From positions 213,251-277,250 of the forward strand of contig NIVC01000744.1 of NCBI GenBank assembly GCA_002269645.1: DNA of 64,000 nucleotides, written 5' to 3'. The DNA is from Macrostomum lignano. Taxonomy: Eukaryota. How positions within the stretch are numbered: position 1 is the stretch's first letter; each line of letters begins with the position of its first letter. Of the stretch, positions 1-64,000 are shown piece after piece. A program made the position numbers and the translations under genes. Below the pieces are notes generated by a model that was not told the origin of the DNA, did not search any database, and saw nothing but the letters and a program-made list of their open reading frames with translations.

Positions 1-272
1 TCCCCAGATCCCGACAATTGGCTACTCAACAGGCCAGCGTGCAGCCGCTCTTCTGCTCAGCTTCATCATCAATTAAGCATTCAGCTGGTTGCACGGGGGC
101 TCATGGCATGGGGAACATGTGCACATGAAAATATCCCAAAGCGGAGACAAGCCAGTCCGGTGCCTTCTCTCTCTGTTATTGGACATTTCTTCAGAGCAGG
201 ATGAATGATCCCCTAAACCCCTCACTGATGACCGCTGAGCAGACAATCTGCTTGTAAATGTCTACCTGATTA

Positions 273-745
273 CTTAGACTGGCGCCTATGTAGTATTTCA
301 AATTGGCGCCAATATCAAATCTAGCTATTTTAACCGGCGCTAATATCTAATCAAGTTATTCAAACCGGTGCCAGTATTTAATCAAGTCATTCAAATCGGC
401 GCTAATCTCTATCTAGTAATTTAAACCGGCGCCAATCTCTATCTAGTAATTTAAATCGGCACCAATCTCTATCTAGTGATTTAAATCGGCGCCAATCTCT
501 ATCTAGTGATTTAAATCGGCGCCAATATCTAATCTAGTAAATCAAGTTGGCGCCAATATATAATGTAGTAATTCTAATCTAGCATTTCACATCGGCGCCA
601 ATATCTAATCTAGCTATTTTAACCGGCGCCAATATCTAATCTAGTAAATCAAATCGGCGCCAATATTTAATGTAGTAATTCTATTCTAGCATTTTAAATC
701 AGCGCTAATATCCAATCTAGCTATTCAAACCGGCGCCAATATCTG
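273..745. repeat. Degenerate ~30-bp minisatellite (AAATCGGCGCCAATATCTAATCTAGTAATT)
   Basis: CGGCGCCAAT core repeated at about 30-bp spacing. Confidence 0.85.
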
Positions 746-1300
746 TCTTCGCAAGTATAACAAATAAAATTCGAAAGCAAAATACCGATTACCGATTAAG
801 ACAACAAATAAGCAATGAATTATATAAAAAATAATTTATTGTTAAGGACTGATTCGCAGCCGCAAAAGTACATTGCCACAGATAAGAATGAATTACGCGC
901 CCGTGCCGCCAGGAGAAAAATAAAATGAGGTTAAAATGCAGCCAGCAATGCATAACGCGCAGAGCTTCAATTGCCGAGTTGAGTGAAGAGTAGTAAAAAA
1001 TTGCGGATAAAATTGTTGAAAATAATGCTGCGCACGCTACTTACAGATAGCCACGAGTAGCACGGTTGGAATATAATAAATTAAAACAGAAATGTGGCAC
1101 GCACTGAGGAGCTTGGGTGCATAAGTTAGTTTAAGTTCACAATGAGAAAGATTTTGCTTTTTGATAAACCAGAGTTGCCAAAACAACTCCTGAACTCAGT
1201 GCGGGGTTCAGGATGACGATTACTGAAGGAAGAGATGGCTTCCGGGTTTGGGGCTAGGGTTAGGGAATTAATTCGGGAAAACACTTTTACGTCAGTAAGG

Positions 1301-1785
1301 TAGTTTAGGGTAGATCGTCGAGTGGTTTAGAGTAGGGTAGATCTGCAGGTAGTTTAGAGTAGATCGTTAGGTAGACCTTCAGGTAGTTTAAAGTAGATCG
1401 TCAGGTAGACCTTCAGGTAGTTTAAAGTAGATCGTCAGGTAGACCTTCAGGTAGTTTAAAGTAGATCGTCAGGTAGATTAGGGTAGATCATCAGGTAGAT
1501 TAGGGTAGATCGGCGGGTAGTTTAGGGTAGATCGGTGGGTAGTTTAGGGTAGATTGTCAGGTAGATTAGGGTAGATCGTCAGGTAGATTAGGGTAGATCG
1601 TCAGGTAGATTAGGGTAGATCGGCGGGTACTTTAGGGTAGATCATCAGGTAGATTAGGGTAGATCGTCAGGTAGATTAGGGTAGATCGGTAGGTAGATTA
1701 GGGTAGATCGGTGGGTAGTTTAGGGTAGATCGTCAGGTAGTTTAGGGTAGATCGTCAGGTAGATTAGGGTAGATCGTCAGGTATT
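1301..1785. repeat. 22-23 bp minisatellite (GGGTAGATCGTCAGGTAGATTA); many units contain TTAGGG
   Basis: Tandem array downstream of the RCC1 stop codon. Confidence 0.9.
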
Positions 1786-1909
1786 TGCATCGCGAAGGAT
1801 TGCCAGCGGGCGAAATAAGAGCAGACTTCTTCAGGTAGCTCGTACAGAAGCGACTGCCAATGAGCTTTAGGGGGCCCAGTTAATTCCCAATGTGGGTTAA
1901 ACCTGCAAG

Positions 1910-4900
1910 TCAGAGGCTGTTATTGTTGGCCTCGGCAGCCAGCAGAACGACGTGCTGGCCGCCGCCGCTGATGGCGAGAACCCGCAGGCCGTCCAGCTGC
2001 TTGCCTTCAACACGGGCGGGCGCGTGGGCGTCCGAGTCCTCCGGGCCGTGGCCGAGCTGCTTGTTGCTGCCCATGCCCCAGGAGAAGGCGGCGCCGTCCT
2101 CCGCCACGCAGAAGCTGCTGGCGGTCGCGCAGGCCACGCCGATGCAGCGCCGCTGCCCGATGCCTTCGCCGGCCGCCGCCGACTCCCCGCCAGCGTCTTC
2201 GGGCGCCTCAGCGGTCGTCGCTACGGGCAGCAGGCAGGCGCTGGCCGCCTCCCCGAAAGAGCGGCCGCGACCCAGTCGGCCGTATTCGCCTCGGCCGCAG
2301 GCGAACACGCCGCCTTCGGAGTCCACGGCTACGGTGTGGTGCTGCCCAGAGCTCAGCTCCTGCCAGCGGCGGCCTGCGGGGTTGGCGGTGTCAGACTGGG
2401 TAATTCACCTGTGTCAGACTGGGTAATTCACCTGTGTCAGACTGGGTAATTTACCTGTGTCAGACTGGGTAATTCACCTGTGTCAGACTGGGTAATTTAC
2501 CTGTGTCAGACTGGGTAATTCACCTGTGTCAGACTGGGTAATTCACCTGTGTCAGACTGGGTAATTTACCTGTGTCAGACTGGGTAATTTACCTGTGTCA
2601 GACTGGGTAATTTACCCGTGTCAGACTGGGTAATTTACCTGTGTCACACTGAGTAATTTACCTGTGTCAGACTGGGTAATTTACCTGTGTCAGACTGGGT
2701 AATTTACCTGTGTCAGACTGGGTAATTTACCTGTGTCAGACTGGGTAATTTACCTGTCTGTGTCGGGCTGGGTAATTTACCTGTCTGTGTCGGACTGGGT
2801 AATTTACCTGTGTCAGACTGGGTGTTTGACCTGTCAGACTGGGTGTTTGACCTGTGTGGCGGTCCACTGCCGCCAACTTATTAACATAATGCGGACTGCA
2901 GAGCTTTGCCTAAATGCCTCCCTTACTGTTATATCTATGGCCCAAATAGACGCTCAAATTGAGAAGCCAGGCCGAACTTGAGGCCTGGCAAGCGGACTTT
3001 TTTTACTCGCTCGCACAGCCTTAGGCGAGCCGCTACACCTGTTTATTTTTTCCTAGAAATCAATGAGCCATCACAATGATCTTAGGGGAGCCCTCCTCAC
3101 CATTGAACTCGATGGCAACGGCTGGGAAGAACCGGTTCTCAAGGTCGCCGGTGCCCAGCTGGTAGAAATTGTTGAGTCCCCAGGCCAGCACGAGGTCGCC
3201 AATGCCGCCGACGCCACCGCGCACCCTGGCAAAGCTGGCGTAGGCCCCGGCCCAGACGTCGTCGAACTGGGCGAGCCGGCGCCGCGAGTCCAAGCGAATC
3301 TCGCGCGGCGTCAGCAGAGCAGAAAGTCCGGCCCGACCGCCTCGGCTGGACGCCTGGCGCTCAGAGACCCTCCCGAGCTGGCCCTGGGCGGTGCGGCAGT
3401 TCTCAGTGCATTTGGGGTGGTTATTAGAGAATTTAGGCTGATTCTCACCTGCTCCCCGCAGCCGAAGGTGAACACGCGGCCAGCGCTAGTCAGGCAGATC
3501 ACGTGACTGGCACCGGAGGCTGATTTGACAGCCCGGCCAGCGTCGGCTGGCAGTTCCACCTGCACAGGCCGCGAACTCATCTGGCCGGCTCGGGTCAGGC
3601 CTGGGTCAGGTGGTGAGTTCGTTTGAGATCAGCGGTCATGCCAGGGTCACAGAGGTCAAGTGAGGTCAGGATACATGCGAGGTCAAGGGAAACGTGAGGG
3701 CAGATGTCAAGTGAGGTCAGGATGCATGCGAGGTCAAGGGTCATGTGAGGTCAGGATACATGCGAGGTCAAGGGTCACGTGATGTCAATAGATAAGTGAG
3801 ATCGGGTCAACGAAAATCAGGAACGATAACCAACCGATCACTCCGTTACTGTCCCTAAAGGTGCCCCAAACAAAGATGCGGCCAGACGCAGTGACGGCCG
3901 CAGTGTGGCTGTCACCGGCCGACAGGTGAACCACCGGGTCCTCAGCCGGGTCGGGCAGGCCGTCAGCCACGAGGGCGGGCCGGAACTCGCTGCCTTCATC
4001 GTCGGCGCCGCCCTCATCGGAAACGCTGTCGTCCCTTTCGGGCGCGTCAATAACCGGCCGGCCGAGGGCGCACTCGTCGTTGCAGCCGAAGGTGAAGACA
4101 CGGCCGTCGGCTGCCAGGCAGGCAGTGTGCATCCCTCCCGCCACCACCTGTGGAGCAGCGCGGGATCGGAAAGGAAATGTTAGCATTAGGGCGGTTCGTA
4201 AATCTCACCTCTTGGCACAGCAGGTCACAAATCTCACCCATCCGCATCCCAGGTCACAAATCTCACCCCATAGGAATCGAAGGTCACAAATCTCCCCCTA
4301 TAGGCATCGCAGGTCACAAATCTCACCCCATAGGCATCGCAGGTCACAAATCTCACCCCATAGGAATCGAAGGTCACAAATCTCCCCCTATAGGCATCGC
4401 AGGTCACAAATCTCACCCCATAGGCATCGCAGGTCACAAATCTCACTCCATAGGCATCGCAGGTCACAAATCTCACCCCATTCGCATCGCAGGTCACAAA
4501 TCTCATCCATCCGCATCGCAGGCCACAAATCTCACCAAATAAACATCGAAGGTCACAAATCTCACCCAATAGGCATCGCAGGTCACAAATCTCACCCCAT
4601 ACGCATCGCAGGTCACAAATCTTACCAAATAGGCATCGAAGGTCACAAATCTCACCCCATAGGCATCGCAGGTCACAAATCTCACTCCATAGGCATCGCA
4701 GGTCACAAATCTCACCCCATTCGCATCGCAGGTCACAAATCTCACCAAATAAACATCGAAGGTCACAAATCTCACCCAATAGGCATCGCAGGTCACAAAT
4801 CTCACCCCATACGCATCGCAGGTCACAAATCTTACCAAATAGGCATCGAAGGTCACAAATCTCACCCAATAGGCATCGCAGGTCACAAATCTCATCCATC

Positions 4901-5898
4901 CGCATCGCAGGCCACAAATCTCACCAAATAGGCATCGAAGGTCACAAATCTCACCCAATAGGCATCGCAGGTCACAAATCTCACCCAATAGGCATCGCAG
5001 GTCACAAATCTCATCCCATACGCATCGCAGGTCACAAATCTCACCCCATTCGCATCGCAGGTCACAAATCTCACCCATCCGCATCGAAGGTCACAAATCT
5101 CACTCAATGCGCATCGCAAGTCACAAATCTCACCCCATTCGCATCGCAGGTCACAAATCTCACCCATTCGCATCGAAGGTCACAAATCTCACCCAATGCG
5201 CATCGCAAGTCACAAATCTCACCCAATGCGCATCGCAGGTCACAAATATTACCCCATAGGCATCGAAGGTCACAAATCTCACCCAATGCGCATCGCAGGT
5301 CACAAATCTCACTCCATACGCATCGCAGGTCACAAATCTCACCCCATTCGCATCGCAGGTCACAAATCTCACCCATCCGCATCGAAGGTCACAAATCTCA
5401 CTCAATGCGCATCGCAAGTCACAAATCTCACCCAATGCGCATCGCAGGTCACAAATATTACCCCATAGGCATCGAAGGTCACAAATCTCACCCAATGCGC
5501 ATCGCAAGTCACAATCTCACCCAATGCGCATCGCAAGTCACAAATCTCACCCAATGCGCATCGCAAGTCACAAATCTCACCCCATTCGCATCTCAGATCA
5601 CAAATCCCCTCAGGCATGCCCAGGTGCTCACCTGAACGCAGCCGCAGTCGAGCAGTCCCACGCCAACCCGGGCAGGCCGCTTCCTGCTCAATGCGGAGTC
5701 CCCGAGTCCCAGCTGACCGGTGTCGCCTTCGCCAAGCGTGAGCACGCGGCCAGCAGTTTTGTTAAAGCTGGGCTGAATTTCCTGAGCGTCTCCGGCTGGA
5801 TGATGGCGGCGGGGACGCTTGGGTGCCCGCTGCTGAGCCGCCTCGGCTGCTTGCTGCTGCTGCTGCTCGCTGTTCACTCGCTTACGGGCGCGTGGCAT
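1910..5898 (-). CDS. RCC1: Regulator of chromosome condensation 1 (Ran GEF), 5 coding exons, about 492 aa
   Basis: Exons (minus strand): 5898-5632, 4147-3835, 3600-3449, 3383-3101, 2373-1910. All introns are GT-AG with matching phases (0,1,0,1). The spliced product has RCC1 blades in order: [157 protein letters not shown]. The N-tail is basic (PRARKR, PKRPRR). Stop TGA at 1912-1910. Confidence 0.95.
2387..2856. repeat. 23-bp minisatellite (GTGTCAGACTGGGTAATTTACCT) in RCC1 intron 4
   Basis: About 20 near-identical units abutting the acceptor site. Confidence 0.95.
3640..3782. repeat. Short degenerate repeat (GAGGTCAGGATACATGCGAGGTCAAGGG) in RCC1 intron 2
   Basis: Three imperfect copies are visible. 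Confidence 0.6.
4197..5606. repeat. 30-bp minisatellite (AGGTCACAAATCTCACCCCATAGGCATCGC) filling RCC1 intron 1
   Basis: About 46 units with a 210-bp higher-order block (the AAACATCGAA variant occurs at 4541 and 4751). Confidence 0.95.
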
Positions 5899-8800
5899 CG
5901 CGTTGGATGGCTGAAGGCAGCAGAAAGCACAATGGAATGACAAACACGTGCAGAATGAGATTTATGAGGCTGATATAAATGATGATGCTGCAGCTGGTTA
6001 TTGGGTAAAAAGGCTTTTTAGCTAGAGGTGCGCTGATATGGTTTGTTATACATTTATTTTATACCTATATAATGTATTTTTTGTAGAAAACTATTTTGCA
6101 CTAGCAAAAAATAAAATTTAGGAGGTTGTACATGTATTTATTTATGACCAAATTGTCTAATTATTAATCAATATATTTAACATTTTAGATAGGTTAAACA
6201 ATATAAGTGCTATAAAAGTAATAGAGTTTTACTATAAATTTTTTCCCCATATCTTAGTTAATTTCAATTAACTTGTAATAACTTTTTATGGTTTAATGAA
6301 ATCCAATGGCAGCAATTATTTTACTGATCACTAAAATATAGTGATAAAGTAAATAATGACAGCAATAATCTGGACTACTACTCATTAACAATTCAAGTTT
6401 ATTTATTGTATAAAAAGAAAAGCTATAACTGCTTTAAGTTATAAAGTTGTCTTAACTTTAAACTTTGACAATTTACTAACCCCAAAACATGCATATATAA
6501 TCCAAAATATTTGTTGTTTACCTCCCTAACAAGGAATTAAGAGCTTCTTTTGCATTGAGAATAAAAAATCATCTTAACATTTGTTTCCTAAACTTAAACT
6601 ATAAAATATAAAACCTTTGTCAAACAATCATTTTGTTATTTAGTTTATCAGATAGTAGATAAAACACAGCCCATTCTTTATTTTAAATCTTAATTAAAAT
6701 AACTTTTCTATAAAAGCCACATTTTAAGAAAGTAATTTGATGTTTTGCTAAATCAAGTTAGTTTTGTGGTAGTGCGGGCTACCACTGAGTGCAGATTGAA
6801 TAATTTTTGCATGACCAACTTGCATGATTTACCATTTGCCTCCCCAGTGACAAAATTGTTATTTCTCATAATGATGCCTAGCCCTACAGCTAGTCCCTCT
6901 TGTCCCCAACTTGGTTACGCCTCTATTCCCTCTATTGGACCCAACTTATGCACCCAATTTATTTCATTTTAATTTTTACTTTTTATTTCATGTTTGGCTC
7001 AACTCTGGGTTTTCCCCATTCCACACTTTGCCCCTTCAGTTGTCCTAAGCATTGGCACAAATCTATATAACTTAACCTGAATCCCTGCTAATCCTATTTA
7101 ATATTTTGTTAGCTCGTGTTAATTCAACTATTTTGGTGCTCTTTTTCTCTATTTCTCTCCTTATAAACCTATGTGAATTTTGATATTTCCATTATTAATC
7201 TATTGCCACACTCTTTTCAAAAACCATAACCAACTTATTTATCTTGCACTGCAGCACTGCTGAATTCATCTCACATACAGTCCAGCTGAGCTAATAACTT
7301 TATTAATAAATGATAATAACCTTTGCTACTTTGACATACATTGAATTATGGTGTCTAAGGACCCAAACTTGACAACTGTGCCTAACAAAGACCACTTGAC
7401 TATGATTATGACTATCCTTCCCTAGAATTAAAGACTGCAGCAGACAGAGTAACCAGGAAGAATTTGCTAAGATTCAACTGAATGATTTTCTAGCTTAATT
7501 TGTGCAAACTCAATGTAGGCAGGCAACAATTCAAATTTGCTCAACTGACCAACTTACCACTGGTAAGAAAAATTCCTTTCTTTCTTTCTTCTTCCATCCC
7601 TACCTTAATGCATTAAAAGGAACTTTACTTGTTATTATAGTGATGTGTTTCTAAAAAAACATGCATATTGAAATGGGAATTGTGTTTTTTTTATTTAGTT
7701 GATTATATGAAATATTCATTTTACTTTAATTGTGCTCTTGCCTCTTTATTTTAATACTGCTTTTTAGTTCTTATTTTTCATGCCACAAAGAAGGCAGATA
7801 TTTTGCTAGCCTGAGTATAGGAAAGCAATGAGAAATTCTAAACAAGCAATTGACTATGATGCCTATAGTAAATGGTATTATATTCTCTACAAAGCAGGCA
7901 TCAGGCAATCGCAAACCTTCTAGATAACCCAAGGAAGCCTTTTCGGTTGCTTCGCTCACCAGGAAATAACACTCATATGGCCATTTCCCCCCTCTACAAG
8001 TTTAGTCTCATTTTGGGAACTTGGAAAGCAAAGAATTTTTGTCTTTCCTTTACTATACACTGCACACTATTTATCTTTTTCTATGTTTTGCCTATATTTT
8101 CTCATGCAAGATATCACTTAGACAATAAAAAACAACTTCGATATCAATTCACTCTAAGCAATTCTCTGGTTTTCTAAACTAATTTTTTAATAAAACATTT
8201 GTATAATATATCATGGGATACAAGTGCTATGTTCCAGCTTGTGTTACTAATTTGCCTTGGTATAAGAAGGATCCAACTGTTTCTATCTACAAGTTTTTTT
8301 CTGTTGAGAATCTGGATCTGCTGAACAAGTGGATCCTTGAGAATCAATTCCTTGAGAATGGACTGAGGCTGAGCTGTGTAAGCTATGGTCTGACCCTAGT
8401 CACAATTATCAGGTTTGCTTTCTGCATTTTCTAGGTAAGTTTTTTGTGACTGTCTCTATCCTAACCCAAATCACAAAAGGCCTGCAGCTGATAATCCATC
8501 AACTGGTACTGCTAAGCTTAAAAATAAACATCTGATAGATGATGCCGTGCTATGCATCTTCCCAAATGTTGCACCCCACTTGAGCATGGCCATCCTAGAA
8601 AGCAGCAAATAGTTTGTGTATCCGCTGAGAGCCATTGAAAGAATAACATTCAACATTGCAAGGTAGAAGCAGAGGAGCCTTTACAAAAAGATGTGATTTC
8701 TGACTTTTACACTATTATGTCATACAATCTATCAGATCATTTAAAGTGCTTTTTCAAGGTGATCTTTGAATTAAGTGTAACTTTTATTACAATTAGAATG

Positions 8801-9970
8801 TCTATTGCTTCTTTTGCTAGAGATCTAGCAACTGATGATCTTAAAACCTTTGCCCAACTTGGAAATATCATAGCTAGGCTAAAAATCATCTAGCTATGAT
8901 GTTTGGAAGATGTCCATTTGGAAGATTTCTAGCATGGTTGTGAGGAGCACCTCTTACTAGCTCAGGAGGCAGTCACAAAAGCTATCATCAACTTGTCAGC
9001 TAAGATTGAAGTCAAGAATGATCAAGAGCTAGATACTTCTAGATTGAGCAATGACCCTGATATCAAGGCAACCAAAGATTATCTCAAGCTAAAAGTTGAT
9101 AGCTTGTCTAAGTCTGAGAGAGTAGTGCTTGTTGTAATTGATGAAACTTATTTGTTGAAGCAAAATGGAACTCAATAAAAACAAGATATTTGACAATGAC
9201 ATAGAAACCAATGAGTTTGCCAAAACTGTGTGCACTTTTTTGATCAAGTTGCTATGGAGACTTCTAGGAAATAATTTTTCTTATGCCAAAAAGTAGGCTT
9301 GGTGCTCTGGACTTGCAAAATCACTTCACTGACTGCCTTGATTTGCTTGATTGGGTTCACATGAAGCTGGTAATGTGCATTTTTGACAAAAATGCAGTAA
9401 ATAAAAGCCTCTTTTGGGGTCTTTTATATAAAGACAAGCTGCGATCATTAAATTTGAATCCAGTATCTAGCAAGCTGCTGTTCTTTCTCTTTGGCCCTGT
9501 ACACAACTTTAAAAACATCTTGAAAATTGGATCTTGTACCAGGTGTTTTAATTTCTAGACTTTACCAACCCCCTGAAAATCCAAACAGCAGATTTTTGCA
9601 ATTTGTATTAACTTTATAAACAAGAACTTAGGCAACCAGCTCAGATCATCTTTCAACTGAATATGAGCTACAAGGTCCTTGAATCCAACAAACATGGAAG
9701 ACTAATATTCAGCATGCATCCAGCATCTTTAGCGAGTCTACTATAGAAGCAGCAAAGTTATACCATTTTCCTCTGGCTTGGTAGCCTTCCTAGCGCTCAT
9801 TCTTAATGTGTGGACAATCTGGAATGTCAAGACCACTTGGTAAGCAAAGGAAAAATGGCTCCCTAATGCCACTCTGCTAGTGCCAAACCATTACTACCTC
9901 AACAAGCTGCGCCAGTTTGCCACTTTTTTAACATTGGAAGGATTCAAAGTTGTCTGGCTTGATTGTTCCT

Positions 9971-12953
9971 CACGGTGCTTCCCACGTGGCAAAATGACTT
10001 AAAAATGGCCCAAGAAAACGGTTACTAATGTTGCAAACTAGGGTGCCTCAGCTGTCTAAAACATATTTTAAAAGAATCGTTAGTGCTTGTCTTGTCATGA
10101 TAAAGCCAATTAAACACTTATACTATTTCAAGTGTCTTTAATGCATTGTAAAGTGTAGAACTTCAAGTTTAATCATTTATGAGACAAGTACAATCAATAA
10201 TTTTAAAGTGAGGGAGTGGTTGAACTCAAGTCACTGCCTCAAATCACGCAATATGCCCCTAATTGTATGAAGAGCTTATATTGGAAAAGTGTCAGAGGGG
10301 TGGGGTGAACAGGAGTACATTCGTGCAATGTTCACCTCTCCAGATCCTAGTAGTGGTTCTAAATGAGTGCTCTTGCATAGTGCTTTAGCCCTAATCAATA
10401 AATTTTACTTTCAGTTTATTGATTGGCTTTAAAATGAGTTGATACGGTGAGTTAGAGAAGCATTGGGTTAAATATTGTTAGTGTGACAAAGGTCAAGAAA
10501 ATCAGCTCATACTCCTGAATTCTAGCTAAACTCTACGACCTATCTTCTAGAAAAGATAGTTGATTAAGCAATGCCCAACAGCTTGAAGTCCCATGACCAG
10601 TGCCAGCAGAGTGTATGTCTACTTTGTCTGCGAAAGGCTGAGCGCCGCCTGAATGACATCACAACTGTTGAGTAGTACGTCCTTCCGAATTATTCGTCTG
10701 TGCGGCATCTTCTGCCTGTTGGAGTCTGCGAGGGCTGCCGTCGAATTATTTCTTCGCTTGGAGGCCCAGCACCTCGGCCTTTGCCGCCCAGACTCAACTA
10801 TGAGCAAATGCTAGCAGATCTGAGCAGCAATCCTGTGAGTCGAAGATCGCAACCAAACTGCCCATGCGAGATCTGCAAGATTGCCCGCAGCAACCTGCGC
10901 AAAAATGCAGATCCACACAGCACCTATGCAACTGGTACACTTAACTGCACCAGAGGCCGTCCTTCAACTAGTGCAGATGCAGCCCAGGCTCCTTTGCGGC
11001 TCTGCTCTGGCTGCCACTCGCCCATCGGCAAGGGCAAGTCGCATCGCTGCAACAAAGCAACCCGGCTAGCAAATCTGAGCAGCTTGATCAGCCCTGGAAC
11101 AGCAGAGCAAGTCGCTAGCACCACAGTTGCTGCCAAGCTGCAGGCCACCGGGGCAAGCACCGTTGCACTGAAAAGAGCGCAAGGAGGCAGACCTCTAGCT
11201 GTCACTGTGGCCAACACAGCCTGCAGCACACGACAGCTGGCTCCAACAACAGCTAACACGATGCTTTGGCTGAAAGTTGCATTAAATCTCAGCAACCGGC
11301 AAACTCTGCAAGCGGCCAGCATTTTGCGAAAAGGAGCCGGCTCAGGGAAGGCTGTGCAGTCGAACTTGGGTGCAAGCCTCACTGCCAGAAGCCGGCATCT
11401 GAAAGACTTTTTTGTGAGCAAGCTGCTTGAAGTCGACAGCAAAGTGGCTACCGCAAAAAACGCCGTGATCTGCAGTGATGTGCAAGGCCTGATTGAGAAG
11501 GTCGCTTCTGAGAGGGGCTACACGGATGTCGACGTAAAGCTTGGTCTTGACGGAGGCGGTGGATTTTTTAAAATTTGTGCCAGCCTGCTGCATCGAAGTG
11601 ATAGCCAAGAAAGTCAGTCGACAAAGGACCAGCTGTTTGCCGATTCTGGAGTAAAAAAGCTGTTGCTGCTAGCAGCTGTGCCAGACATGAGCGAGTGCTA
11701 CAATAGCATCAAAGTTCTCTTTCAGCATTTGAGCCTTGGAGGAGTAACGGTGAATGCAGTAGCAGCTGACATGAAGGTTGCGAACCTCATCTGTGGCCTC
11801 CAGTCACATGCATCCAGGCATCCATGCTGCTATTGCGAGGCTCCTGTGCCACTGAACACCTGTGGCCCGATGAGAACTGTTGGAAGAATACGACAGATGG
11901 CCTTGGACTTCGCCAGCAGCGGCAAAGAGAGAAGCAGTGCAAAGGATTTCTACAACTGCGTTGAGGCCCCTCTGCTTCAGGCAGACGATGAAGCCGAGAT
12001 TCTGTTCGTTCTGCCTCCACCGGAGCTGCATCTGATGCTTGGCATCACGAATCGCATCTTCGACGCATTGAACTCGGCGTGGGGCAACAACTGCGCGTAT
12101 CAGTGGGCCCATGACCACAGCATTGTGCGCGTTGGATACCGTGGCGGCAGCATGGAGGGAAACGCCTGCCACACTCTGCTTCGCAAATCTGCAGAGCTTC
12201 ATGAGTATCTGCCGCAGAACCTGAAGCCCTACGGTTCTTGTTTGATGCGTTTAGATTCCGTCGTCAGTAGCTGCTTCGGTTCCCAGCTGCATGCAGATTT
12301 CCAGCAGCACATTTTGCAATTCAAGACTGCATTTGAGCTGCTTGGTCTGCCAATTTTCCCGAAAGTGCACGTGCTGCTGCACCACGTAGGAACCTTCTGT
12401 AGCGCCACTGGTAGCGCACTCGGCCTGTTTAGCGAACAATCCTTTGAGAGCGTGCACCGCGATTTTGCTCAAACTTGGCAGAGATTTGCTCTGCCCACGC
12501 AGCACAGCAAATTCCCAGACGCGTTGCTCTCAGCTGTCATTGCATACAACAGCTTTCACATTTGACAATTTACTTGTAGCTTAGTTTCAAATTCCTTTTG
12601 TCTTTACTGTACGAACTTAACTTGTTCTTTGTTGAATTTCATTTAGTATTGCTTATTCTTCTACTATTTCTTCAAAATTTTTGGCCTAAATTTCAGCTTT
12701 ATTTTGTTTAAATTCGCATTAATTTTTTCTTACATTTTTTCTGCTTAATGTTAATTTAATATATATTGCTCTTAGTTGGCTCTGCTTAATAGAAAAGGCC
12801 GTTAGAATAAAAAATTACTATATCATGATAAGACAAGCACTTACGATTCTTTTAAAATATGTTTTAGACAGCTGAGGCACCCTAGTTTGCAACATTAGTA
12901 ACCGTTTTCTTGGGCCATTTTTTAAGTCATTTTGCTACGTGGGAAGCACCGTG
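9971..12953 (+). mobile_element. Chapaev-type (CMC superfamily, RAG1/Transib-related) DNA transposon, complete with both ends
   Basis: TIRs at 9971-10102 and 12821-12953 (3 mismatches, 1 indel) begin CACGGTGCTTCCCACG. A 4-bp TSD TCCT lies at 9967-9970 and 12954-12957. The element carries a single transposase gene. Confidence 0.88.
10571..12565 (+). pseudogene. Chapaev transposase, 664 codons, one in-frame TAG at codon 35
   Basis: The ATG at 10571 is in frame with track ORF 10700-12565. The N-terminus MPNSLKSHDQCQQSVCLLC fits the H-x7-C-x2-C Chapa zinc finger, followed by PVGVCEGC, CPCEIC and CSGC..H.C. The predicted catalytic triad is D327 (GLDGGG), D400 (AADMK) and E626 (SEQSFES). Zn-binding CCYC and H-x4-H (KVHVLLHH) occur in the same order as in RAG1/Transib cores. 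TAG at 10673-10675. Confidence 0.85.
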
Positions 12954-15900
12954 TCCTGCTTTCCTTGCTATTAAGTCTTGTTGTCTCACTCTTGCTGATC
13001 TTTCTAAGCACTTTTTCTCTAGGTATTTATTTCCTTCTATTTTGATAAGTAAGATAGTCAGTGACTAGATCAAGCAATGCTTTGGTTGCTATCGCCAGTT
13101 TCACAGAGGCAACTATTTTGTTTTTGTCCAATAGATCCTTCAAGCTTTGTGTTTGTGTTTGTAGCCTACTTCAGTTTCATGGCATTGGACTAAAAGATTA
13201 AAAAAATTTTTGACTTGCAAGTTTATCTAAGTTTTTTAATCCACTCTTATCTGTGACTATGAAATTTACTAGGTTTCTAGTATCTTGACACTGCTCTTAC
13301 ATCTAATGACCAAAACACTTGTTCCTATCTTGGTGGCTATGTTTCTAAAGCTCTTTGTAGCCAGCTAAAGTGTATTGACTGCAAGAATCTTCTACTTACT
13401 AATGATTACTTGGAGTTTATTGCCAAAGAGGACTGTGCCGATGACTTTGCTCTGATTCAAATGTGTGACCAAGGTAGTCTGAAGTACCAAAGCAAATTTG
13501 TATTTTTTTCTTTTAAAGGCATCCTACTTCATGTCTAGACATATGCGAGATAATGGTCTATTAACTGCTAATCTTCTCACCTCTGGAAATTTAGTTCAAA
13601 ATATTTTTGAGCTCCTTCAGGACAATATGAGTGAATCCATTGATTTTATGACCCTTTCAAGCTGGACTTGCAGTTGTGGAAAGCCAGCAGCTACTCTTTC
13701 TTTGTGGATCTTGATTCTTGCAATCCAGATTTATCTAAAGAATTTTGTCAATGAGACAAACAATGAGAAGGCAAAGAATAAAAAGGCAATGAATCATAAG
13801 GCATCCAAACTTTCTAGCAAGAGTTCAAGCTAGCTGTTTAATATACATTTTAATGAAAGAAGCTTAGATTTTAAGTGGAGATTTTTTCTTTTTGTGTATA
13901 ATATTTCATGACAATTTTTACTTTTTTCAGTTTTTTTAATTTGTTTTATAATTTTCGATTGCAGTCTTTCATTTTCAAATAAACATATATCAATTTATAT
14001 ACATTTTATTATACTGAGTGCACTGAAATTGTGCCTATAAAAGTTGGATCTTTTTTTTCTTCCCTAGACTACCTGAGAGCCCACTTATTTTAGTGTCACT
14101 TCCTGGTGAGCAAAGCAAACAGAGGCTTCCCTGGAATGACTAGGCAAAAGAAGCATTGCTAGTTGCCATGCCAAGGGCATAGCTCTTGCAACTAAGCAAC
14201 AATTAAGATGAATATTACCAACACTACATTTTGGATCATATAGGTATATATCCAAAAATTTGGGCATGCTAACAAGGTAGTAAATTTAACAAATAGGTCA
14301 ATATTCAATAAGCCTAAAACTGCATTTTTAAAAACCAGAAAAATAAAGTTGTGATTTCAACAAAGTAGTTTTAATTGCCACTGGGTAATAGAAAATTCTA
14401 TCATCATGATAGGCACTTCAGTGAGAAAATTAAATTTCAGAAATTGTTATAGGCTGCTATTTCACTAGATAGATCTTACTTTCCCATTTCCAAAATGGCC
14501 AAACTTTAGTGATTTGGTTGAGTAATAAGGAAACTACAGCTATTTTAGTAACCCCGATTTGTGCCTTTAGCCAATGGAATTTTTACATTACGGTTTGTGA
14601 TCATTTTTGGCCAAAAAGTTGGCTTTTTGTCTTTGAACACTTGTAATTAATTTTCTAGCCAACCAAAATGACTGTGCTTGGTGTCATTTTGTTCAGTTTT
14701 TTAGTGTTAATTGTATGAATTATATATTTTAATATTATTTTATATGCCCAAGTTGCTAAGCTAATTGAAACAGGATGGGTGTATGAAATTTTGACTATTT
14801 TAACCAGATACGCAATGATTGCAATTTTAAAAATACAATAGCATCTGTTCTGCTTGCTTAATTTATACAAGGCTAGTGTCATTTTGTTCAGGTTTTTACC
14901 TACTATAATACTATTCTACTTCTTGCCCTAAATTTTTAATGCATGACAGACACCCCAACTGCAATGTAATGTGCTGTACAGGCTTTGCGCATGGGTTTAT
15001 TAAAAAACGGTTTTGCCTATCGTGTTCAGCATAGCAGAATTAGTTAAATGACACAGAGAACTAGTTTGCCGGAAGGCAGAGTCTCACAAAAAACACGAAA
15101 TACACGTTTCAATGGGTATTTTACATGTAAATGTATCAAAAAAAGAAACCTCCACAAAATTTTTGCGCCTATAGCTATTGGCAAGCGGTTTTTTTTACTG
15201 TGCTTGTATTGTCAATAGGTAATGAAAAATATAAAGAGAAACAATGCAGGAAAAGGATTTCATGGAAAATTTTGGATTTGAAATTTTGCATAGAGCCATA
15301 TGGGCATTAAAAGAAAAAAAATTTTTTTTTTAACACTAGAAAAATGTTTCTAAATTATCCCTTTACACTATAAAACCTTTGTTTCCATTATAAGAAACAC
15401 ATTGCAGCTAAGAAAAAGCATTTTCTGAACCACTGTTTTTTTATTCATTTTGGCTTCAATTTTATATTCCTCCTAAAAAATGGTCAACTTTAAAAATAGA
15501 CAGTGCAAAAAGTATAACAAAGCTAGACTTGCAGTTGGTGTCATTTGAAAGAGCTCCTTTTTACCTTTTAAATGCATATTTTACTTTCATCCTGGCTTCT
15601 ATAGTTTCTTTAAAATCGCCCTTGAAAAATTGGACTTTTTTCTTACTTTTTTGCCATTGGCACGCACTTCTTATAACTCACTGAAGTCCCTAATCATGAG
15701 TTTAGAAGTTTTTTATAAGAAAATTATTAAAATATATAGCATTGTGTCATTGAGATTAAAAAGTTCCTGAAAAATAAATTTGCTAAAACATGATTTGCCA
15801 AAACATTACTTTACCAAAATATTGGATAGCCCTTAAAAGCATTAGTCTCTCTGATGCAACCCTCCTAGATTCTAATCCTCAGAAACCTAAATTAAAAAAT

Positions 15901-18583
15901 TGTATTTAACTTTTCTAAAAAGTTAAAGTAAAATAAAAATAATTAAAATACAATAGATTTTTATTATACATGCACAACTGCTGGCCAACCAAACCAATCT
16001 AGCCATTATAAATTATGGTTGGTTGACCAAGCAAGGGTAAGTTGCAAAAATGTTCCAAAAGAATACAGAAACATATATAATACTAATTAGATAATAAGAC
16101 ATTTAGCCTTTATAAGACAGTCATAATTACTTTGGGGGATTTTAGAGAGTAAAGACAGACCCAAGGCCCAAAGCTGCCCAAGGGGTTGCAGAGGGGGTGG
16201 CTCTGTAAATCAGTAAATGCACTTGGTTCCCCTTTGATTTTCTTGCGTCTACACTTAAGGAGCATGCCTGGTCTGCTGCCAATATATAGTTATTAGTTAC
16301 ACCTTGCTAAAAAATTGTTTGATCTACACTTTTGCTTTGAGCCTAACCGGAATCGCAGAAAACGTTAGTGTAACGATTTCTAGTTTATTTAGTTTAGTTT
16401 ATTCTAGTTTATTTTCTAGTTTATTTACAATACATGGTGCATTTTAACTAGATTTGAATTACAGAATTTCCAAACCGTTACAGTTAGTCACATTATTATG
16501 TTGTATATTCTTTCAAACTCAAGTCAACTCACTGCTTGATAGAGGCACAGCATTGAGCAAGCCGAGCTCCATCCGACACGACGTGCTGTAACCATGATGC
16601 CGCGAAATTATGAATATATTTGAAATTTTACATTATAAAGCAAAAAAATTACTTAATAAAATCATCAGAAGTTTTTATTTTAGTTTTAATGACAACCATT
16701 TGTAAGTTTACTGATCTGTAGTAGCTTTCAAATATTATCTTTGTTAAAGTCTGTGTATATTTACAATGGCTAAATTTAACTCGCAAAATAAGGTGTATTT
16801 TGTTGGAAACAATTGGCCCTCCAAAGCGGCGTGTTAGTTATTTTTAGCTGGTGAAAAAGCCTTTTTTAGTTATGTCATTCAATCATTCAATTTTCATGAA
16901 CGCTACATTTTTGTCATGCTGGCAGTGGCTGTACTAAGTATTATCCAAATATAACTAGTCTAAATCTCTTAAGTTTTCTATGCTTGGATAAAACAATCTA
17001 TAGTGTCTTATGTTTTTGATATAGCAGAATAGCTTTGAGTAATGTCATTGTCTTCTTTCTATCAAAGCTAGATTTAAAATTTGAATATTATTTTTACTAT
17101 AGTATTTTAATGGTTTTACTTTTGTTATTGTATTATTCAAATAAAATATATAGAATAAACCCTTTATAGATCTATTTTACTTAAGATGGTAACACCAAAA
17201 ATCTTATAGACACTAATTTTAGTTTGGTTTTTTAAGTCATAAATGCTAATAGTTTCTTTTTATGTCTAACAAATTAAATGTTATTTAATCATTACTTAGG
17301 GGTAGTTTTAGGGAAGGAGTATATATATCATTATCATAGTTCTGTGTATCCCAGATAGAAGATTTGGTTTAATTGCAATGTATTTTAATAATAGTTTTAT
17401 ATTTATGTGCACCTCCTTATAGATTTTTCTGTATCTATTCCTATCCTCAAATATTAGGAACAATTTATAGGTTTATATAATTTATTCTTTGAAGTTTATG
17501 GATTTTTATGAACCTATAATTAAAAGATTTAGCTACTTTCTAAATAATTTTTCTCTATATAATTTTTAAGCCTAATTGCTTAAAAACAAATAGCATCTAA
17601 CTAGCTCAATGCAACCCAAATTTATATAGATTAAATTCATCATGCCTTTATTGATTCATATCAGAAAGAGTTCACCCAAAAAGTTCTGCATTTGTATTTG
17701 CTAGTAAAACTATTGTTCTTTTTTGAATTCCTAAATCCAATTTCACTTTCCAACCAGACTCGCTGTTTTCTCAATCTTAATCTCATCAGGCCTAAATAAT
17801 CCCTAGTAAATCCCGCGCCCCTATCCAGCATTCATCCAGCCTATTAATCAGTTGCCTGATTACCGCCCTTCGAGTCCCTGCCTCTCCCTGTTAGTGATGA
17901 GGCGAACTTTCGAGTCTTCCGAGAGAAGCTGGGAGGGACTCCAGCAGCCACCGCTGAACTTCTTGGCGGCGCCTCACCGCGCCAGGGCGGGCCAGAGGAG
18001 AGCGAAGGGGAAGAGGGAGGGCCCGCCATTTTGAGTTCTGGCGAATGGCTGCCCCAGCGCCTTCCTGCTGCCCATTTCCCTGCGGCTTCACCCCTCTTCC
18101 CCCTGTCCCATTCCCTGAGCCGCCCGCGCCCATTCGGATTCTGTTTCCACCTCGCGATCCTCTTCCTCCGCGCGCTCCCCCCTGCTTCTCTCCCCTGCCC
18201 CGATCTTGACTGCTCCGGCCTTCTCCCGCCCTTCTAAGCAGCCGAGCCCAGCGATTTCCCTGGCCCGCAGCAGCCCCGTCTCTCCCGCGCTCATCTGCCC
18301 GCTGCCTGCCGGCCCGAGTGGAAAACTGGGCAGGGCCGCCCCGCAGCAGCCTCGCGGTTGAAGCTCGCGCAATTTTTGTTTTATTGATGCCCGCCGGCCC
18401 GCCCGCCGCTGCGCCCGCCCCGTTTGCATAAATAGAGAAAGAGGCGCGGCCAGGACTGACCGGCGCAGCCGGCCCGCACCGGCCTTCATCAGCGACGTCC
18501 CCCACAGCCAGCCAGCCAGTCGAATCAACTGTCTCGGGTTCGAACTCGGGACCAGCAGCAAGCAAGTCGGTCAGCGCGCCGTG

Positions 18584-21500
18584 ATGGACTCGCGGAGCCG
18601 CTCCTTCCCGGTGCTGCCGCTGGCCTCCGGCGGCTCGGCGGACGACACACCGCAGACCCGCCGGCGCCACGGCGGTGCCTCCGGCTCCAAATCCAAGGAC
18701 GACGGCGGCCTCAGCTCGCCCTCATCGGGCGGCCCCGCCTCTTCATCGTTTGGCGCAGCCAGCAGCCTCGAAGGCGTCGACAAGGAGCTCGTCCGCTGCC
18801 TCAGCGAGCTGGAGAGCGGCGCGCCCGAGGAGAAGCTCGAGTTCGTCTTTCGCCTGTTCGACACCGACGGTAACGGCTACTTGGATACTAGCGAGGTCGA
18901 CGCCATCATCAGCCAGATGATGAAGGTCACTGAGTACCTCGGCTGGGACACCACAGAGCTGCTGCCGGTGAGTGCGCGGTTTCTGAGTTTGATTTGGGAT
19001 CCTGCTGACTTCCTCCCAGATCCTCAGTTGCTATGCCAGCCTCCCAGATCATCAGTTGCTGTTCCAGCCTCCCAGATCCTCAGTTGCTGTTCCAGCCTCC
19101 CAGATCCTCAGTTGCTGTTCCAGCCTCCCAGATCCTCAGTTGCTGGGCCAGCCTCCCAGATCCACAGTTGCTGTTCCAGCCTCCCAGATCCTCAGTTGCT
19201 GTTCCAGCCTCCCAGATCCACAGTTGCTGTTCCAGCCTCCCAGATCCTCAGTTGCTGTTCCAGCCTCCCAGATCCTCAGTTGCTGTTCCAGCCTCCCAGA
19301 TCCTCAGTTGCTGGGCCAGCCTCCCAGATCCACAGTTGCTGTTCCAGCCTCCCAGATCCTCAGTTGCTGTTCCAGCCTCCCAGATCCTCAGTTGCTGTTC
19401 CAGCCTCCCAGATCCTCAGTTGCTGGGCCAGCCTCCCAGATCCACAGTTGCTGTTCCAGCCTCCCAGATCCACAGTTGCTGTTCCAGCCTCCCAGATCCT
19501 CAGTTGCTGTTCCAGCCTCCCAGATCCACAGTTGCTGTTCCAGCCTCCCAGATCCTCAGTTGCTGGGCCAGCCTCCCAGATCCACAGTTGCTGTTCCAGC
19601 CTCCCAGATCCACAGTTGCTGTTCCAGCCTCCCAGATCCTCAGTTGCTGGGCCAGCCTCCCAGATCCACAGTTGCTGTTCCAGCCTCCCAGATCCTCAGT
19701 TGCTGTTCCAGCCTCCCAGATCCTCAGTTGCTGTTCCAGCCTCCCAGATCCTCAGTTGCTGTTCCAGCCTCCCAGATCCACAGTTGCTGTTCCAGCCTCC
19801 CAGATCCTCAGTTGCTGTTCCAGCCTCCCAGATCCTCAGTTGCTGGGCCAGCCTCCCAGATCCTCAGTTGCTGGGCCAGCCTCCCAGATCCTCAGTTGCT
19901 GTTCCAGCCTCCCAGATCCTCAGTTGCTGGGCCAGCCTCCCAGATCCTCAGTTGCTGTTCCAGCCTCCCAGATCCTCAGTTGCTGTTCCAGCCTCCCAGA
20001 TCCTCAGTTGCTGTTCCAGCCTCCCAGATCCTCAGTTGCTGTTCCAGCCTCCCAGATCCTCAGTTGCTGTTCCAGCCTCCCAGATCCACAGTTGCTATGC
20101 CAGCCTCCCAGATCCTCAGTTGCTATGCCAGCCTCCCAGATCCTCAGGGTCTGGGCCAGCCTCCCAGATCCACAGTTGCTGGGCCAGCCTCCCAGATCCT
20201 CAGTTGCTGTTCCAGCCTCCCTGATCCTCAGTTGCTGGGCCAGCCTCCCAGATTCTCAGTTGCTGGGCCAGCCTCCCTGATCCTCAGTTGCTGGGCCAGC
20301 CTCCCAGATTCTCAGTTCAACTGGGCCAGCCTCCCTGATCTTGAATTGCTGAGCTGCCCTCCCAAATCCTCAGTTGCTGGGCCGCCCTCCCAGATCCTCA
20401 GTTGCTGGGCCAGCCTCCCAGATTCTCAGTTGCTGGGCCAGCCTCCCTGATCCTCAGTTGCTGGGCCAGCCTCCCAGATTATCAGTTCAACTGGGCCAGC
20501 CTCCCTGATCTTGAATTGCTGAGCTGCCCTCCCAAATCCTCAGTTGCTGGGCCGCCCTCCCAGATCCTCAGTTGCTGGGCCAGCCTCCCAGATTCTCAGT
20601 TGCTGGGCCAGCCTCCCTGATCCTCAGTTGCTGGGCCAGCCTCCCTGATCCTCAGTTGCTGGGCCAGCCTCCCAGATTCTCAGTTGCTGGGCCAGCCTCC
20701 CTGATCCTCAGTTGCTGGGCCAGCCTCCCAGATTATCAGTTCAACTGGGCCAGCCTCCCTGATCTTGAATTGCTGAGCTGCCCTCCCAAATCCTCAGTTG
20801 CTGGGCCGCCCTCCCAGATCCTCAGTTGCTGGGCCAGCCTCCCAGATCCTCAGTTGCTGGGCCAGTTTCCCAGATCCACAGCTGATGGGCCAGCCTCCCA
20901 AAGTGTCAGTTGCTGGGCCGCCCTCCCAGATCTTTGCTGGCACATCGCAGTGCTCAGCTGTGCAAAAGAGGCATTTGCAATGCAATTCAGATATTCAGAT
21001 ACAGCTGTGCGTACAAATCTTTCAGCTGCACCTCAGCATCAGATAGTCGGCAAGTTCTCTGTGTTTCGTTGACCGTGGATATGCTTTTAAACAGTCACTG
21101 ATGAGCTCAATTTTATCCAACTTGAATTTAAAAAATAATTTTTAAAGGCTATCATTCTAATTCTGCTCATCCTCTCCCTGATCTGTCTCTGCCAGTGGCT
21201 GAGCAGTGTAAGCGCTATCAGCACGGCATGAGTCACCGTCAATCTCAATCGCTGATTGATGTTAGCAACATCATTGGCAGTTTTATATACAGCCTGTAAT
21301 TTGCTTGCGGCAGTGTCTGCTAATGCTAAATGCCCGCGTCCTTCATCACTGCTTGCCGCTGTCAGGCCGGTGCATTTCGTCCTTGAACTTTTACGACTCT
21401 TGATAAAACCCGTCATTATCTTAACTTCATTCTTAGAAACCCGTCATTACCCTTACCGCATTCTCAGGACCCCGCCAGTACCTGTCTTGCATTTTCCTCT

Positions 21501-24500
21501 CGAAACCCGTATTCTAGAAACTCGGCATTTTTAATAAAAAGCGTGTTCCTTAAATTCTAACCCTAAATCTAGTTCTTTTGAGAAACCAGTTCTATTTTTT
21601 TCTAGAAACCGTCTTATTCTTAGAAGATAATTTTTTCGAAGAAATCTGTTTTTATTTTAAGAAACCATTCCTGTTTCAAACAAATCCGTCTTCTTTCGTC
21701 TTCTTTCTAAGAAAACTGCCTTCTTTCTAAGAAACTCGTCTTCTTTCTAAGAAACCGTCTTCTTTCTTAGAACACCGTCCTGTTTCTAATAAAACGGTCT
21801 TCTTTCTAAGAAAACTGTCTTCTTTCGAAGATACCCGTCTTTTTTCCGAGAAACTTGTCGTCTTTCTAAGAAACCGTCTTCTTAGAAATCTGTCCTGTTT
21901 CTAATAAAACCGTCTTCTTACCCTTGAGTTTTACCAGAAAACAGTCTTATCATTCTGTTTCACAAAAGCGGCACGGGCAGCCGCCAGCATGTCGGCTTCA
22001 ATTTCTGCTTTTGCACGAATTTCTCGCATCGAATGCAAATTCGGTTTATTGAGTCAGCCAACTATGACGAGCTTCTAACATCCCACCCGTGTGCACCCGG
22101 CCAGATTCTGAAGTCCATGATGACGGATCTGGACTTCGACGCTGACGGCACGGTCAGCCTGGACGAGTGGAAGCGAGGCGGCCTGACGACCATCCCGCTG
22201 CTGGTGCTGCTCGGCCTCGACACCACCGTGAAGGACGACGGCAGCCACGTGTGGCGGCTGAAGCACTTCGCCAAGGGCCGGCACTGCAACATCTGCATGA
22301 AGCAGCTGGTCGGCCTGGGCAAGCAGGGCCTGGGCTGCGTGTTTTGCAAGTACACCGTGCACGCCAAGTGCGTGAGCCGCGCCCCCGCCTCGTGCATCTT
22401 CACCTACACCAAGTCCAAGCGGCCGGCGCCAGGGGCGCAGCAGAGCATGCAGCACCACTGGACTGAGGGCAACTGCGTGGAAAAGTGCGCCAAGTGCCGC
22501 AAGTCCATCAAGTCCGGCATCACAGGTGAGAGATTGATTAGCAACCCGGTCTGCTCAACTGCTCTACCCACAGCTAGATCTTTGCACCCCACTCTACCCA
22601 CCCCAGCTAGATCTTTGCACCCCACTCTACCCACCCCAGCTAGATCTTTGCACCCCACTCTACCCACCCCAGCTAGATCTTTGCACCCCATTCTACCCAC
22701 CCAGCTAGATCTTTGCACCCCACTCTACCCACCTAAGCTAGATCTGCATCCACCTCAGCTAGATCTGCACCCACCTCAGCTAGATCTTCATCCACCTCAG
22801 CTAGATCTGCACCCACCTCAGCTAGATCTTCATCCACCTCAGCTAGATCTGCACCCACCTCAGCTAGATCTTCATCCACCTCAGCTAGATCTGCACCCAC
22901 CACAGCTAGATCTGCACCTACCTCAGCTAGATCTGCACCCACCACAGCTAGATCTGCACCCACCACAGCTAGATCTGCACCCACCACAGCTAGATCTGCA
23001 CCCACCACAGCTAGATCTGCACCCACCACAGCTAGATCTGCACCCACCACAGCTAGATCTGCACCCACCACAGCTAGATCTGCACCCACCTCAGCTAGAT
23101 CTGCACCCACCACAGCTAGATCTGCACCCACCTCAGCTAGATCTGCACCTACCTCAGCTAGATCTGCACCCACCACAGCTAGATCTGCACCCACCACAGC
23201 TAGATCTGCACCCACCTCAGCTAGATCTGCACCCACCACAGCTAGATCTGCACCTACCTCAGCTAGATCTGCACCCACCTCACCGCAGGCATGCAGTGCC
23301 GCTGGTGCAAGGTCAGCCTGCACAACAAGTGCGCGGAGCAGTGGACCAGCGAGTGCGACCTCGGCGCCCTCCGCGAGCACGTGCTGCCCCCACGGCGATC
23401 TTCCCCGCCGTACTGGACCGCGGCAGGCCGGCGGCGGCAGCCAACGAGAGCCTCCCCAACAGCCAGTCCGCCGGGTCGCAGCTGGACCAGCTGGCCTGCT
23501 CGCCTCATCAGCAGTCCTCCAGCTTCCAGATTGTGCCGCCCTCCGGCTGCGTGCCGCTGCTGGTGTTCATCAACCCGAAGTCTGGCGGCAAGCAGGGAGT
23601 CCGCATTCTGCACAAGATGCAGTACCTGCTGAACCCGCGCCAGGTGTACGACCTGGTGAAGGACGGCGGGCCGTACATCGGGCTGAACTTTTTCAGGGAG
23701 CTGCCGCAGTTCCGCATCCTGGTGTGCGGCGGCGACGGCACGGCGGGCTGGCTGCTGGAGGCCATGGACAAGTTCGACTGGGGCGACAACCGGCCGCCGG
23801 TGGCCGTGCTGCCCCTGGGCACCGGGAATGACCTGGCCCGGTGCCTGCGCTGGGGCGGCGGCTACGAGAACGAGAGCCTGGAGAAAATTCTGCACCGCAT
23901 CAGCCAGGGCAGCGTGATGCTGCTGGACCGCTGGAAGATCAACTTCTCCGAGCCCGCGCCGGAGAACAACGGCGACGCGGCCGAGGCTGGCGACGCTGGC
24001 AGCGGCGCCGGGGCGGCCGCGGAGGACCCGGCGGGGGCGGCGGCTGTCGAGCCAGCCCGGGACGAGATCCCCGCCACAATCATCAACAACTACTTCAGCA
24101 TCGGGGTGGACGCGGCCATCGCGCACCGGTGGCACCTGTTGAGGGAGAAGCACCCGGAAAAATTCAAGTCGCGATTTCGGAACAAGGCCTACTATGTGGA
24201 GATGGGCGCGACCGAGGTGCGGAGGCTTGCTGGGATTCGGGGACTGGGACTCAGGGACTCCGGGTCTCGGGGACTAGGGACTCTGGGATTCGGAAACTGG
24301 GACTCTGGGATTCGGGGACTGGTACTCTCGGACTCGGGGACTGGGACTCTGGGATTCGGGGACTGGTACTCTCGGACTCGGGGACTGGGACTCGGGGACT
24401 GGGACTCTGGGATTCGGGGACTGGTACTCTAGGACTCGGGGACTCGTACTCTGGGATTCGGGGACTGGGACTCTAGGATTCGGGGACTGGGACTCTGGGA

Positions 24501-27500
24501 TTCGGGGACTGGTACTCTAGGACTCGGGGACTGGTACTCTAGGACTCGTGGACTGGGACTCTGGGATTCGGGGACTGGTACTCTAGGACTCGGGGACTGG
24601 TACTCTAGGACTCGTGGACTGGGACTCTGGGATTCGGGGACTGGTACTCTAGGACTCGGGGACTAGTACTCTGGGATTCGGGGACTGGGACTCTAGGATT
24701 CGGGGACTGGGACTCTGGGATTCGGGGACTGGTACTCTAGGACTCGGGGACTGGTACTCTCGGATTCGGGGACTGGTACTCTCGGATTCGGGGACTGGTA
24801 CTCTCGGATTCGGGGACTGGTACTCTCGGATTCGGGGACTGGTACTCTCGGATTCGGGGACTGGGACTCTGGTATTCGGGGACTTGGATTCGGGGACTTG
24901 GATTCGGGGACTGTACTCTAGGACTCGGGGACTGGGACTCTGGGACTCGGGGATTTCTAGTCGGATTAGCCTGGCTTTAGGAATTAAGGGCTATGAATAG
25001 GAATTGCGGGTGGGGGCTGCGGCTATGAAGAGAGCAAGTGCTGCCTGCGCAGCAATGAAAGAATGAATCCTTCCAGGTCTGGGAGACCCCCGCTGTGATC
25101 TGCCTGTGCGCTTCAATCAGCTTTTATTACTGAGGCCTAATTCCGACCCCAATTATCGGAGTGGGCAGAGGCTGGGGCTTCAGAAATAGCAGCACCGCAT
25201 CTACCACAGGCTGTCTTGCTGCTGTGTGATCTATTTTTATCCAATGCAGCAGCCCAGGTGGGGTCCGGTGTCTCCGGCTTCTTGCCCTGTCGCAGTTAGA
25301 GTTATTCGATTTCTTCTTCTGCTGCTGCTTCTGCGAACTTTTGGCTGACATTTTCGGCTCGTGCGTTTTTTTGCCGGTCCAGACGGGGACACGGGTTCTG
25401 GATTAAAGAAGTTTGTGAATATTTTTCCTTGTAAATTTTGTAGTTTTTTAATATTACGGGTTGTGAAAATTCTAGTTTGTGAATATTCTAGTTTGTGAAT
25501 ATTCCAGTTTGTGAATATTCTGGTTTGTGAATATTCTGGTTTGTGAATGTTCTGGTTTGTGAATGTTCTGGTTTGTGAATGTTCTAGTTTGTGAGTATTC
25601 TAGTTTGTGAATATTCTAGTTTGTGAATATTCTAGTTTGTAAATATTCTGGTTTGTGAATGTTCTGGTTTGTGATTATTCTAGTTTGTGAGTATTCTAGT
25701 TTGTGAATATTCCAGTTTGTGAATATTCTGGTTTGTGAATATTCTGGTTTGTGAATATTCTAGTTTGTGAATGTTCTGGTTTGAGAATATTCTGGTTTGT
25801 GAATATTCTGGTTTGTGAATGTTCTAGTTTGTGAATATTCCAGTTTGTGAATATTCTAATTTGTGAATATACTAGTTTGTGAATATTCTAGTTTGTGAAT
25901 ATTCTATTCTGTGAATATTCTAGTTTGTGAATGTTCTAGTTTGTGAGTATTCTAGTTTTTGAGGCAACCCAAGTTCAGGAATCCAATCCAGGTTTATTGA
26001 AGAGTCCCCGACCGGTGCTGGAAACCCCAGAGACAGAGGAAAGCCAGTCAGGAAGGTAGGGGATATTTAGGGGATATTTATCCCCGCAAAGTTCTTGCCC
26101 GATCCTGTCCGGAATTCGGGCTGCAATGCTTTATTTAATCTAAAAGTTATGAGCTGACAAGGACTGCCGGGCTGGGGGGGGGGGGCTCGCTGGCGAAACC
26201 AGCCAATTTAGAAAGTTTTTAATCCCTCGGCCGCCTCGGCACGAAATCCCGTCCTGAAACTGGGACTGCCGGTTGCTTAGGGATCGAAATTTAGCCTTGT
26301 TGGCCCCGGCTTTGCCGCCAGTTCGGTGCGAAGCCCAGATCCCCATGGTTGTTTTGAATCCCGTGAATCTTAGATCCCCATGGTTGGTGTGAATCCCGTG
26401 AATCCCAGATCCCCATGGTTGGTGTGAATCCCGCGAATCCCAGATCCCCATGGTGTCTTGAATCCCGTGAATCCCAGATCCCCATGGTTGGTGTAAATCC
26501 CGTGAATCCCAGATCCCCATGGTTGGTGTGAATCCCGTGAATCCCAGATCCCCATGGTTGGTGTGAATCCCGTGAATCCCAGATCCCCATGGTTGGTGTG
26601 AATCCCGTGAATCCCAGATTCCCATGGTTGGTGTGAATCCCGTGAATCCCAGATCCCCATGGTTGGTGTGAATCCCGTGAATCCCAGATCCCCATTGTGG
26701 GTGTGAATCCCGTGAATCCCAGATCCCCATGGTTGGTGTGAATCCCGTGAATCCCAAATCCCCATGGTTGGTGTGAATCCCGTGAATCCCAGATCCCCAT
26801 GGTTGGTGTAAATCCCGTGAATCCCAGATCCCCATGGTTGGTGTGAATCCCGTGAATCCCAGATCCCCATGGTTGGTGTGAATCCCGTGAATCCCAGATC
26901 CCCATTGTGGGTGTGAATCCCGTGAATCCCAGATCCCCATGGTTGGTGTGAATCCCGTGAATCCCAGATCCCCATGGTTGGTGTGAATCCCGTGAATCCC
27001 AGATCCCCATGGTTGGTGTGAATCCTGTGAATCCCAGATCCCCATGGTTGGTGTGAATCCTGTGAATCCCAGATCCCCATGGTTGGTGTGAATCCCGTGA
27101 ATCCCAGATCCCCATGGTTGGTGTGAATCCCGTGAATCCCAGATCCCCATGGTTGGTGCGAACCCCAGATCCCCATGGATTGCGTGAATCCCAGATCCCC
27201 ATGGATTGCGTGAATCCCAGATCCCCATGGTTGGTGTGAATCCCAGATCCCCATGCTTTGCTTGAATCCCAGATCCTCATGGTTGGTGTGAATCCCAGAT
27301 CCCCATGCTTTGCGTGAATCCCAGATCCCTATAAGTCATTCACATACTCGTAGATCCCAAATCCCGATGACTCACATAAATCCAAGATCCCCGTGATTCA
27401 CAAAAATTCCCACCCACATCCCCGCAGATGCTGGGCGGGTCCTGCAAGAACCTACACGAGAGCCTGGACATCATCTGTGACGGCTACGCCCTGGACCTGG

Positions 27501-28015
27501 GCTCAGGCACGCCGCTGGAGGGCATGGCGCTGCTCAACATCAACTCCGTGTACGGCGGCCGCACCCTGTGGGAGAACAACCGAAAGCGAAGCTCGGCGGC
27601 CGCGGCGGCAGCTGCCGCGGCTGCAGCGGCGTCGGGGCAGCAGGGCGGCAAGCGGAAGCCGAGCGGCGGAGCCAGCGGGAGCAGAGACCGCGAGCTGTCC
27701 AGTGCTTCCCTTAGCAACAACGAGCTGGCGTTCGCAGTGCAGGACATGGGCGACCAGCTCATTGAAGTTGTCGGCCTGGAGAACGCCGTCCACGCCGGCA
27801 TGGTGGCCGGGGGGCTGCGCAGCTCCGGCAAGCGGCTGGCGCAGTGCAGCGAGGTGGTCATCCGCACCAGGAGGCGCTTCCCCATGCAGATCGACGGCGA
27901 GCCCTGGTCTCAGGCGCCCTGCACCATCAGCATCACCCACATGAACCAGGTGCCCATGATCATGGCGCCTCTGCCTGCCAAGAAGGGCGGCCTGCTGGGC
28001 CTCTTCTCCAAGTGA
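18584..28015 (+). CDS. DGKB: Type I diacylglycerol kinase (DGK-beta-like: EF-hand pair, two C1 domains, catalytic and accessory domains), 4 exons, about 773 aa if the frameshift is corrected
   Basis: Exons: 18584-18967, 22105-22525, 23289-24216, 27428-28015, all GT-AG. Motifs: [21 protein letters not shown] (EF1), [15 protein letters not shown] (EF2), [10 protein letters not shown] (C1a), [10 protein letters not shown] / [12 protein letters not shown] (C1b), [53 protein letters not shown]. As given, exon 3 has a 1-nt frameshift at the C5 run 23387-23391. The first exon may not be the true 5' end. Confidence 0.92.
19010..20930. repeat. 29-bp minisatellite (CCTCCCAGATCCTCAGTTGCTGTTCCAGC) in DGK intron 1
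   Basis: About 65 units. The unit is stop-free in all three plus frames, which explains the long repeat ORFs. A longer composite variant appears from 20220. Confidence 0.95.
21380..21930. repeat. Degenerate ~21-bp repeat (TTCTTTCTAAGAAACCGTC) in DGK intron 1
   Basis: Recurrent TTCTAAGAAAC..GTC core. Confidence 0.75.
22565..23281. repeat. 33-bp array followed by a 21-bp array (CAGCTAGATCTGCACCCACCA) in DGK intron 2
   Basis: Both share the GCTAGATCT core; about 5 units of 33 bp then about 26 units of 21 bp. Confidence 0.95.
24230..24955. repeat. ~21-22 bp minisatellite (GGGACTGGTACTCTAGGACTCG / GGGACTGGGACTCTGGGATTCG) in DGK intron 3
   Basis: Tandem array starting next to the donor site. Confidence 0.9.
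25450..25960. repeat. 18-bp minisatellite (GTTTGTGAATATTCTAGT variants) in DGK intron 3
   Basis: About 27 units. Confidence 0.9.
26330..27335. repeat. 35-bp minisatellite (ATCCCAGATCCCCATGGTTGGTGTGAATCCCGTGA) in DGK intron 3
   Basis: About 28 units. Confidence 0.95.
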
Positions 28016-28905
28016 CTCCCCCGACTCTACAGAGTGACCGACTAACTGCACTCCCGATTCTGCAGAGTGACCGATAAACTGTGCCCCCCGATTCTGCAGA
28101 GTGACCGACAAACTGCACCCCCCGATTCTGCAGAGTGACCGACAAACTGCACCCCCCGATTCTGCAGAGTGACCGACAAACTGCACTCCCGACTCTCCAG
28201 AGTGACCGACAAACTGCACTCCCGATTCTACAGAGTGACCGACAAACTGCACTCCCGATTCTACAGAGTGACCGACAAACTGCACTCCCGACTCTGCAGA
28301 GTGACCGACAAACTGCACTCCCGACTCTGCAGAGTGACCGACAAACTGCACTCCCGACTCTGCAGAGTGACCGACAAACTGCACTCCCGACTCTGCAGAG
28401 TGACCGACAAACTGCACTCCCGACTCTGCAGAGTGACCGACAAACTGCACTCCCGATTCTACAGAGTGACCGACAAACTGCACTCCCGATTCTACAGAGT
28501 GACCGACAAACTGCACTCCCGATTCTACAGAGTGACCGACAAACTGCACTCCCGATTCTGCAGAGTGACCGACAAACTGCACTCCCGATTCTACAGAGTG
28601 ACCGACAAACTGCACTCCCGATTCTACAGAGTGACCGACAAACTGCACTCCCGATTCTGCAGAGTGACCGACAAACTGCACTCCCGACTCTGCAGAGTGA
28701 CCGACAAACTGCACTCCCGACTCTGCAGAGTGACCGACAAACTGCACTCCCGACTCTGCAGAGTGACCGACAAACTGCACTCCCGATTCTACAGAGTGAC
28801 CGACAAACTGCACTCCCGACTCTGCAGAGTGACTGACAAACTGCACTCCCGACTCTGCAGAGTGACCGATAGACTGCGCCCCCCCCCCGATTCTGCAGAG
28901 TGAAC
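28016..28905. repeat. 33-bp minisatellite (CAGAGTGACCGACAAACTGCACTCCCGACTCTG) directly after the DGK stop
   Basis: About 27 units. Confidence 0.95.
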
Positions 28906-29314
28906 GACAAGCCCAAAACAGTTGGTTTTATTCTAGAAACAGAATTCGTGTTCCCCTTCCTCGCGCTGTGCAGCCGCGGTTCTCCCAGTAATTATTCGCA
29001 AGTCGCGACCGCTCCGCGTGTGCCGCGGTATTTCACCGAAATGTCTAATCAAAACCAGTTCTGTGTTGTAATCAGCCGCACCTCCCCCCCGCCGTACTCT
29101 GTTCGTCACATTTGCGCCGAAAACTTTGATTTCAGCTCGTGCACTGTTTTGCTGCTTTGCTGCAATAAGATGCCCCCTGACTGCCTGCCTTCCGCTTGGC
29201 CCCTGTGGTGTGTTGTTAATTGTAGCTCTTGCTCCTGCTGGCTCGATGGCTGCCACTCACTCTGCACCGTCTACTTCTCAGTCCACATTGTCTACTTCTT
29301 ACTCTGCTCTGCCT

Positions 29315-29910
29315 AACTCTCACTTTGCATTGTCTACTTCTCCCTCTTCATTGGCTACTTCTCCCTGTTTATTGGCTACTTCTCATTCTATTTTAGCTAC
29401 TTCCCACTCTATTTTGGCTACATCTCACTCTACTTTAGCTACTTCTCACTCTACTTTAGCTACTTCTCACTCTATTTTAGCTCCTTCTCACTCTATTTTA
29501 GCTACTTCTCACTCTATTTTAGCTACTTCTCACTCTATTTTAGCTCCTTCTCACTCTATTTTAGCTACTTCTCACTCTATTTTAGCTACTTCTCACTCTA
29601 TTGTAGCTACTTCTCACTCTATTTTAGCTACTTCTCACTCTACTTTAGCTCCTTCTCACTCTATTTTAGCTCCTTCTCACTCTATTTTAGCTACTTCTCA
29701 CTCTATTTTAGCTACTTCTCACTCTATTTTAGCTACTTCTCACTCTATTTTAGCTACTTCTCACTCTATTTTAGCTACTTCTCACTCTACTTTAGCTACT
29801 TCTCACTCTATTTTAGCTACTTCCCACTCTATTGTAGCTACTTCTCACTCTATTTTAGCTACTTCTCTCTCTTCATTGGCTACTTCTCCCTCTATCCTAT
29901 CTACCTATTC
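29315..29910. repeat. 21-bp minisatellite (TTAGCTACTTCTCACTCTATT)
   Basis: About 28 units with degenerate edges. Confidence 0.95.
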
Positions 29911-31042
29911 AAAGTAGATTATAACAGTATGCACAATACTGATTCTCACTATATCATGTCTACTTCTACAATTTCCCATCTGTCGCCTTTACCGGATTTT
30001 CATATCTCAGTGAGCAGCTGATAAGATCATCCCCACCCCGCCCGGCCGCTTCCGGTGGAACGGAGCCCCGCATCCGCCGGAGAGGCCAGCAGTTATCGGC
30101 GCCCGCTGCCCTGTCGCAGGTGTTTATTTATTATTTTCACAGCGCATTCCGAAGTTGAAACCGTTGAACAAAACTCAAATCTGAGTCTTCGCGTGCGTGC
30201 AGTAAAAATTGTTGTGACTTTTTTGTGTTTTTCTCACCGTCTGCTCCGACTGCCGACTGAGCTGCTTCGAGACCGAGGCGGACAAATTTTATAGCTGCAC
30301 CAGCGTTGGCCCCGGTGTACAGCCGCCCTGACTTTCCAATTGTAAGGCATGTACACTCTCTGTGGAAGGGGGGTTGGCCTCTCGGGTGGGAAGGACGAGC
30401 ACGAGTCCCCAAATGAATGCGCAGAGCTCCCGCCGCCATGGAAGTCAGACTATCTTAAACAGCAGAAAGTTTACCTTCAGGCCTATTGAGGGTTCGGGCA
30501 GTTGCTGCTGTTGACTGGCACCGAAGGCGGCTTGCAGCAGCACCAACTGGATTTCTCTGTATATTGCTGTGATTATTTTGAGTTCTGATTTCCTGCTTTC
30601 GAGTAATTCTCTGCTTGTCTCCGCGCGTGCAATATTTATTGTTTTAGTGCATAAATATACAAATACACAGTGTTTACCATATTAATTGTCTTGTGGAAGC
30701 TCGGCATGACTGACCGGCACTTGATACACCTGCTATTATCATAATAGTTACTGATATTATTACCATAATTATTGATTATTGTCCCTCGTGGGAATCGCAC
30801 TAAAAGTATTTTTGTTGCTGTTGTTGAGATCACTGAATCTACACGGCTAAAATTCACTGCAAGCTCTGGGGGGTACAGAAACTACACAGGGATTCCCGGT
30901 CTCGGATCCAGATGGCCCATCTTCCCAGGACCGAATATCCGAGGGCGGGGCTGCGAGCTGATTGAGGACTCAATGACTGTCTTTGAGTTCGGATCGGCCT
31001 CTCGCTTTGTAAAAACAGATGCGGCCGAGTTGCACCAAACTT

Positions 31043-31430
31043 TGCTGAGCTGCCCCCCCCCGTCTGTCTCAGTTGCTGAGCTGCCCCCGTTTGTCTCAGT
31101 TGCTGAGCTGCCCCCGTCAGTTGCTGAGCTGCCCCCGTCAGTTGCTGAGCTGCCCCCGTCAGTTGCTGAGCTGCCCCCCCCCCGTTTGTCTCAGTTGCTG
31201 AGCTGCCCCCGTCTGTCTCAGTTGCTGAGCTGCCCCCCCCCGTTTGTCTCAGTTGCTGAGCTGCCCCCGTTTGTCTCAGTTGCTGAGCTGCCCCCCGTCA
31301 GTTGCTGAGCTGCCCCCGTCAGTTGCTGAGCTGCCCCCGTCAGTTGCTGAGCTGCCCCCGTCAGTTGCTGAGCTGCCCCCGTCAGTTGCTGAGCTGCCCC
31401 CGTCAGTTGCTGAGCTGCCCCCCGTCAGTT
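31043..31430. repeat. ~21-bp minisatellite (TCAGTTGCTGAGCTGCCCCCG)
   Basis: Tandem array with a variable C-run. Confidence 0.9.
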
Positions 31431-32154
31431 GGTGTGCGGCTTGATCTCCAACTTGGGTCTCCTGTCTGCTTCTCACTCCACTTTTCTCTTTTCTGATCAT
31501 CTCACTGTCTGCTTTTCAATCGACTTCCATCTCATCCTCTCAGTCTTCTAATTCCTGTCTCAATTCTTCCCAGCAATTTCTCTCAATTCTCCCTTGGACT
31601 CGACCGCCATCGATTCGCCCTCCCCCCAGATCCTCGCTTATTACCCAGCCCACCTTCTCCACTTTCTCCTGATGCCCCGGTGCCTGGGCCGCCTCCCCAC
31701 CTTGATTTCAGCGCTTCCCCTGCTCCGGTCCCGCCGGTCCATCTCTTCATCCGGACTCGGGGGGGGGGGCTCCCAGCCTCTCCTCTGGCTACTCGCATTC
31801 TCCGTCCTCTACTTGTTCTGATCCTCGAAATTTGCCATCATGCAGCTCTCGCTGGGGATGCGGGCCGCCCGTCTCAGGTCCTCCTTCCCTCACTGTCCCC
31901 GTCCGCTCCCGCCCTTCCCTCAGCTGAGCTGGGGTGAAATTCTCAAAATCTGCCGCCCCATTCTCGCTGGACAGACGGAGAACTTCTTGGGCTCGGTCCC
32001 CAGTCCGTGCGCGAGCTGCCCGAGCGGGGGTTCGAGTTAATATCCCATCCTAATTGACTCGACTGCTGTCTCGGGATCCGCTTAGCTAGGCAACTCATCT
32101 TTTTATAGCACTGAGCTCTGCTGGGCAAGAGTGACGGCGAGTACTTTACTGACC

Positions 32155-32895
32155 TGCTCAGGTAGGGATCCCATCTGATCAGGTGGGGATCTTATCTGAT
32201 CAGGAGGAATATCATCTGATCAGGTGGGGATCTTATCTGATCAGGAGGAATATCATCTGATCAGGTGGGGATCTTATCTGATCAGGTGGGGATCTTATCT
32301 GATCAGGAGGAATATCATCTGATCAGGTGGGGATCTTATCTGATCAGGAGGAATATCATCTGATCACGAGGGATCTCATATGCTCCCGTAGGGATCTCAT
32401 CTGATCAGGGAGGGATCGCATCTGATCAGGGAGGGATCTTATCTGATCAGGGAGGGATCTTATCTGATCAGGGAGGGATCTCATCTGATCAGGGAGGGAT
32501 CCCATCTGTTCAGGTAGCGATCTCATCTGTTCAGGTAGCGATCTCATCTGTTCAGGTAGCGATCTCATCTGTTCAGGTAGCGATCTCATCTGTTCAGGTA
32601 GCGATCTCATCTGTTCAGGTAGAGATCTCATCTGCTCAGGGAGAGATCTCATCTGCTCAGGGAGAGATCTCATCTGCTCAGGGAGAGATCCCATCTACTC
32701 AGGTAGAGATCTCATCTGCTCAGGGAGAGATCTCATCTGCTCAGGGAGAGATCTCATCTGCTCAGGGAGAGATCCCATCTACTCAGGGAGAGATCTCATC
32801 TGCTCAGGGAGAGATCCCATCTACTCAGGTAGAGATCTCAACTGCTCAGGTAGAGATCTCATCTGCTCAAGGAGAGATCTCATCTGTTCAGGTAC
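32155..32895. repeat. 21-bp minisatellite (TCAGGGAGAGATCTCATCTGC family)
   Basis: About 35 units whose sequence drifts along the array. Confidence 0.9.
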
Positions 32896-33507
32896 CGATT
32901 CAAGGTTTAAACCTTAGTAAAACTGATCGCTGATCATTTTGAGTACTTATTGTCATCATTGATTTCCAGCCCGCCGCCTGTTGAGTCTAATGTCTTTCCT
33001 AGAATCAATTTAATTCACTCAGCTGAGCACAGGGGCTGTACATCTTCGCCATTCCCTGTCCCAAGAATTCCGTGTTTCATTCGGCTCCGCCAATTTTTAT
33101 TTCTCATTTTCAATTAATTTCCGGCACTTTCAATCAAGCCCGCCTCCCCCCTCCCCAGCTGCCGTATCCCTCATCAACCAGCTTCATCAAGCGACAGGCT
33201 CTGACTCCCAGCTGGGGATTCTGAGAGCCCGCGGCCCACCATCGCAGCGGCAATTAATTTAATCAGAGCAAATATTGGACACTTTTTTCTATTTTTACCA
33301 CTTGCAGCCCCTCCCAATGCAGGGACTGGCGGGGTCCGGGCACCGCCCATGGGCTGCACCTGCGGCTAAAAATAGAACTGGGCCAAGGAAGCCTTGAAAT
33401 AGGATCTGGAGAGCGGACTCCTGCCTCAGTTCGCGCACAGGAGATGGGCGAGAAGTATCTGCAGCACTTCTGGCTTAGAGTTTCATTTCATTCCGGAAGG
33501 TAGACAA

Positions 33508-33962
33508 GCTGTCTCACTTTGTCTCACTCTGTCTCACTCTGTCTCACTCTGTCTCCCTTTGTCTCACTCTGTCTCACTCTGTCTCACTCTGTCTCACTCT
33601 GTCTCACTCTGTCTCACTCTGTCTCACTCTGTCTCACTCTGTCTCACTCTGTCTCACTCTGTCTCACTCTGTCTCACTCTGTCTCACTCTGTCTCACTCT
33701 GTCTCACTCTGTCTCACTCTGTCTCACTCTGTCTCACTCTGTCTCACTCTGTCTCACTCTGTCTCACTCTGTCTCACTCTGCCTCACTCTGCCTCACTCT
33801 GTCTCACTCTGTCTCACTCTGTCTCACTCTGTCTCACTCTGTCTCACTCTGTCTCACTCTGTCTCACTCTGTCTCACTCTGTCTCACTCTGTCTCACTCT
33901 GTCTCACTCTGTCTCACTCTGTCTCACTCTGTCTCACTCTGTCTCACTCTGTCTCACTCTGT
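33508..33962. repeat. 10-bp satellite (GTCTCACTCT)n
   Basis: About 45 nearly perfect units. Confidence 0.97.
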
Positions 33963-34437
33963 GCAAACCGAACAGATTAAATTGGTCTCTGCGTCTCATA
34001 AAGTTTCGGGAAAGAGTTTGGCACTCCAAATTCTGGTTCATGGCCTCCTTGGCCCATCTAAGAATGGGGATTTTCTCCCCCCTTTTATCCTTCAGCAAGC
34101 CACCGGCCGACGCCCTCGGTCTGTTTTGGGCCGCCGCCGAAGTCCCCGCCAGCCACGCCCCGGCGGCCAGAGTGACGCTTTCGAGTCCGCTTTGAGCTGG
34201 CCGGGAGAACAAAGGGAGGGTGCAGGTGGATGACGCGGATCGGGGGTGGCGGCTGGAAGGCGTTGGCTTAAAAGTACAATTTGGGGCATCGGCTGCACGG
34301 ATTTCGTCAATTCTGTTGGGTTTGGGAATAATTTTTATTCTCATTATTGTGAATGGAAATTTATTCAATGTGTGTTGTTGAATTCTCCCCTTCATCCTGC
34401 CCAGCTATCAATCTGCCTTCCTCCCTGAGTGACTCGC

Positions 34438-35220
34438 TCCCAATCTCACTCTCCATCTTACTCCCTATCTCACTCCCTATCTCACTCTCTATCTCACTCC
34501 CGATCTCACTCCAGATTTCACTCCAGATCTCACTCCCGATCTCACTCCCGATCTCACTCCCGATCTCACTCCCGATCTCACTCCCGATCTCACTCCCGAT
34601 CTCACTCCCGATCTCACTCCCGATCTCACTCCCGATCTCACTCCCGATTTCACTCCCGATTTCACTCCCGATTTCACTCCCGATCTCACTCCCGATTTCA
34701 CTCCAGATCTCACTCCCGATTTCACTCCCGATTTCACTCCCGATTTCACTCCCGATTTCACTCCCGATTTCACTCCCGATCTCACTCCCGATTTCACTCC
34801 AGATCTCACTCCCGATTTCACTCCCGATCTCACTCCCGATCTCACTCCCGATTTCACTCCAGATCTCACTCCCGATTTCACTCCCGATTTCACTCCCGAT
34901 CTCACTCCCGATTTCACTCCCGATTTCACTCCCGATCTCACTCCCGATTTCACTCCCGATTTCACTCCCGATTTCACTCCCGATCTCACTCCCGATTTCA
35001 CTCCCGATTTCACTCCCTATCTCACTCTCTATCTCACTCCCGATCTCACTCCAGATCTCACTCCCGATCTCATTCCCGATCTCACTCCCGATCTCACTCC
35101 CGATTTCACTCCCGATTTCACTCCCGATCTCACTCCCGATCTCACTCCCGATTTCACTCCCGATTTCACTCCCGATCTCACTCCCGATCTCACTCCCGAT
35201 CTCACTCCCGATCTCACTCA
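34438..35220. repeat. 12-bp satellite (CCCGATYTCACT)n
   Basis: About 65 units. Confidence 0.97.
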
Positions 35221-35625
35221 CTTTTACCCTTGAGTCTTCAGTCCGCCCGTTCCCTGCTCTCTCGGCCCCAGACCAGCCTCTTCCCAAGTAAAACCGCTTA
35301 GCAAAAACCGTCTGATTCTAAATTGAAGAATTAATTGAAGAATAAATCCGGGATAAAGAGAGAAAAATAAAAAGCAAAAAATCATTTAAAATCCCAAAGG
35401 GAGGTGAAGAGAGGAGGGGCTCTGCGCTGCCGAAGCGGAAGCCCCCTCCCCAGTGTTATTGCCTCCCAGCCACGCCCACACGGCCGAGCGGATCTCGCCA
35501 GCTGTTTGACTGCCTGCTGAGAAGCTGCCGGACTTTCGCTCTCTCGGCTCTCCTGCGAGCAACAATTTTTGCCCGGCAAATCCCCGCTTGCCGCTCCTCA
35601 TATTTAGGGAATGCAATTCCCCAAA

Positions 35626-36357
<732 letters not shown>

Positions 36358-37220
36358 GAGTCCAGTTTTCAGCCCATAGCAACACGCAGGCTCCGAGCTG
36401 GATTGCCATCGCTGTCAACTTTGTCCTCCAGCCCGCCCCAACCCGAGCAAACAGGCAAACTGCAGGCAGGGAGCTATTTTTATCCCCAAGCCACGTGGCC
36501 GCGCAGCCGCCATCCCGGTTCCTCCAGCCTTTCGAGCCCAGTCGAGGCCTCTCACTCAAGTCTCCCAGTTCCCAAGGGGTCTCCAAGGGCTTTGCCGGTT
36601 CCGCCACCTGCAGACGGACGTCAATGCGTTTCCGCCAGACTCAGAGCCTCGGCCCGAGCAGCTGTTGATGAGGCTTCATCTCATGCTGTGCTCACCTCAG
36701 GCTGGGCAAACAGACAGGCCACTGCCGGCCGCTGCAGTTTGTCAGAGCAGGGCATTGTGGCCCCACTAATTACTAAATATTCGGCAGAGGAGGCCAAAAA
36801 GTTTCTGCCGCAGGAAACTCGGTGAACTCTGGGCGGCCTCGCCTGACTGGACGCCTCTCCCTGCAGCCTGGCCGCCCTGATCGCGGGCCGGGAAGCTCAA
36901 CTTTCACTCGCGAAGCCTCGGGTCCCTGCAGCCTCCCCTCCCCATTTTGTACCCCCCCCCCCTACAACGAATCTCGGGGAGAAAGCGCATTAGTACGAGG
37001 TTCTTCAATTTCATGTGAGAAATGGGACTCCTGGGAATAATGTCGAGTGGGATTTCATAAATCTACTGGAGCGAAGGCCCCCCGCCGAGGCCTTCTCTGG
37101 CTGAGCAGCTGCTTGAATTGAAGGAAATTTGAGAGCTCGCAACTCAGGGGCTGCCGGGGGTGGAGCGGGTTAACTCCCTCAGCCTCGCTGCATCATCTTG
37201 AGGTCCAGAATCCGGAGTCG

Positions 37221-38273
37221 GGATTCCAGTATGATAGGCGGGATTCCAGTGTGACAGACGGGATTCCAGTGTGACAGACGGGATTCCAGTCTGACAGACG
37301 GGATTCTAGTGTGACAGACGGGATTCTAGTGTGACAGACTGGATTCCAGTGTGACAGACGGGATTCCAAAGTGACAGACGGGATTCCAGTCTGACAGACG
37401 GGATTCTAGTGTGACAGACGGGATTCTAGTGTGACAGACTGGATTCCAGTGTGACAGACGGGATTCCAGTGTGACAGACTGGATTCCAGTGTGACAGACG
37501 GGATTCCAGTGTGACAGACGGGATTCCAGTCTGACAGACGGGATTCTAGTGTGACAGACGGGATTCTAGTGTGACAGACTGGATTCCAGTGTGACAGACG
37601 GGATTCCAGAGTGACAGACGGGATTCCAGTGTGACAGTCGGGATTCCAGTCTGACAGTCGGGATTCCAGTGTGACAGTCGGGATTCCAGTCTGACAGTCG
37701 GGATTCCAGTGTGACAGTCGGGATTCCAGTGTGACAGTCGGGATTCCAGTGTGACAGACTGGATTCCTGTGTGACAGACGGGATTCCAGTGTGACAGTCG
37801 GGATTCCAGAGTGACAGACGGGATTCCAGTGTGACAGTCGGGATTCCAGTCTGACAGACGGGATTCCAGTGTGACAGTCGTGATTCCAGTGTGACAGATG
37901 GGATTCCTGTGTGACAGTCGTGATTCCAGTGTGACAGTCGGGATTCCAGTGTGACAGATGGGATTCCTGTGTGACAGTCGTGATTCCAGTGTGACAGTCG
38001 GGATTCCTGTGTGACAGACGGGATTCCAGTGTGACAGTCGGGATTCCAGTGTGACAGACGGGATTCCAGTGTGACAGACGGGATTCTAGTGTGACAGACG
38101 GGATTCTAGTGTGACAGACGGGATTCTAGTGTGACAGACGGGATTCCAGTGTGACAGACGGGATTCCAGTGTGACAGACGGGATTCCAGTGTGACAGACG
38201 GGATTCTAGTGTGACAGACGGGATTCTAGTGTGACAGACGGGATTCCAGAGTCACAGAGGGATTCCAAAGTGA
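37221..38273. repeat. 20-bp minisatellite (GGATTCCAGTGTGACAGACG)
   Basis: About 52 units. Confidence 0.95.
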
Positions 38274-38776
38274 CAGGCTCGATCCCGCAGTCCCGAGTCC
38301 GCCAAGTGCCGCAGGAGCCGTGATTGCTGAGTCCCCAATGAAAGCCGGCAGCCCGCATGAAGCAACTGAATATTTCATTGGCAGCAGAAGAAATTCTACT
38401 AAAGCAACCTGACTGCTGCTTTTGCAACTGGATTGGCTTTTGCTTGAATCGGTTGAATTCATTCTGGCAGAAGGAATTCCCACGAGGGCTAGAGGCGCAG
38501 CAGAAAGAGAACGAGGATTGCTCTTAGGAGAGGCAATCAAGCAAGACCTGCGGAACAACAGCGGGGGAAGCGGCTTCAGTCCCGCAGCCTTTAATCGCAG
38601 CGGCTCGAAAATCCCAGGGTCGCAAATTCCACAGACTTTCGATGCCGAACGGTCCTACGAAATCCCCGAGCAGCCCCGGTTTAAAGCAGACGGAAACAAA
38701 ACTGCTCTGGGGGAGTTCGGCTTCAAAACCAACACCTTAAAGCTGGCACCAATTTGAATCTGCCACTGGACAGATA

Positions 38777-39281
38777 TAGCAATCCATTCTGTTCTGCATC
38801 ATCCATGCAGGCTAGATTAGCAATCCATTATATTCCTGCATCATCCATGCAGGCTAGATTAGCAATCCATTCTATTCCTGCATCATCCATGCAGGCTAGA
38901 TTAGCAATCCATTCTGTTCCTGCATCATCCATGCAGGCTAGATTAGCAATCCATTCTGTTCCTGCATCATCCATGCAGGCTAGATTAGCAATCCATTCTG
39001 TTCCTGCATCATCCATGCAGGCTAGATTAGCAATCCATTCTGTTCCTGCATCATCCATGCAGGCTAGATTAGCAATCCATTCTATTCCTGCATCATCCAT
39101 GCAGGCTAGATTAGCAATCCATTCTATTCCTGCATCATCCATGCAGGCTAGATTAGCAATCCATTCTGTTCCTGCATCATCCATGCAGGCTAGATTAGCA
39201 ATCCATTCTGTTCCTGCATGCAGGCTAGATTAGCAATCCATTCTGTTCCTGCATCATCCATGCAGGCTAGATTAGCAATCC
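38777..39281 (+). repeat. 42-bp satellite, array 1 (TCCTGCATCATCCATGCAGGCTAGATTAGCAATCCATTCTGT)
   Basis: About 12 units, each with a CCTGCAT/ATGCAGG hairpin. Confidence 0.95.
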
Positions 39282-40176
39282 AATGTTCGGTATACTATTC
39301 CTAATCTCCCCAGAAAAGCGCCCCTCAAATCGTGGAATTAAAGCTCTGTTATTGAAGCGCAAGCACTGAATTCAGCGATCCGTGATTAATAATTCCCCTT
39401 AAAACTCCCCTTTCTCCAGTCGCTTGCCATACAGAGCCGGTGTGTCCGCTGGCTTAAAAAATCGCTTGCACAGGCAGCAGGGCGGCTGCTTGTCGTCTTT
39501 GCTGCTGCAGGTTTCAGCTGCTGATCAAAGCCAGAGAGCAGGGGGGCATGGGGCACTGCCCTACGCGTGGGGTCGCCCCGGTAAAGAAGCGACAATCCGC
39601 ATCGGCGCAGTCTTGAGCACGATCTCGCTTTTCTTCTTAGTGCGAGGATGAGCGCTCTGTCAGTCACGGTCATGATTCACAATCCTTGCAGAAATATGCT
39701 GTAAAATGCTACAAACTCTACTACTTTCATGTGAGTAGTGCTTTAGCGAAAATTCATCCCATTTTTATTGGGTTTGTCAAGAACGGCTGCAGCATCGATG
39801 AGGATGGCGATTTTATTGCCAGCAAACCAGCTCAAATGTCCTCAAACCTCTCGGCTTGGCCTCCGGGACGCAAATTAGCTGCAATTAATCATCGATCGCG
39901 GGGTCTTGATTGACTCTCACCTGACGGGCCGCATCCTGCTGCCGGCCGCCAAAACCGCCCACCCCATCCGCAAATCCCGGTGCCGCCCTAGAGCAGCCGC
40001 TGCATCAGCTCCTGTCAGAGCTACCGCCACAAAGTCTGCATCAATTTTCTGATGGCGGCTTGGGTGCATTGGGGGCGGCTGCATGCGCTGGGACTGTGTG
40101 TCAGTTTTGTGGGGTTAAATATTCAGGCAAAATAAACTATCCACTGGCTGTATGCTTTGATGAGATGCGCTTGATA

Positions 40177-41100
40177 GGTGAGATTGGATGCCTAAAGGGT
40201 GAGATTGGATGCTTGAAGGGTGAGATTGGATGCTTGAAGGGTGAGATTGGATGCTTGAAGGGTGAGATTGGATTCTTGAAGGGTGAGATTGGATGCTTGA
40301 AGGGTGAGATTGGATGCTTGAAGGGTGAGATTGGATGCTTGAAGGGTGAGATTGGATGCTTGAAGGGTGAGATTGGATGCTTGAAGGGTGAGATTGGATG
40401 CTTGAAGGTGAGATTGGCTGCTTGAGGGGTGAGATTGGATGCTTGAAGGTGAGATTGGATGCTTGTTGGGTGAGATTGGATGCTTGAAGGTGAGATTGGA
40501 TGCTTGTTGGGTGAGATTGGATGCTTGAAGGGTGAGATTGGATGCTTGAAGGGTGAGATTGGATGCTTGAAGGGTGAGATTGGATGCTTGAAGGGTGAGA
40601 TTGGATGCTTGAAGGGTGAGATTGGATGCTTGAAGGGTGAGATTGGATGCTTGAAGGTGAGATTGGCTGCTTGAGGGGTGAGATTGGATGCTTGAAGGTG
40701 AGATTGGATGCTTGTTGGGTGAGATTGGATGCTTGAAGGTGAGATTGGATGCTTGTTGGGTGAGATTGGATGCTTGAAGGGTGAGATTGGATGCTTGAAG
40801 GGTGAGATTGGATGCTTGAAGGGTGAGATTGGATGCTTGAAGGGTGAGATTGGATGCTTGAAGGGTGAGATTGGATGCTTGAAGGGTGAGATTGGATGCT
40901 TGAAGGTGAGATTGGCTGCTTGAGGGGTGAGATTGGATGCTTGAAGGTGAGATTGGATGCTTGTTGGGTGAGATTGGATGCTTGAAGGTGAGATTGGATG
41001 CTTGTTGGGTGAGATTGGATGCTTTTAGGGTGAGATTGGATGCTTGAAGGGTAAGATTGGAGGCCTGAATAGGGAGATTGGATGCTTGAAGGATGAGATT
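40177..41100 (-). repeat. 21-bp satellite, array 1 (GGGTGAGATTGGATGCTTGAA)
   Basis: About 44 units with a 249-bp higher-order period. Confidence 0.95.
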
Positions 41101-41502
41101 GTATGATCGGAAGTAGTGATTGCATACTTTTGGGATGATCTTAGCTTTCGTCAGCCAAATTTTATTAAAACTTAGTCCAAGCACGCTATAGCAAGCAGTC
41201 ACCTGTCTGCCGAGGTAGCCAGAGCAGTCATAAAAGTGTTCAAATTGTTTTCTTCACCTCAGAGACCTTTAGAATTCACTCGAGATTGAAAATCAGAAAT
41301 TCTCGCTGCTAATTAGGCATTGGAGATTGAATTCTCTGAAATTCGGGGCTGAGGGTTTTGCGTGACTTCCTCAGACCGCAGGAGTTTGGCTGCCCCCCCC
41401 CCCCTGATTAGTCCGGGGGTCGCGAACTGATGAGCTGGCAGGCTGGAGTGACAAGCAGGCAGCCACATTTCTGCACAGCCCTCGGAACCAGCGAAGTCTG
41501 AG

Positions 41503-44500
41503 GTGCAGAATGGATTGCTAATCTAGCCTTCATGGATGATGCAGGAACAGAATGGATTGCTAATCTAGCCGGCATGGATGATGCAGGAACAGAATGGATT
41601 GCTAATCTAGCCTGCATGGATGATGCAGGAACAGAATGGATTGCTAATCTAGCCTGCATGGATGATGCAGGAACAGAATGGATTGCTAATCTAGCCTGCA
41701 TGGATGATGCAGGAACAGAATGGATTGCTAATCTAGCCTGCATGGATGATGCAGGAACAGAATGGATTGCTAATCTAGCCTGCATGGATGATGCAGGAAT
41801 AGAATGGATTGCTAATCTAGCCTGCATGGATGATGCAGGAATAGAATGGATTGCTAATCTAGCCTTCATGGATGATGCAGGAACAGAATGGATTGCTAAT
41901 CTAGCCTGCATGGATGATGCAGGAACAAAATGGATTGCTAATCTAGCCTGCATGGATGATGCAGGAACAGAATGGATTGCTTATCTAGCCTGCATGGATG
42001 ATGCAGGAACAGAATGGATTGCTAATCTAGCCTGCATGGATGATGCAGGAACAGAATGGATTGCTAATCTAGCCTGCATGGATGATGCAGGAACAGAATG
42101 GATTGCTAATCTAGCCTGCATGGATGATGCAGGAACAGAATGGATTGCTAATCTAGCCTTCATGGATGATGCAGGAACAGAATGGATTGCTAATCTAGCC
42201 TTCATGGATGATGCAGGAATAGAATGGATTGCTAATCTAGCCTGCATGGATGATGCAGGAACAGAATGGATTGCTAATCTAGCCTGCATGGATGATGCAG
42301 GAACAGAATGGATTGCTAATCTAGCCTGCATGGATGATGCAGGAACAGAATGGATTGCTAATCTAGCCTGCATGGATGATGCAGGAACAGAATGGATTGC
42401 TAATCTAGCCTGCATGGATGATGCAGGAACAGAATGGATTGCTAATCTAGCCTGCATGGATGATGCAGGAACAGAATGGATTGCTAATCTAGCCTGCATG
42501 GATGATGCAGGAACAGAATGGATTGCTAATCTAGCCTGCATGGATGATGCAGGAACAGAATGGATTGCTAATCTAGCCTGCATGAATGATGCAGGAACAG
42601 AGTGGATTGCTAATCTAGCCGGCATGGATGATGTAGGAACAGAATGGATTGCTAATCTAGCCGGCATGGATGATGCAGGAACAGAATGGATTGCTAATCT
42701 AGCCGGCATGGATGATGTAGGAACAGAATGGATTGCTAATCTAGCCTGCATGCAGGAACAGAATGGATTGCTAATCTAGCCTGCATGGATGATGCAGGAA
42801 CAGAATGGATTGCTAATCTAGCCTGCATGGATGATGCAGGAACAGAATGGATTGCTAATCTAGCCTGCATGGATGATGCAGGAACAGAATGGATTGCTAA
42901 TCTAGCCTTCATGGATGATGCAGGAATAGAATGGATTGCTAATCTAGCCTGCATGGATGATGCAGGAACAGAATGGATTGCTAATCTAGCCTGCATGGAT
43001 GATGCAGGAATAGAATGGATTGCTAATCTAGCCTGCATGGATGATGCAGGAACAGAATGGATTGCTATTCTAGCCTGCATGGATGATGCAGGAACAGAAT
43101 GGATTGCTAATCTAGCCTTCATGGATGATGCAGGAACAGAATGGATTGCTAATCTAGCCTTCATGGATGATGCAGGAATAGAATGGATTGCTAATCTAGC
43201 CTGCATGGATGATGCAGGAACAGAATGGATTGCTAATCTAGCCTGCATGGATGATGCAGGAACAGAATGGATTGCTAATCTAGCCTGCATGGATGATGCA
43301 GGAACAGAATGGATTGCTAATCTAGCCTGCATGGATGATGCAGGAACAGAATGGATTGCTAATCTAGCCTGCATGGATGATGCAGGAACAGAATGGATTG
43401 CTAATCTAGCCTGCATGGATGATGCAGGAACAGAATGGATTGCTAATCTAGCCTGCGTGGATGATGCAGGAACAGAATGGATTGCTAATCTAGCCGGCAT
43501 GGATGATGCAGGAACAGAATGGATTGCTAATCTAGCCTGCATGAATGATGCAGGAACAGAGTGGATTGCTAATCTAGCCGGCATGGATGATGTAGGAACA
43601 GAATGGATTGCTAATCTAGCCGGCATGGATGATGCAGGAACAGAATGGATTGCTAATCTAGCCGGCATGGATGATGTAGGAACAGAATGGATTGCTAATC
43701 TAGCCTGCATGCAGGAACAGAATGGATTGCTAATCTAGCCTGCATGGATGATGCAGGAACAGAATGGATTGCTAATCTAGCCTGCATGGATGATGCAGGA
43801 ACAGAATGGATTGCTAATCTAGCCTGCATGGATGATGCAGGAACAGAATGGATTGCTAATCTAGCCTTCATGGATGATGCAGGAATAGAATGGATTGCTA
43901 ATCTAGCCTGCATGGATGATGCAGGAATAGAATGGATTGCTAATCTAGCCTTCATGGATGATGCAGGAATAGAATGGATTGCTAATCTAGCCTGCATGGA
44001 TGATGCAGGAACAGAATGGATTGCTAATCTAGCCTGCATGGATGATGCAGGAACAGAATGGATTGCTAATCTAGCCTGCATGGATGATGCAGGAACAGAA
44101 TGGATTGCTAATCTAGCCTGCATGGATGATGCAGGAACAGAATGGATTGCTAATCTAGCCTGCATGGATGATGCAGGAACAGAATGGATTGCTAATCTAG
44201 CCTGCATGGATGATGCAGGAACAGAATGGATTGCTAATCTAGCCTGCATGGATGATGCAGGAACAGAATGGATTGCTAATCTAGCCGGCATGGATGATGC
44301 AGGAACAAAATGGATTGCTAATCTAGCCTGCATGAATGATGCAGGAACAGAATGGATTGCTAATCTAGCCTGCATGGATGAACAGAATGGATTGCTAATC
44401 TAGCCTGCATGAATGATGCAGGAACAGAATGGATTGCTAATCTAGCCGGCATGGATGATGCAGGAACAGAATGGATTGCTAATCTAGCCTGCATGGATGA

Positions 44501-44735
44501 TGTAGGAACAGAATGGATTGCTAATCTAGCCGGCATGGATGATGCAGGAACAGAATGGATTGCTAATCTAGCCGGCATGGATGATGTAGGAACAGAATGG
44601 ATTGCTAATCTAGCCTGCATGCAGGAAAAGAATGGATTGCTAATCTAGCCTGCATGCAGGAACAGAATGGATTGCTAATCTAGCCTGCATGGATGATGCA
44701 GGAACAGAATGGATTGCTAATCTAGCCTGCATGCA
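41503..44735 (-). repeat. 42-bp satellite, array 2 (reverse complement of array 1)
   Basis: About 77 units, including a 959-bp higher-order duplication. Confidence 0.95.
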
Positions 44736-45289
44736 GAAGTAGATTAAACTGCACGGATTTGCCTCATCCGATAAAGATTTAGGATTAGACTGCAGCGCCG
44801 CCAGTCCCACCTGGGATGGAGTAGCCGTGAGTTCCGTGCTCAACTCCCTTCTTCCTGGATTCGATCGGGAACTCCCAGGTGAGGCCGAACTGGGGACCGA
44901 AATTTGCTTTTCCTTCGAATCGATCTTCGCCAAGTTCCGGAGCGGCTCCCCAGCCTCCCGCCACGGATCTGCAATTTTGAATTTCAGAGACTGTCCGGAA
45001 CCCGCTCGATCGCCGCCTCCCCAATATTGGTTTTGCCCTCCTTTTCAAGGCAGCTCAGGTCTCCCATCGACCCTCGCCTTCACCTGCACCGATGCCCGCA
45101 CGCGAGGCGCTGACTTCGCTCCGCCAGTTTGCCGTTTTCTCGAGCCTCATCTGAGGCAGCTGCTTTAATGCTGAACCAGTGGGGCGTGACTGGGAACTGC
45201 CTAGAAGTTTTTTGAAAAAATAACACAAGCATTTCAGGTCAGCTGAGAACTTGCGGTCTACAGAAAAGCATTTATTCTTAATTGAAAGT

Positions 45290-45715
45290 CATCTGATCTC
45301 ATCTTAAAATCATCCAATGTCAATTTAATATAATCTCGAACTTTTTGCATCCAATCATATTCTAATGGCATCTGATCTCACCTTAAAAGCAACCAATCCC
45401 ACCCTACAAACATCTAATCTCACCCTTCAAGCATCTAATCTCACCCTTCAAGCATCTAATCTCACCCTTCAAGCATCTAATCTCACCCTTCAAGCATCTA
45501 ATCTCGCCCTCAAGCATCTAATCTCGCCCTAAAAAATCCAATCGCACCCTAAAAGCATCGAGTCTCATGATACAAGCATCCTATCTCGCCTTAAAAGCTT
45601 CTACCCAACAAGAATCTAATATCTCACCCAATCTCATCCAATATCAACACACAAACATCCAATCTCACCCAGTAAGCATCCAATCTCGCCCCACAAGCAT
45701 CCAATCTCACCCTTT
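45290..45715 (+). repeat. 21-bp satellite, array 2 (CTTCAAGCATCYAATCTCACC; reverse complement of the 40177-41100 family)
   Basis: Short conserved core with degenerate flanks. Confidence 0.85.
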
Positions 45716-46067
45716 AGCAAAGCCAGACCCGATTCCGATGAGCAGCATAGAAAAGCCAGCAGGAGACTCTGAGAGATCTCAGATCTGCGTGAGCCGCCTT
45801 CAGTGCTCCATTTGGCAATTAATTGGCTGGCGGAGGTCCGGTGGGAAACAGAGGCTGCCAGCGGATGCAGCAGAGTCACTGCGGATTCCCACTGACTATT
45901 TTTTCTGGCCTCAAAGTCCGCCTACGCGGCAGCAGCTTCGTCTCTCCATCCAAGGAGGCCGTGGGCCAGAACTTGGAGTGCCAAGCTTTGCCCAAAACCC
46001 CGTTGGGTTGGCACCAAATTTCAGAACAGGCCGGTTGTTCAGAGGGTCTAATGCACAATATCTCATT

Positions 46068-46985
46068 CACAATGTCTCATTCACAATATCTCATTCACAA
46101 TGTCTCATTCACAATATCTCATTCACAATATCTCATTCACAATGTCTAATTCACAATGTCTAATTCACAATGTCTAATTCACAATGTCTAATTCACAATT
46201 TCTAATTCACAATATCTCATTCACAATGTCTCATTCACAATATCTCATTCACAATGTCTCATTCACAATATCTCATTCACAATATCTCATTCACAATGTC
46301 TAATTCACAATGTCTAATTCACAATGTCTAATTCACAATGTCTAATTCACAATATCTCATTCACAATGTCTCATTCACAATATCTCATTCACAATGTCTC
46401 ATTCACAATATCTCATTCACAATGTCTCATTCACAATGTCTCATTCACAATATCTCATTCACAATGTCTAATTCACAATATCTCATTCACAATGTCTCAT
46501 TCACAATATCTCATTCACAATGTCTCATTCACAATATCTCATTCACAATGTCTCATTCACAATATCTCATTCACAATGTCTCATTCACAATATCTCATTC
46601 ACAATGTCTCATTCACAATATCTCATTCACAATGTCTCATTCACAATGTCTAATTCACAATGTCTAATTCACAATGTCTAATTCACAATATCTCATTCAC
46701 AATGTCTCATTCACAATATCTCATTCACAATGTCTCATTCACAATATCTCATTCACAATGTCTCATTCACAATGTCTCATTCACAATATCTCATTCACAA
46801 TGTCTAATTCACAATATCTCATTCACAATGTCTCATTCACAATATCTCATTCACAATGTCTCATTCACAATATCTCATTCACAATGTCTCATTCACAATA
46901 TCTCATTCACAATATCTCATTCACAATGTCTCATTCACAATATCTCATTCACAATGTCTAATTCACAATTTCTTATAATTCACAA
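46068..46985. repeat. 14-bp satellite (TCTCATTCACAATR)n
   Basis: About 65 units with a 336-bp higher-order block. Confidence 0.95.
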
Positions 46986-47388
46986 TATTCATTCAAAACA
47001 ACTAATTAACAATGCATTGTCTGAAGAATGAGGATTTGGCACTCCAGATCCCAGTTCAAAGCCTCCTTGGCCATCCCAGTTGCTGAGCACCCTCCAACTC
47101 AAACAACCGGCAGGGGGCAGGCTGAGTCTAAGGAAAAAAAGATGAGTGGAAGCAGCCTTTCTGGTTGGTGGAGGCTGACAGAAAATTATAGACGCAATTA
47201 GTAGGAGTCTTGAGCAGCTCATTATCTTGCTGGCCTGATGAAGCTTAAAAACTTTTTGAGCTTGTTTACTGACAGCAGTTTTGAACTGTAGTAATTAGAC
47301 CATGAAGACGGGAAAGTCTTCTCGACCTAGAGGGCAAGGAGAAATCATTCAGTGCCCTCCGACCAAGTCAAGGAGGGTGCAAAACTGA

Positions 47389-47402
47389 CCAGTAGATGGC
47401 GC
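47389..47402 (+). promoter_or_regulatory. CTCF-consensus-like motif CCAGTAGATGGCGC, about 190 bp upstream of the knottin ATG
   Basis: Full match to the CCASYAGRKGGCRS consensus. Function is not shown. Confidence 0.25.
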
Positions 47403-47589
47403 CTAATGCGTCTGTGGCACTAACGGGCGTGGCTGTCAGCTCACCGGGCAGAGGTCACGGTACAGCGCAACCCTGTGGGTTTTTGCCATAGACATCAAAA
47501 GATTCACTCTGCACTTCTGCGCTCCTAAGAGAGGCTGCTGCAGACAGGCGTTGACCCCAAGTAAACTTTTGGAAGCTATAAAAGTCTAA

Positions 47590-48019
47590 ATGAAGACCCA
47601 ACTACTCGTGCTGCTGGTTCTGCTTGCCCTGCTCGCGGTTCTCGGTGAGTTTCGCCCCGAATTTAGGTTTATTTAGCATATCCTTGGCTTGCCTGCTGCT
47701 AATAACCAATCGCATGCAAAACGCCCATGCAGACTGCTCAACCGCGTGCAGACCGGAATGCCTCAAGAAAGGCAGGCGCTGTCAGGATAGCCTAGCCTCG
47801 TACTGCTGCTCAAAGCGCTGCTCCGGGATACCTGGCTATTGGAAGATGTGCGAGTACACCATTTTACCCTCGATTTTGAACAAGGAGAACTTCGAGACTG
47901 ACAAACTCCTCTTCAATATTGACACTCTATGGTCGGGCACTCAAAATCTACAATCAATATTGACAGATCAAGCTTCAATTTTGACAAACTCTGGTTCAAT
48001 TTTGACAATGCACGTTTAG
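47590..48019 (+). CDS. Small secreted inhibitor-cystine-knot (knottin) peptide precursor, 2 exons; C-terminus extended by a MITE insertion
   Basis: Exon 1 (47590-47644) encodes the signal peptide MKTQLLVLLVLLALLAVL and ends at a phase-1 G|GTGAGT donor. The 88-nt intron has a CTAAT branch-like site and a CAG acceptor at 47732. Exon 2 gives DCSTAC-RPE-C-LKKGRR-C-QDSLASY-CC-SKR-C-SGIPGYWKM-C-E, the C-C-CC-C-C framework. The reconstructed original stop is TAA TGA (now at 48980-48985). The present frame reads on to TAG at 48017-48019. Confidence 0.8.
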
Positions 48020-48979
48020 TCAACTTCTCCTGGGAGAATTCGGTAACAAAGTAATCCAATGAAAGCCTGAACGGGGTTGAAGTGAGCTGTGCAAAATCAG
48101 CTTATTCTGACTTTGCTTTTTGGATCTACAAGTATTGATAAAATTTATTTTTCTCCATCCTTTAGACACACAGACTAAAATAGCCTGACTGGTTGGGCTG
48201 CAAAGTCTGATTCTATTTTGACAGAGTTGCTTCAAAACTGACACTCCATGGTTTGTGTACCCAAAAAGTCCGCTTCATTTTTGACAACTCCGAATCAATA
48301 TTGAACAGTTAACAATCGATTTTGACTAAGACATTTTTTGAAATAGATTTTGACAATTTTTACTAAGTTAAACCATACATGTACTCGTAGATACATGCAG
48401 CCAGTACCCCTTCTCCCAAATAGCAAGTACCCCCCCTCAAGAGAGAAATCTTAGTAAAAATTGTTAAAATCTATTTCAAAAAATGTCTTAGTCAAAATTG
48501 ATTGTTAACTGTTCAATATTGATTCGGAGTTGTCAAAAATGAAGCGGACTTTTTGGGTACACAAACCATGGAGTGTCAGTTTTGAAGCAACTCTGTCAAA
48601 ATAGAATCAGACTTTGCAGCCCAACCAGTCAGGCTATTTTAGTCTGTGTGTAAAGGATAGAGAAAAATAAATTTTATCAATACTTGTAGATCCAAAAAGC
48701 AAAGTCAGAATAAGCTGATTTTGCACAGCTCACTTCAACCCCGTTCAGGCTTTCATTGGATTACTTTGTTACCGAATTCTCCCAGGAGAAGTTGACTAAA
48801 CGTGCATTGTCAAAATTGAACCAGAGTTTGTCAAAATTGAACCAGAGTTTGTCAAAAATGAAGCTTGATCTGTCAATATTGATTGTAGATTTTGAGTGCC
48901 CGACCATAGAGTGTCAATATTGAAGAGGAGTTTGTCAGTCTCGAAGTTCTCCTTGTTCAAAATCGAGGGTAAAATGGTA
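47857..48979. mobile_element. Foldback MITE: non-autonomous DNA transposon with about 510-530 bp inverted arms and an 82-bp spacer
   Basis: The left arm (47857-48367) is a near-perfect reverse complement of the right arm (48450-48979); the right arm has one extra 21-bp duplication. Ends are CACCATTTTACCC / GGGTAAAATGGTA. A TA duplication lies at 47855-47856 and 48980-48981. Internal TTTTGACA and TCAATATTGA motifs are repeated. Confidence 0.9.
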
Positions 48980-49295
48980 TAATGACTGACGTCAATGGCA
49001 ACTGCGCGAGTCTTTGGCTGATGCTCGAGACAGACACTTTGATTGACCACTGAACTTGTTCACCAATATGAGTTGAAAACACAGTAATTTGAGTCTTTGG
49101 ATTGGAGCTTATAATACCTTTTAGATCTCAAAAGTGGAGCAAAGCTTTAACTTATGCGTTGTTACAATCGCAAAAATCGTGAAAAAATACAAAAACATCA
49201 TGGGTTGCAATCGATTAGCATTACTGTCCATTCCGCCCGACTTCCCTGAGCAGGCGCACTCGGATACATACGCAGTCGTATGCACAGGCACACAC

Positions 49296-52379
<3,084 letters not shown>

Positions 52380-53114
52380 GTTGTTGTTTATAATCTTGGC
52401 ATAGTGACTGCAGGGCACGTTAATCCGCAAGGTAATCCGATATCCATGCTGGCGCGACCTGCCGGAGCCAGAAAACAATTTGCATACTGAATGAAGAGAC
52501 CTCCACAGCAGCCAAAGCCCAGAGGCCGTCGCGGGAGAGACTGGCGGTTTTGTGGACTCAGAGCTGAGCAGCTGGAATCCTTAGCTGAGCTCATCTGTCG
52601 AAGTCTTCCTACTTCAACGGCTCAGCGGCCCACCCACTAGGATGAGGTTACGAAGAGCTGCAAGTTCCTTTCGAACAGAATTTCTGCGCTAAAGTGCACC
52701 AGATTTGATTAGGGCCGGGTTTCACAGCAAAATGCACCAGCGAGATCGGAAGCCTTCAGTTTTTTTAGAGTTGAACTGACATTGTCACTCGTTTGCTCAT
52801 GCGTGTGGCAGGAGATACTTTGTCGAAAAAAAACAGAAAAAAGAGGCGACTGAGGCAGCAGGCTGATACGAGCCAAGCTTTTTTGAAGTGCTGCATGGAC
52901 CTCCTGTTGGATAGTTGGTTTGCAGATATGTACATCTGCCATGTACATCTGTTTGCCGATATTGATTTGTCGCAGCTAAATGAATATATAAGTATAAATA
53001 TACCAGTCGGAAGGCCAACTTAGTCTAAGTTCGTGTGTACCCCAAAATCAGCCTGACTCTCTCAACACAATGCCTTTTGGAGACTCGCCCACAATGCCAT
53101 CACTTGTGATGAGC

Positions 53115-53570
53115 CATCAAATCAGATCATGCAACCGTCAAATCAGATCATGCACCATCAAATCAGATCATGCAACCATCAAATCAGATCATGCAACCAT
53201 CAAATCAGATCATGCACCATCAAATCAGATCATGCAACCATCAAATCAGATCATGCAACCATCAAATCAGATCATGCACCATCAAATCAGATCATGCAAC
53301 CATCAAATCAGATCATGCAACCATCAAATCAGATCATGCAACCGTCAAATCAGACCATGCAACCATCAAATCAGATCATGCAACATCAAATCAGATCATG
53401 CAACCGTCAAATCAGACCATGCAACCATCAAATCAGACCATGCAACCATCAAATCAGATCATGCAACCATCAAATCAGATCATGCAACCATCAAATCAGA
53501 TCATGCAACCATCAAATCAGATCATGCAACCGTCAAATCAGATCATGCAACCGTCAAATCAGATCATGCC
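53115..53570. repeat. 21-bp minisatellite (CATCAAATCAGATCATGCAAC)
   Basis: About 22 units. Confidence 0.95.
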
Positions 53571-54120
53571 CTTAGAAGTACAAAGTGGAAGCCGTGCCAA
53601 TTCGCCTCACACTGCTTGTGGTCGGTGACCCATGCTTACTAATGGTGGTAGTTGTTATGAGCCACCAGAAAATACAAAAATATCAAAGCGCAACTCAGCT
53701 GTGCTGTTAAAACTGGGTTTTCTGAGGCCGTTTATTTATTTGTCTTGTGGTTTCGATTTCTCTCTAACCAATGGGGCAAATGTGCTTTGAGTCTTAGTTA
53801 ATTGGGGGAGGGGCAGAGAGGAATCGCGACACCCCAAAAGTACAAACGGTTAATCTTTAAGATAGCAAAGCCTATTTCAACTAACAGAAGAGTTGCTAGA
53901 CTGACAACACAGAGAGTCACAGAGTGTACTGCTTGAAGCATTTGATACGGTGCCAAGGTGCATTTATAATCATATTCAGATTCCAACTCGCGCATTATAC
54001 CAATGCCGTGGATTGCAAACTGGTGGCCGGACAGTTAAGATCAGCAAGTCAGCAAATCAGCGGGCAGGGAAACCGTCTTAGAATTCCGACGACTTTTCAT
54101 ATTCTCGATGAGGAATGCGC

Positions 54121-54425
54121 TCAGATTCTGTTGCTGGGCACCATCTCACAGGCGCTGTCCAGCACGGTGGTGTCTCTCTCAGCAGTGCCCGCGGTCACAG
54201 TGCAGGTGCACATCACCGCCAGCTTGTTTCGGAATGCGGCGCTGGTGGCGCAGAAGATCACAAAGTAGCTGCAGCTGAACAGCGAGATCACCAGGTCCTG
54301 CAGGTTGATAAACAGCGGCGACTCCGCGCCCACCCGGTCCAGCAGGATCAGCGGGCCCTGCAGCACCACGAACAGCAGCCCGATGATGAGCACCACCTGT
54401 GAGCTGCGCCACGACCAAGTCAACC

Positions 54426-54457
<32 letters not shown>

Positions 54458-55203
54458 AGGGCGGCGGAAACCGATAAGTCGGCGTCCCCCTCCGCCTGCT
54501 GATCGCCCGTCTCGCAGGCGGGGCTCCGTCGCCAGGCGCAGGCCACCAGGGCGGCCAGCGCAGCCACGCATGGCACGGCCAGGAGCGGCGGCACGCCGAA
54601 CTCCAGAACGTACAGCACTCGGTGGATGAGCTCGTGCTGCTCCTCGCTGATGTAGTCTTTGCGGAAGTACTCCGGGATCTTCTCGGCCACCAGACGGACG
54701 AGGCCGAAGCTGGCCCCGACCAGCAGGCAGAGGCTGTACAGGCCGCGCACGAAGCGCCGAGCGGCCAGGCGGTGGGCCAGCGCTCGGAAGCGCTTGGCGA
54801 CGCCGTGCAGGCAGACGAGGCAGACGAGCCACCACTGGCGCACGAACAGCGAGCTGTGCTTCAGGCTGCCGAAGCTCGCCAGGGCGACCAGCACGAAGAA
54901 CTTCTGGTGCTCAGGCGGGCTGCTTCGGCTGTGGTCGTCTCGGCCGCCGGTGTGCGAAGCCAGAAACAGCACCGAGAAGAGCTGGGAGGTCACAGTGAAG
55001 CCCAGCTCAGCGTAGCTCAGGTAGAGCAGACTCAGCAGGCTGGTGTGGGCGCGGCGCTTCCGGCAGAGCTTCCTGAGCAGCAGGCAGTTCAGCAGGTTGA
55101 GCACGATGGCTGCGGAGTTGAGGATCAGGCGGCCCACCAGAACCAGGCGCCAGACCTCGAAGCCGGGGGCGGCGGGGACCAACAGCTCCTCGTCGTGGCT
55201 CAT
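54121..55203 (-). CDS. Single-exon orphan 7-transmembrane receptor, divergent rhodopsin-like (class A) GPCR, about 360 aa
   Basis: Seven hydrophobic segments. TM1 LNSAAIVLNLLN, TM2 LSYAE, TM5 FGVP, TM6 FVVLQGP, TM7/H8 SYFVIFCATSAAFR. A poly-Q tract lies in ICL3. The first in-frame ATG is at 55203; the ORF track starts at a TTG at 55230. Confidence 0.8.
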
Positions 55204-57518
55204 CTCAGGCGGCAGCTCAGCCCTCCCCAAGATGCAGCATTGGGCTTTTTAAACTGAGCCCCTCAGCCTGCCGCAGCTTCGTGTGAGAGGGGAGACGAGA
55301 GCCAGCCAAGAAGGGGGAAAATGAGACCCCCAAAAAATCTACTCAAGCTCCGGCCGGCTCACTCAATTCTTCCCATTTTTTTCTCTCCCCTTCTGCCATC
55401 CGCTTGAATCCAGTTGGCTCCTGGCAGCTGGGTAAACCCATTCTCTCCCGCCTGAGTCCTCTCCTCCGCTCTCTACCCGTCTCACCATTTCCAGAGAGCG
55501 GATGCCGCAGACTGGCCGGTCCGGAGGGGAAGAAATTCCTCTTCTTTTGGCCGAATGGTCGAAAAAAACCCGACGGCTCAACTGCGGGAGCCGCGTGGCG
55601 ACAAGCGGCCCCGGGGGAGACGGAGTTTCTCTCCAGTGGATTTCAAGTTTTGCTGCTGCCTCCAGAAGACCCGGCAATGAATAATTCATGAGCGAAGGCG
55701 TCGATGCTGAGTCGATACTCAGACCACCGACCCCCGATCAGCCTGCCAATAATCGGGCGTCCCCCCCCCACCGAGTTCCTAAAGCCTCTGGCCTCCGTCA
55801 GTCCTCTTGGGATGCCAAACTGGCAATAGATAAATGGCAAACAACATCTGGGACCCACTGCCCTAAGGCCCTCCGCCCGGGATCCCCATTTTGCGCAATG
55901 AATTCCAGCTGTTCAACACAAAGCTGTGCACAGATCGCTGGGCCTTCAGCGGCTGGGGGGCGGCCCGACTTGGCGGTTTGTCCTGCCGCAGGGCGTGCAT
56001 TATTGATGAAGGCCAACCCCACACTGGCATGGGAAGCACTTTCGCATTGCTTGCACTAACTTAGTACTTGGGTGTTTCCGATGCTTAAAACTGATCAGCC
56101 TTTCAGTTGGTTGTTCATTATCGGTCAGAGTAACCCAACTGCCCGGCAGGACTGCTCAGCGGTAACTCGTCCGTCCGTCTCTCGCACCAGTGATCTCTCT
56201 CTGCATGGATGCCAATAAGGGCCTACCCCCAGGGCCCAGTGTGCGCAGGAGGTACTCGCACAGTGTACCTCAGTACCTAATGATGAGACGGTCGTGGACA
56301 CGCGTGCTCCGGAGTCAGTGGAACTGACGTATAACAGCAAAATTGTCGTCTGGCTGCAGGTTGACTGTCGCCTAGTTGACTTGCGGTAGTAGCCAAGGCG
56401 CTCTGTGGTTAAGTAAAGCGTTAAGTATTATTATTTATTAAAAAGCCACCAGACAATATAGGTTCTTCTTTAGCCAATCCCGCCATATATTCTCACTGCT
56501 TTTCTATTGAGCAGGTCCGATTTCGCAGGACGAAATCAATAACAGTTTCGGCTTCCTGAAGCCAGACACTGCACTTAGCGTTGACTTCTACTGTTATGAA
56601 TTTCTGTTTGCTCAAGCGCAGCTTAAAGCAGTCAAATTTCATCTAATACAGAAGCAGATGTGCCGGTCGCCAGATGTGCCACCATATTTTCCGACCGAGA
56701 GCTCAAATACTGCGAGGCCTAAAAAAAGCAATCCCGCATCGCACATTTGTTGGCGGTTAGAATTTGAGCGGTGTGGGACAGCTGCAGCTCGCTCGGGCCA
56801 GGGCTAGCTGTGTTGAAATCCAAGCCGACAACTATATATGGTTGATGCGAAGCATCTGCGCAAAATCACCAAATTGCCAGCCAGGGCGATGATGGCTTGT
56901 CCGCGAGTTTCCGTATGTTGTGTATTCTGCCTGCTGTCTACATGTAGCATAGATGCAGGATGATTAACATTGAAACCGGACTGCATGACTACACTACGCT
57001 CGTATAATAGCGGTTAGCTGCCATTCACGCAAATGCAGAGTAGCTGCATGCATTAATTTTCTATGCACTTTGGCGAGCCAGACTAATTGTTTTCGAATTC
57101 ACGAAGGGAAGCTGGGAAGTGGCTTTTTGCTAGATTTACTCCATTAGTAAACAGCCTCACGTACAAAAACGTCCGTACCCCAAAGGCAACAAGTGCAAAT
57201 CCAAAAGGGGTGGGGGCAAAAGGATGCTGCATGGTGCTTAGCTGGAGCCCATCTGATGCTAAGCCCTTGGTGCTAAAGGCCCTGCTGCTATGGAAAGGCA
57301 CTGCAACAGTAACCACTAGCACTACCGCTAACCAGAAAGCGAGCCTTAATTTATTTCTCAACACGAAAAAAATATTTCAAACTTATTCAATACAAAAAGT
57401 AAGGCCGCACATATACTAACAACGCTTCGAAAACTTTAAAAACTCGTGTCGTCATTTTCATTTTGTTGCCTTTATGTTCAACATTATAATATTTATTTGC
57501 ATTTGTCTTAATTTATTT

Positions 57519-60500
57519 GCACCACGGTGCAGATAAATGCCGCTACCTCCTCGTGGTCAGAGCGGAGAGCCGCGCTTAACTGCTGCGGCGGCCAAATGCG
57601 GCAGGACCAAGCGAGGGCAGCGGAGCGCCCGTCGGCGTGTTGAGCGGAACCGATGAGGCCGGCTGCGTGGCGCCGCCCGTCGAGCTGTCGCGCGGGTCCA
57701 CTCGGATCCTCCGGGTGGCGCCGGGGACCGTGAGGCTCAACTGCATCGAGCCCAAGCTGTACCACAGGGCATGCTTCGGGTCGGGACGCTGAACTGCCGC
57801 ACTCTCAAGGCTGCTTGGCGTAGAGGGGTGCTGGCGACATCATCTCGCTGCAGGAGGTGTCTATCAAGGCCGACCCGGGACTTCATTGTGAGGACTTGGG
57901 CGCCGGGTGGACCCTCTACTATACTTCTGCGGACCAGCGAGGCAGTGGAGGAGTTGGAGCGCTGATCGGGCCGAGGCTGCAGCAGAGCTGTCGCTGCGTC
58001 TCCCTGTCCCCCGGTTGCTTCGGATCGACGTCCGGCTACGCAGTCGGAATGCTCGCCTGTTCTGCGCGTACGCGCGCCCTGCCACACGCCCTGACGAGGC
58101 TCAAGAGTTTTTCGAGCAGCTCTCAGTGCAGGTAGAGGCGATGGCGCAGCGTGACACAGCGGTCGTCCTCGGAGACCTGAACGCAGTCCTGCGTAGGTCC
58201 GAGAGGTCGCTGTTCGTGACGCCACGCGGGAACAACAACACCGAGGCACTGGAGGACTTCCTGGAGAGGCAGGACATGGTGTTGGCACACACCCGCTTCC
58301 GCAAGCCACTGAGCGGTCTCGCAACCTTCGTGGGCTGCAAGCGGAGGCGACGGAACGCGCGTGGCAGGAACGCAACCCGGAGAAAAGCACAGCTCGACCA
58401 CGTGCTCGTGCGTTTCCGTGAGCGTCGTCGCGCCGTCAACTGCCGCACCATCAAGCCGCTGGCTCTGCGGTCCGATCACCGGCTCCTCATCTGCGACCTC
58501 AACCTTCGCGATCCGCTCTACCGTCCGCCGAAGCGGCCACCGCGGCGCTACTACCGCGCGCTCAGAGCCACCGATACGCAGCGTTGCTTTGCTAGCGCCT
58601 TTAACACTGCGCTGGGCGACAAGCGTGGAAATGCCGAGTATGCGGAAGTGTGCGCTGCAGTCAGAACCGCCTCGGAGCAAGCAGTCCCGATGATGCAACC
58701 GGCTCAACGTGGGCAGCCGGTCTGGCAGGACGACCCTGCGATTCAGGCAGCGAGGGAAGATCTGGAGAGGCTCCGCTTGAGCAGGTGACCAACCCGCGAG
58801 GCAGAGGCAGCTCTGGCGGCTGTCTACCTGCAGCGCCAACAAGCGGCTGTCGATGACGCCATTCAGGCTGTCTCTGCCGCTGGGCCGATGCCAGAGGGCG
58901 CGTGGCCTGGTCCGCCATCAACGCTCTGACGGGGCGAAAGCGGCGCAATCCGCTGAACCTGGCTGGTGACACTCCGGATGAGCGCAGGAACGAGCTGCGC
59001 GAGTTCTTCGCCGCCATCGTCAACGCGCCGCCACCCCCGCTGCCAGACAGTCTGACGCTGCCGCCGGAACGCCGTTGCCGGCAGAGGAGAGTTTCAGCGT
59101 AGGCCCAGTCAACGCAGCCGACGTTGTCAAGCTCGCCCAGCAGTCACCGGGCGGGAAAGCGCTGGGTCCGGACGAGGTGCCCATCGAGGCGCTGCGCATC
59201 CCCTGTGTGGCCGCTGAGGTCGCCAGAGTGATGAACCGCGTGCTCTTCGGTGAGGCGGCGCCCAACGAATGGACCACGGCGCACATCGTTGCTGTTCCAA
59301 AGAAGCCGGGCACCACTAGGCCGGGCACCACGGGCACATCTGCCTTCAGTCCTGTGCAGCGAAGCTGTTCAACCGGATGCTGCTTTCGCGGTTGCAGCCC
59401 GTGCTGGATCCGTACCTGCGCCCAGAGCAGAACGGGTTCCGGCCCATCGCGGCACAGTGGCGCAGATCCTGGCTCTTCGCCGAGTCATCGAGGAGGCGCG
59501 GATTCGCCAGTCGATCCTGATTTTAATCTTTATTGATTTCAAGAAGGCATTCGACTCGGTTGTCAGAGCCGTGCTTCCAATGGTGCTCCGCGCGTACAAC
59601 GTGCCCGAGCAGCTGATCTCCGCCATCATGGCGATGTACCGTGATACGACAGCTGCTGTGACAACACCGGACGGCCTATCGGACTCCTTTGAGACATCCT
59701 CCGGAGTACTTCAGGGAGATACGCTGGCGCCGTTCCTGTTCGTCCTGGTGCTTGACTGGGTGCTGCGGACTGCTCTTCCTACCGACGACGACGGTTTTCT
59801 GCTGCGGCGACGCGTAGGTCGACGTCAACCGGAGAAGCGGCTCAGCGTGCTTGGCTACGCCGACGACCTCGCCCTGCTGTCCTCGACCGTCGAGGGCGCC
59901 CAACGGCAGCTGGACAGGCTAGTTGCCGTTGCGGCGAGTGTCGGCCTGGTGGTCAACACACAGAAGACCGTTGTGCTCTGCGTGCCGGACGACATCGAGG
60001 CTGCAATTTATTCTGCCGAGGCGCTGACGGGCAGGCGACCGAACTCCCGCGATGTCAGCAGTTCGTCTACCTCGGCGGTCTGGTTCCAGACGCTCGCGAG
60101 GACCTGCGACGCCGCCGCGGGCTTGCCTGGGCTGCCTTTCGTTCTGTGAGGGAGTCCTGCAGTCGAGGCCCTACCGGACCGCCAGAGGGCGGCGCTGTTC
60201 CAGGCGGTAATCGAGACCGTCCTGCTGTACAACGCCGAGACCTGGACGCTGACGGACTCACTCGAACAGCAAGTCGATGCGGCGCACGCTGGTCTGCTGC
60301 GCGCCGCCTTCAACATCGGCGTCGAGCGAGTCACCAACGCGGCACTCTATCGCCGCGCTGGCCTGCCACGTCCAAGTGATCTACTGCGCCGTCGGCGACT
60401 CCAGCTCGCAGGCCATCTCATCCGCGCCGAGTCGTACTGCCCACAGCCGGTGCAGGAGGTGCTGCTGCTCACGCTGCAGGCACCCTACCGGCGAGGTCAA

Positions 60501-60608
60501 GCGCGAACTCGGCGTTATGTCGACTGTCTGCTGGCTGACGCCGGCGCCCCGGACACTGCCGGTGGCGCGGCCTTTGTTCGCGCCCAAGCCATGAAGCGCG
60601 CCCTGTGA
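57519..60608 (+). mobile_element. RTE-clade non-LTR retrotransposon (APE endonuclease + reverse transcriptase), near full length, inactivated by multiple frameshifts and a stop
   Basis: APE motifs: MLRVGTLNCRTLK (57771), SGGVGALI, LFCAYA, VVLGDLNA, QLDHVLVR, SDHRLL. RT motifs: ALGPDEVP, IFIDFKKAFDSV, GVLQGDTLAPFLF, GYADDLALL, GLVVNTQKT, FVYLGG. The C-terminus ends MKRAL-stop at 60606-60608. The coding frame is split over several ORF fragments. No TSD was identified. Confidence 0.92.
57538..57603 (+). ncRNA. HDV-like self-cleaving ribozyme core at the RTE 5' end (P1 5' strand missing)
   Basis: P2: TGCCGC 57538-43 / GCGGCA 57598-603. P3: ACC 57545-47 / GGT 57555-57, closing the L3 loop TCCTCGT. 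P1 3' strand: CAGAGC 57558-63. P1.1: GG 57564-65 pairs with CC in L3. P4: GCCGC 57569-73 / GCGGC 57585-89. J4/2: GGCCAAAT, with the candidate catalytic C. Confidence 0.7.
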
Positions 60609-62574
60609 CGCTGACTTTTGCCATCTTGACAGCGTATTTTGTTGTTGTTGTTATTACAATTACCACTAACACTATGCTCATCTTGGTAGTAGTGCATACT
60701 TTTGTTCACAAGCACTTACTTTCGCGTCGAAAACTTTTTCAATTGTATTCAACCAACTAGATAATTTTAGCAAAGTCTTCGGTAGCGCCTTAATACTTGT
60801 TTACACTGCCATCTTTCATTACTTTAAATAAATCGAATAATACGAACCACAAATGTTGCACTAATATAGAGTACGAATAGGAAAGAGCCTTTAAAAGTAA
60901 TTCGTATGCATCGTTAATGAAATTCCTGCAATTCAAAAAATTGCAAAATAATATTTTTCCAAGAAGAAAGAATTCAAGTCAAAATTTAAAATTATGTTTC
61001 CTTTGGCCTTAGGCTTCATTTTTTGTTACTTACTAATTATTAAACACAAAATAAATGCAACCATTTGTTCCTATCAGATTTTTTCAACAGAACTCTGTTT
61101 AATTTTAAGCTACGGCTAAAACAATAAAAAGTAAAAAACTGTCCTAGCAAAACGTGTGGCCCACAAAATAATGAGGCAGACAGTGTGGGTGAGGCAGAAG
61201 AGGGGGTGGCTCTGGCTCAGTATTCATGTCTAAATATTGCATAGTCGCTTTGCAATTTTTCCAGGTTCTTCAAAAGATTTGGATGTCCCAGTAAAAGTCC
61301 ACTTAGGTAATAGCCACTTTGGTAATAGTATATTTTGGTATGCTGAAAAATTAAGTGTTAGGTTAGTGCTAGCTAAGAAAGATAGGAAATAAATTGAAAA
61401 TGTACTCTAATCTACATACTCACACACTGCAAGGTTCAAATTCAAGTAGAAATATTTATACATTATGTTTAAGCTGATTAATATTACCAAATATGGAAGA
61501 TACTAAGCCTGACATCTTGGCTCCTTGCAAATGCAAGAATAATATCAGTGTTTATTCATACATCCCCATGCTAATCCTGATAATATTATCCACATGATGC
61601 CATGCCAATAGTGCCCTGCTTATTTGCATAATAGCTAAAGCTAAATAACAATATTATGCAATATATTAACTTCTTGTGGTTGCTATTCAAATTCTCTATA
61701 CTGGAGTTGAGTAAAAGAAATTGAAACAAAGACGCTGCCAGGGCAATCAGGTTTAATATTTGTGTAGGTTAATATAGGTTGACTGTAAATATTATAATAT
61801 TAATGATCTAGTTAGATTAGGTGCACACACTGGCTCACTAACTCACTTAACTATTATATATTGGATAATATTAGTATTGGGATTGGGCTAATTATAATAA
61901 TAATAGTTGCAATATTAACTACACTCTAAGTGAACTTAAATAATGTAATATTCTAGTATAAGTCTATGTCTACGGCAAGTAGTGTGACATCTATGTCTAT
62001 GATGAAGTGTCTAAAGGTTAGGCCTATTTGTAGCCACCTGAGAGACCAATTGTACAATGCATGCCTAACTGGTTTAAACTGGTTTTACCTTATATTTGCA
62101 TACAAAACACTATTCAAAACAAATAATATAATAAAAATTACAGTAAGTAAATAGTTGGTATATTACATTCCTAGAATATGTTACATTAGTATAAATTCTT
62201 AAAAAATACTAGCAATACAAATATAAATGCATATTTCATTACACATATAATGTTATATTATTTACACTTTGTATTTTTATTTTTATTGGGTTTCATAAGG
62301 ACCTATTTTGATTAATAAGCAGAGGGCTTATCTTTACCCTTCTAGTCTAGTTAGATATTTTCAATGATATAAGTTATAATATTATATGATTAATAATTCT
62401 TAGACATATTTGTAATAAGCTATAGGCCTATGAATGTTTAGATTTACTTCTCTTTGAGCATATTCTAATTTGGTTAAATTTGTGCATTAACTTTGTAAAA
62501 AAAATTAAAGGCAGCAAAGAACATTAAGCAATTGTTGAAAATTGAAATTTGAAGTAAGTAATTATAAAGGAAGT

Positions 62575-63275
62575 GCTTATCCCCACGGTCCTATGCCAAA
62601 AATACCAATTTTATCCACAGATCCATGTCGATAATTTTTAGCTTATCCCCTGCATGGCAGCTTATTGAAACAGCTGCCACCATTCAAGTCTATAGGCTAT
62701 ATCAATAATTCCAATTTTATCCACGTGGATCCATGTTGATAATTTAACTTCTACAGCTTATTCTCACTGCAGCTTATTGAAATAGCTGCCACTATTCAAG
62801 TCTATAGGCCATGTCAATAATTCTAATTTTATCCACACAGATGTGTCAAGAATTTTCAGCTTTTCCCCACAGCTAAGATTGTGCAGTTGTTTAGTTTTGT
62901 GTACTGACATTAAATTATAATTATCATTATTACAAGTATTACATTTTGAAATTTGAATTTTGCAAGTCTCATTTGCCTCAATCTTAAGGTTGTTTAGTCA
63001 TTCTAAGCAAAGCTGGCAGCTAAGCAAATATTTAAAATTAACCCTTTTAATGACAAAAAAGTTTTAACAAAGTACTCAATACTATTCAGTATTCAGTAGG
63101 CTAGTTTATTTGGAAGATTTGTAGAAAAGTGAAAACAAACAAATGAACAGATTTTTATACAGATTCATTTTAAGGTTCTCTATCCCAATGAGCTGCCATA
63201 GAGATAAGCTGGAAATTATTGACACGGATTGTGTGGATAAAATTGGAATTATTGACATGGGACTGTGGGGATAAG
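62575..63275. repeat. Degenerate inverted repeats (about 75 bp) with an internal ~110-bp tandem triplication; possible old MITE
   Basis: 62575-62650 is an imperfect reverse complement of 63201-63275. CCAATTTTATCCAC-type blocks recur near 62605, 62711 and 62823. Confidence 0.45.
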
Positions 63276-64000
63276 TATTTCTAATTATAAATGAAGAAAA
63301 AAGTAGATTTGGTAAATGAAGTTGCTAACTCAGAGATTCTAATATACACAATATTTGGTCAACAGGATATCTTAGCTTATATATATGCATCTGCCACAAC
63401 TGGAAATAAAAATAAAAATACATGTAGACTAAAATATGCTTAGGCCTAGTTTTCATTATCAATCCAAATCTCAAAGTTTGTGAGAATGTATCTTAATTAC
63501 TTTTTTTGTTGTTCTTTCTTTAAAGTTTGTTTGCAAAATCTTTTTTGAGTATATCAATCAATATATATTGTATTTCACTAATTTTAACCTAAATGGCTTT
63601 TACCAAAATGGCTATTACTGAATTGGACATCATTTGTTACCAAAGTGGCTGTTACTGAATTGGACTATTACCTTTTTTAGTTTAGCCTATTTTAATATAA
63701 TGTAATTTTCCAAGTTAATACCAAATATTATAATTTAGCTGCTATGTAAATAAGCAAAGCATTTTTGACATGGTACCACATGGATAATATTGTTTATTAG
63801 TATGGCATATGCTAAGAATAGGCCTATGATATATTTATAATTTAGCTATTATTCAAATCAAACATATGTAACCCCCTGATTTATACTAGCCATGCAACTT
63901 ACTTTTTAAAAAAAATGCAACTTATGAAAAAAAACCCTAAAGCAACCCTAAAGCTAAAGCAAATTTTGGATAAATAGCAGGAAATAACTATGATTATCTT

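Follow-up and report, generated by a model that had tools for sequence, protein, structure and literature searches.

An unannotated Macrostomum lignano gene, a divergent paralog of Mlig004682, is predicted to encode a secreted knottin-like peptide and carries a transposon in its stop codon

A 64,000-nucleotide stretch of Macrostomum lignano DNA (contig NIVC01000744.1, positions 213,251 to 277,250; hereafter the window) contains, from position 47590, a short cysteine-rich reading frame for which an initial annotation had proposed a hidden two-exon gene for a secreted cystine-knot peptide, raising the questions of whether the gene is real, what it would encode and whether this copy is intact. 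The initial annotation had allowed for a free-living flatworm as host, which M. lignano is. The locus is a divergent, unannotated M. lignano paralog of the Mlig004682 genes and has two exons. Taken together, it is likely to be a genuine member of this paralog group that codes for a secreted knottin-like peptide and is interrupted by a transposon at its stop codon; this confidence covers the identity of the locus, and a host-defence function falls outside it.

Coordinates refer to the forward strand of the window. The start ATG is at 47590, with an in-frame TAA immediately 5′ of it. Exon 1 (47590..47644, 55 nt) begins with the ATG and holds 18 signal-like codons (MKTQLLVLLVLLALLAVL) and base 1 of codon 19. 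It is followed by a phase-1 intron of 88 nt (47645..47732, GTGAGT...CATGCAG), with the donor G/GTGAGT at 47644/47645 and the acceptor CATGCAG/AC at 47732/47733. The coding part of exon 2 (47733..47854) runs from D19 to E59 and contains 8 cysteines. The spliced reading frame is MKTQLLVLLVLLALLAVLDCSTACRPECLKKGRRCQDSLASYCCSKRCSGIPGYWKMCE, in which the splice from 47644 to 47733, the phase-1 intron and the array C-x6-C-x7-CC-x3-C-x9-C are all present as first described. The E59 codon GAG (47852-47854) is followed by TAC and not by a stop. The locus is flanked by satellite arrays. The window also has a DAGK gene, with an ORF 99% identical to a M. lignano protein; nesting of the peptide gene in this neighbor was ruled out, as the DAGK exons end at 28009. 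No Rfam match was found anywhere in the window.

That the two-exon gene is real was confirmed by three annotated M. lignano paralogs, Mlig004682.g1-g3 (loci L001-L003; PAA46843.1, PAA64343.1 and PAA85542.1; UniProt A0A267DC28 and A0A267GJV9), which have the same splice, come from RNA-seq-derived transcripts and are each listed as a "hypothetical protein" of 69 aa. The protein homolog, BOX15_Mlig004682g2 (P0001), was matched with E = 1.4e-11 and 65% identity in a BLASTP local alignment. The family was thus not hidden, being already in GenBank and UniProt as three hypothetical proteins, although the window copy itself is unannotated. The Mlig_3_7 GenBank annotation consists of RNA-seq-based transcript assemblies only, with repeat-overlapping transcripts left out (PMC5730564). 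Because the gene models derive from RNA-seq assemblies, the Mlig004682 family can be taken as transcribed, although the evidence is indirect and comes from the way in which the annotation was built. The name Mlig004682 was not found in searchable full texts or in the supplementary text of PMC5816591, PMC5946080, PMC5730564, PMC7336406 and PMC12732829.

The window copy shares 17 to 18 of 19 signal-sequence residues with the paralogs, 73% identity to P0001 in the mature region, the motifs YCCSKRCSG and GYWK.CE, and a single phase-1 intron at the same codon (104 nt in the paralogs, 88 nt in the window). The cysteines, which the initial annotation had expected true homologs to keep, are conserved 8/8. 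The paralogs terminate in ...KKCE-TAA, and ...CE-TAA is the ancestral ending of the window copy. The copies differ in the last loop, which is x9 in the window and x18 in the paralogs (9 residues shorter); in the spacing between C24 and the next cysteine, where the window copy has one residue fewer; and at residue 19, which is D in the window copy and G in the paralogs. Only the window copy carries a 1123-bp element in its stop codon, and only the window copy lacks annotation.

At the DNA level, identity to the paralogs peaks in exon 1 (93-95%, the highest value of all segments); exon 2 is 84% identical, with indels of 3 and 27 nt that are both in frame. The intron is 72% identical, and its indels ignore the reading frame. 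Homology extends into both flanks, and the DNA is colinear with the paralogs from ~290 nt upstream to ~90 nt downstream. Upstream, the region 47300..47589, a candidate promoter and 5′ UTR, is homologous to the paralogs and 76-77% identical to L001/L002; homology ends abruptly at ~47300, with 42% identity further upstream. The best-kept block in this region is TTTTTGCCATAGACATCAAAAGATTCACTCTGC (47480-47514), and a TATAAAA at 47577-47583 is unconserved in the paralogs. Downstream, the ancestral start of the 3′ UTR (48982..49070) is conserved and colinear at 66-67% identity, with homology gone beyond ~49070, and now lies 1.1 kb away from the coding sequence. Similarity of the window at 58.4-60.6 kb to the paralog loci was rejected as synteny, since it comes from non-LTR retrotransposon copies, which have domains for reverse transcriptase and endonuclease.

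The family comprises 4 loci and 2 distinct sequences. No tandem paralogs were found by tblastn in the window or in L001-L003. A profile search with the family alignment against 1.84 billion representative proteins recovered P0001 only, as did a word-indexed search of 5.8 billion clusters, with no wider family. The dN/dS against the paralogs is ~0.85 (18.5 nonsynonymous and 6.5 synonymous differences), a value that would fit fast-evolving effector loops and also relaxed constraint.

The 59-aa product first proposed is not what the present sequence encodes. The stop after E59 was lost because a 1123-bp element split the ancestral TAA; the frame runs 54 codons past E59, the present ORF is 113 aa, and 59 aa is the pre-insertion state. 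The left TA target-site duplication (47855..47856) supplies the first two bases of the ancestral stop. It is followed by the element (47857..48979, a near-perfect inverted repeat with no strand assigned) and by the right TA duplication plus A (48980..48982), which reconstitutes the ancestral TAA and is followed directly by TGA. In its site, the element reads TA/CACCATTTTACCC...GGGTAAAATGGTA/TA. The empty site, GAGTAATGA, is found in the paralogs, and the element is missing from 3/3 paralog loci. If the element and one of the TA copies are deleted, the window reads GAG TAA TGA CTG ACG, as do L002/L003. The target of this TA-targeting foldback/MITE-like element was the TA within the original TAA stop.

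The element is non-autonomous. Two arms of ~510 nt, 95-99% complementary, enclose an 82-nt loop (48368-48449). The element has subterminal repeats of 21 nt (TTGTCAAAATTGA type), matches itself on the opposite strand at 90.8%, and is predicted to fold into one hairpin of -916 kcal/mol. The 2-bp TA duplication, the terminal inverted repeats, the absence of coding capacity, the short subterminal repeats and the whole-element hairpin are shared with TA-targeting DNA transposons (Stowaway-like or Tc1-mariner MITEs) and Foldback-type elements, although classic MITEs are smaller than 1123 bp. No second copy was found in 119 kb of M. lignano DNA (the window and L001-L003). A palindromic artefact of long-read assembly was considered and rejected: the flanking gene sequence is unduplicated, the TA duplication bounds the palindrome, colinearity with the paralogs holds on both sides, and a single 21-nt repeat unit distinguishes the two arms.

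The read-through extension (47855..48019) consists of 54 codons (YTILPSILNKENFETDKLLFNIDTLWSGTQNLQSILTDQASILTNSGSILTMHV) ending at TAG (48017-48019) and comes from the left arm of the element. The possibility that this tail is a real pro-domain was rejected, as it is absent from the paralogs and the same sequence occurs inverted 0.8 kb downstream as the other arm. Translation of the minus strand across the right arm (48981-48799) yields the tail peptide as well; since it is read from both arms, it is repeat DNA and not part of the gene.

An mRNA from the window copy would yield a 113-aa protein with an acidic, transposon-derived tail of 54 residues, would contain the 1.1-kb near-perfect hairpin, and would be without its normal 3′ UTR. 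The acidic tail, the hairpin and the lost 3′ UTR have probably impaired or silenced the window copy. The stronger statement, that it is dead or silenced and that only Mlig004682.g1-g3 function, has about an even chance of being correct and is compatible with the explanation preferred here. In its favor, the insertion destroyed the TAA and displaced the 3′ UTR, the predicted hairpin folds at -916 kcal/mol, the tail takes the net charge from ~+4.7 to +1.8, the copy is missing from annotation and protein collections (neither the 59-aa nor the 113-aa product was found in a collection of 15 billion proteins), and by inspection the change from G19 to D removes one canonical signal-cleavage site that is present in the paralogs. 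On the other side, the ATG, donor, acceptor and reading frame are intact along with 8/8 cysteines, the intact TA duplication and near-identical arms suggest that the insertion may be recent or polymorphic, and the missing annotation may only reflect the published filter on repeat-overlapping transcripts.

The ancestral precursor of 59 aa would be secreted, judging from the shape of its signal-like N-terminus, in which, by inspection, MK is followed by a 14-residue Leu/Val/Ala core and by S21-T22-A23/C24, with small residues at -3/-1. Propeptide sequence is absent, the first cysteines coming directly after the hydrophobic core, and the mature part (~36-40 aa) is strongly basic, with a pI of ~9 and a net charge of ~+4 to +5. 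The initial annotation had counted six cysteines. These six are present as the core array (C28-x6-C35-x7-C43C44-x3-C48-x9-C58), but the total after the hydrophobic core is 8: C20 and C24 lie outside the six-cysteine core and are also kept in the paralogs. Cleavage after C24, as had been assumed, is arbitrary. With the site placed by inspection, the mature peptide could keep 6, 7 or 8 cysteines, and the best (-3,-1) site, A23/C24, leaves 7, an odd number.

The six core cysteines would most likely form a fold of the inhibitor-cystine-knot type, on the basis of the cysteine spacing and of the AlphaFold/Foldseek result. They are arranged in a C-C-CC-C-C array with knottin-compatible loop lengths, including the last loop (x9 in the window, x18 in the paralogs). 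An AlphaFold2 model of the 33-aa core had a pLDDT of 73.4, and its Foldseek matches in the PDB (n = 26) were nearly all knottins, every one with an E-value of at least 0.43. The best, with non-significant E-values, were bidentatide (TM 0.73, Foldseek probability 0.94) and SOTI-III (TM 0.79); further non-significant knottin matches were omega-atracotoxin-Hv1, imperatoxin A, PcTx1 (psalmotoxin-1), Alo-3 and omega-conotoxin FVIA. The knottin framework first proposed agrees with the core model to the extent that solved knottins make up almost all of its matches, but none of these matches reaches statistical significance, and the model may only echo the cysteine spacing. A 40-aa single-sequence model that included the N-terminal CSTAC was discarded (pLDDT 61; Foldseek matches to antifreeze proteins, E about 9).

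By sequence, the best PDB matches were the antifungal knottins PAFP-S (PDB 1DKC, Phytolacca; phmmer E = 0.07) and Alo-3 (PDB 1Q3J, from the beetle Acrocinus longimanus; E = 0.72), both non-significant. These peptides share with the flatworm peptides the pattern C[IL]K[KN]G..C ... (Y)CCS..C ... (P/A)G(Y/W/Q), near-identical cysteine spacing, similar size and a cationic character, and are without the two extra N-terminal cysteines. At these E-values, homology to PAFP-S and Alo-3 and convergence on the scaffold are equally possible.

Host defence is the function we tentatively favor, at a little under an even chance and by analogy. Directly after the predicted secretion signal, without an intervening propeptide, comes a strongly basic, cysteine-rich peptide. 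It could act as a stable extracellular cationic effector that binds the surfaces of microbes or fungi, in the manner of those knottin-type antifungal peptides that it most resembles.

Rather unlikely, in our judgment, is a non-defensive secreted role, for example in seminal fluid or the prostate, in the adhesion glands or as a signaling ligand. Macrostomum genes of these classes are known to evolve fast and to be lineage-specific. It would suit an orphan family with no homolog outside M. lignano among the 1.84 billion representatives, the dN/dS of ~0.85, and the rapid evolution of reproduction-related genes in Macrostomum (PMC7336406). However, the gene name was not found in the supplementary text searched, that of PMC7336406 included, and such cationic, knottin-like chemistry is more usual among defence peptides.

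The initial annotation had also suggested an ion-channel toxin (similar to conotoxins, spider knottins or calcins) used in prey capture or against predators. This reading is improbable, and a host-defence role appears more likely than a prey-capture toxin. The flatworm peptides do have the C-C-CC-C-C framework of O-superfamily (framework VI/VII) conotoxins and of spider and scorpion ICK toxins, together with a basic surface. The predicted fold resembles theirs, TM values in the Foldseek list being 0.50-0.68 for omega-atracotoxin, imperatoxin A, PcTx1 and omega-conotoxin FVIA, all below significance. A conserved signal region with variable loops, as in this family, is likewise a toxin-like pattern. 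However, membership in the conotoxin family or another Pfam toxin family was not borne out. Pfam scans of the 113-, 59-, 41- and 35-aa forms and of the mature part of a paralog gave sub-threshold matches only, to Toddler, IBIN and Conotoxin; the last (PF02950, E = 0.69) scored 11.3 bits against a cut-off of 25.1 and covered only profile positions 49-74 of 75. Conotoxin and spider-toxin precursors have a propeptide, which the flatworm precursor lacks, and the signal sequences are unrelated. With 4 loci and 2 distinct sequences, the family is tiny and not an expanded venom arsenal. M. lignano grazes on diatoms, is non-venomous and is not known to have a venom apparatus. The ion-channel and prey-capture idea is unsupported; the nearest sequence matches, themselves non-significant, are to antifungal knottins and not to neurotoxins.

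Mytilus CRP-I knottin-like peptides offer a comparison from a non-venomous marine invertebrate. Like the flatworm peptides, they are lineage-restricted C-C-CC-C-C peptides with a highly conserved signal, divergent mature loops and gene-level variation between copies; in contrast, CRP-I precursors include a propeptide bearing a dibasic cleavage site, and the CRP-I family is large and highly variable (PMC10138031). No sequence similarity was detected between Mytilus CRP-I and the flatworm peptides.

The cysteine array alone is weak evidence for a gene because the pattern recurs: translating the window in all six frames gives 2 occurrences of a loose C-C-CC-C-C pattern (the second at 29113-29211), against a mean of 0.2 per composition-preserving shuffle, with at least one occurrence in 6/30 shuffles. 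A chance arrangement of a signal-like ORF, a GT-AG pair and a cysteine array in repeat-rich DNA, to which this recurrence in about one-fifth of the shuffles and the position between satellite arrays might point, is nevertheless effectively refuted and extremely improbable, because the three annotated paralogs have the same exon-intron structure and 8/8 conserved cysteines, conservation is higher in the exons than in the intron and flanks, and the indels within exons preserve the frame. A start codon, a signal-like exon and a GT-AG intron, combined with conservation in three paralogs, lie far beyond chance.

These results leave current views in place. Plants, fungi, arthropods and molluscs, among others, were already known to have knottin-like peptides. 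The Mlig004682 genes and the window paralog may, as a tentative proposal, be the first knottin-type secreted effector family recognized in Platyhelminthes, with variation among its paralogs. On this proposal, the peptide would be cationic and disulfide-knotted, serve in defence or as a toxin, and be restricted to the species or genus; its signal and cysteine scaffold would be frozen and its loops variable, as in the evolution of toxins and AMPs, and the paralogs would differ in presence and integrity, in the window copy through the stop-codon transposon. The insertion is a clean natural case of a TA-targeting element that turned a TAA stop into a read-through allele, and annotation filters that drop repeat-overlapping transcripts can conceal such copies. 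M. lignano is a transgenic, RNAi-tractable model. If the knottin fold and a defence role are both true, flatworms would join the phyla that use this scaffold, and M. lignano would offer a small, easily synthesized effector for studies of innate immunity, mucus and gland biology, and gene origin.

The gene encoding the peptide is split into two exons on the forward strand. An ATG at 47590, with an in-frame TAA directly 5′, opens an exon 1 of 18 codons encoding MKTQLLVLLVLLALLAVL upstream of the donor G/GTGAGT at 47644/47645, and the acceptor CATGCAG/AC lies at 47732/47733 (+), giving a phase-1 intron of 88 nt. Start codon, GT-AG sites and spliced translation (MKTQLLVLLVLLALLAVLDCSTACRPECLKKGRRCQDSLASYCCSKRCSGIPGYWKMCE) match the initial annotation exactly, and the C-x6-C-x7-CC-x3-C-x9-C array was read from the spliced product as claimed. 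The proposed 59-aa length did not hold: the codon after E59 (GAG, 47852–47854) is TAC, not a stop, and the frame runs on for 54 codons to a TAG at 48017–48019, such that the window encodes 113 aa and 59 aa is the pre-insertion product. The count of six cysteines was likewise revised, as eight lie past the hydrophobic core in the window copy, and C20 and C24, previously placed in the signal peptide, are kept in the paralogs as well.

The sole protein homolog among 5.8 billion clusters was the 69-aa hypothetical protein BOX15_Mlig004682g2 of Macrostomum lignano (E = 1.4e-11, 65% identity), which shares its cluster with g1 and g3; all three are from assembly GCA_002269645.1. Searching 1.84 billion representative proteins with a profile at E ≤ 0.001 returned nothing beyond the Mlig004682 homolog, and a collection of 15 billion proteins contained no entry for the 59-aa or 113-aa product. 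From these searches, the window copy is, as far as the databases covered show, an unannotated, divergent paralog in an M. lignano-restricted family. The annotated paralogs have the same start codon, phase-1 intron position (GT...AG, 104 nt) and ...CE-TAA end as the pre-insertion form of the window copy. Identity between window and paralogs is 93–95% in exon 1, 84% in exon 2, 72% in the intron, 76–77% in the upstream 290 nt, 66–67% in the 3′ flank and about 42% outside the unit. Both exon indels (3 and 27 nt) are in frame, and the intron indels are out of frame. All eight cysteines, including the six originally proposed, are invariant across the window copy and paralogs, as are the motifs YCCSKRCSG and GYWK.CE. 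The dN/dS of ~0.85 (18.5 nonsynonymous and 6.5 synonymous differences, window versus paralogs) is uninformative by itself, fitting both a toxin/AMP-like pattern (frozen signal and cysteine scaffold, free loops) and relaxed constraint. The GenBank annotation of GCA_002269645.1 was built solely from RNA-seq transcript assemblies with TransDecoder ORFs, and transcripts overlapping repeat annotations were dropped (PMC5730564); spliced transcripts thus underlie the paralog models, and the transposon could have led to removal of the window copy at that step.

Set against the annotated paralogs, the window locus is a real gene. The cysteine pattern by itself is not convincing as gene evidence; its loose form, C-C-CC-C-C, occurs twice in the window versus a mean of 0.2 per shuffle. 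The second match (CAENFDFSSCTVLLLCCNKMPPDCLPSAWPLWC, 29113–29211, +) lies beside a 21-nt tandem repeat (SILATSH repeats, about 29300–29900); it lacks a start codon or signal-like context and was taken as chance. Upstream of the gene, a block of ~35 nt (TTTTTGCCATAGACATCAAAAGATTCACTCTGC, 47480–47514, +; 75–110 nt 5′ of the ATG) is near-invariant in the window copy and its three paralogs, with conservation exceeding that of the intron or 3′ flank; it may serve as a core promoter, a transcription start or a trans-splice region. The paralogs do not conserve the TATAAAA that lies 7 nt ahead of the window-copy ATG.

From 47855 on, the DNA makes up the left half of a long inverted repeat, with arm pairs 47855–48008/48828–48981 (99% complementary), 47954–48170/48645–48861 (95%) and 48166–48367/48450–48651 (99%) and a loop of 82 nt. 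The tail peptide is encoded again on the minus strand by the opposite arm, and the stretch is predicted to fold as one 1.1-kb hairpin (−916 kcal/mol). The insertion ends read GAG-TA/CACCATTTTACCC...GGGTAAAATGGTA/TA-ATGACTGACG. Deleting the element (1123 bp, 47857–48979) and one TA gives ...TGG AAG ATG TGC GAG TAA TGA CTG ACG, and the three paralog loci read ...TGG AAG AAG TGC GAG TAA TG(G/A) CTG ACG at the same place, the restored sequence being colinear with them through ~90 nt of 3′ flank. Because the TA-flanked element is absent from the colinear paralog stops, the reading is that a TA-targeting, non-coding foldback/MITE-type element hit the TA of the ancestral TAA stop. An assembly palindrome artefact is unlikely, since the flanks are not copied by the palindrome and are colinear with the paralogs, the palindrome edges are the target-site duplication, and one 21-nt subrepeat distinguishes the arms. 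The intact TA duplication and 95–99% arm identity suggest that the insertion is recent and possibly polymorphic. The ATG, splice sites, frame and cysteines of the window copy are all intact. The 54-residue tail is acidic, lowering the net charge to about +1.8, the conserved 3′ flank is displaced by 1.1 kb, and any transcript of this copy would carry a 1.1-kb near-perfect hairpin; we put the chance that the copy is functionally impaired or silenced at about even.

The diacylglycerol kinase gene (EF-hand, C1, DAGK_cat, DAGK_acc) spans 18782–28009 (+), with exons at about 18782–18970, 22105–24219 and 27425–28009; these end at 28009, which puts the peptide gene 19.6 kb further downstream as a unit of its own. 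The 799-aa ORF at 22033–24432 (C1, DAGK_cat, DAGK_acc) is 99% identical to M. lignano UniProt A0A1I8IF89, bearing out the earlier supposition of a free-living flatworm host. The ORF at 18581–20224, with the EF-hand exon, continues through an 84-nt tandem repeat. The peptide gene is flanked on one side by a 14-bp satellite (~66 copies, 46046–46973) and on the other by a 3.1-kb (ACTA)n microsatellite (~772 copies, extreme GC skew, 49294–52379), beyond which lies a 21-bp array (~22 copies, 53114–53569). A 42-bp satellite unit is present in ~78 copies at 41506–44733 and in inverse orientation at 39000–39282, and at 40169–41105 a 21-bp unit recurs with a higher-order period of 249 bp, to which a 21-bp array in opposite orientation at 45368–45713 is related. 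Long satellite ORFs (e.g., 41532–42779) were rejected as genes and are repeat artefacts. A non-LTR retrotransposon (Exo_endo_phos endonuclease, RVT_1 reverse transcriptase) lies at ~57700–60611 (+), and copies 65–78% identical adjoin the Mlig004682 paralogs (paralog loci L001, 10605–13802; L002/L003, ~10603–10976, opposite orientation); this match was attributed to shared repeat DNA instead of synteny.

A Pfam scan matched no family, and Conotoxin (PF02950) scored 11.3 bits, below its cut-off of 25.1. The top two PDB sequence matches, both non-significant, were the knottin-type antifungal peptides PAFP-S (1DKC, E = 0.07–0.15) and Alo-3 (1Q3J, E = 0.72), which have C[IL]K[KN]G..C...CCS..C...G[YW] in common with the flatworm peptide. 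AlphaFold2 modeled the 40-aa form alone poorly (pLDDT 61); the 33-aa six-cysteine core with a three-sequence alignment reached pLDDT 73.4, with short strands. Foldseek of the core model against the PDB gave 26 matches at E ≤ 10, nearly all knottins, including bidentatide (TM 0.73, prob 0.94), spinach trypsin inhibitor III (TM 0.79), omega-atracotoxin-Hv1, imperatoxin A, psalmotoxin-1, Hc3a, Alo-3 and omega-conotoxin FVIA; no match reached E ≤ 0.001, which is unsurprising for a 33-residue query. A knottin-like fold of the core has moderate support, with the caveat that the model may largely echo cysteine spacing; the cystine-knot reading, which the disulfide connectivity would define, is plausible. 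The N-terminus is signal-like, of classical n/h/c shape by inspection, and the precursor has no propeptide. Under the (−3,−1) rule, the best predicted cleavage of the window copy (A23/C24) leaves seven cysteines, an additional predicted site in the paralogs (V17-L18-G19/C20) leaves eight, and the site after C24 chosen in the initial annotation leaves six; the mature framework may therefore hold 6, 7 or 8 cysteines. The predicted mature window peptide is basic (pI about 9, net charge about +4.7), and that of the paralog carries about +5.7.

A host-defence or antimicrobial role is tentatively placed ahead of a prey-capture ion-channel toxin, because the small cationic disulfide-rich chemistry, the nearest (non-significant) sequence neighbours and the lifestyle of M. 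lignano, a diatom-grazing meiofaunal worm, agree. Reproductive, adhesive or signalling roles are less probable candidates, kept because lineage-specific, fast-evolving secreted Macrostomum proteins are often linked to reproduction. The ion-channel toxin for prey capture is improbable, and the toxin reading is not supported for the window sequence, as this diatom grazer is not known to have a venom apparatus and the nearest, non-significant neighbours are antifungal knottins. A literature search on cystine-knot toxins of flatworms turned up no report of a flatworm knottin, a broader one that was not restricted to knottins added nothing, and no Mlig004682 expression data were found in the literature searched. 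A close conceptual analogue is the Mytilus CRP-I family, whose peptides are knottin-like and lineage-restricted, with a conserved signal, a variable mature region and an unestablished function (PMC10138031). The window gene would represent a knottin-like secreted peptide of an uncharacterised M. lignano-restricted family, in which the stop-codon transposon insertion is instructive.

Follow-up and report, generated by a model that had tools for sequence, protein, structure and literature searches.

The window, 64 kb of Macrostomum lignano DNA, contains a two-exon gene for a cysteine-rich peptide, the stop codon of which is interrupted by an element with two long inverted arms. The coordinates of all features are compiled in Table 1. 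Without the interruption, the gene product is a secreted peptide of 59 amino acids with eight cysteines. Judged by its splice sites and its cysteine residues, all of which are present, the host gene is otherwise intact. The upstream block is invariant in the alignment with the paralog loci described below, while the adjoining flank is only ~72–82% identical.

Table 1. Features of the interrupted peptide gene and of the element inserted in it (positions refer to the window)
Feature	Position	Strand	Evidence or remark
Upstream block, 35 nt, identical in window and paralog loci; candidate regulatory element of the gene family	47478-47512	+	Alignment
Exon 1, ATG and predicted signal peptide MKTQLLVLLVLLALLAVL, ends in phase 1	47590-47644	+	GTGAGT donor at 47645; matches Mlig004682 exon 1
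Intron, 88 nt, GT...AG	47645-47732	+	Same position in paralog
Exon 2, original coding part, (D)CSTACRPECLKKGRRCQDSLASYCCSKRCSGIPGYWKMCE, 8 Cys	47733-47854	+	All 8 Cys conserved with P0001/P0002
Read-through extension, 54 codons (YTILPS...LTMHV) and new TAG stop at 48017-48019	47855-48019	+	
TA target-site duplication, left copy (bases 1-2 of the old TAA stop)	47855-47856	.	
Putative foldback non-autonomous DNA transposon, 1123 bp	47857-48979	.	Ends 5'-CACCATTTTACCC...GGGTAAAATGGTA-3'
Left arm, 511 nt, ~10 copies of TTCAATWTTGACA	47857-48367	.	
Unpaired loop, 82 nt	48368-48449	.	
Right arm, 530 nt, one added 21-nt subrepeat unit	48450-48979	.	
TA target-site duplication, right copy	48980-48981	.	
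Original TAA TGA, preserved but shifted to 1.1 kb beyond the coding sequence	48980-48985	+	
Original 3' flank/UTR, alignable with paralogs	48982-49050	+	

A protein search with the restored precursor returned one cluster, from M. lignano, consisting of BOX15_Mlig004682 g2 (P0001) and g1/g3 (P0002). Among 1.84 billion representative proteins, a profile search revealed no homolog beyond Macrostomum and returned the M. lignano paralog alone. No protein is on record for the 101-aa genomic ORF of the host allele, and a literature search on Mlig004682 yielded nothing relevant. Six cysteines of the 41-aa mature peptide form the C-C-CC-C-C framework C10-x6-C17-x7-C25C26-x3-C30-x9-C40, which is kept in P0001/P0002 and, with its loop lengths, is compatible with an inhibitor cystine knot. 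Peptides of the latter kind, such as PAFP-S, spider Toxin_7 and the O-superfamily conotoxins, resemble the M. lignano peptide in having a signal peptide followed by a short mature peptide with the pattern C-x6-C-x7-CC-x3-C-x9-C. The M. lignano peptide differs, however, by an added CxxxC pair that precedes the framework on its N-terminal side, and its knottin fold is putative. The first-pass annotation had called the peptide a knottin. The cysteine spacing fits this name, but the best matches were below threshold, namely Toxin_7 (E = 0.16) and Conotoxin (E = 1.3) in Pfam and PAFP-S (PDB 1dkc, E = 0.15); no curated knottin family in Pfam and no solved knottin in PDB was matched above threshold. 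An AlphaFold2 model of the peptide had a mean pLDDT of 53 and was unusable for judging the knotted disulfide topology (I-IV, II-V, III-VI). As far as the evidence goes, we consider the peptide to be knottin-like, lineage-restricted and secreted, the knottin label being drawn from the cysteine spacing only.

The interrupted gene was compared with the paralog loci L001 (g2), L002 and L003, which lie on three M. lignano contigs. L002 and L003 are haplotigs with 99.8% identity, and L001 is 98% identical to both of them. The two-exon structure is common to all three. Across the junction site, these loci read TGG AAG AAG TGC GAG TAA TGA CTGACGG, with TAATGA in L002 and L003 and a variant in L001, which has TGG where the other two have TGA. 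The paralog junction, GAGTAATGA(G)CTGACGG, contains neither a gap nor a footprint. Deletion of positions 47857-48981 from the window yields ...AAG ATG TGC GAG TAA TGA CTGACG, and the window shortened in this way aligns gap-free with L001–L003 at the junction, the homology reaching ~70 nt into the 3' flank. Read inwards, the left flank agrees with the empty site through GAGTA and the right flank back to TAATG. The two matches overlap in TA; therefore, exactly TA was duplicated. A 3-bp TWA duplication of the PIF/Harbinger-like type was rejected, as it would need an unexplained extra base and a mutated duplication. The empty site predicted in the first-pass annotation, GAG TAA TGA CTGACG, was thus found in three out of three paralog loci, which confirms an insertion accompanied by a 2-bp TA duplication. 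The junction coordinates proposed there proved exact to the base, and the proposed target, the TA of the TAA stop codon, is indeed uninterrupted in the paralogs.

Over 59 codons, the interrupted gene and Mlig004682 differ with a dS of ~0.17 and a dN/dS of ~0.8–0.9, and their flanks are ~72% identical. On the basis of these divergences, the interrupted gene is an older paralog of Mlig004682, not an allele. The dN/dS value fits a fast-evolving functional gene as well as one in which constraint had been relaxed before the insertion. An apparent synteny between the window and L001 was discarded, as the two merely share a LINE family whose position and orientation differ. Elsewhere in the window, a diacylglycerol kinase ORF (22033-24432) identifies the sequence as M. 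lignano: its best local alignment, with A0A1I8IF89 of this species, shows 99% identity, followed by another M. lignano kinase at 75%.

The arms of the element are ~99% complementary. Four substitutions and two indels, of 2 bp and 21 bp, set them apart (~0.8%). The 21-bp indel corresponds to the unit TTCAATTTTGACAAACTCTGG, of which the right arm has one copy more. One of the four substitutions is located at the extreme tip (5' CACC... versus ...GGTA 3'): the element starts with CACCATTTT and ends with AAAATGGTA instead of the GGTG of a perfect inverted terminus. A palindrome of such length and identity cannot be a product of chance. In a computed fold, the RNA of the element (1123 nt) forms a single hairpin with −915.7 kcal/mol. 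The element has no coding capacity. Its longest fully internal ORF comprises 74 aa, and a six-frame pseudo-protein had no relatives at E ≤ 1 among 5.8 billion proteins, a concatenated query that was aimed at mis-annotated or exonised element copies, too. Scans of the window for Rfam families and tRNAs yielded nothing. Each arm contains ~10 copies of the 12-nt near-palindromic motif TTCAATWTTGACA, some of them spaced 21 nt apart. The density of this motif is 25 per kb in the element versus 0.16 per kb in the remaining window, and no second cluster was detected in the 64-kb window or in L001–L003. The motif copies are probably transposase-binding sites.

Palindromic read artefacts do exist. The M. 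lignano assemblies were built from long reads and have an extremely high repeat content (PMC5730564). We nevertheless find it barely credible that a palindromic chimeric long read, that is, a missed adapter or a foldback read, created the inverted duplication during assembly. Such an artefact would duplicate local sequence in inverted orientation, but both arms are foreign to the locus. Moreover, a unique loop of 82 nt separates the arms, which are unequal by a 21-bp unit, a 2-bp indel and four substitutions, and the bounds are marked by a 2-bp duplication with both flanks collinear with the paralogs.

A palindrome might also have been generated locally and independently of transposition, through a hairpin intermediate and a 2-bp microhomology during double-strand-break repair or template switching. 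The TA repeat could represent such a microhomology, one copy of the insert is known, and its two outermost bases are not complementary. However, the insert has no source sequence in the 64-kb window, and it is organised like a transposon, with a terminal inverted repeat and ~10 copies of a 12-nt motif per arm. It is, furthermore, AT-rich compared with its surroundings (36% versus 47% GC in the window). We therefore regard an origin by repair as highly improbable.

The arms also bear on the order of events. The paralogs differ at 17% of synonymous sites and by ~28% in their flanks, versus ~0.8% between the arms; the arms are therefore much younger than the gene duplication. As the comparison is with paralogs (dS ~0.17) and not with an allele, it is formally possible that the element is ancestral, that the window displays the old state, and that the element was precisely excised from the Mlig004682 copies. 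Cut-and-paste excision normally leaves a footprint. In L001–L003, however, the site is clean and the stop codon functional, so that three footprint-free excisions would be demanded, and the arms would have had to stay 20 times more alike than the genes. An element that predates the duplication should have far more diverged arms, unless they had been continually homogenised. An ancestral element is accordingly extremely unlikely.

We conclude with high confidence that a transposon has inserted into the stop codon of the peptide gene. Also established are the exact borders of the element, the duplication of TA, the uninterrupted stop codon of the paralogs, the change to the ORF and the potential to form a hairpin. 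In the most probable course of events, a non-autonomous cut-and-paste transposon entered the TA of the TAA stop and duplicated it. Because the element starts with C, the stop codon thereby became TAC (Tyr), and the old stop codon and the 3' flank were shifted 1.1 kb away. Translation, if any, would run 54 codons into the left arm.

The first-pass annotation had classified the element as a MITE. Its terminal inverted repeats, TA duplication and non-coding nature are in agreement with this name. Its size is not: the generic definition used here sets MITEs usually at less than about 800 bp, and the element measures 1123 bp. MITEs are also defined by a high number of homogeneous copies; the 64-kb window holds one copy and the 55 kb of L001–L003 hold none, that is, one in 119 kb of M. 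lignano DNA, so that the MITE label is only partly justified. The element ends and the TA target are, accordingly, known from a single copy. A query of JGI metagenome contigs with the terminal 20-mer gave one chance match without extension, and a literature search on MITEs or foldback elements in Macrostomum found nothing relevant. The near-identical arms had also been taken as a sign of a recent insertion. This argument is not supported, as arm identity dates the moment at which the two arms were last the same and not the insertion, but a recent and possibly polymorphic insertion is plausible.

The element combines terminal inverted repeats with dense subterminal motifs, is bounded by a clean 2-bp duplication and consists of sequence that is foreign to the locus. 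On these grounds, we describe it as a non-autonomous cut-and-paste DNA transposon with a foldback architecture. We infer that the mobilising transposase belongs to a superfamily that duplicates 2 bp, either Tc1/mariner-like or animal CACTA/CMC-like. No transposase or autonomous partner was identified for the element. A TA duplication is the hallmark of Tc1/mariner. M. lignano possesses Tc1/mariner elements with TA duplications, some of which are intact, and Tc1/mariner terminal repeats are sometimes very long (PMC10379824). Among the Tc1/mariner families of M. lignano, MS alone has published ends, which start with CTGGG and carry 24-bp inverted repeats (PMC10379824); they do not match CACCATTTT. 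The element resembles Tc1/mariner-derived (Stowaway-like) MITEs in its TA duplication, its lack of coding sequence, its AT-richness and its position in or near a gene. It is, however, larger (1123 bp), and it starts with CACC instead of a CAGT- or CTGGG-type sequence. At least 10 motif copies per arm, as in the element, are likewise not typical of such MITEs.

CACTA elements characteristically carry several subterminal repeat motifs. The animal CACTA-like (CMC) elements, including their MITEs, are reported to have invariable 5'-CAC...GTG-3' ends and a 2-bp (to 3-bp) duplication (PMC6004678). Like the non-autonomous members of this group, for instance ENS1_Cis of Ciona savignyi and the CMC-NA MITEs, the element has a 5'-CAC terminus and a 2-bp duplication. 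Its 3' end, in contrast, is GTA and not GTG, which corresponds to one mismatch. The TA duplication would in this case be either a coincidence (1 in 16) or a real preference, the latter pointing away from CMC. Thus, the element would be Tc1/mariner-like if TA is the true target preference, and CACTA/CMC-like if more weight is due to the CAC end and the subterminal repeats. A CMC-type autonomous partner, as envisaged in the first-pass annotation, is by analogy a fair candidate.

Other elements with long inverted arms were also considered. Tc4, a fold-back element of C. elegans, reportedly (Yuan et al. in 1991) consists almost entirely of two long inverted arms with a short loop, its common form being non-coding. 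The element in the window is alike in the overall shape of arms plus loop and in being non-coding. Tc4 inserts into CTNAG and duplicates TNA (PMC11071193). Membership in this family was rejected, as the insertion site is GAGTAATG (GAG-TA-ATG) and the duplication has 2 bp. The Foldback and Galileo elements of Drosophila generate duplications of 7–9 bp, and Galileo belongs to the P superfamily. The 2-bp duplication likewise excludes the element from this group, and its subrepeats, dispersed motifs together with a short 21-bp tandem, do not form long tandem arrays. With regard to the effect on the host gene, MITE-generated C-terminal protein extensions have been described in Coxiella burnetii (PMC5896051). 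There, too, a small non-autonomous element has entered the terminal part of a gene, altering the stop codon and adding residues, but the host is bacterial and the element class is a different one.

At the left junction, the old TAA stop codon now reads TAC, composed of TA and the first base (C) of the element. The frame continues past exon 2 as YTILPSILNKENFETDKLLFNIDTLWSGTQNLQSILTDQASILTNSGSILTMHV and is closed by the TAG codon within the left arm. The predicted product thus comprises 59 + 54 = 113 aa, just as the first-pass annotation had deduced. In composition-preserving shuffles, 1.3% matched the open tail of 54 codons, so that the frame is open longer than in 98.7% of them. The open tail is mildly unusual, but there is no sign of selection on it: the frame is open largely because the subrepeats recur every 21 nt (7 codons), which keeps a stop-free unit in frame, and it therefore does not count as evidence of selection. 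Moreover, the right arm read backwards encodes a 60-aa version, which means that nearly the same tail would result from either orientation of the element.

These data are relevant to the idea that the insertion is functional, either through the retention of an exonised 54-aa tail or through a hairpin that serves as a source of small RNAs regulating the element or the peptide gene family. Several observations would be in line with this idea. The tail frame is longer than in most shuffles, the tail lacks cysteines that could disturb disulfide pairing, and exon 2 has an unbroken stretch of 25 nt in common with the paralogs. Furthermore, a perfect duplex of ~510 bp, as obtained in the computed fold, is a classic Dicer substrate. 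On the other hand, the 7-codon periodicity explains the open frame, any copy of the element would give the same tail, and no homolog with such a tail was found in the protein databases. The hairpin contains no gene sequence, so that small RNAs derived from it would target the transposon family and not the paralogs. A functional insertion is therefore improbable, and damage to the gene by the transposon remains the preferred explanation.

If the element is transcribed through, a hairpin in the mRNA is thermodynamically certain. The ~500-bp hairpin proposed in the first-pass annotation is borne out by the computed fold, which gives a near-perfect duplex of ~510 bp. A read-through transcript would carry this duplex over the new coding tail, and such a structure is likely to stop translation or to undergo degradation or editing. 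The sole plus-strand AATAAA between the ATG and position 49300 is located in the right arm (48666-48671), and premature polyadenylation at this site would still leave a long stem. We consider a loss or strong reduction of function of the interrupted paralog to be rather probable. Such a loss may have been tolerated, as the peptide gene family is fast-evolving and has other copies.

The proposal that the insertion silences the paralogs in trans fared less well. Trans-silencing is mechanistically weak, because the hairpin holds transposon sequence only and no gene sequence, and it is unlikely without spreading. Small RNAs from the hairpin, if any, would match the transposon and not the peptide genes. 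In line with this, we judge it very unlikely that the insertion constitutes a hairpin-RNA locus regulating the gene or transposon family, be it by small RNAs or by spreading into the 25-nt stretches shared with Mlig004682, or that the tail has been retained as a new C-terminal domain.

Altogether, the case is real and tidy, and it represents gene damage by a transposon of a quite ordinary kind, which leaves the current understanding of transposons or knottins unchanged. The stop codons TAA and TAG both contain the TA target, and a TA-duplicating element that starts with C will always convert them into a Tyr codon and cause read-through. For M. lignano, the locus adds two items that were previously undescribed: a putative foldback-type DNA transposon family with a distinctive 12-nt motif and a Macrostomum-only family of small, fast-evolving, cysteine-rich secreted peptides. 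If still mobile, the element family could be of interest for M. lignano as a transgenesis-ready model.

The peptide gene, which encodes the knottin-like peptide of 59 aa, and its Mlig004682 paralogs share a short upstream block, GGTTTTTGCCATAGACATCAAAAGATTCACTCTGC, which ends 78 nt and starts 112 nt 5' of the peptide-gene ATG. In the alignment, its 35 nt were invariant between the window and the paralog loci, while the sequences flanking it were only ~72-82% identical. The block is a candidate promoter or regulatory element common to the peptide family.

The contigs carrying paralogs g1 and g3 were 99.8% identical to each other and are likely to be haplotigs. The g2 contig was 98% identical to both and contained an additional insertion of ~2.6 kb 3' of the gene. 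A degenerate LINE-like retrotransposon, with a weak apurinic-endonuclease match and a reverse transcriptase, was also present in the window. A relative of this element, ~74% identical, lies directly 3' of the paralog at the g2 locus (L001), and the two g1/g3 loci hold shorter pieces of it. What the window and these loci have in common here is a repeat family and does not amount to synteny.

Just 5' of the peptide gene, satellite arrays are arranged in mirror order. The 42-mer and 21-mer arrays, together with their reverse complements, form a large inverted satellite structure. An (ACTA)n microsatellite of 3.1 kb (~770 units) begins 300 nt 3' of the gene.

Features located in the window and at paralog locus L001
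Feature	Sequence	Position
Non-repetitive ORF, 621 aa	window	10700-12565
Diacylglycerol-kinase ORF	window	22033-24432
Minisatellites (33 and 21 nt) in open frame of this ORF	window	22566-23282
Mirror-order satellite region	window	38772-45713
42-mer array	window	38772-39282
42-mer reverse complement (exact)	window	41506-44733
21-mer array	window	40169-41105
21-mer reverse complement (90% identical)	window	45368-45713
35-nt block	window	47478-47512
(ACTA)n microsatellite	window	49294-52379
LINE-like retrotransposon	window	57907-60611
Apurinic-endonuclease match	window	57907-58785
Reverse transcriptase	window	59250-60149
LINE-like relative	L001	10605-13802

The diacylglycerol-kinase ORF also encodes EF-hand and C1 domains and is, over part of its length, 99% identical to M. 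lignano A0A1I8IF89; the minisatellites within its open frame are probably intronic. Pfam and PDB searches with the 621-aa ORF returned no match; it could encode an orphan protein or one derived from a transposon.

Tandem Repeats Finder reported 45 rows with a score of at least 200 for the whole window (1-64000), with periods mostly of 10-42 nt, and many of the minisatellites create long spurious ORFs. The minisatellite content of the window is extraordinarily high, consistent with the abundance of repeats for which M. lignano is known.
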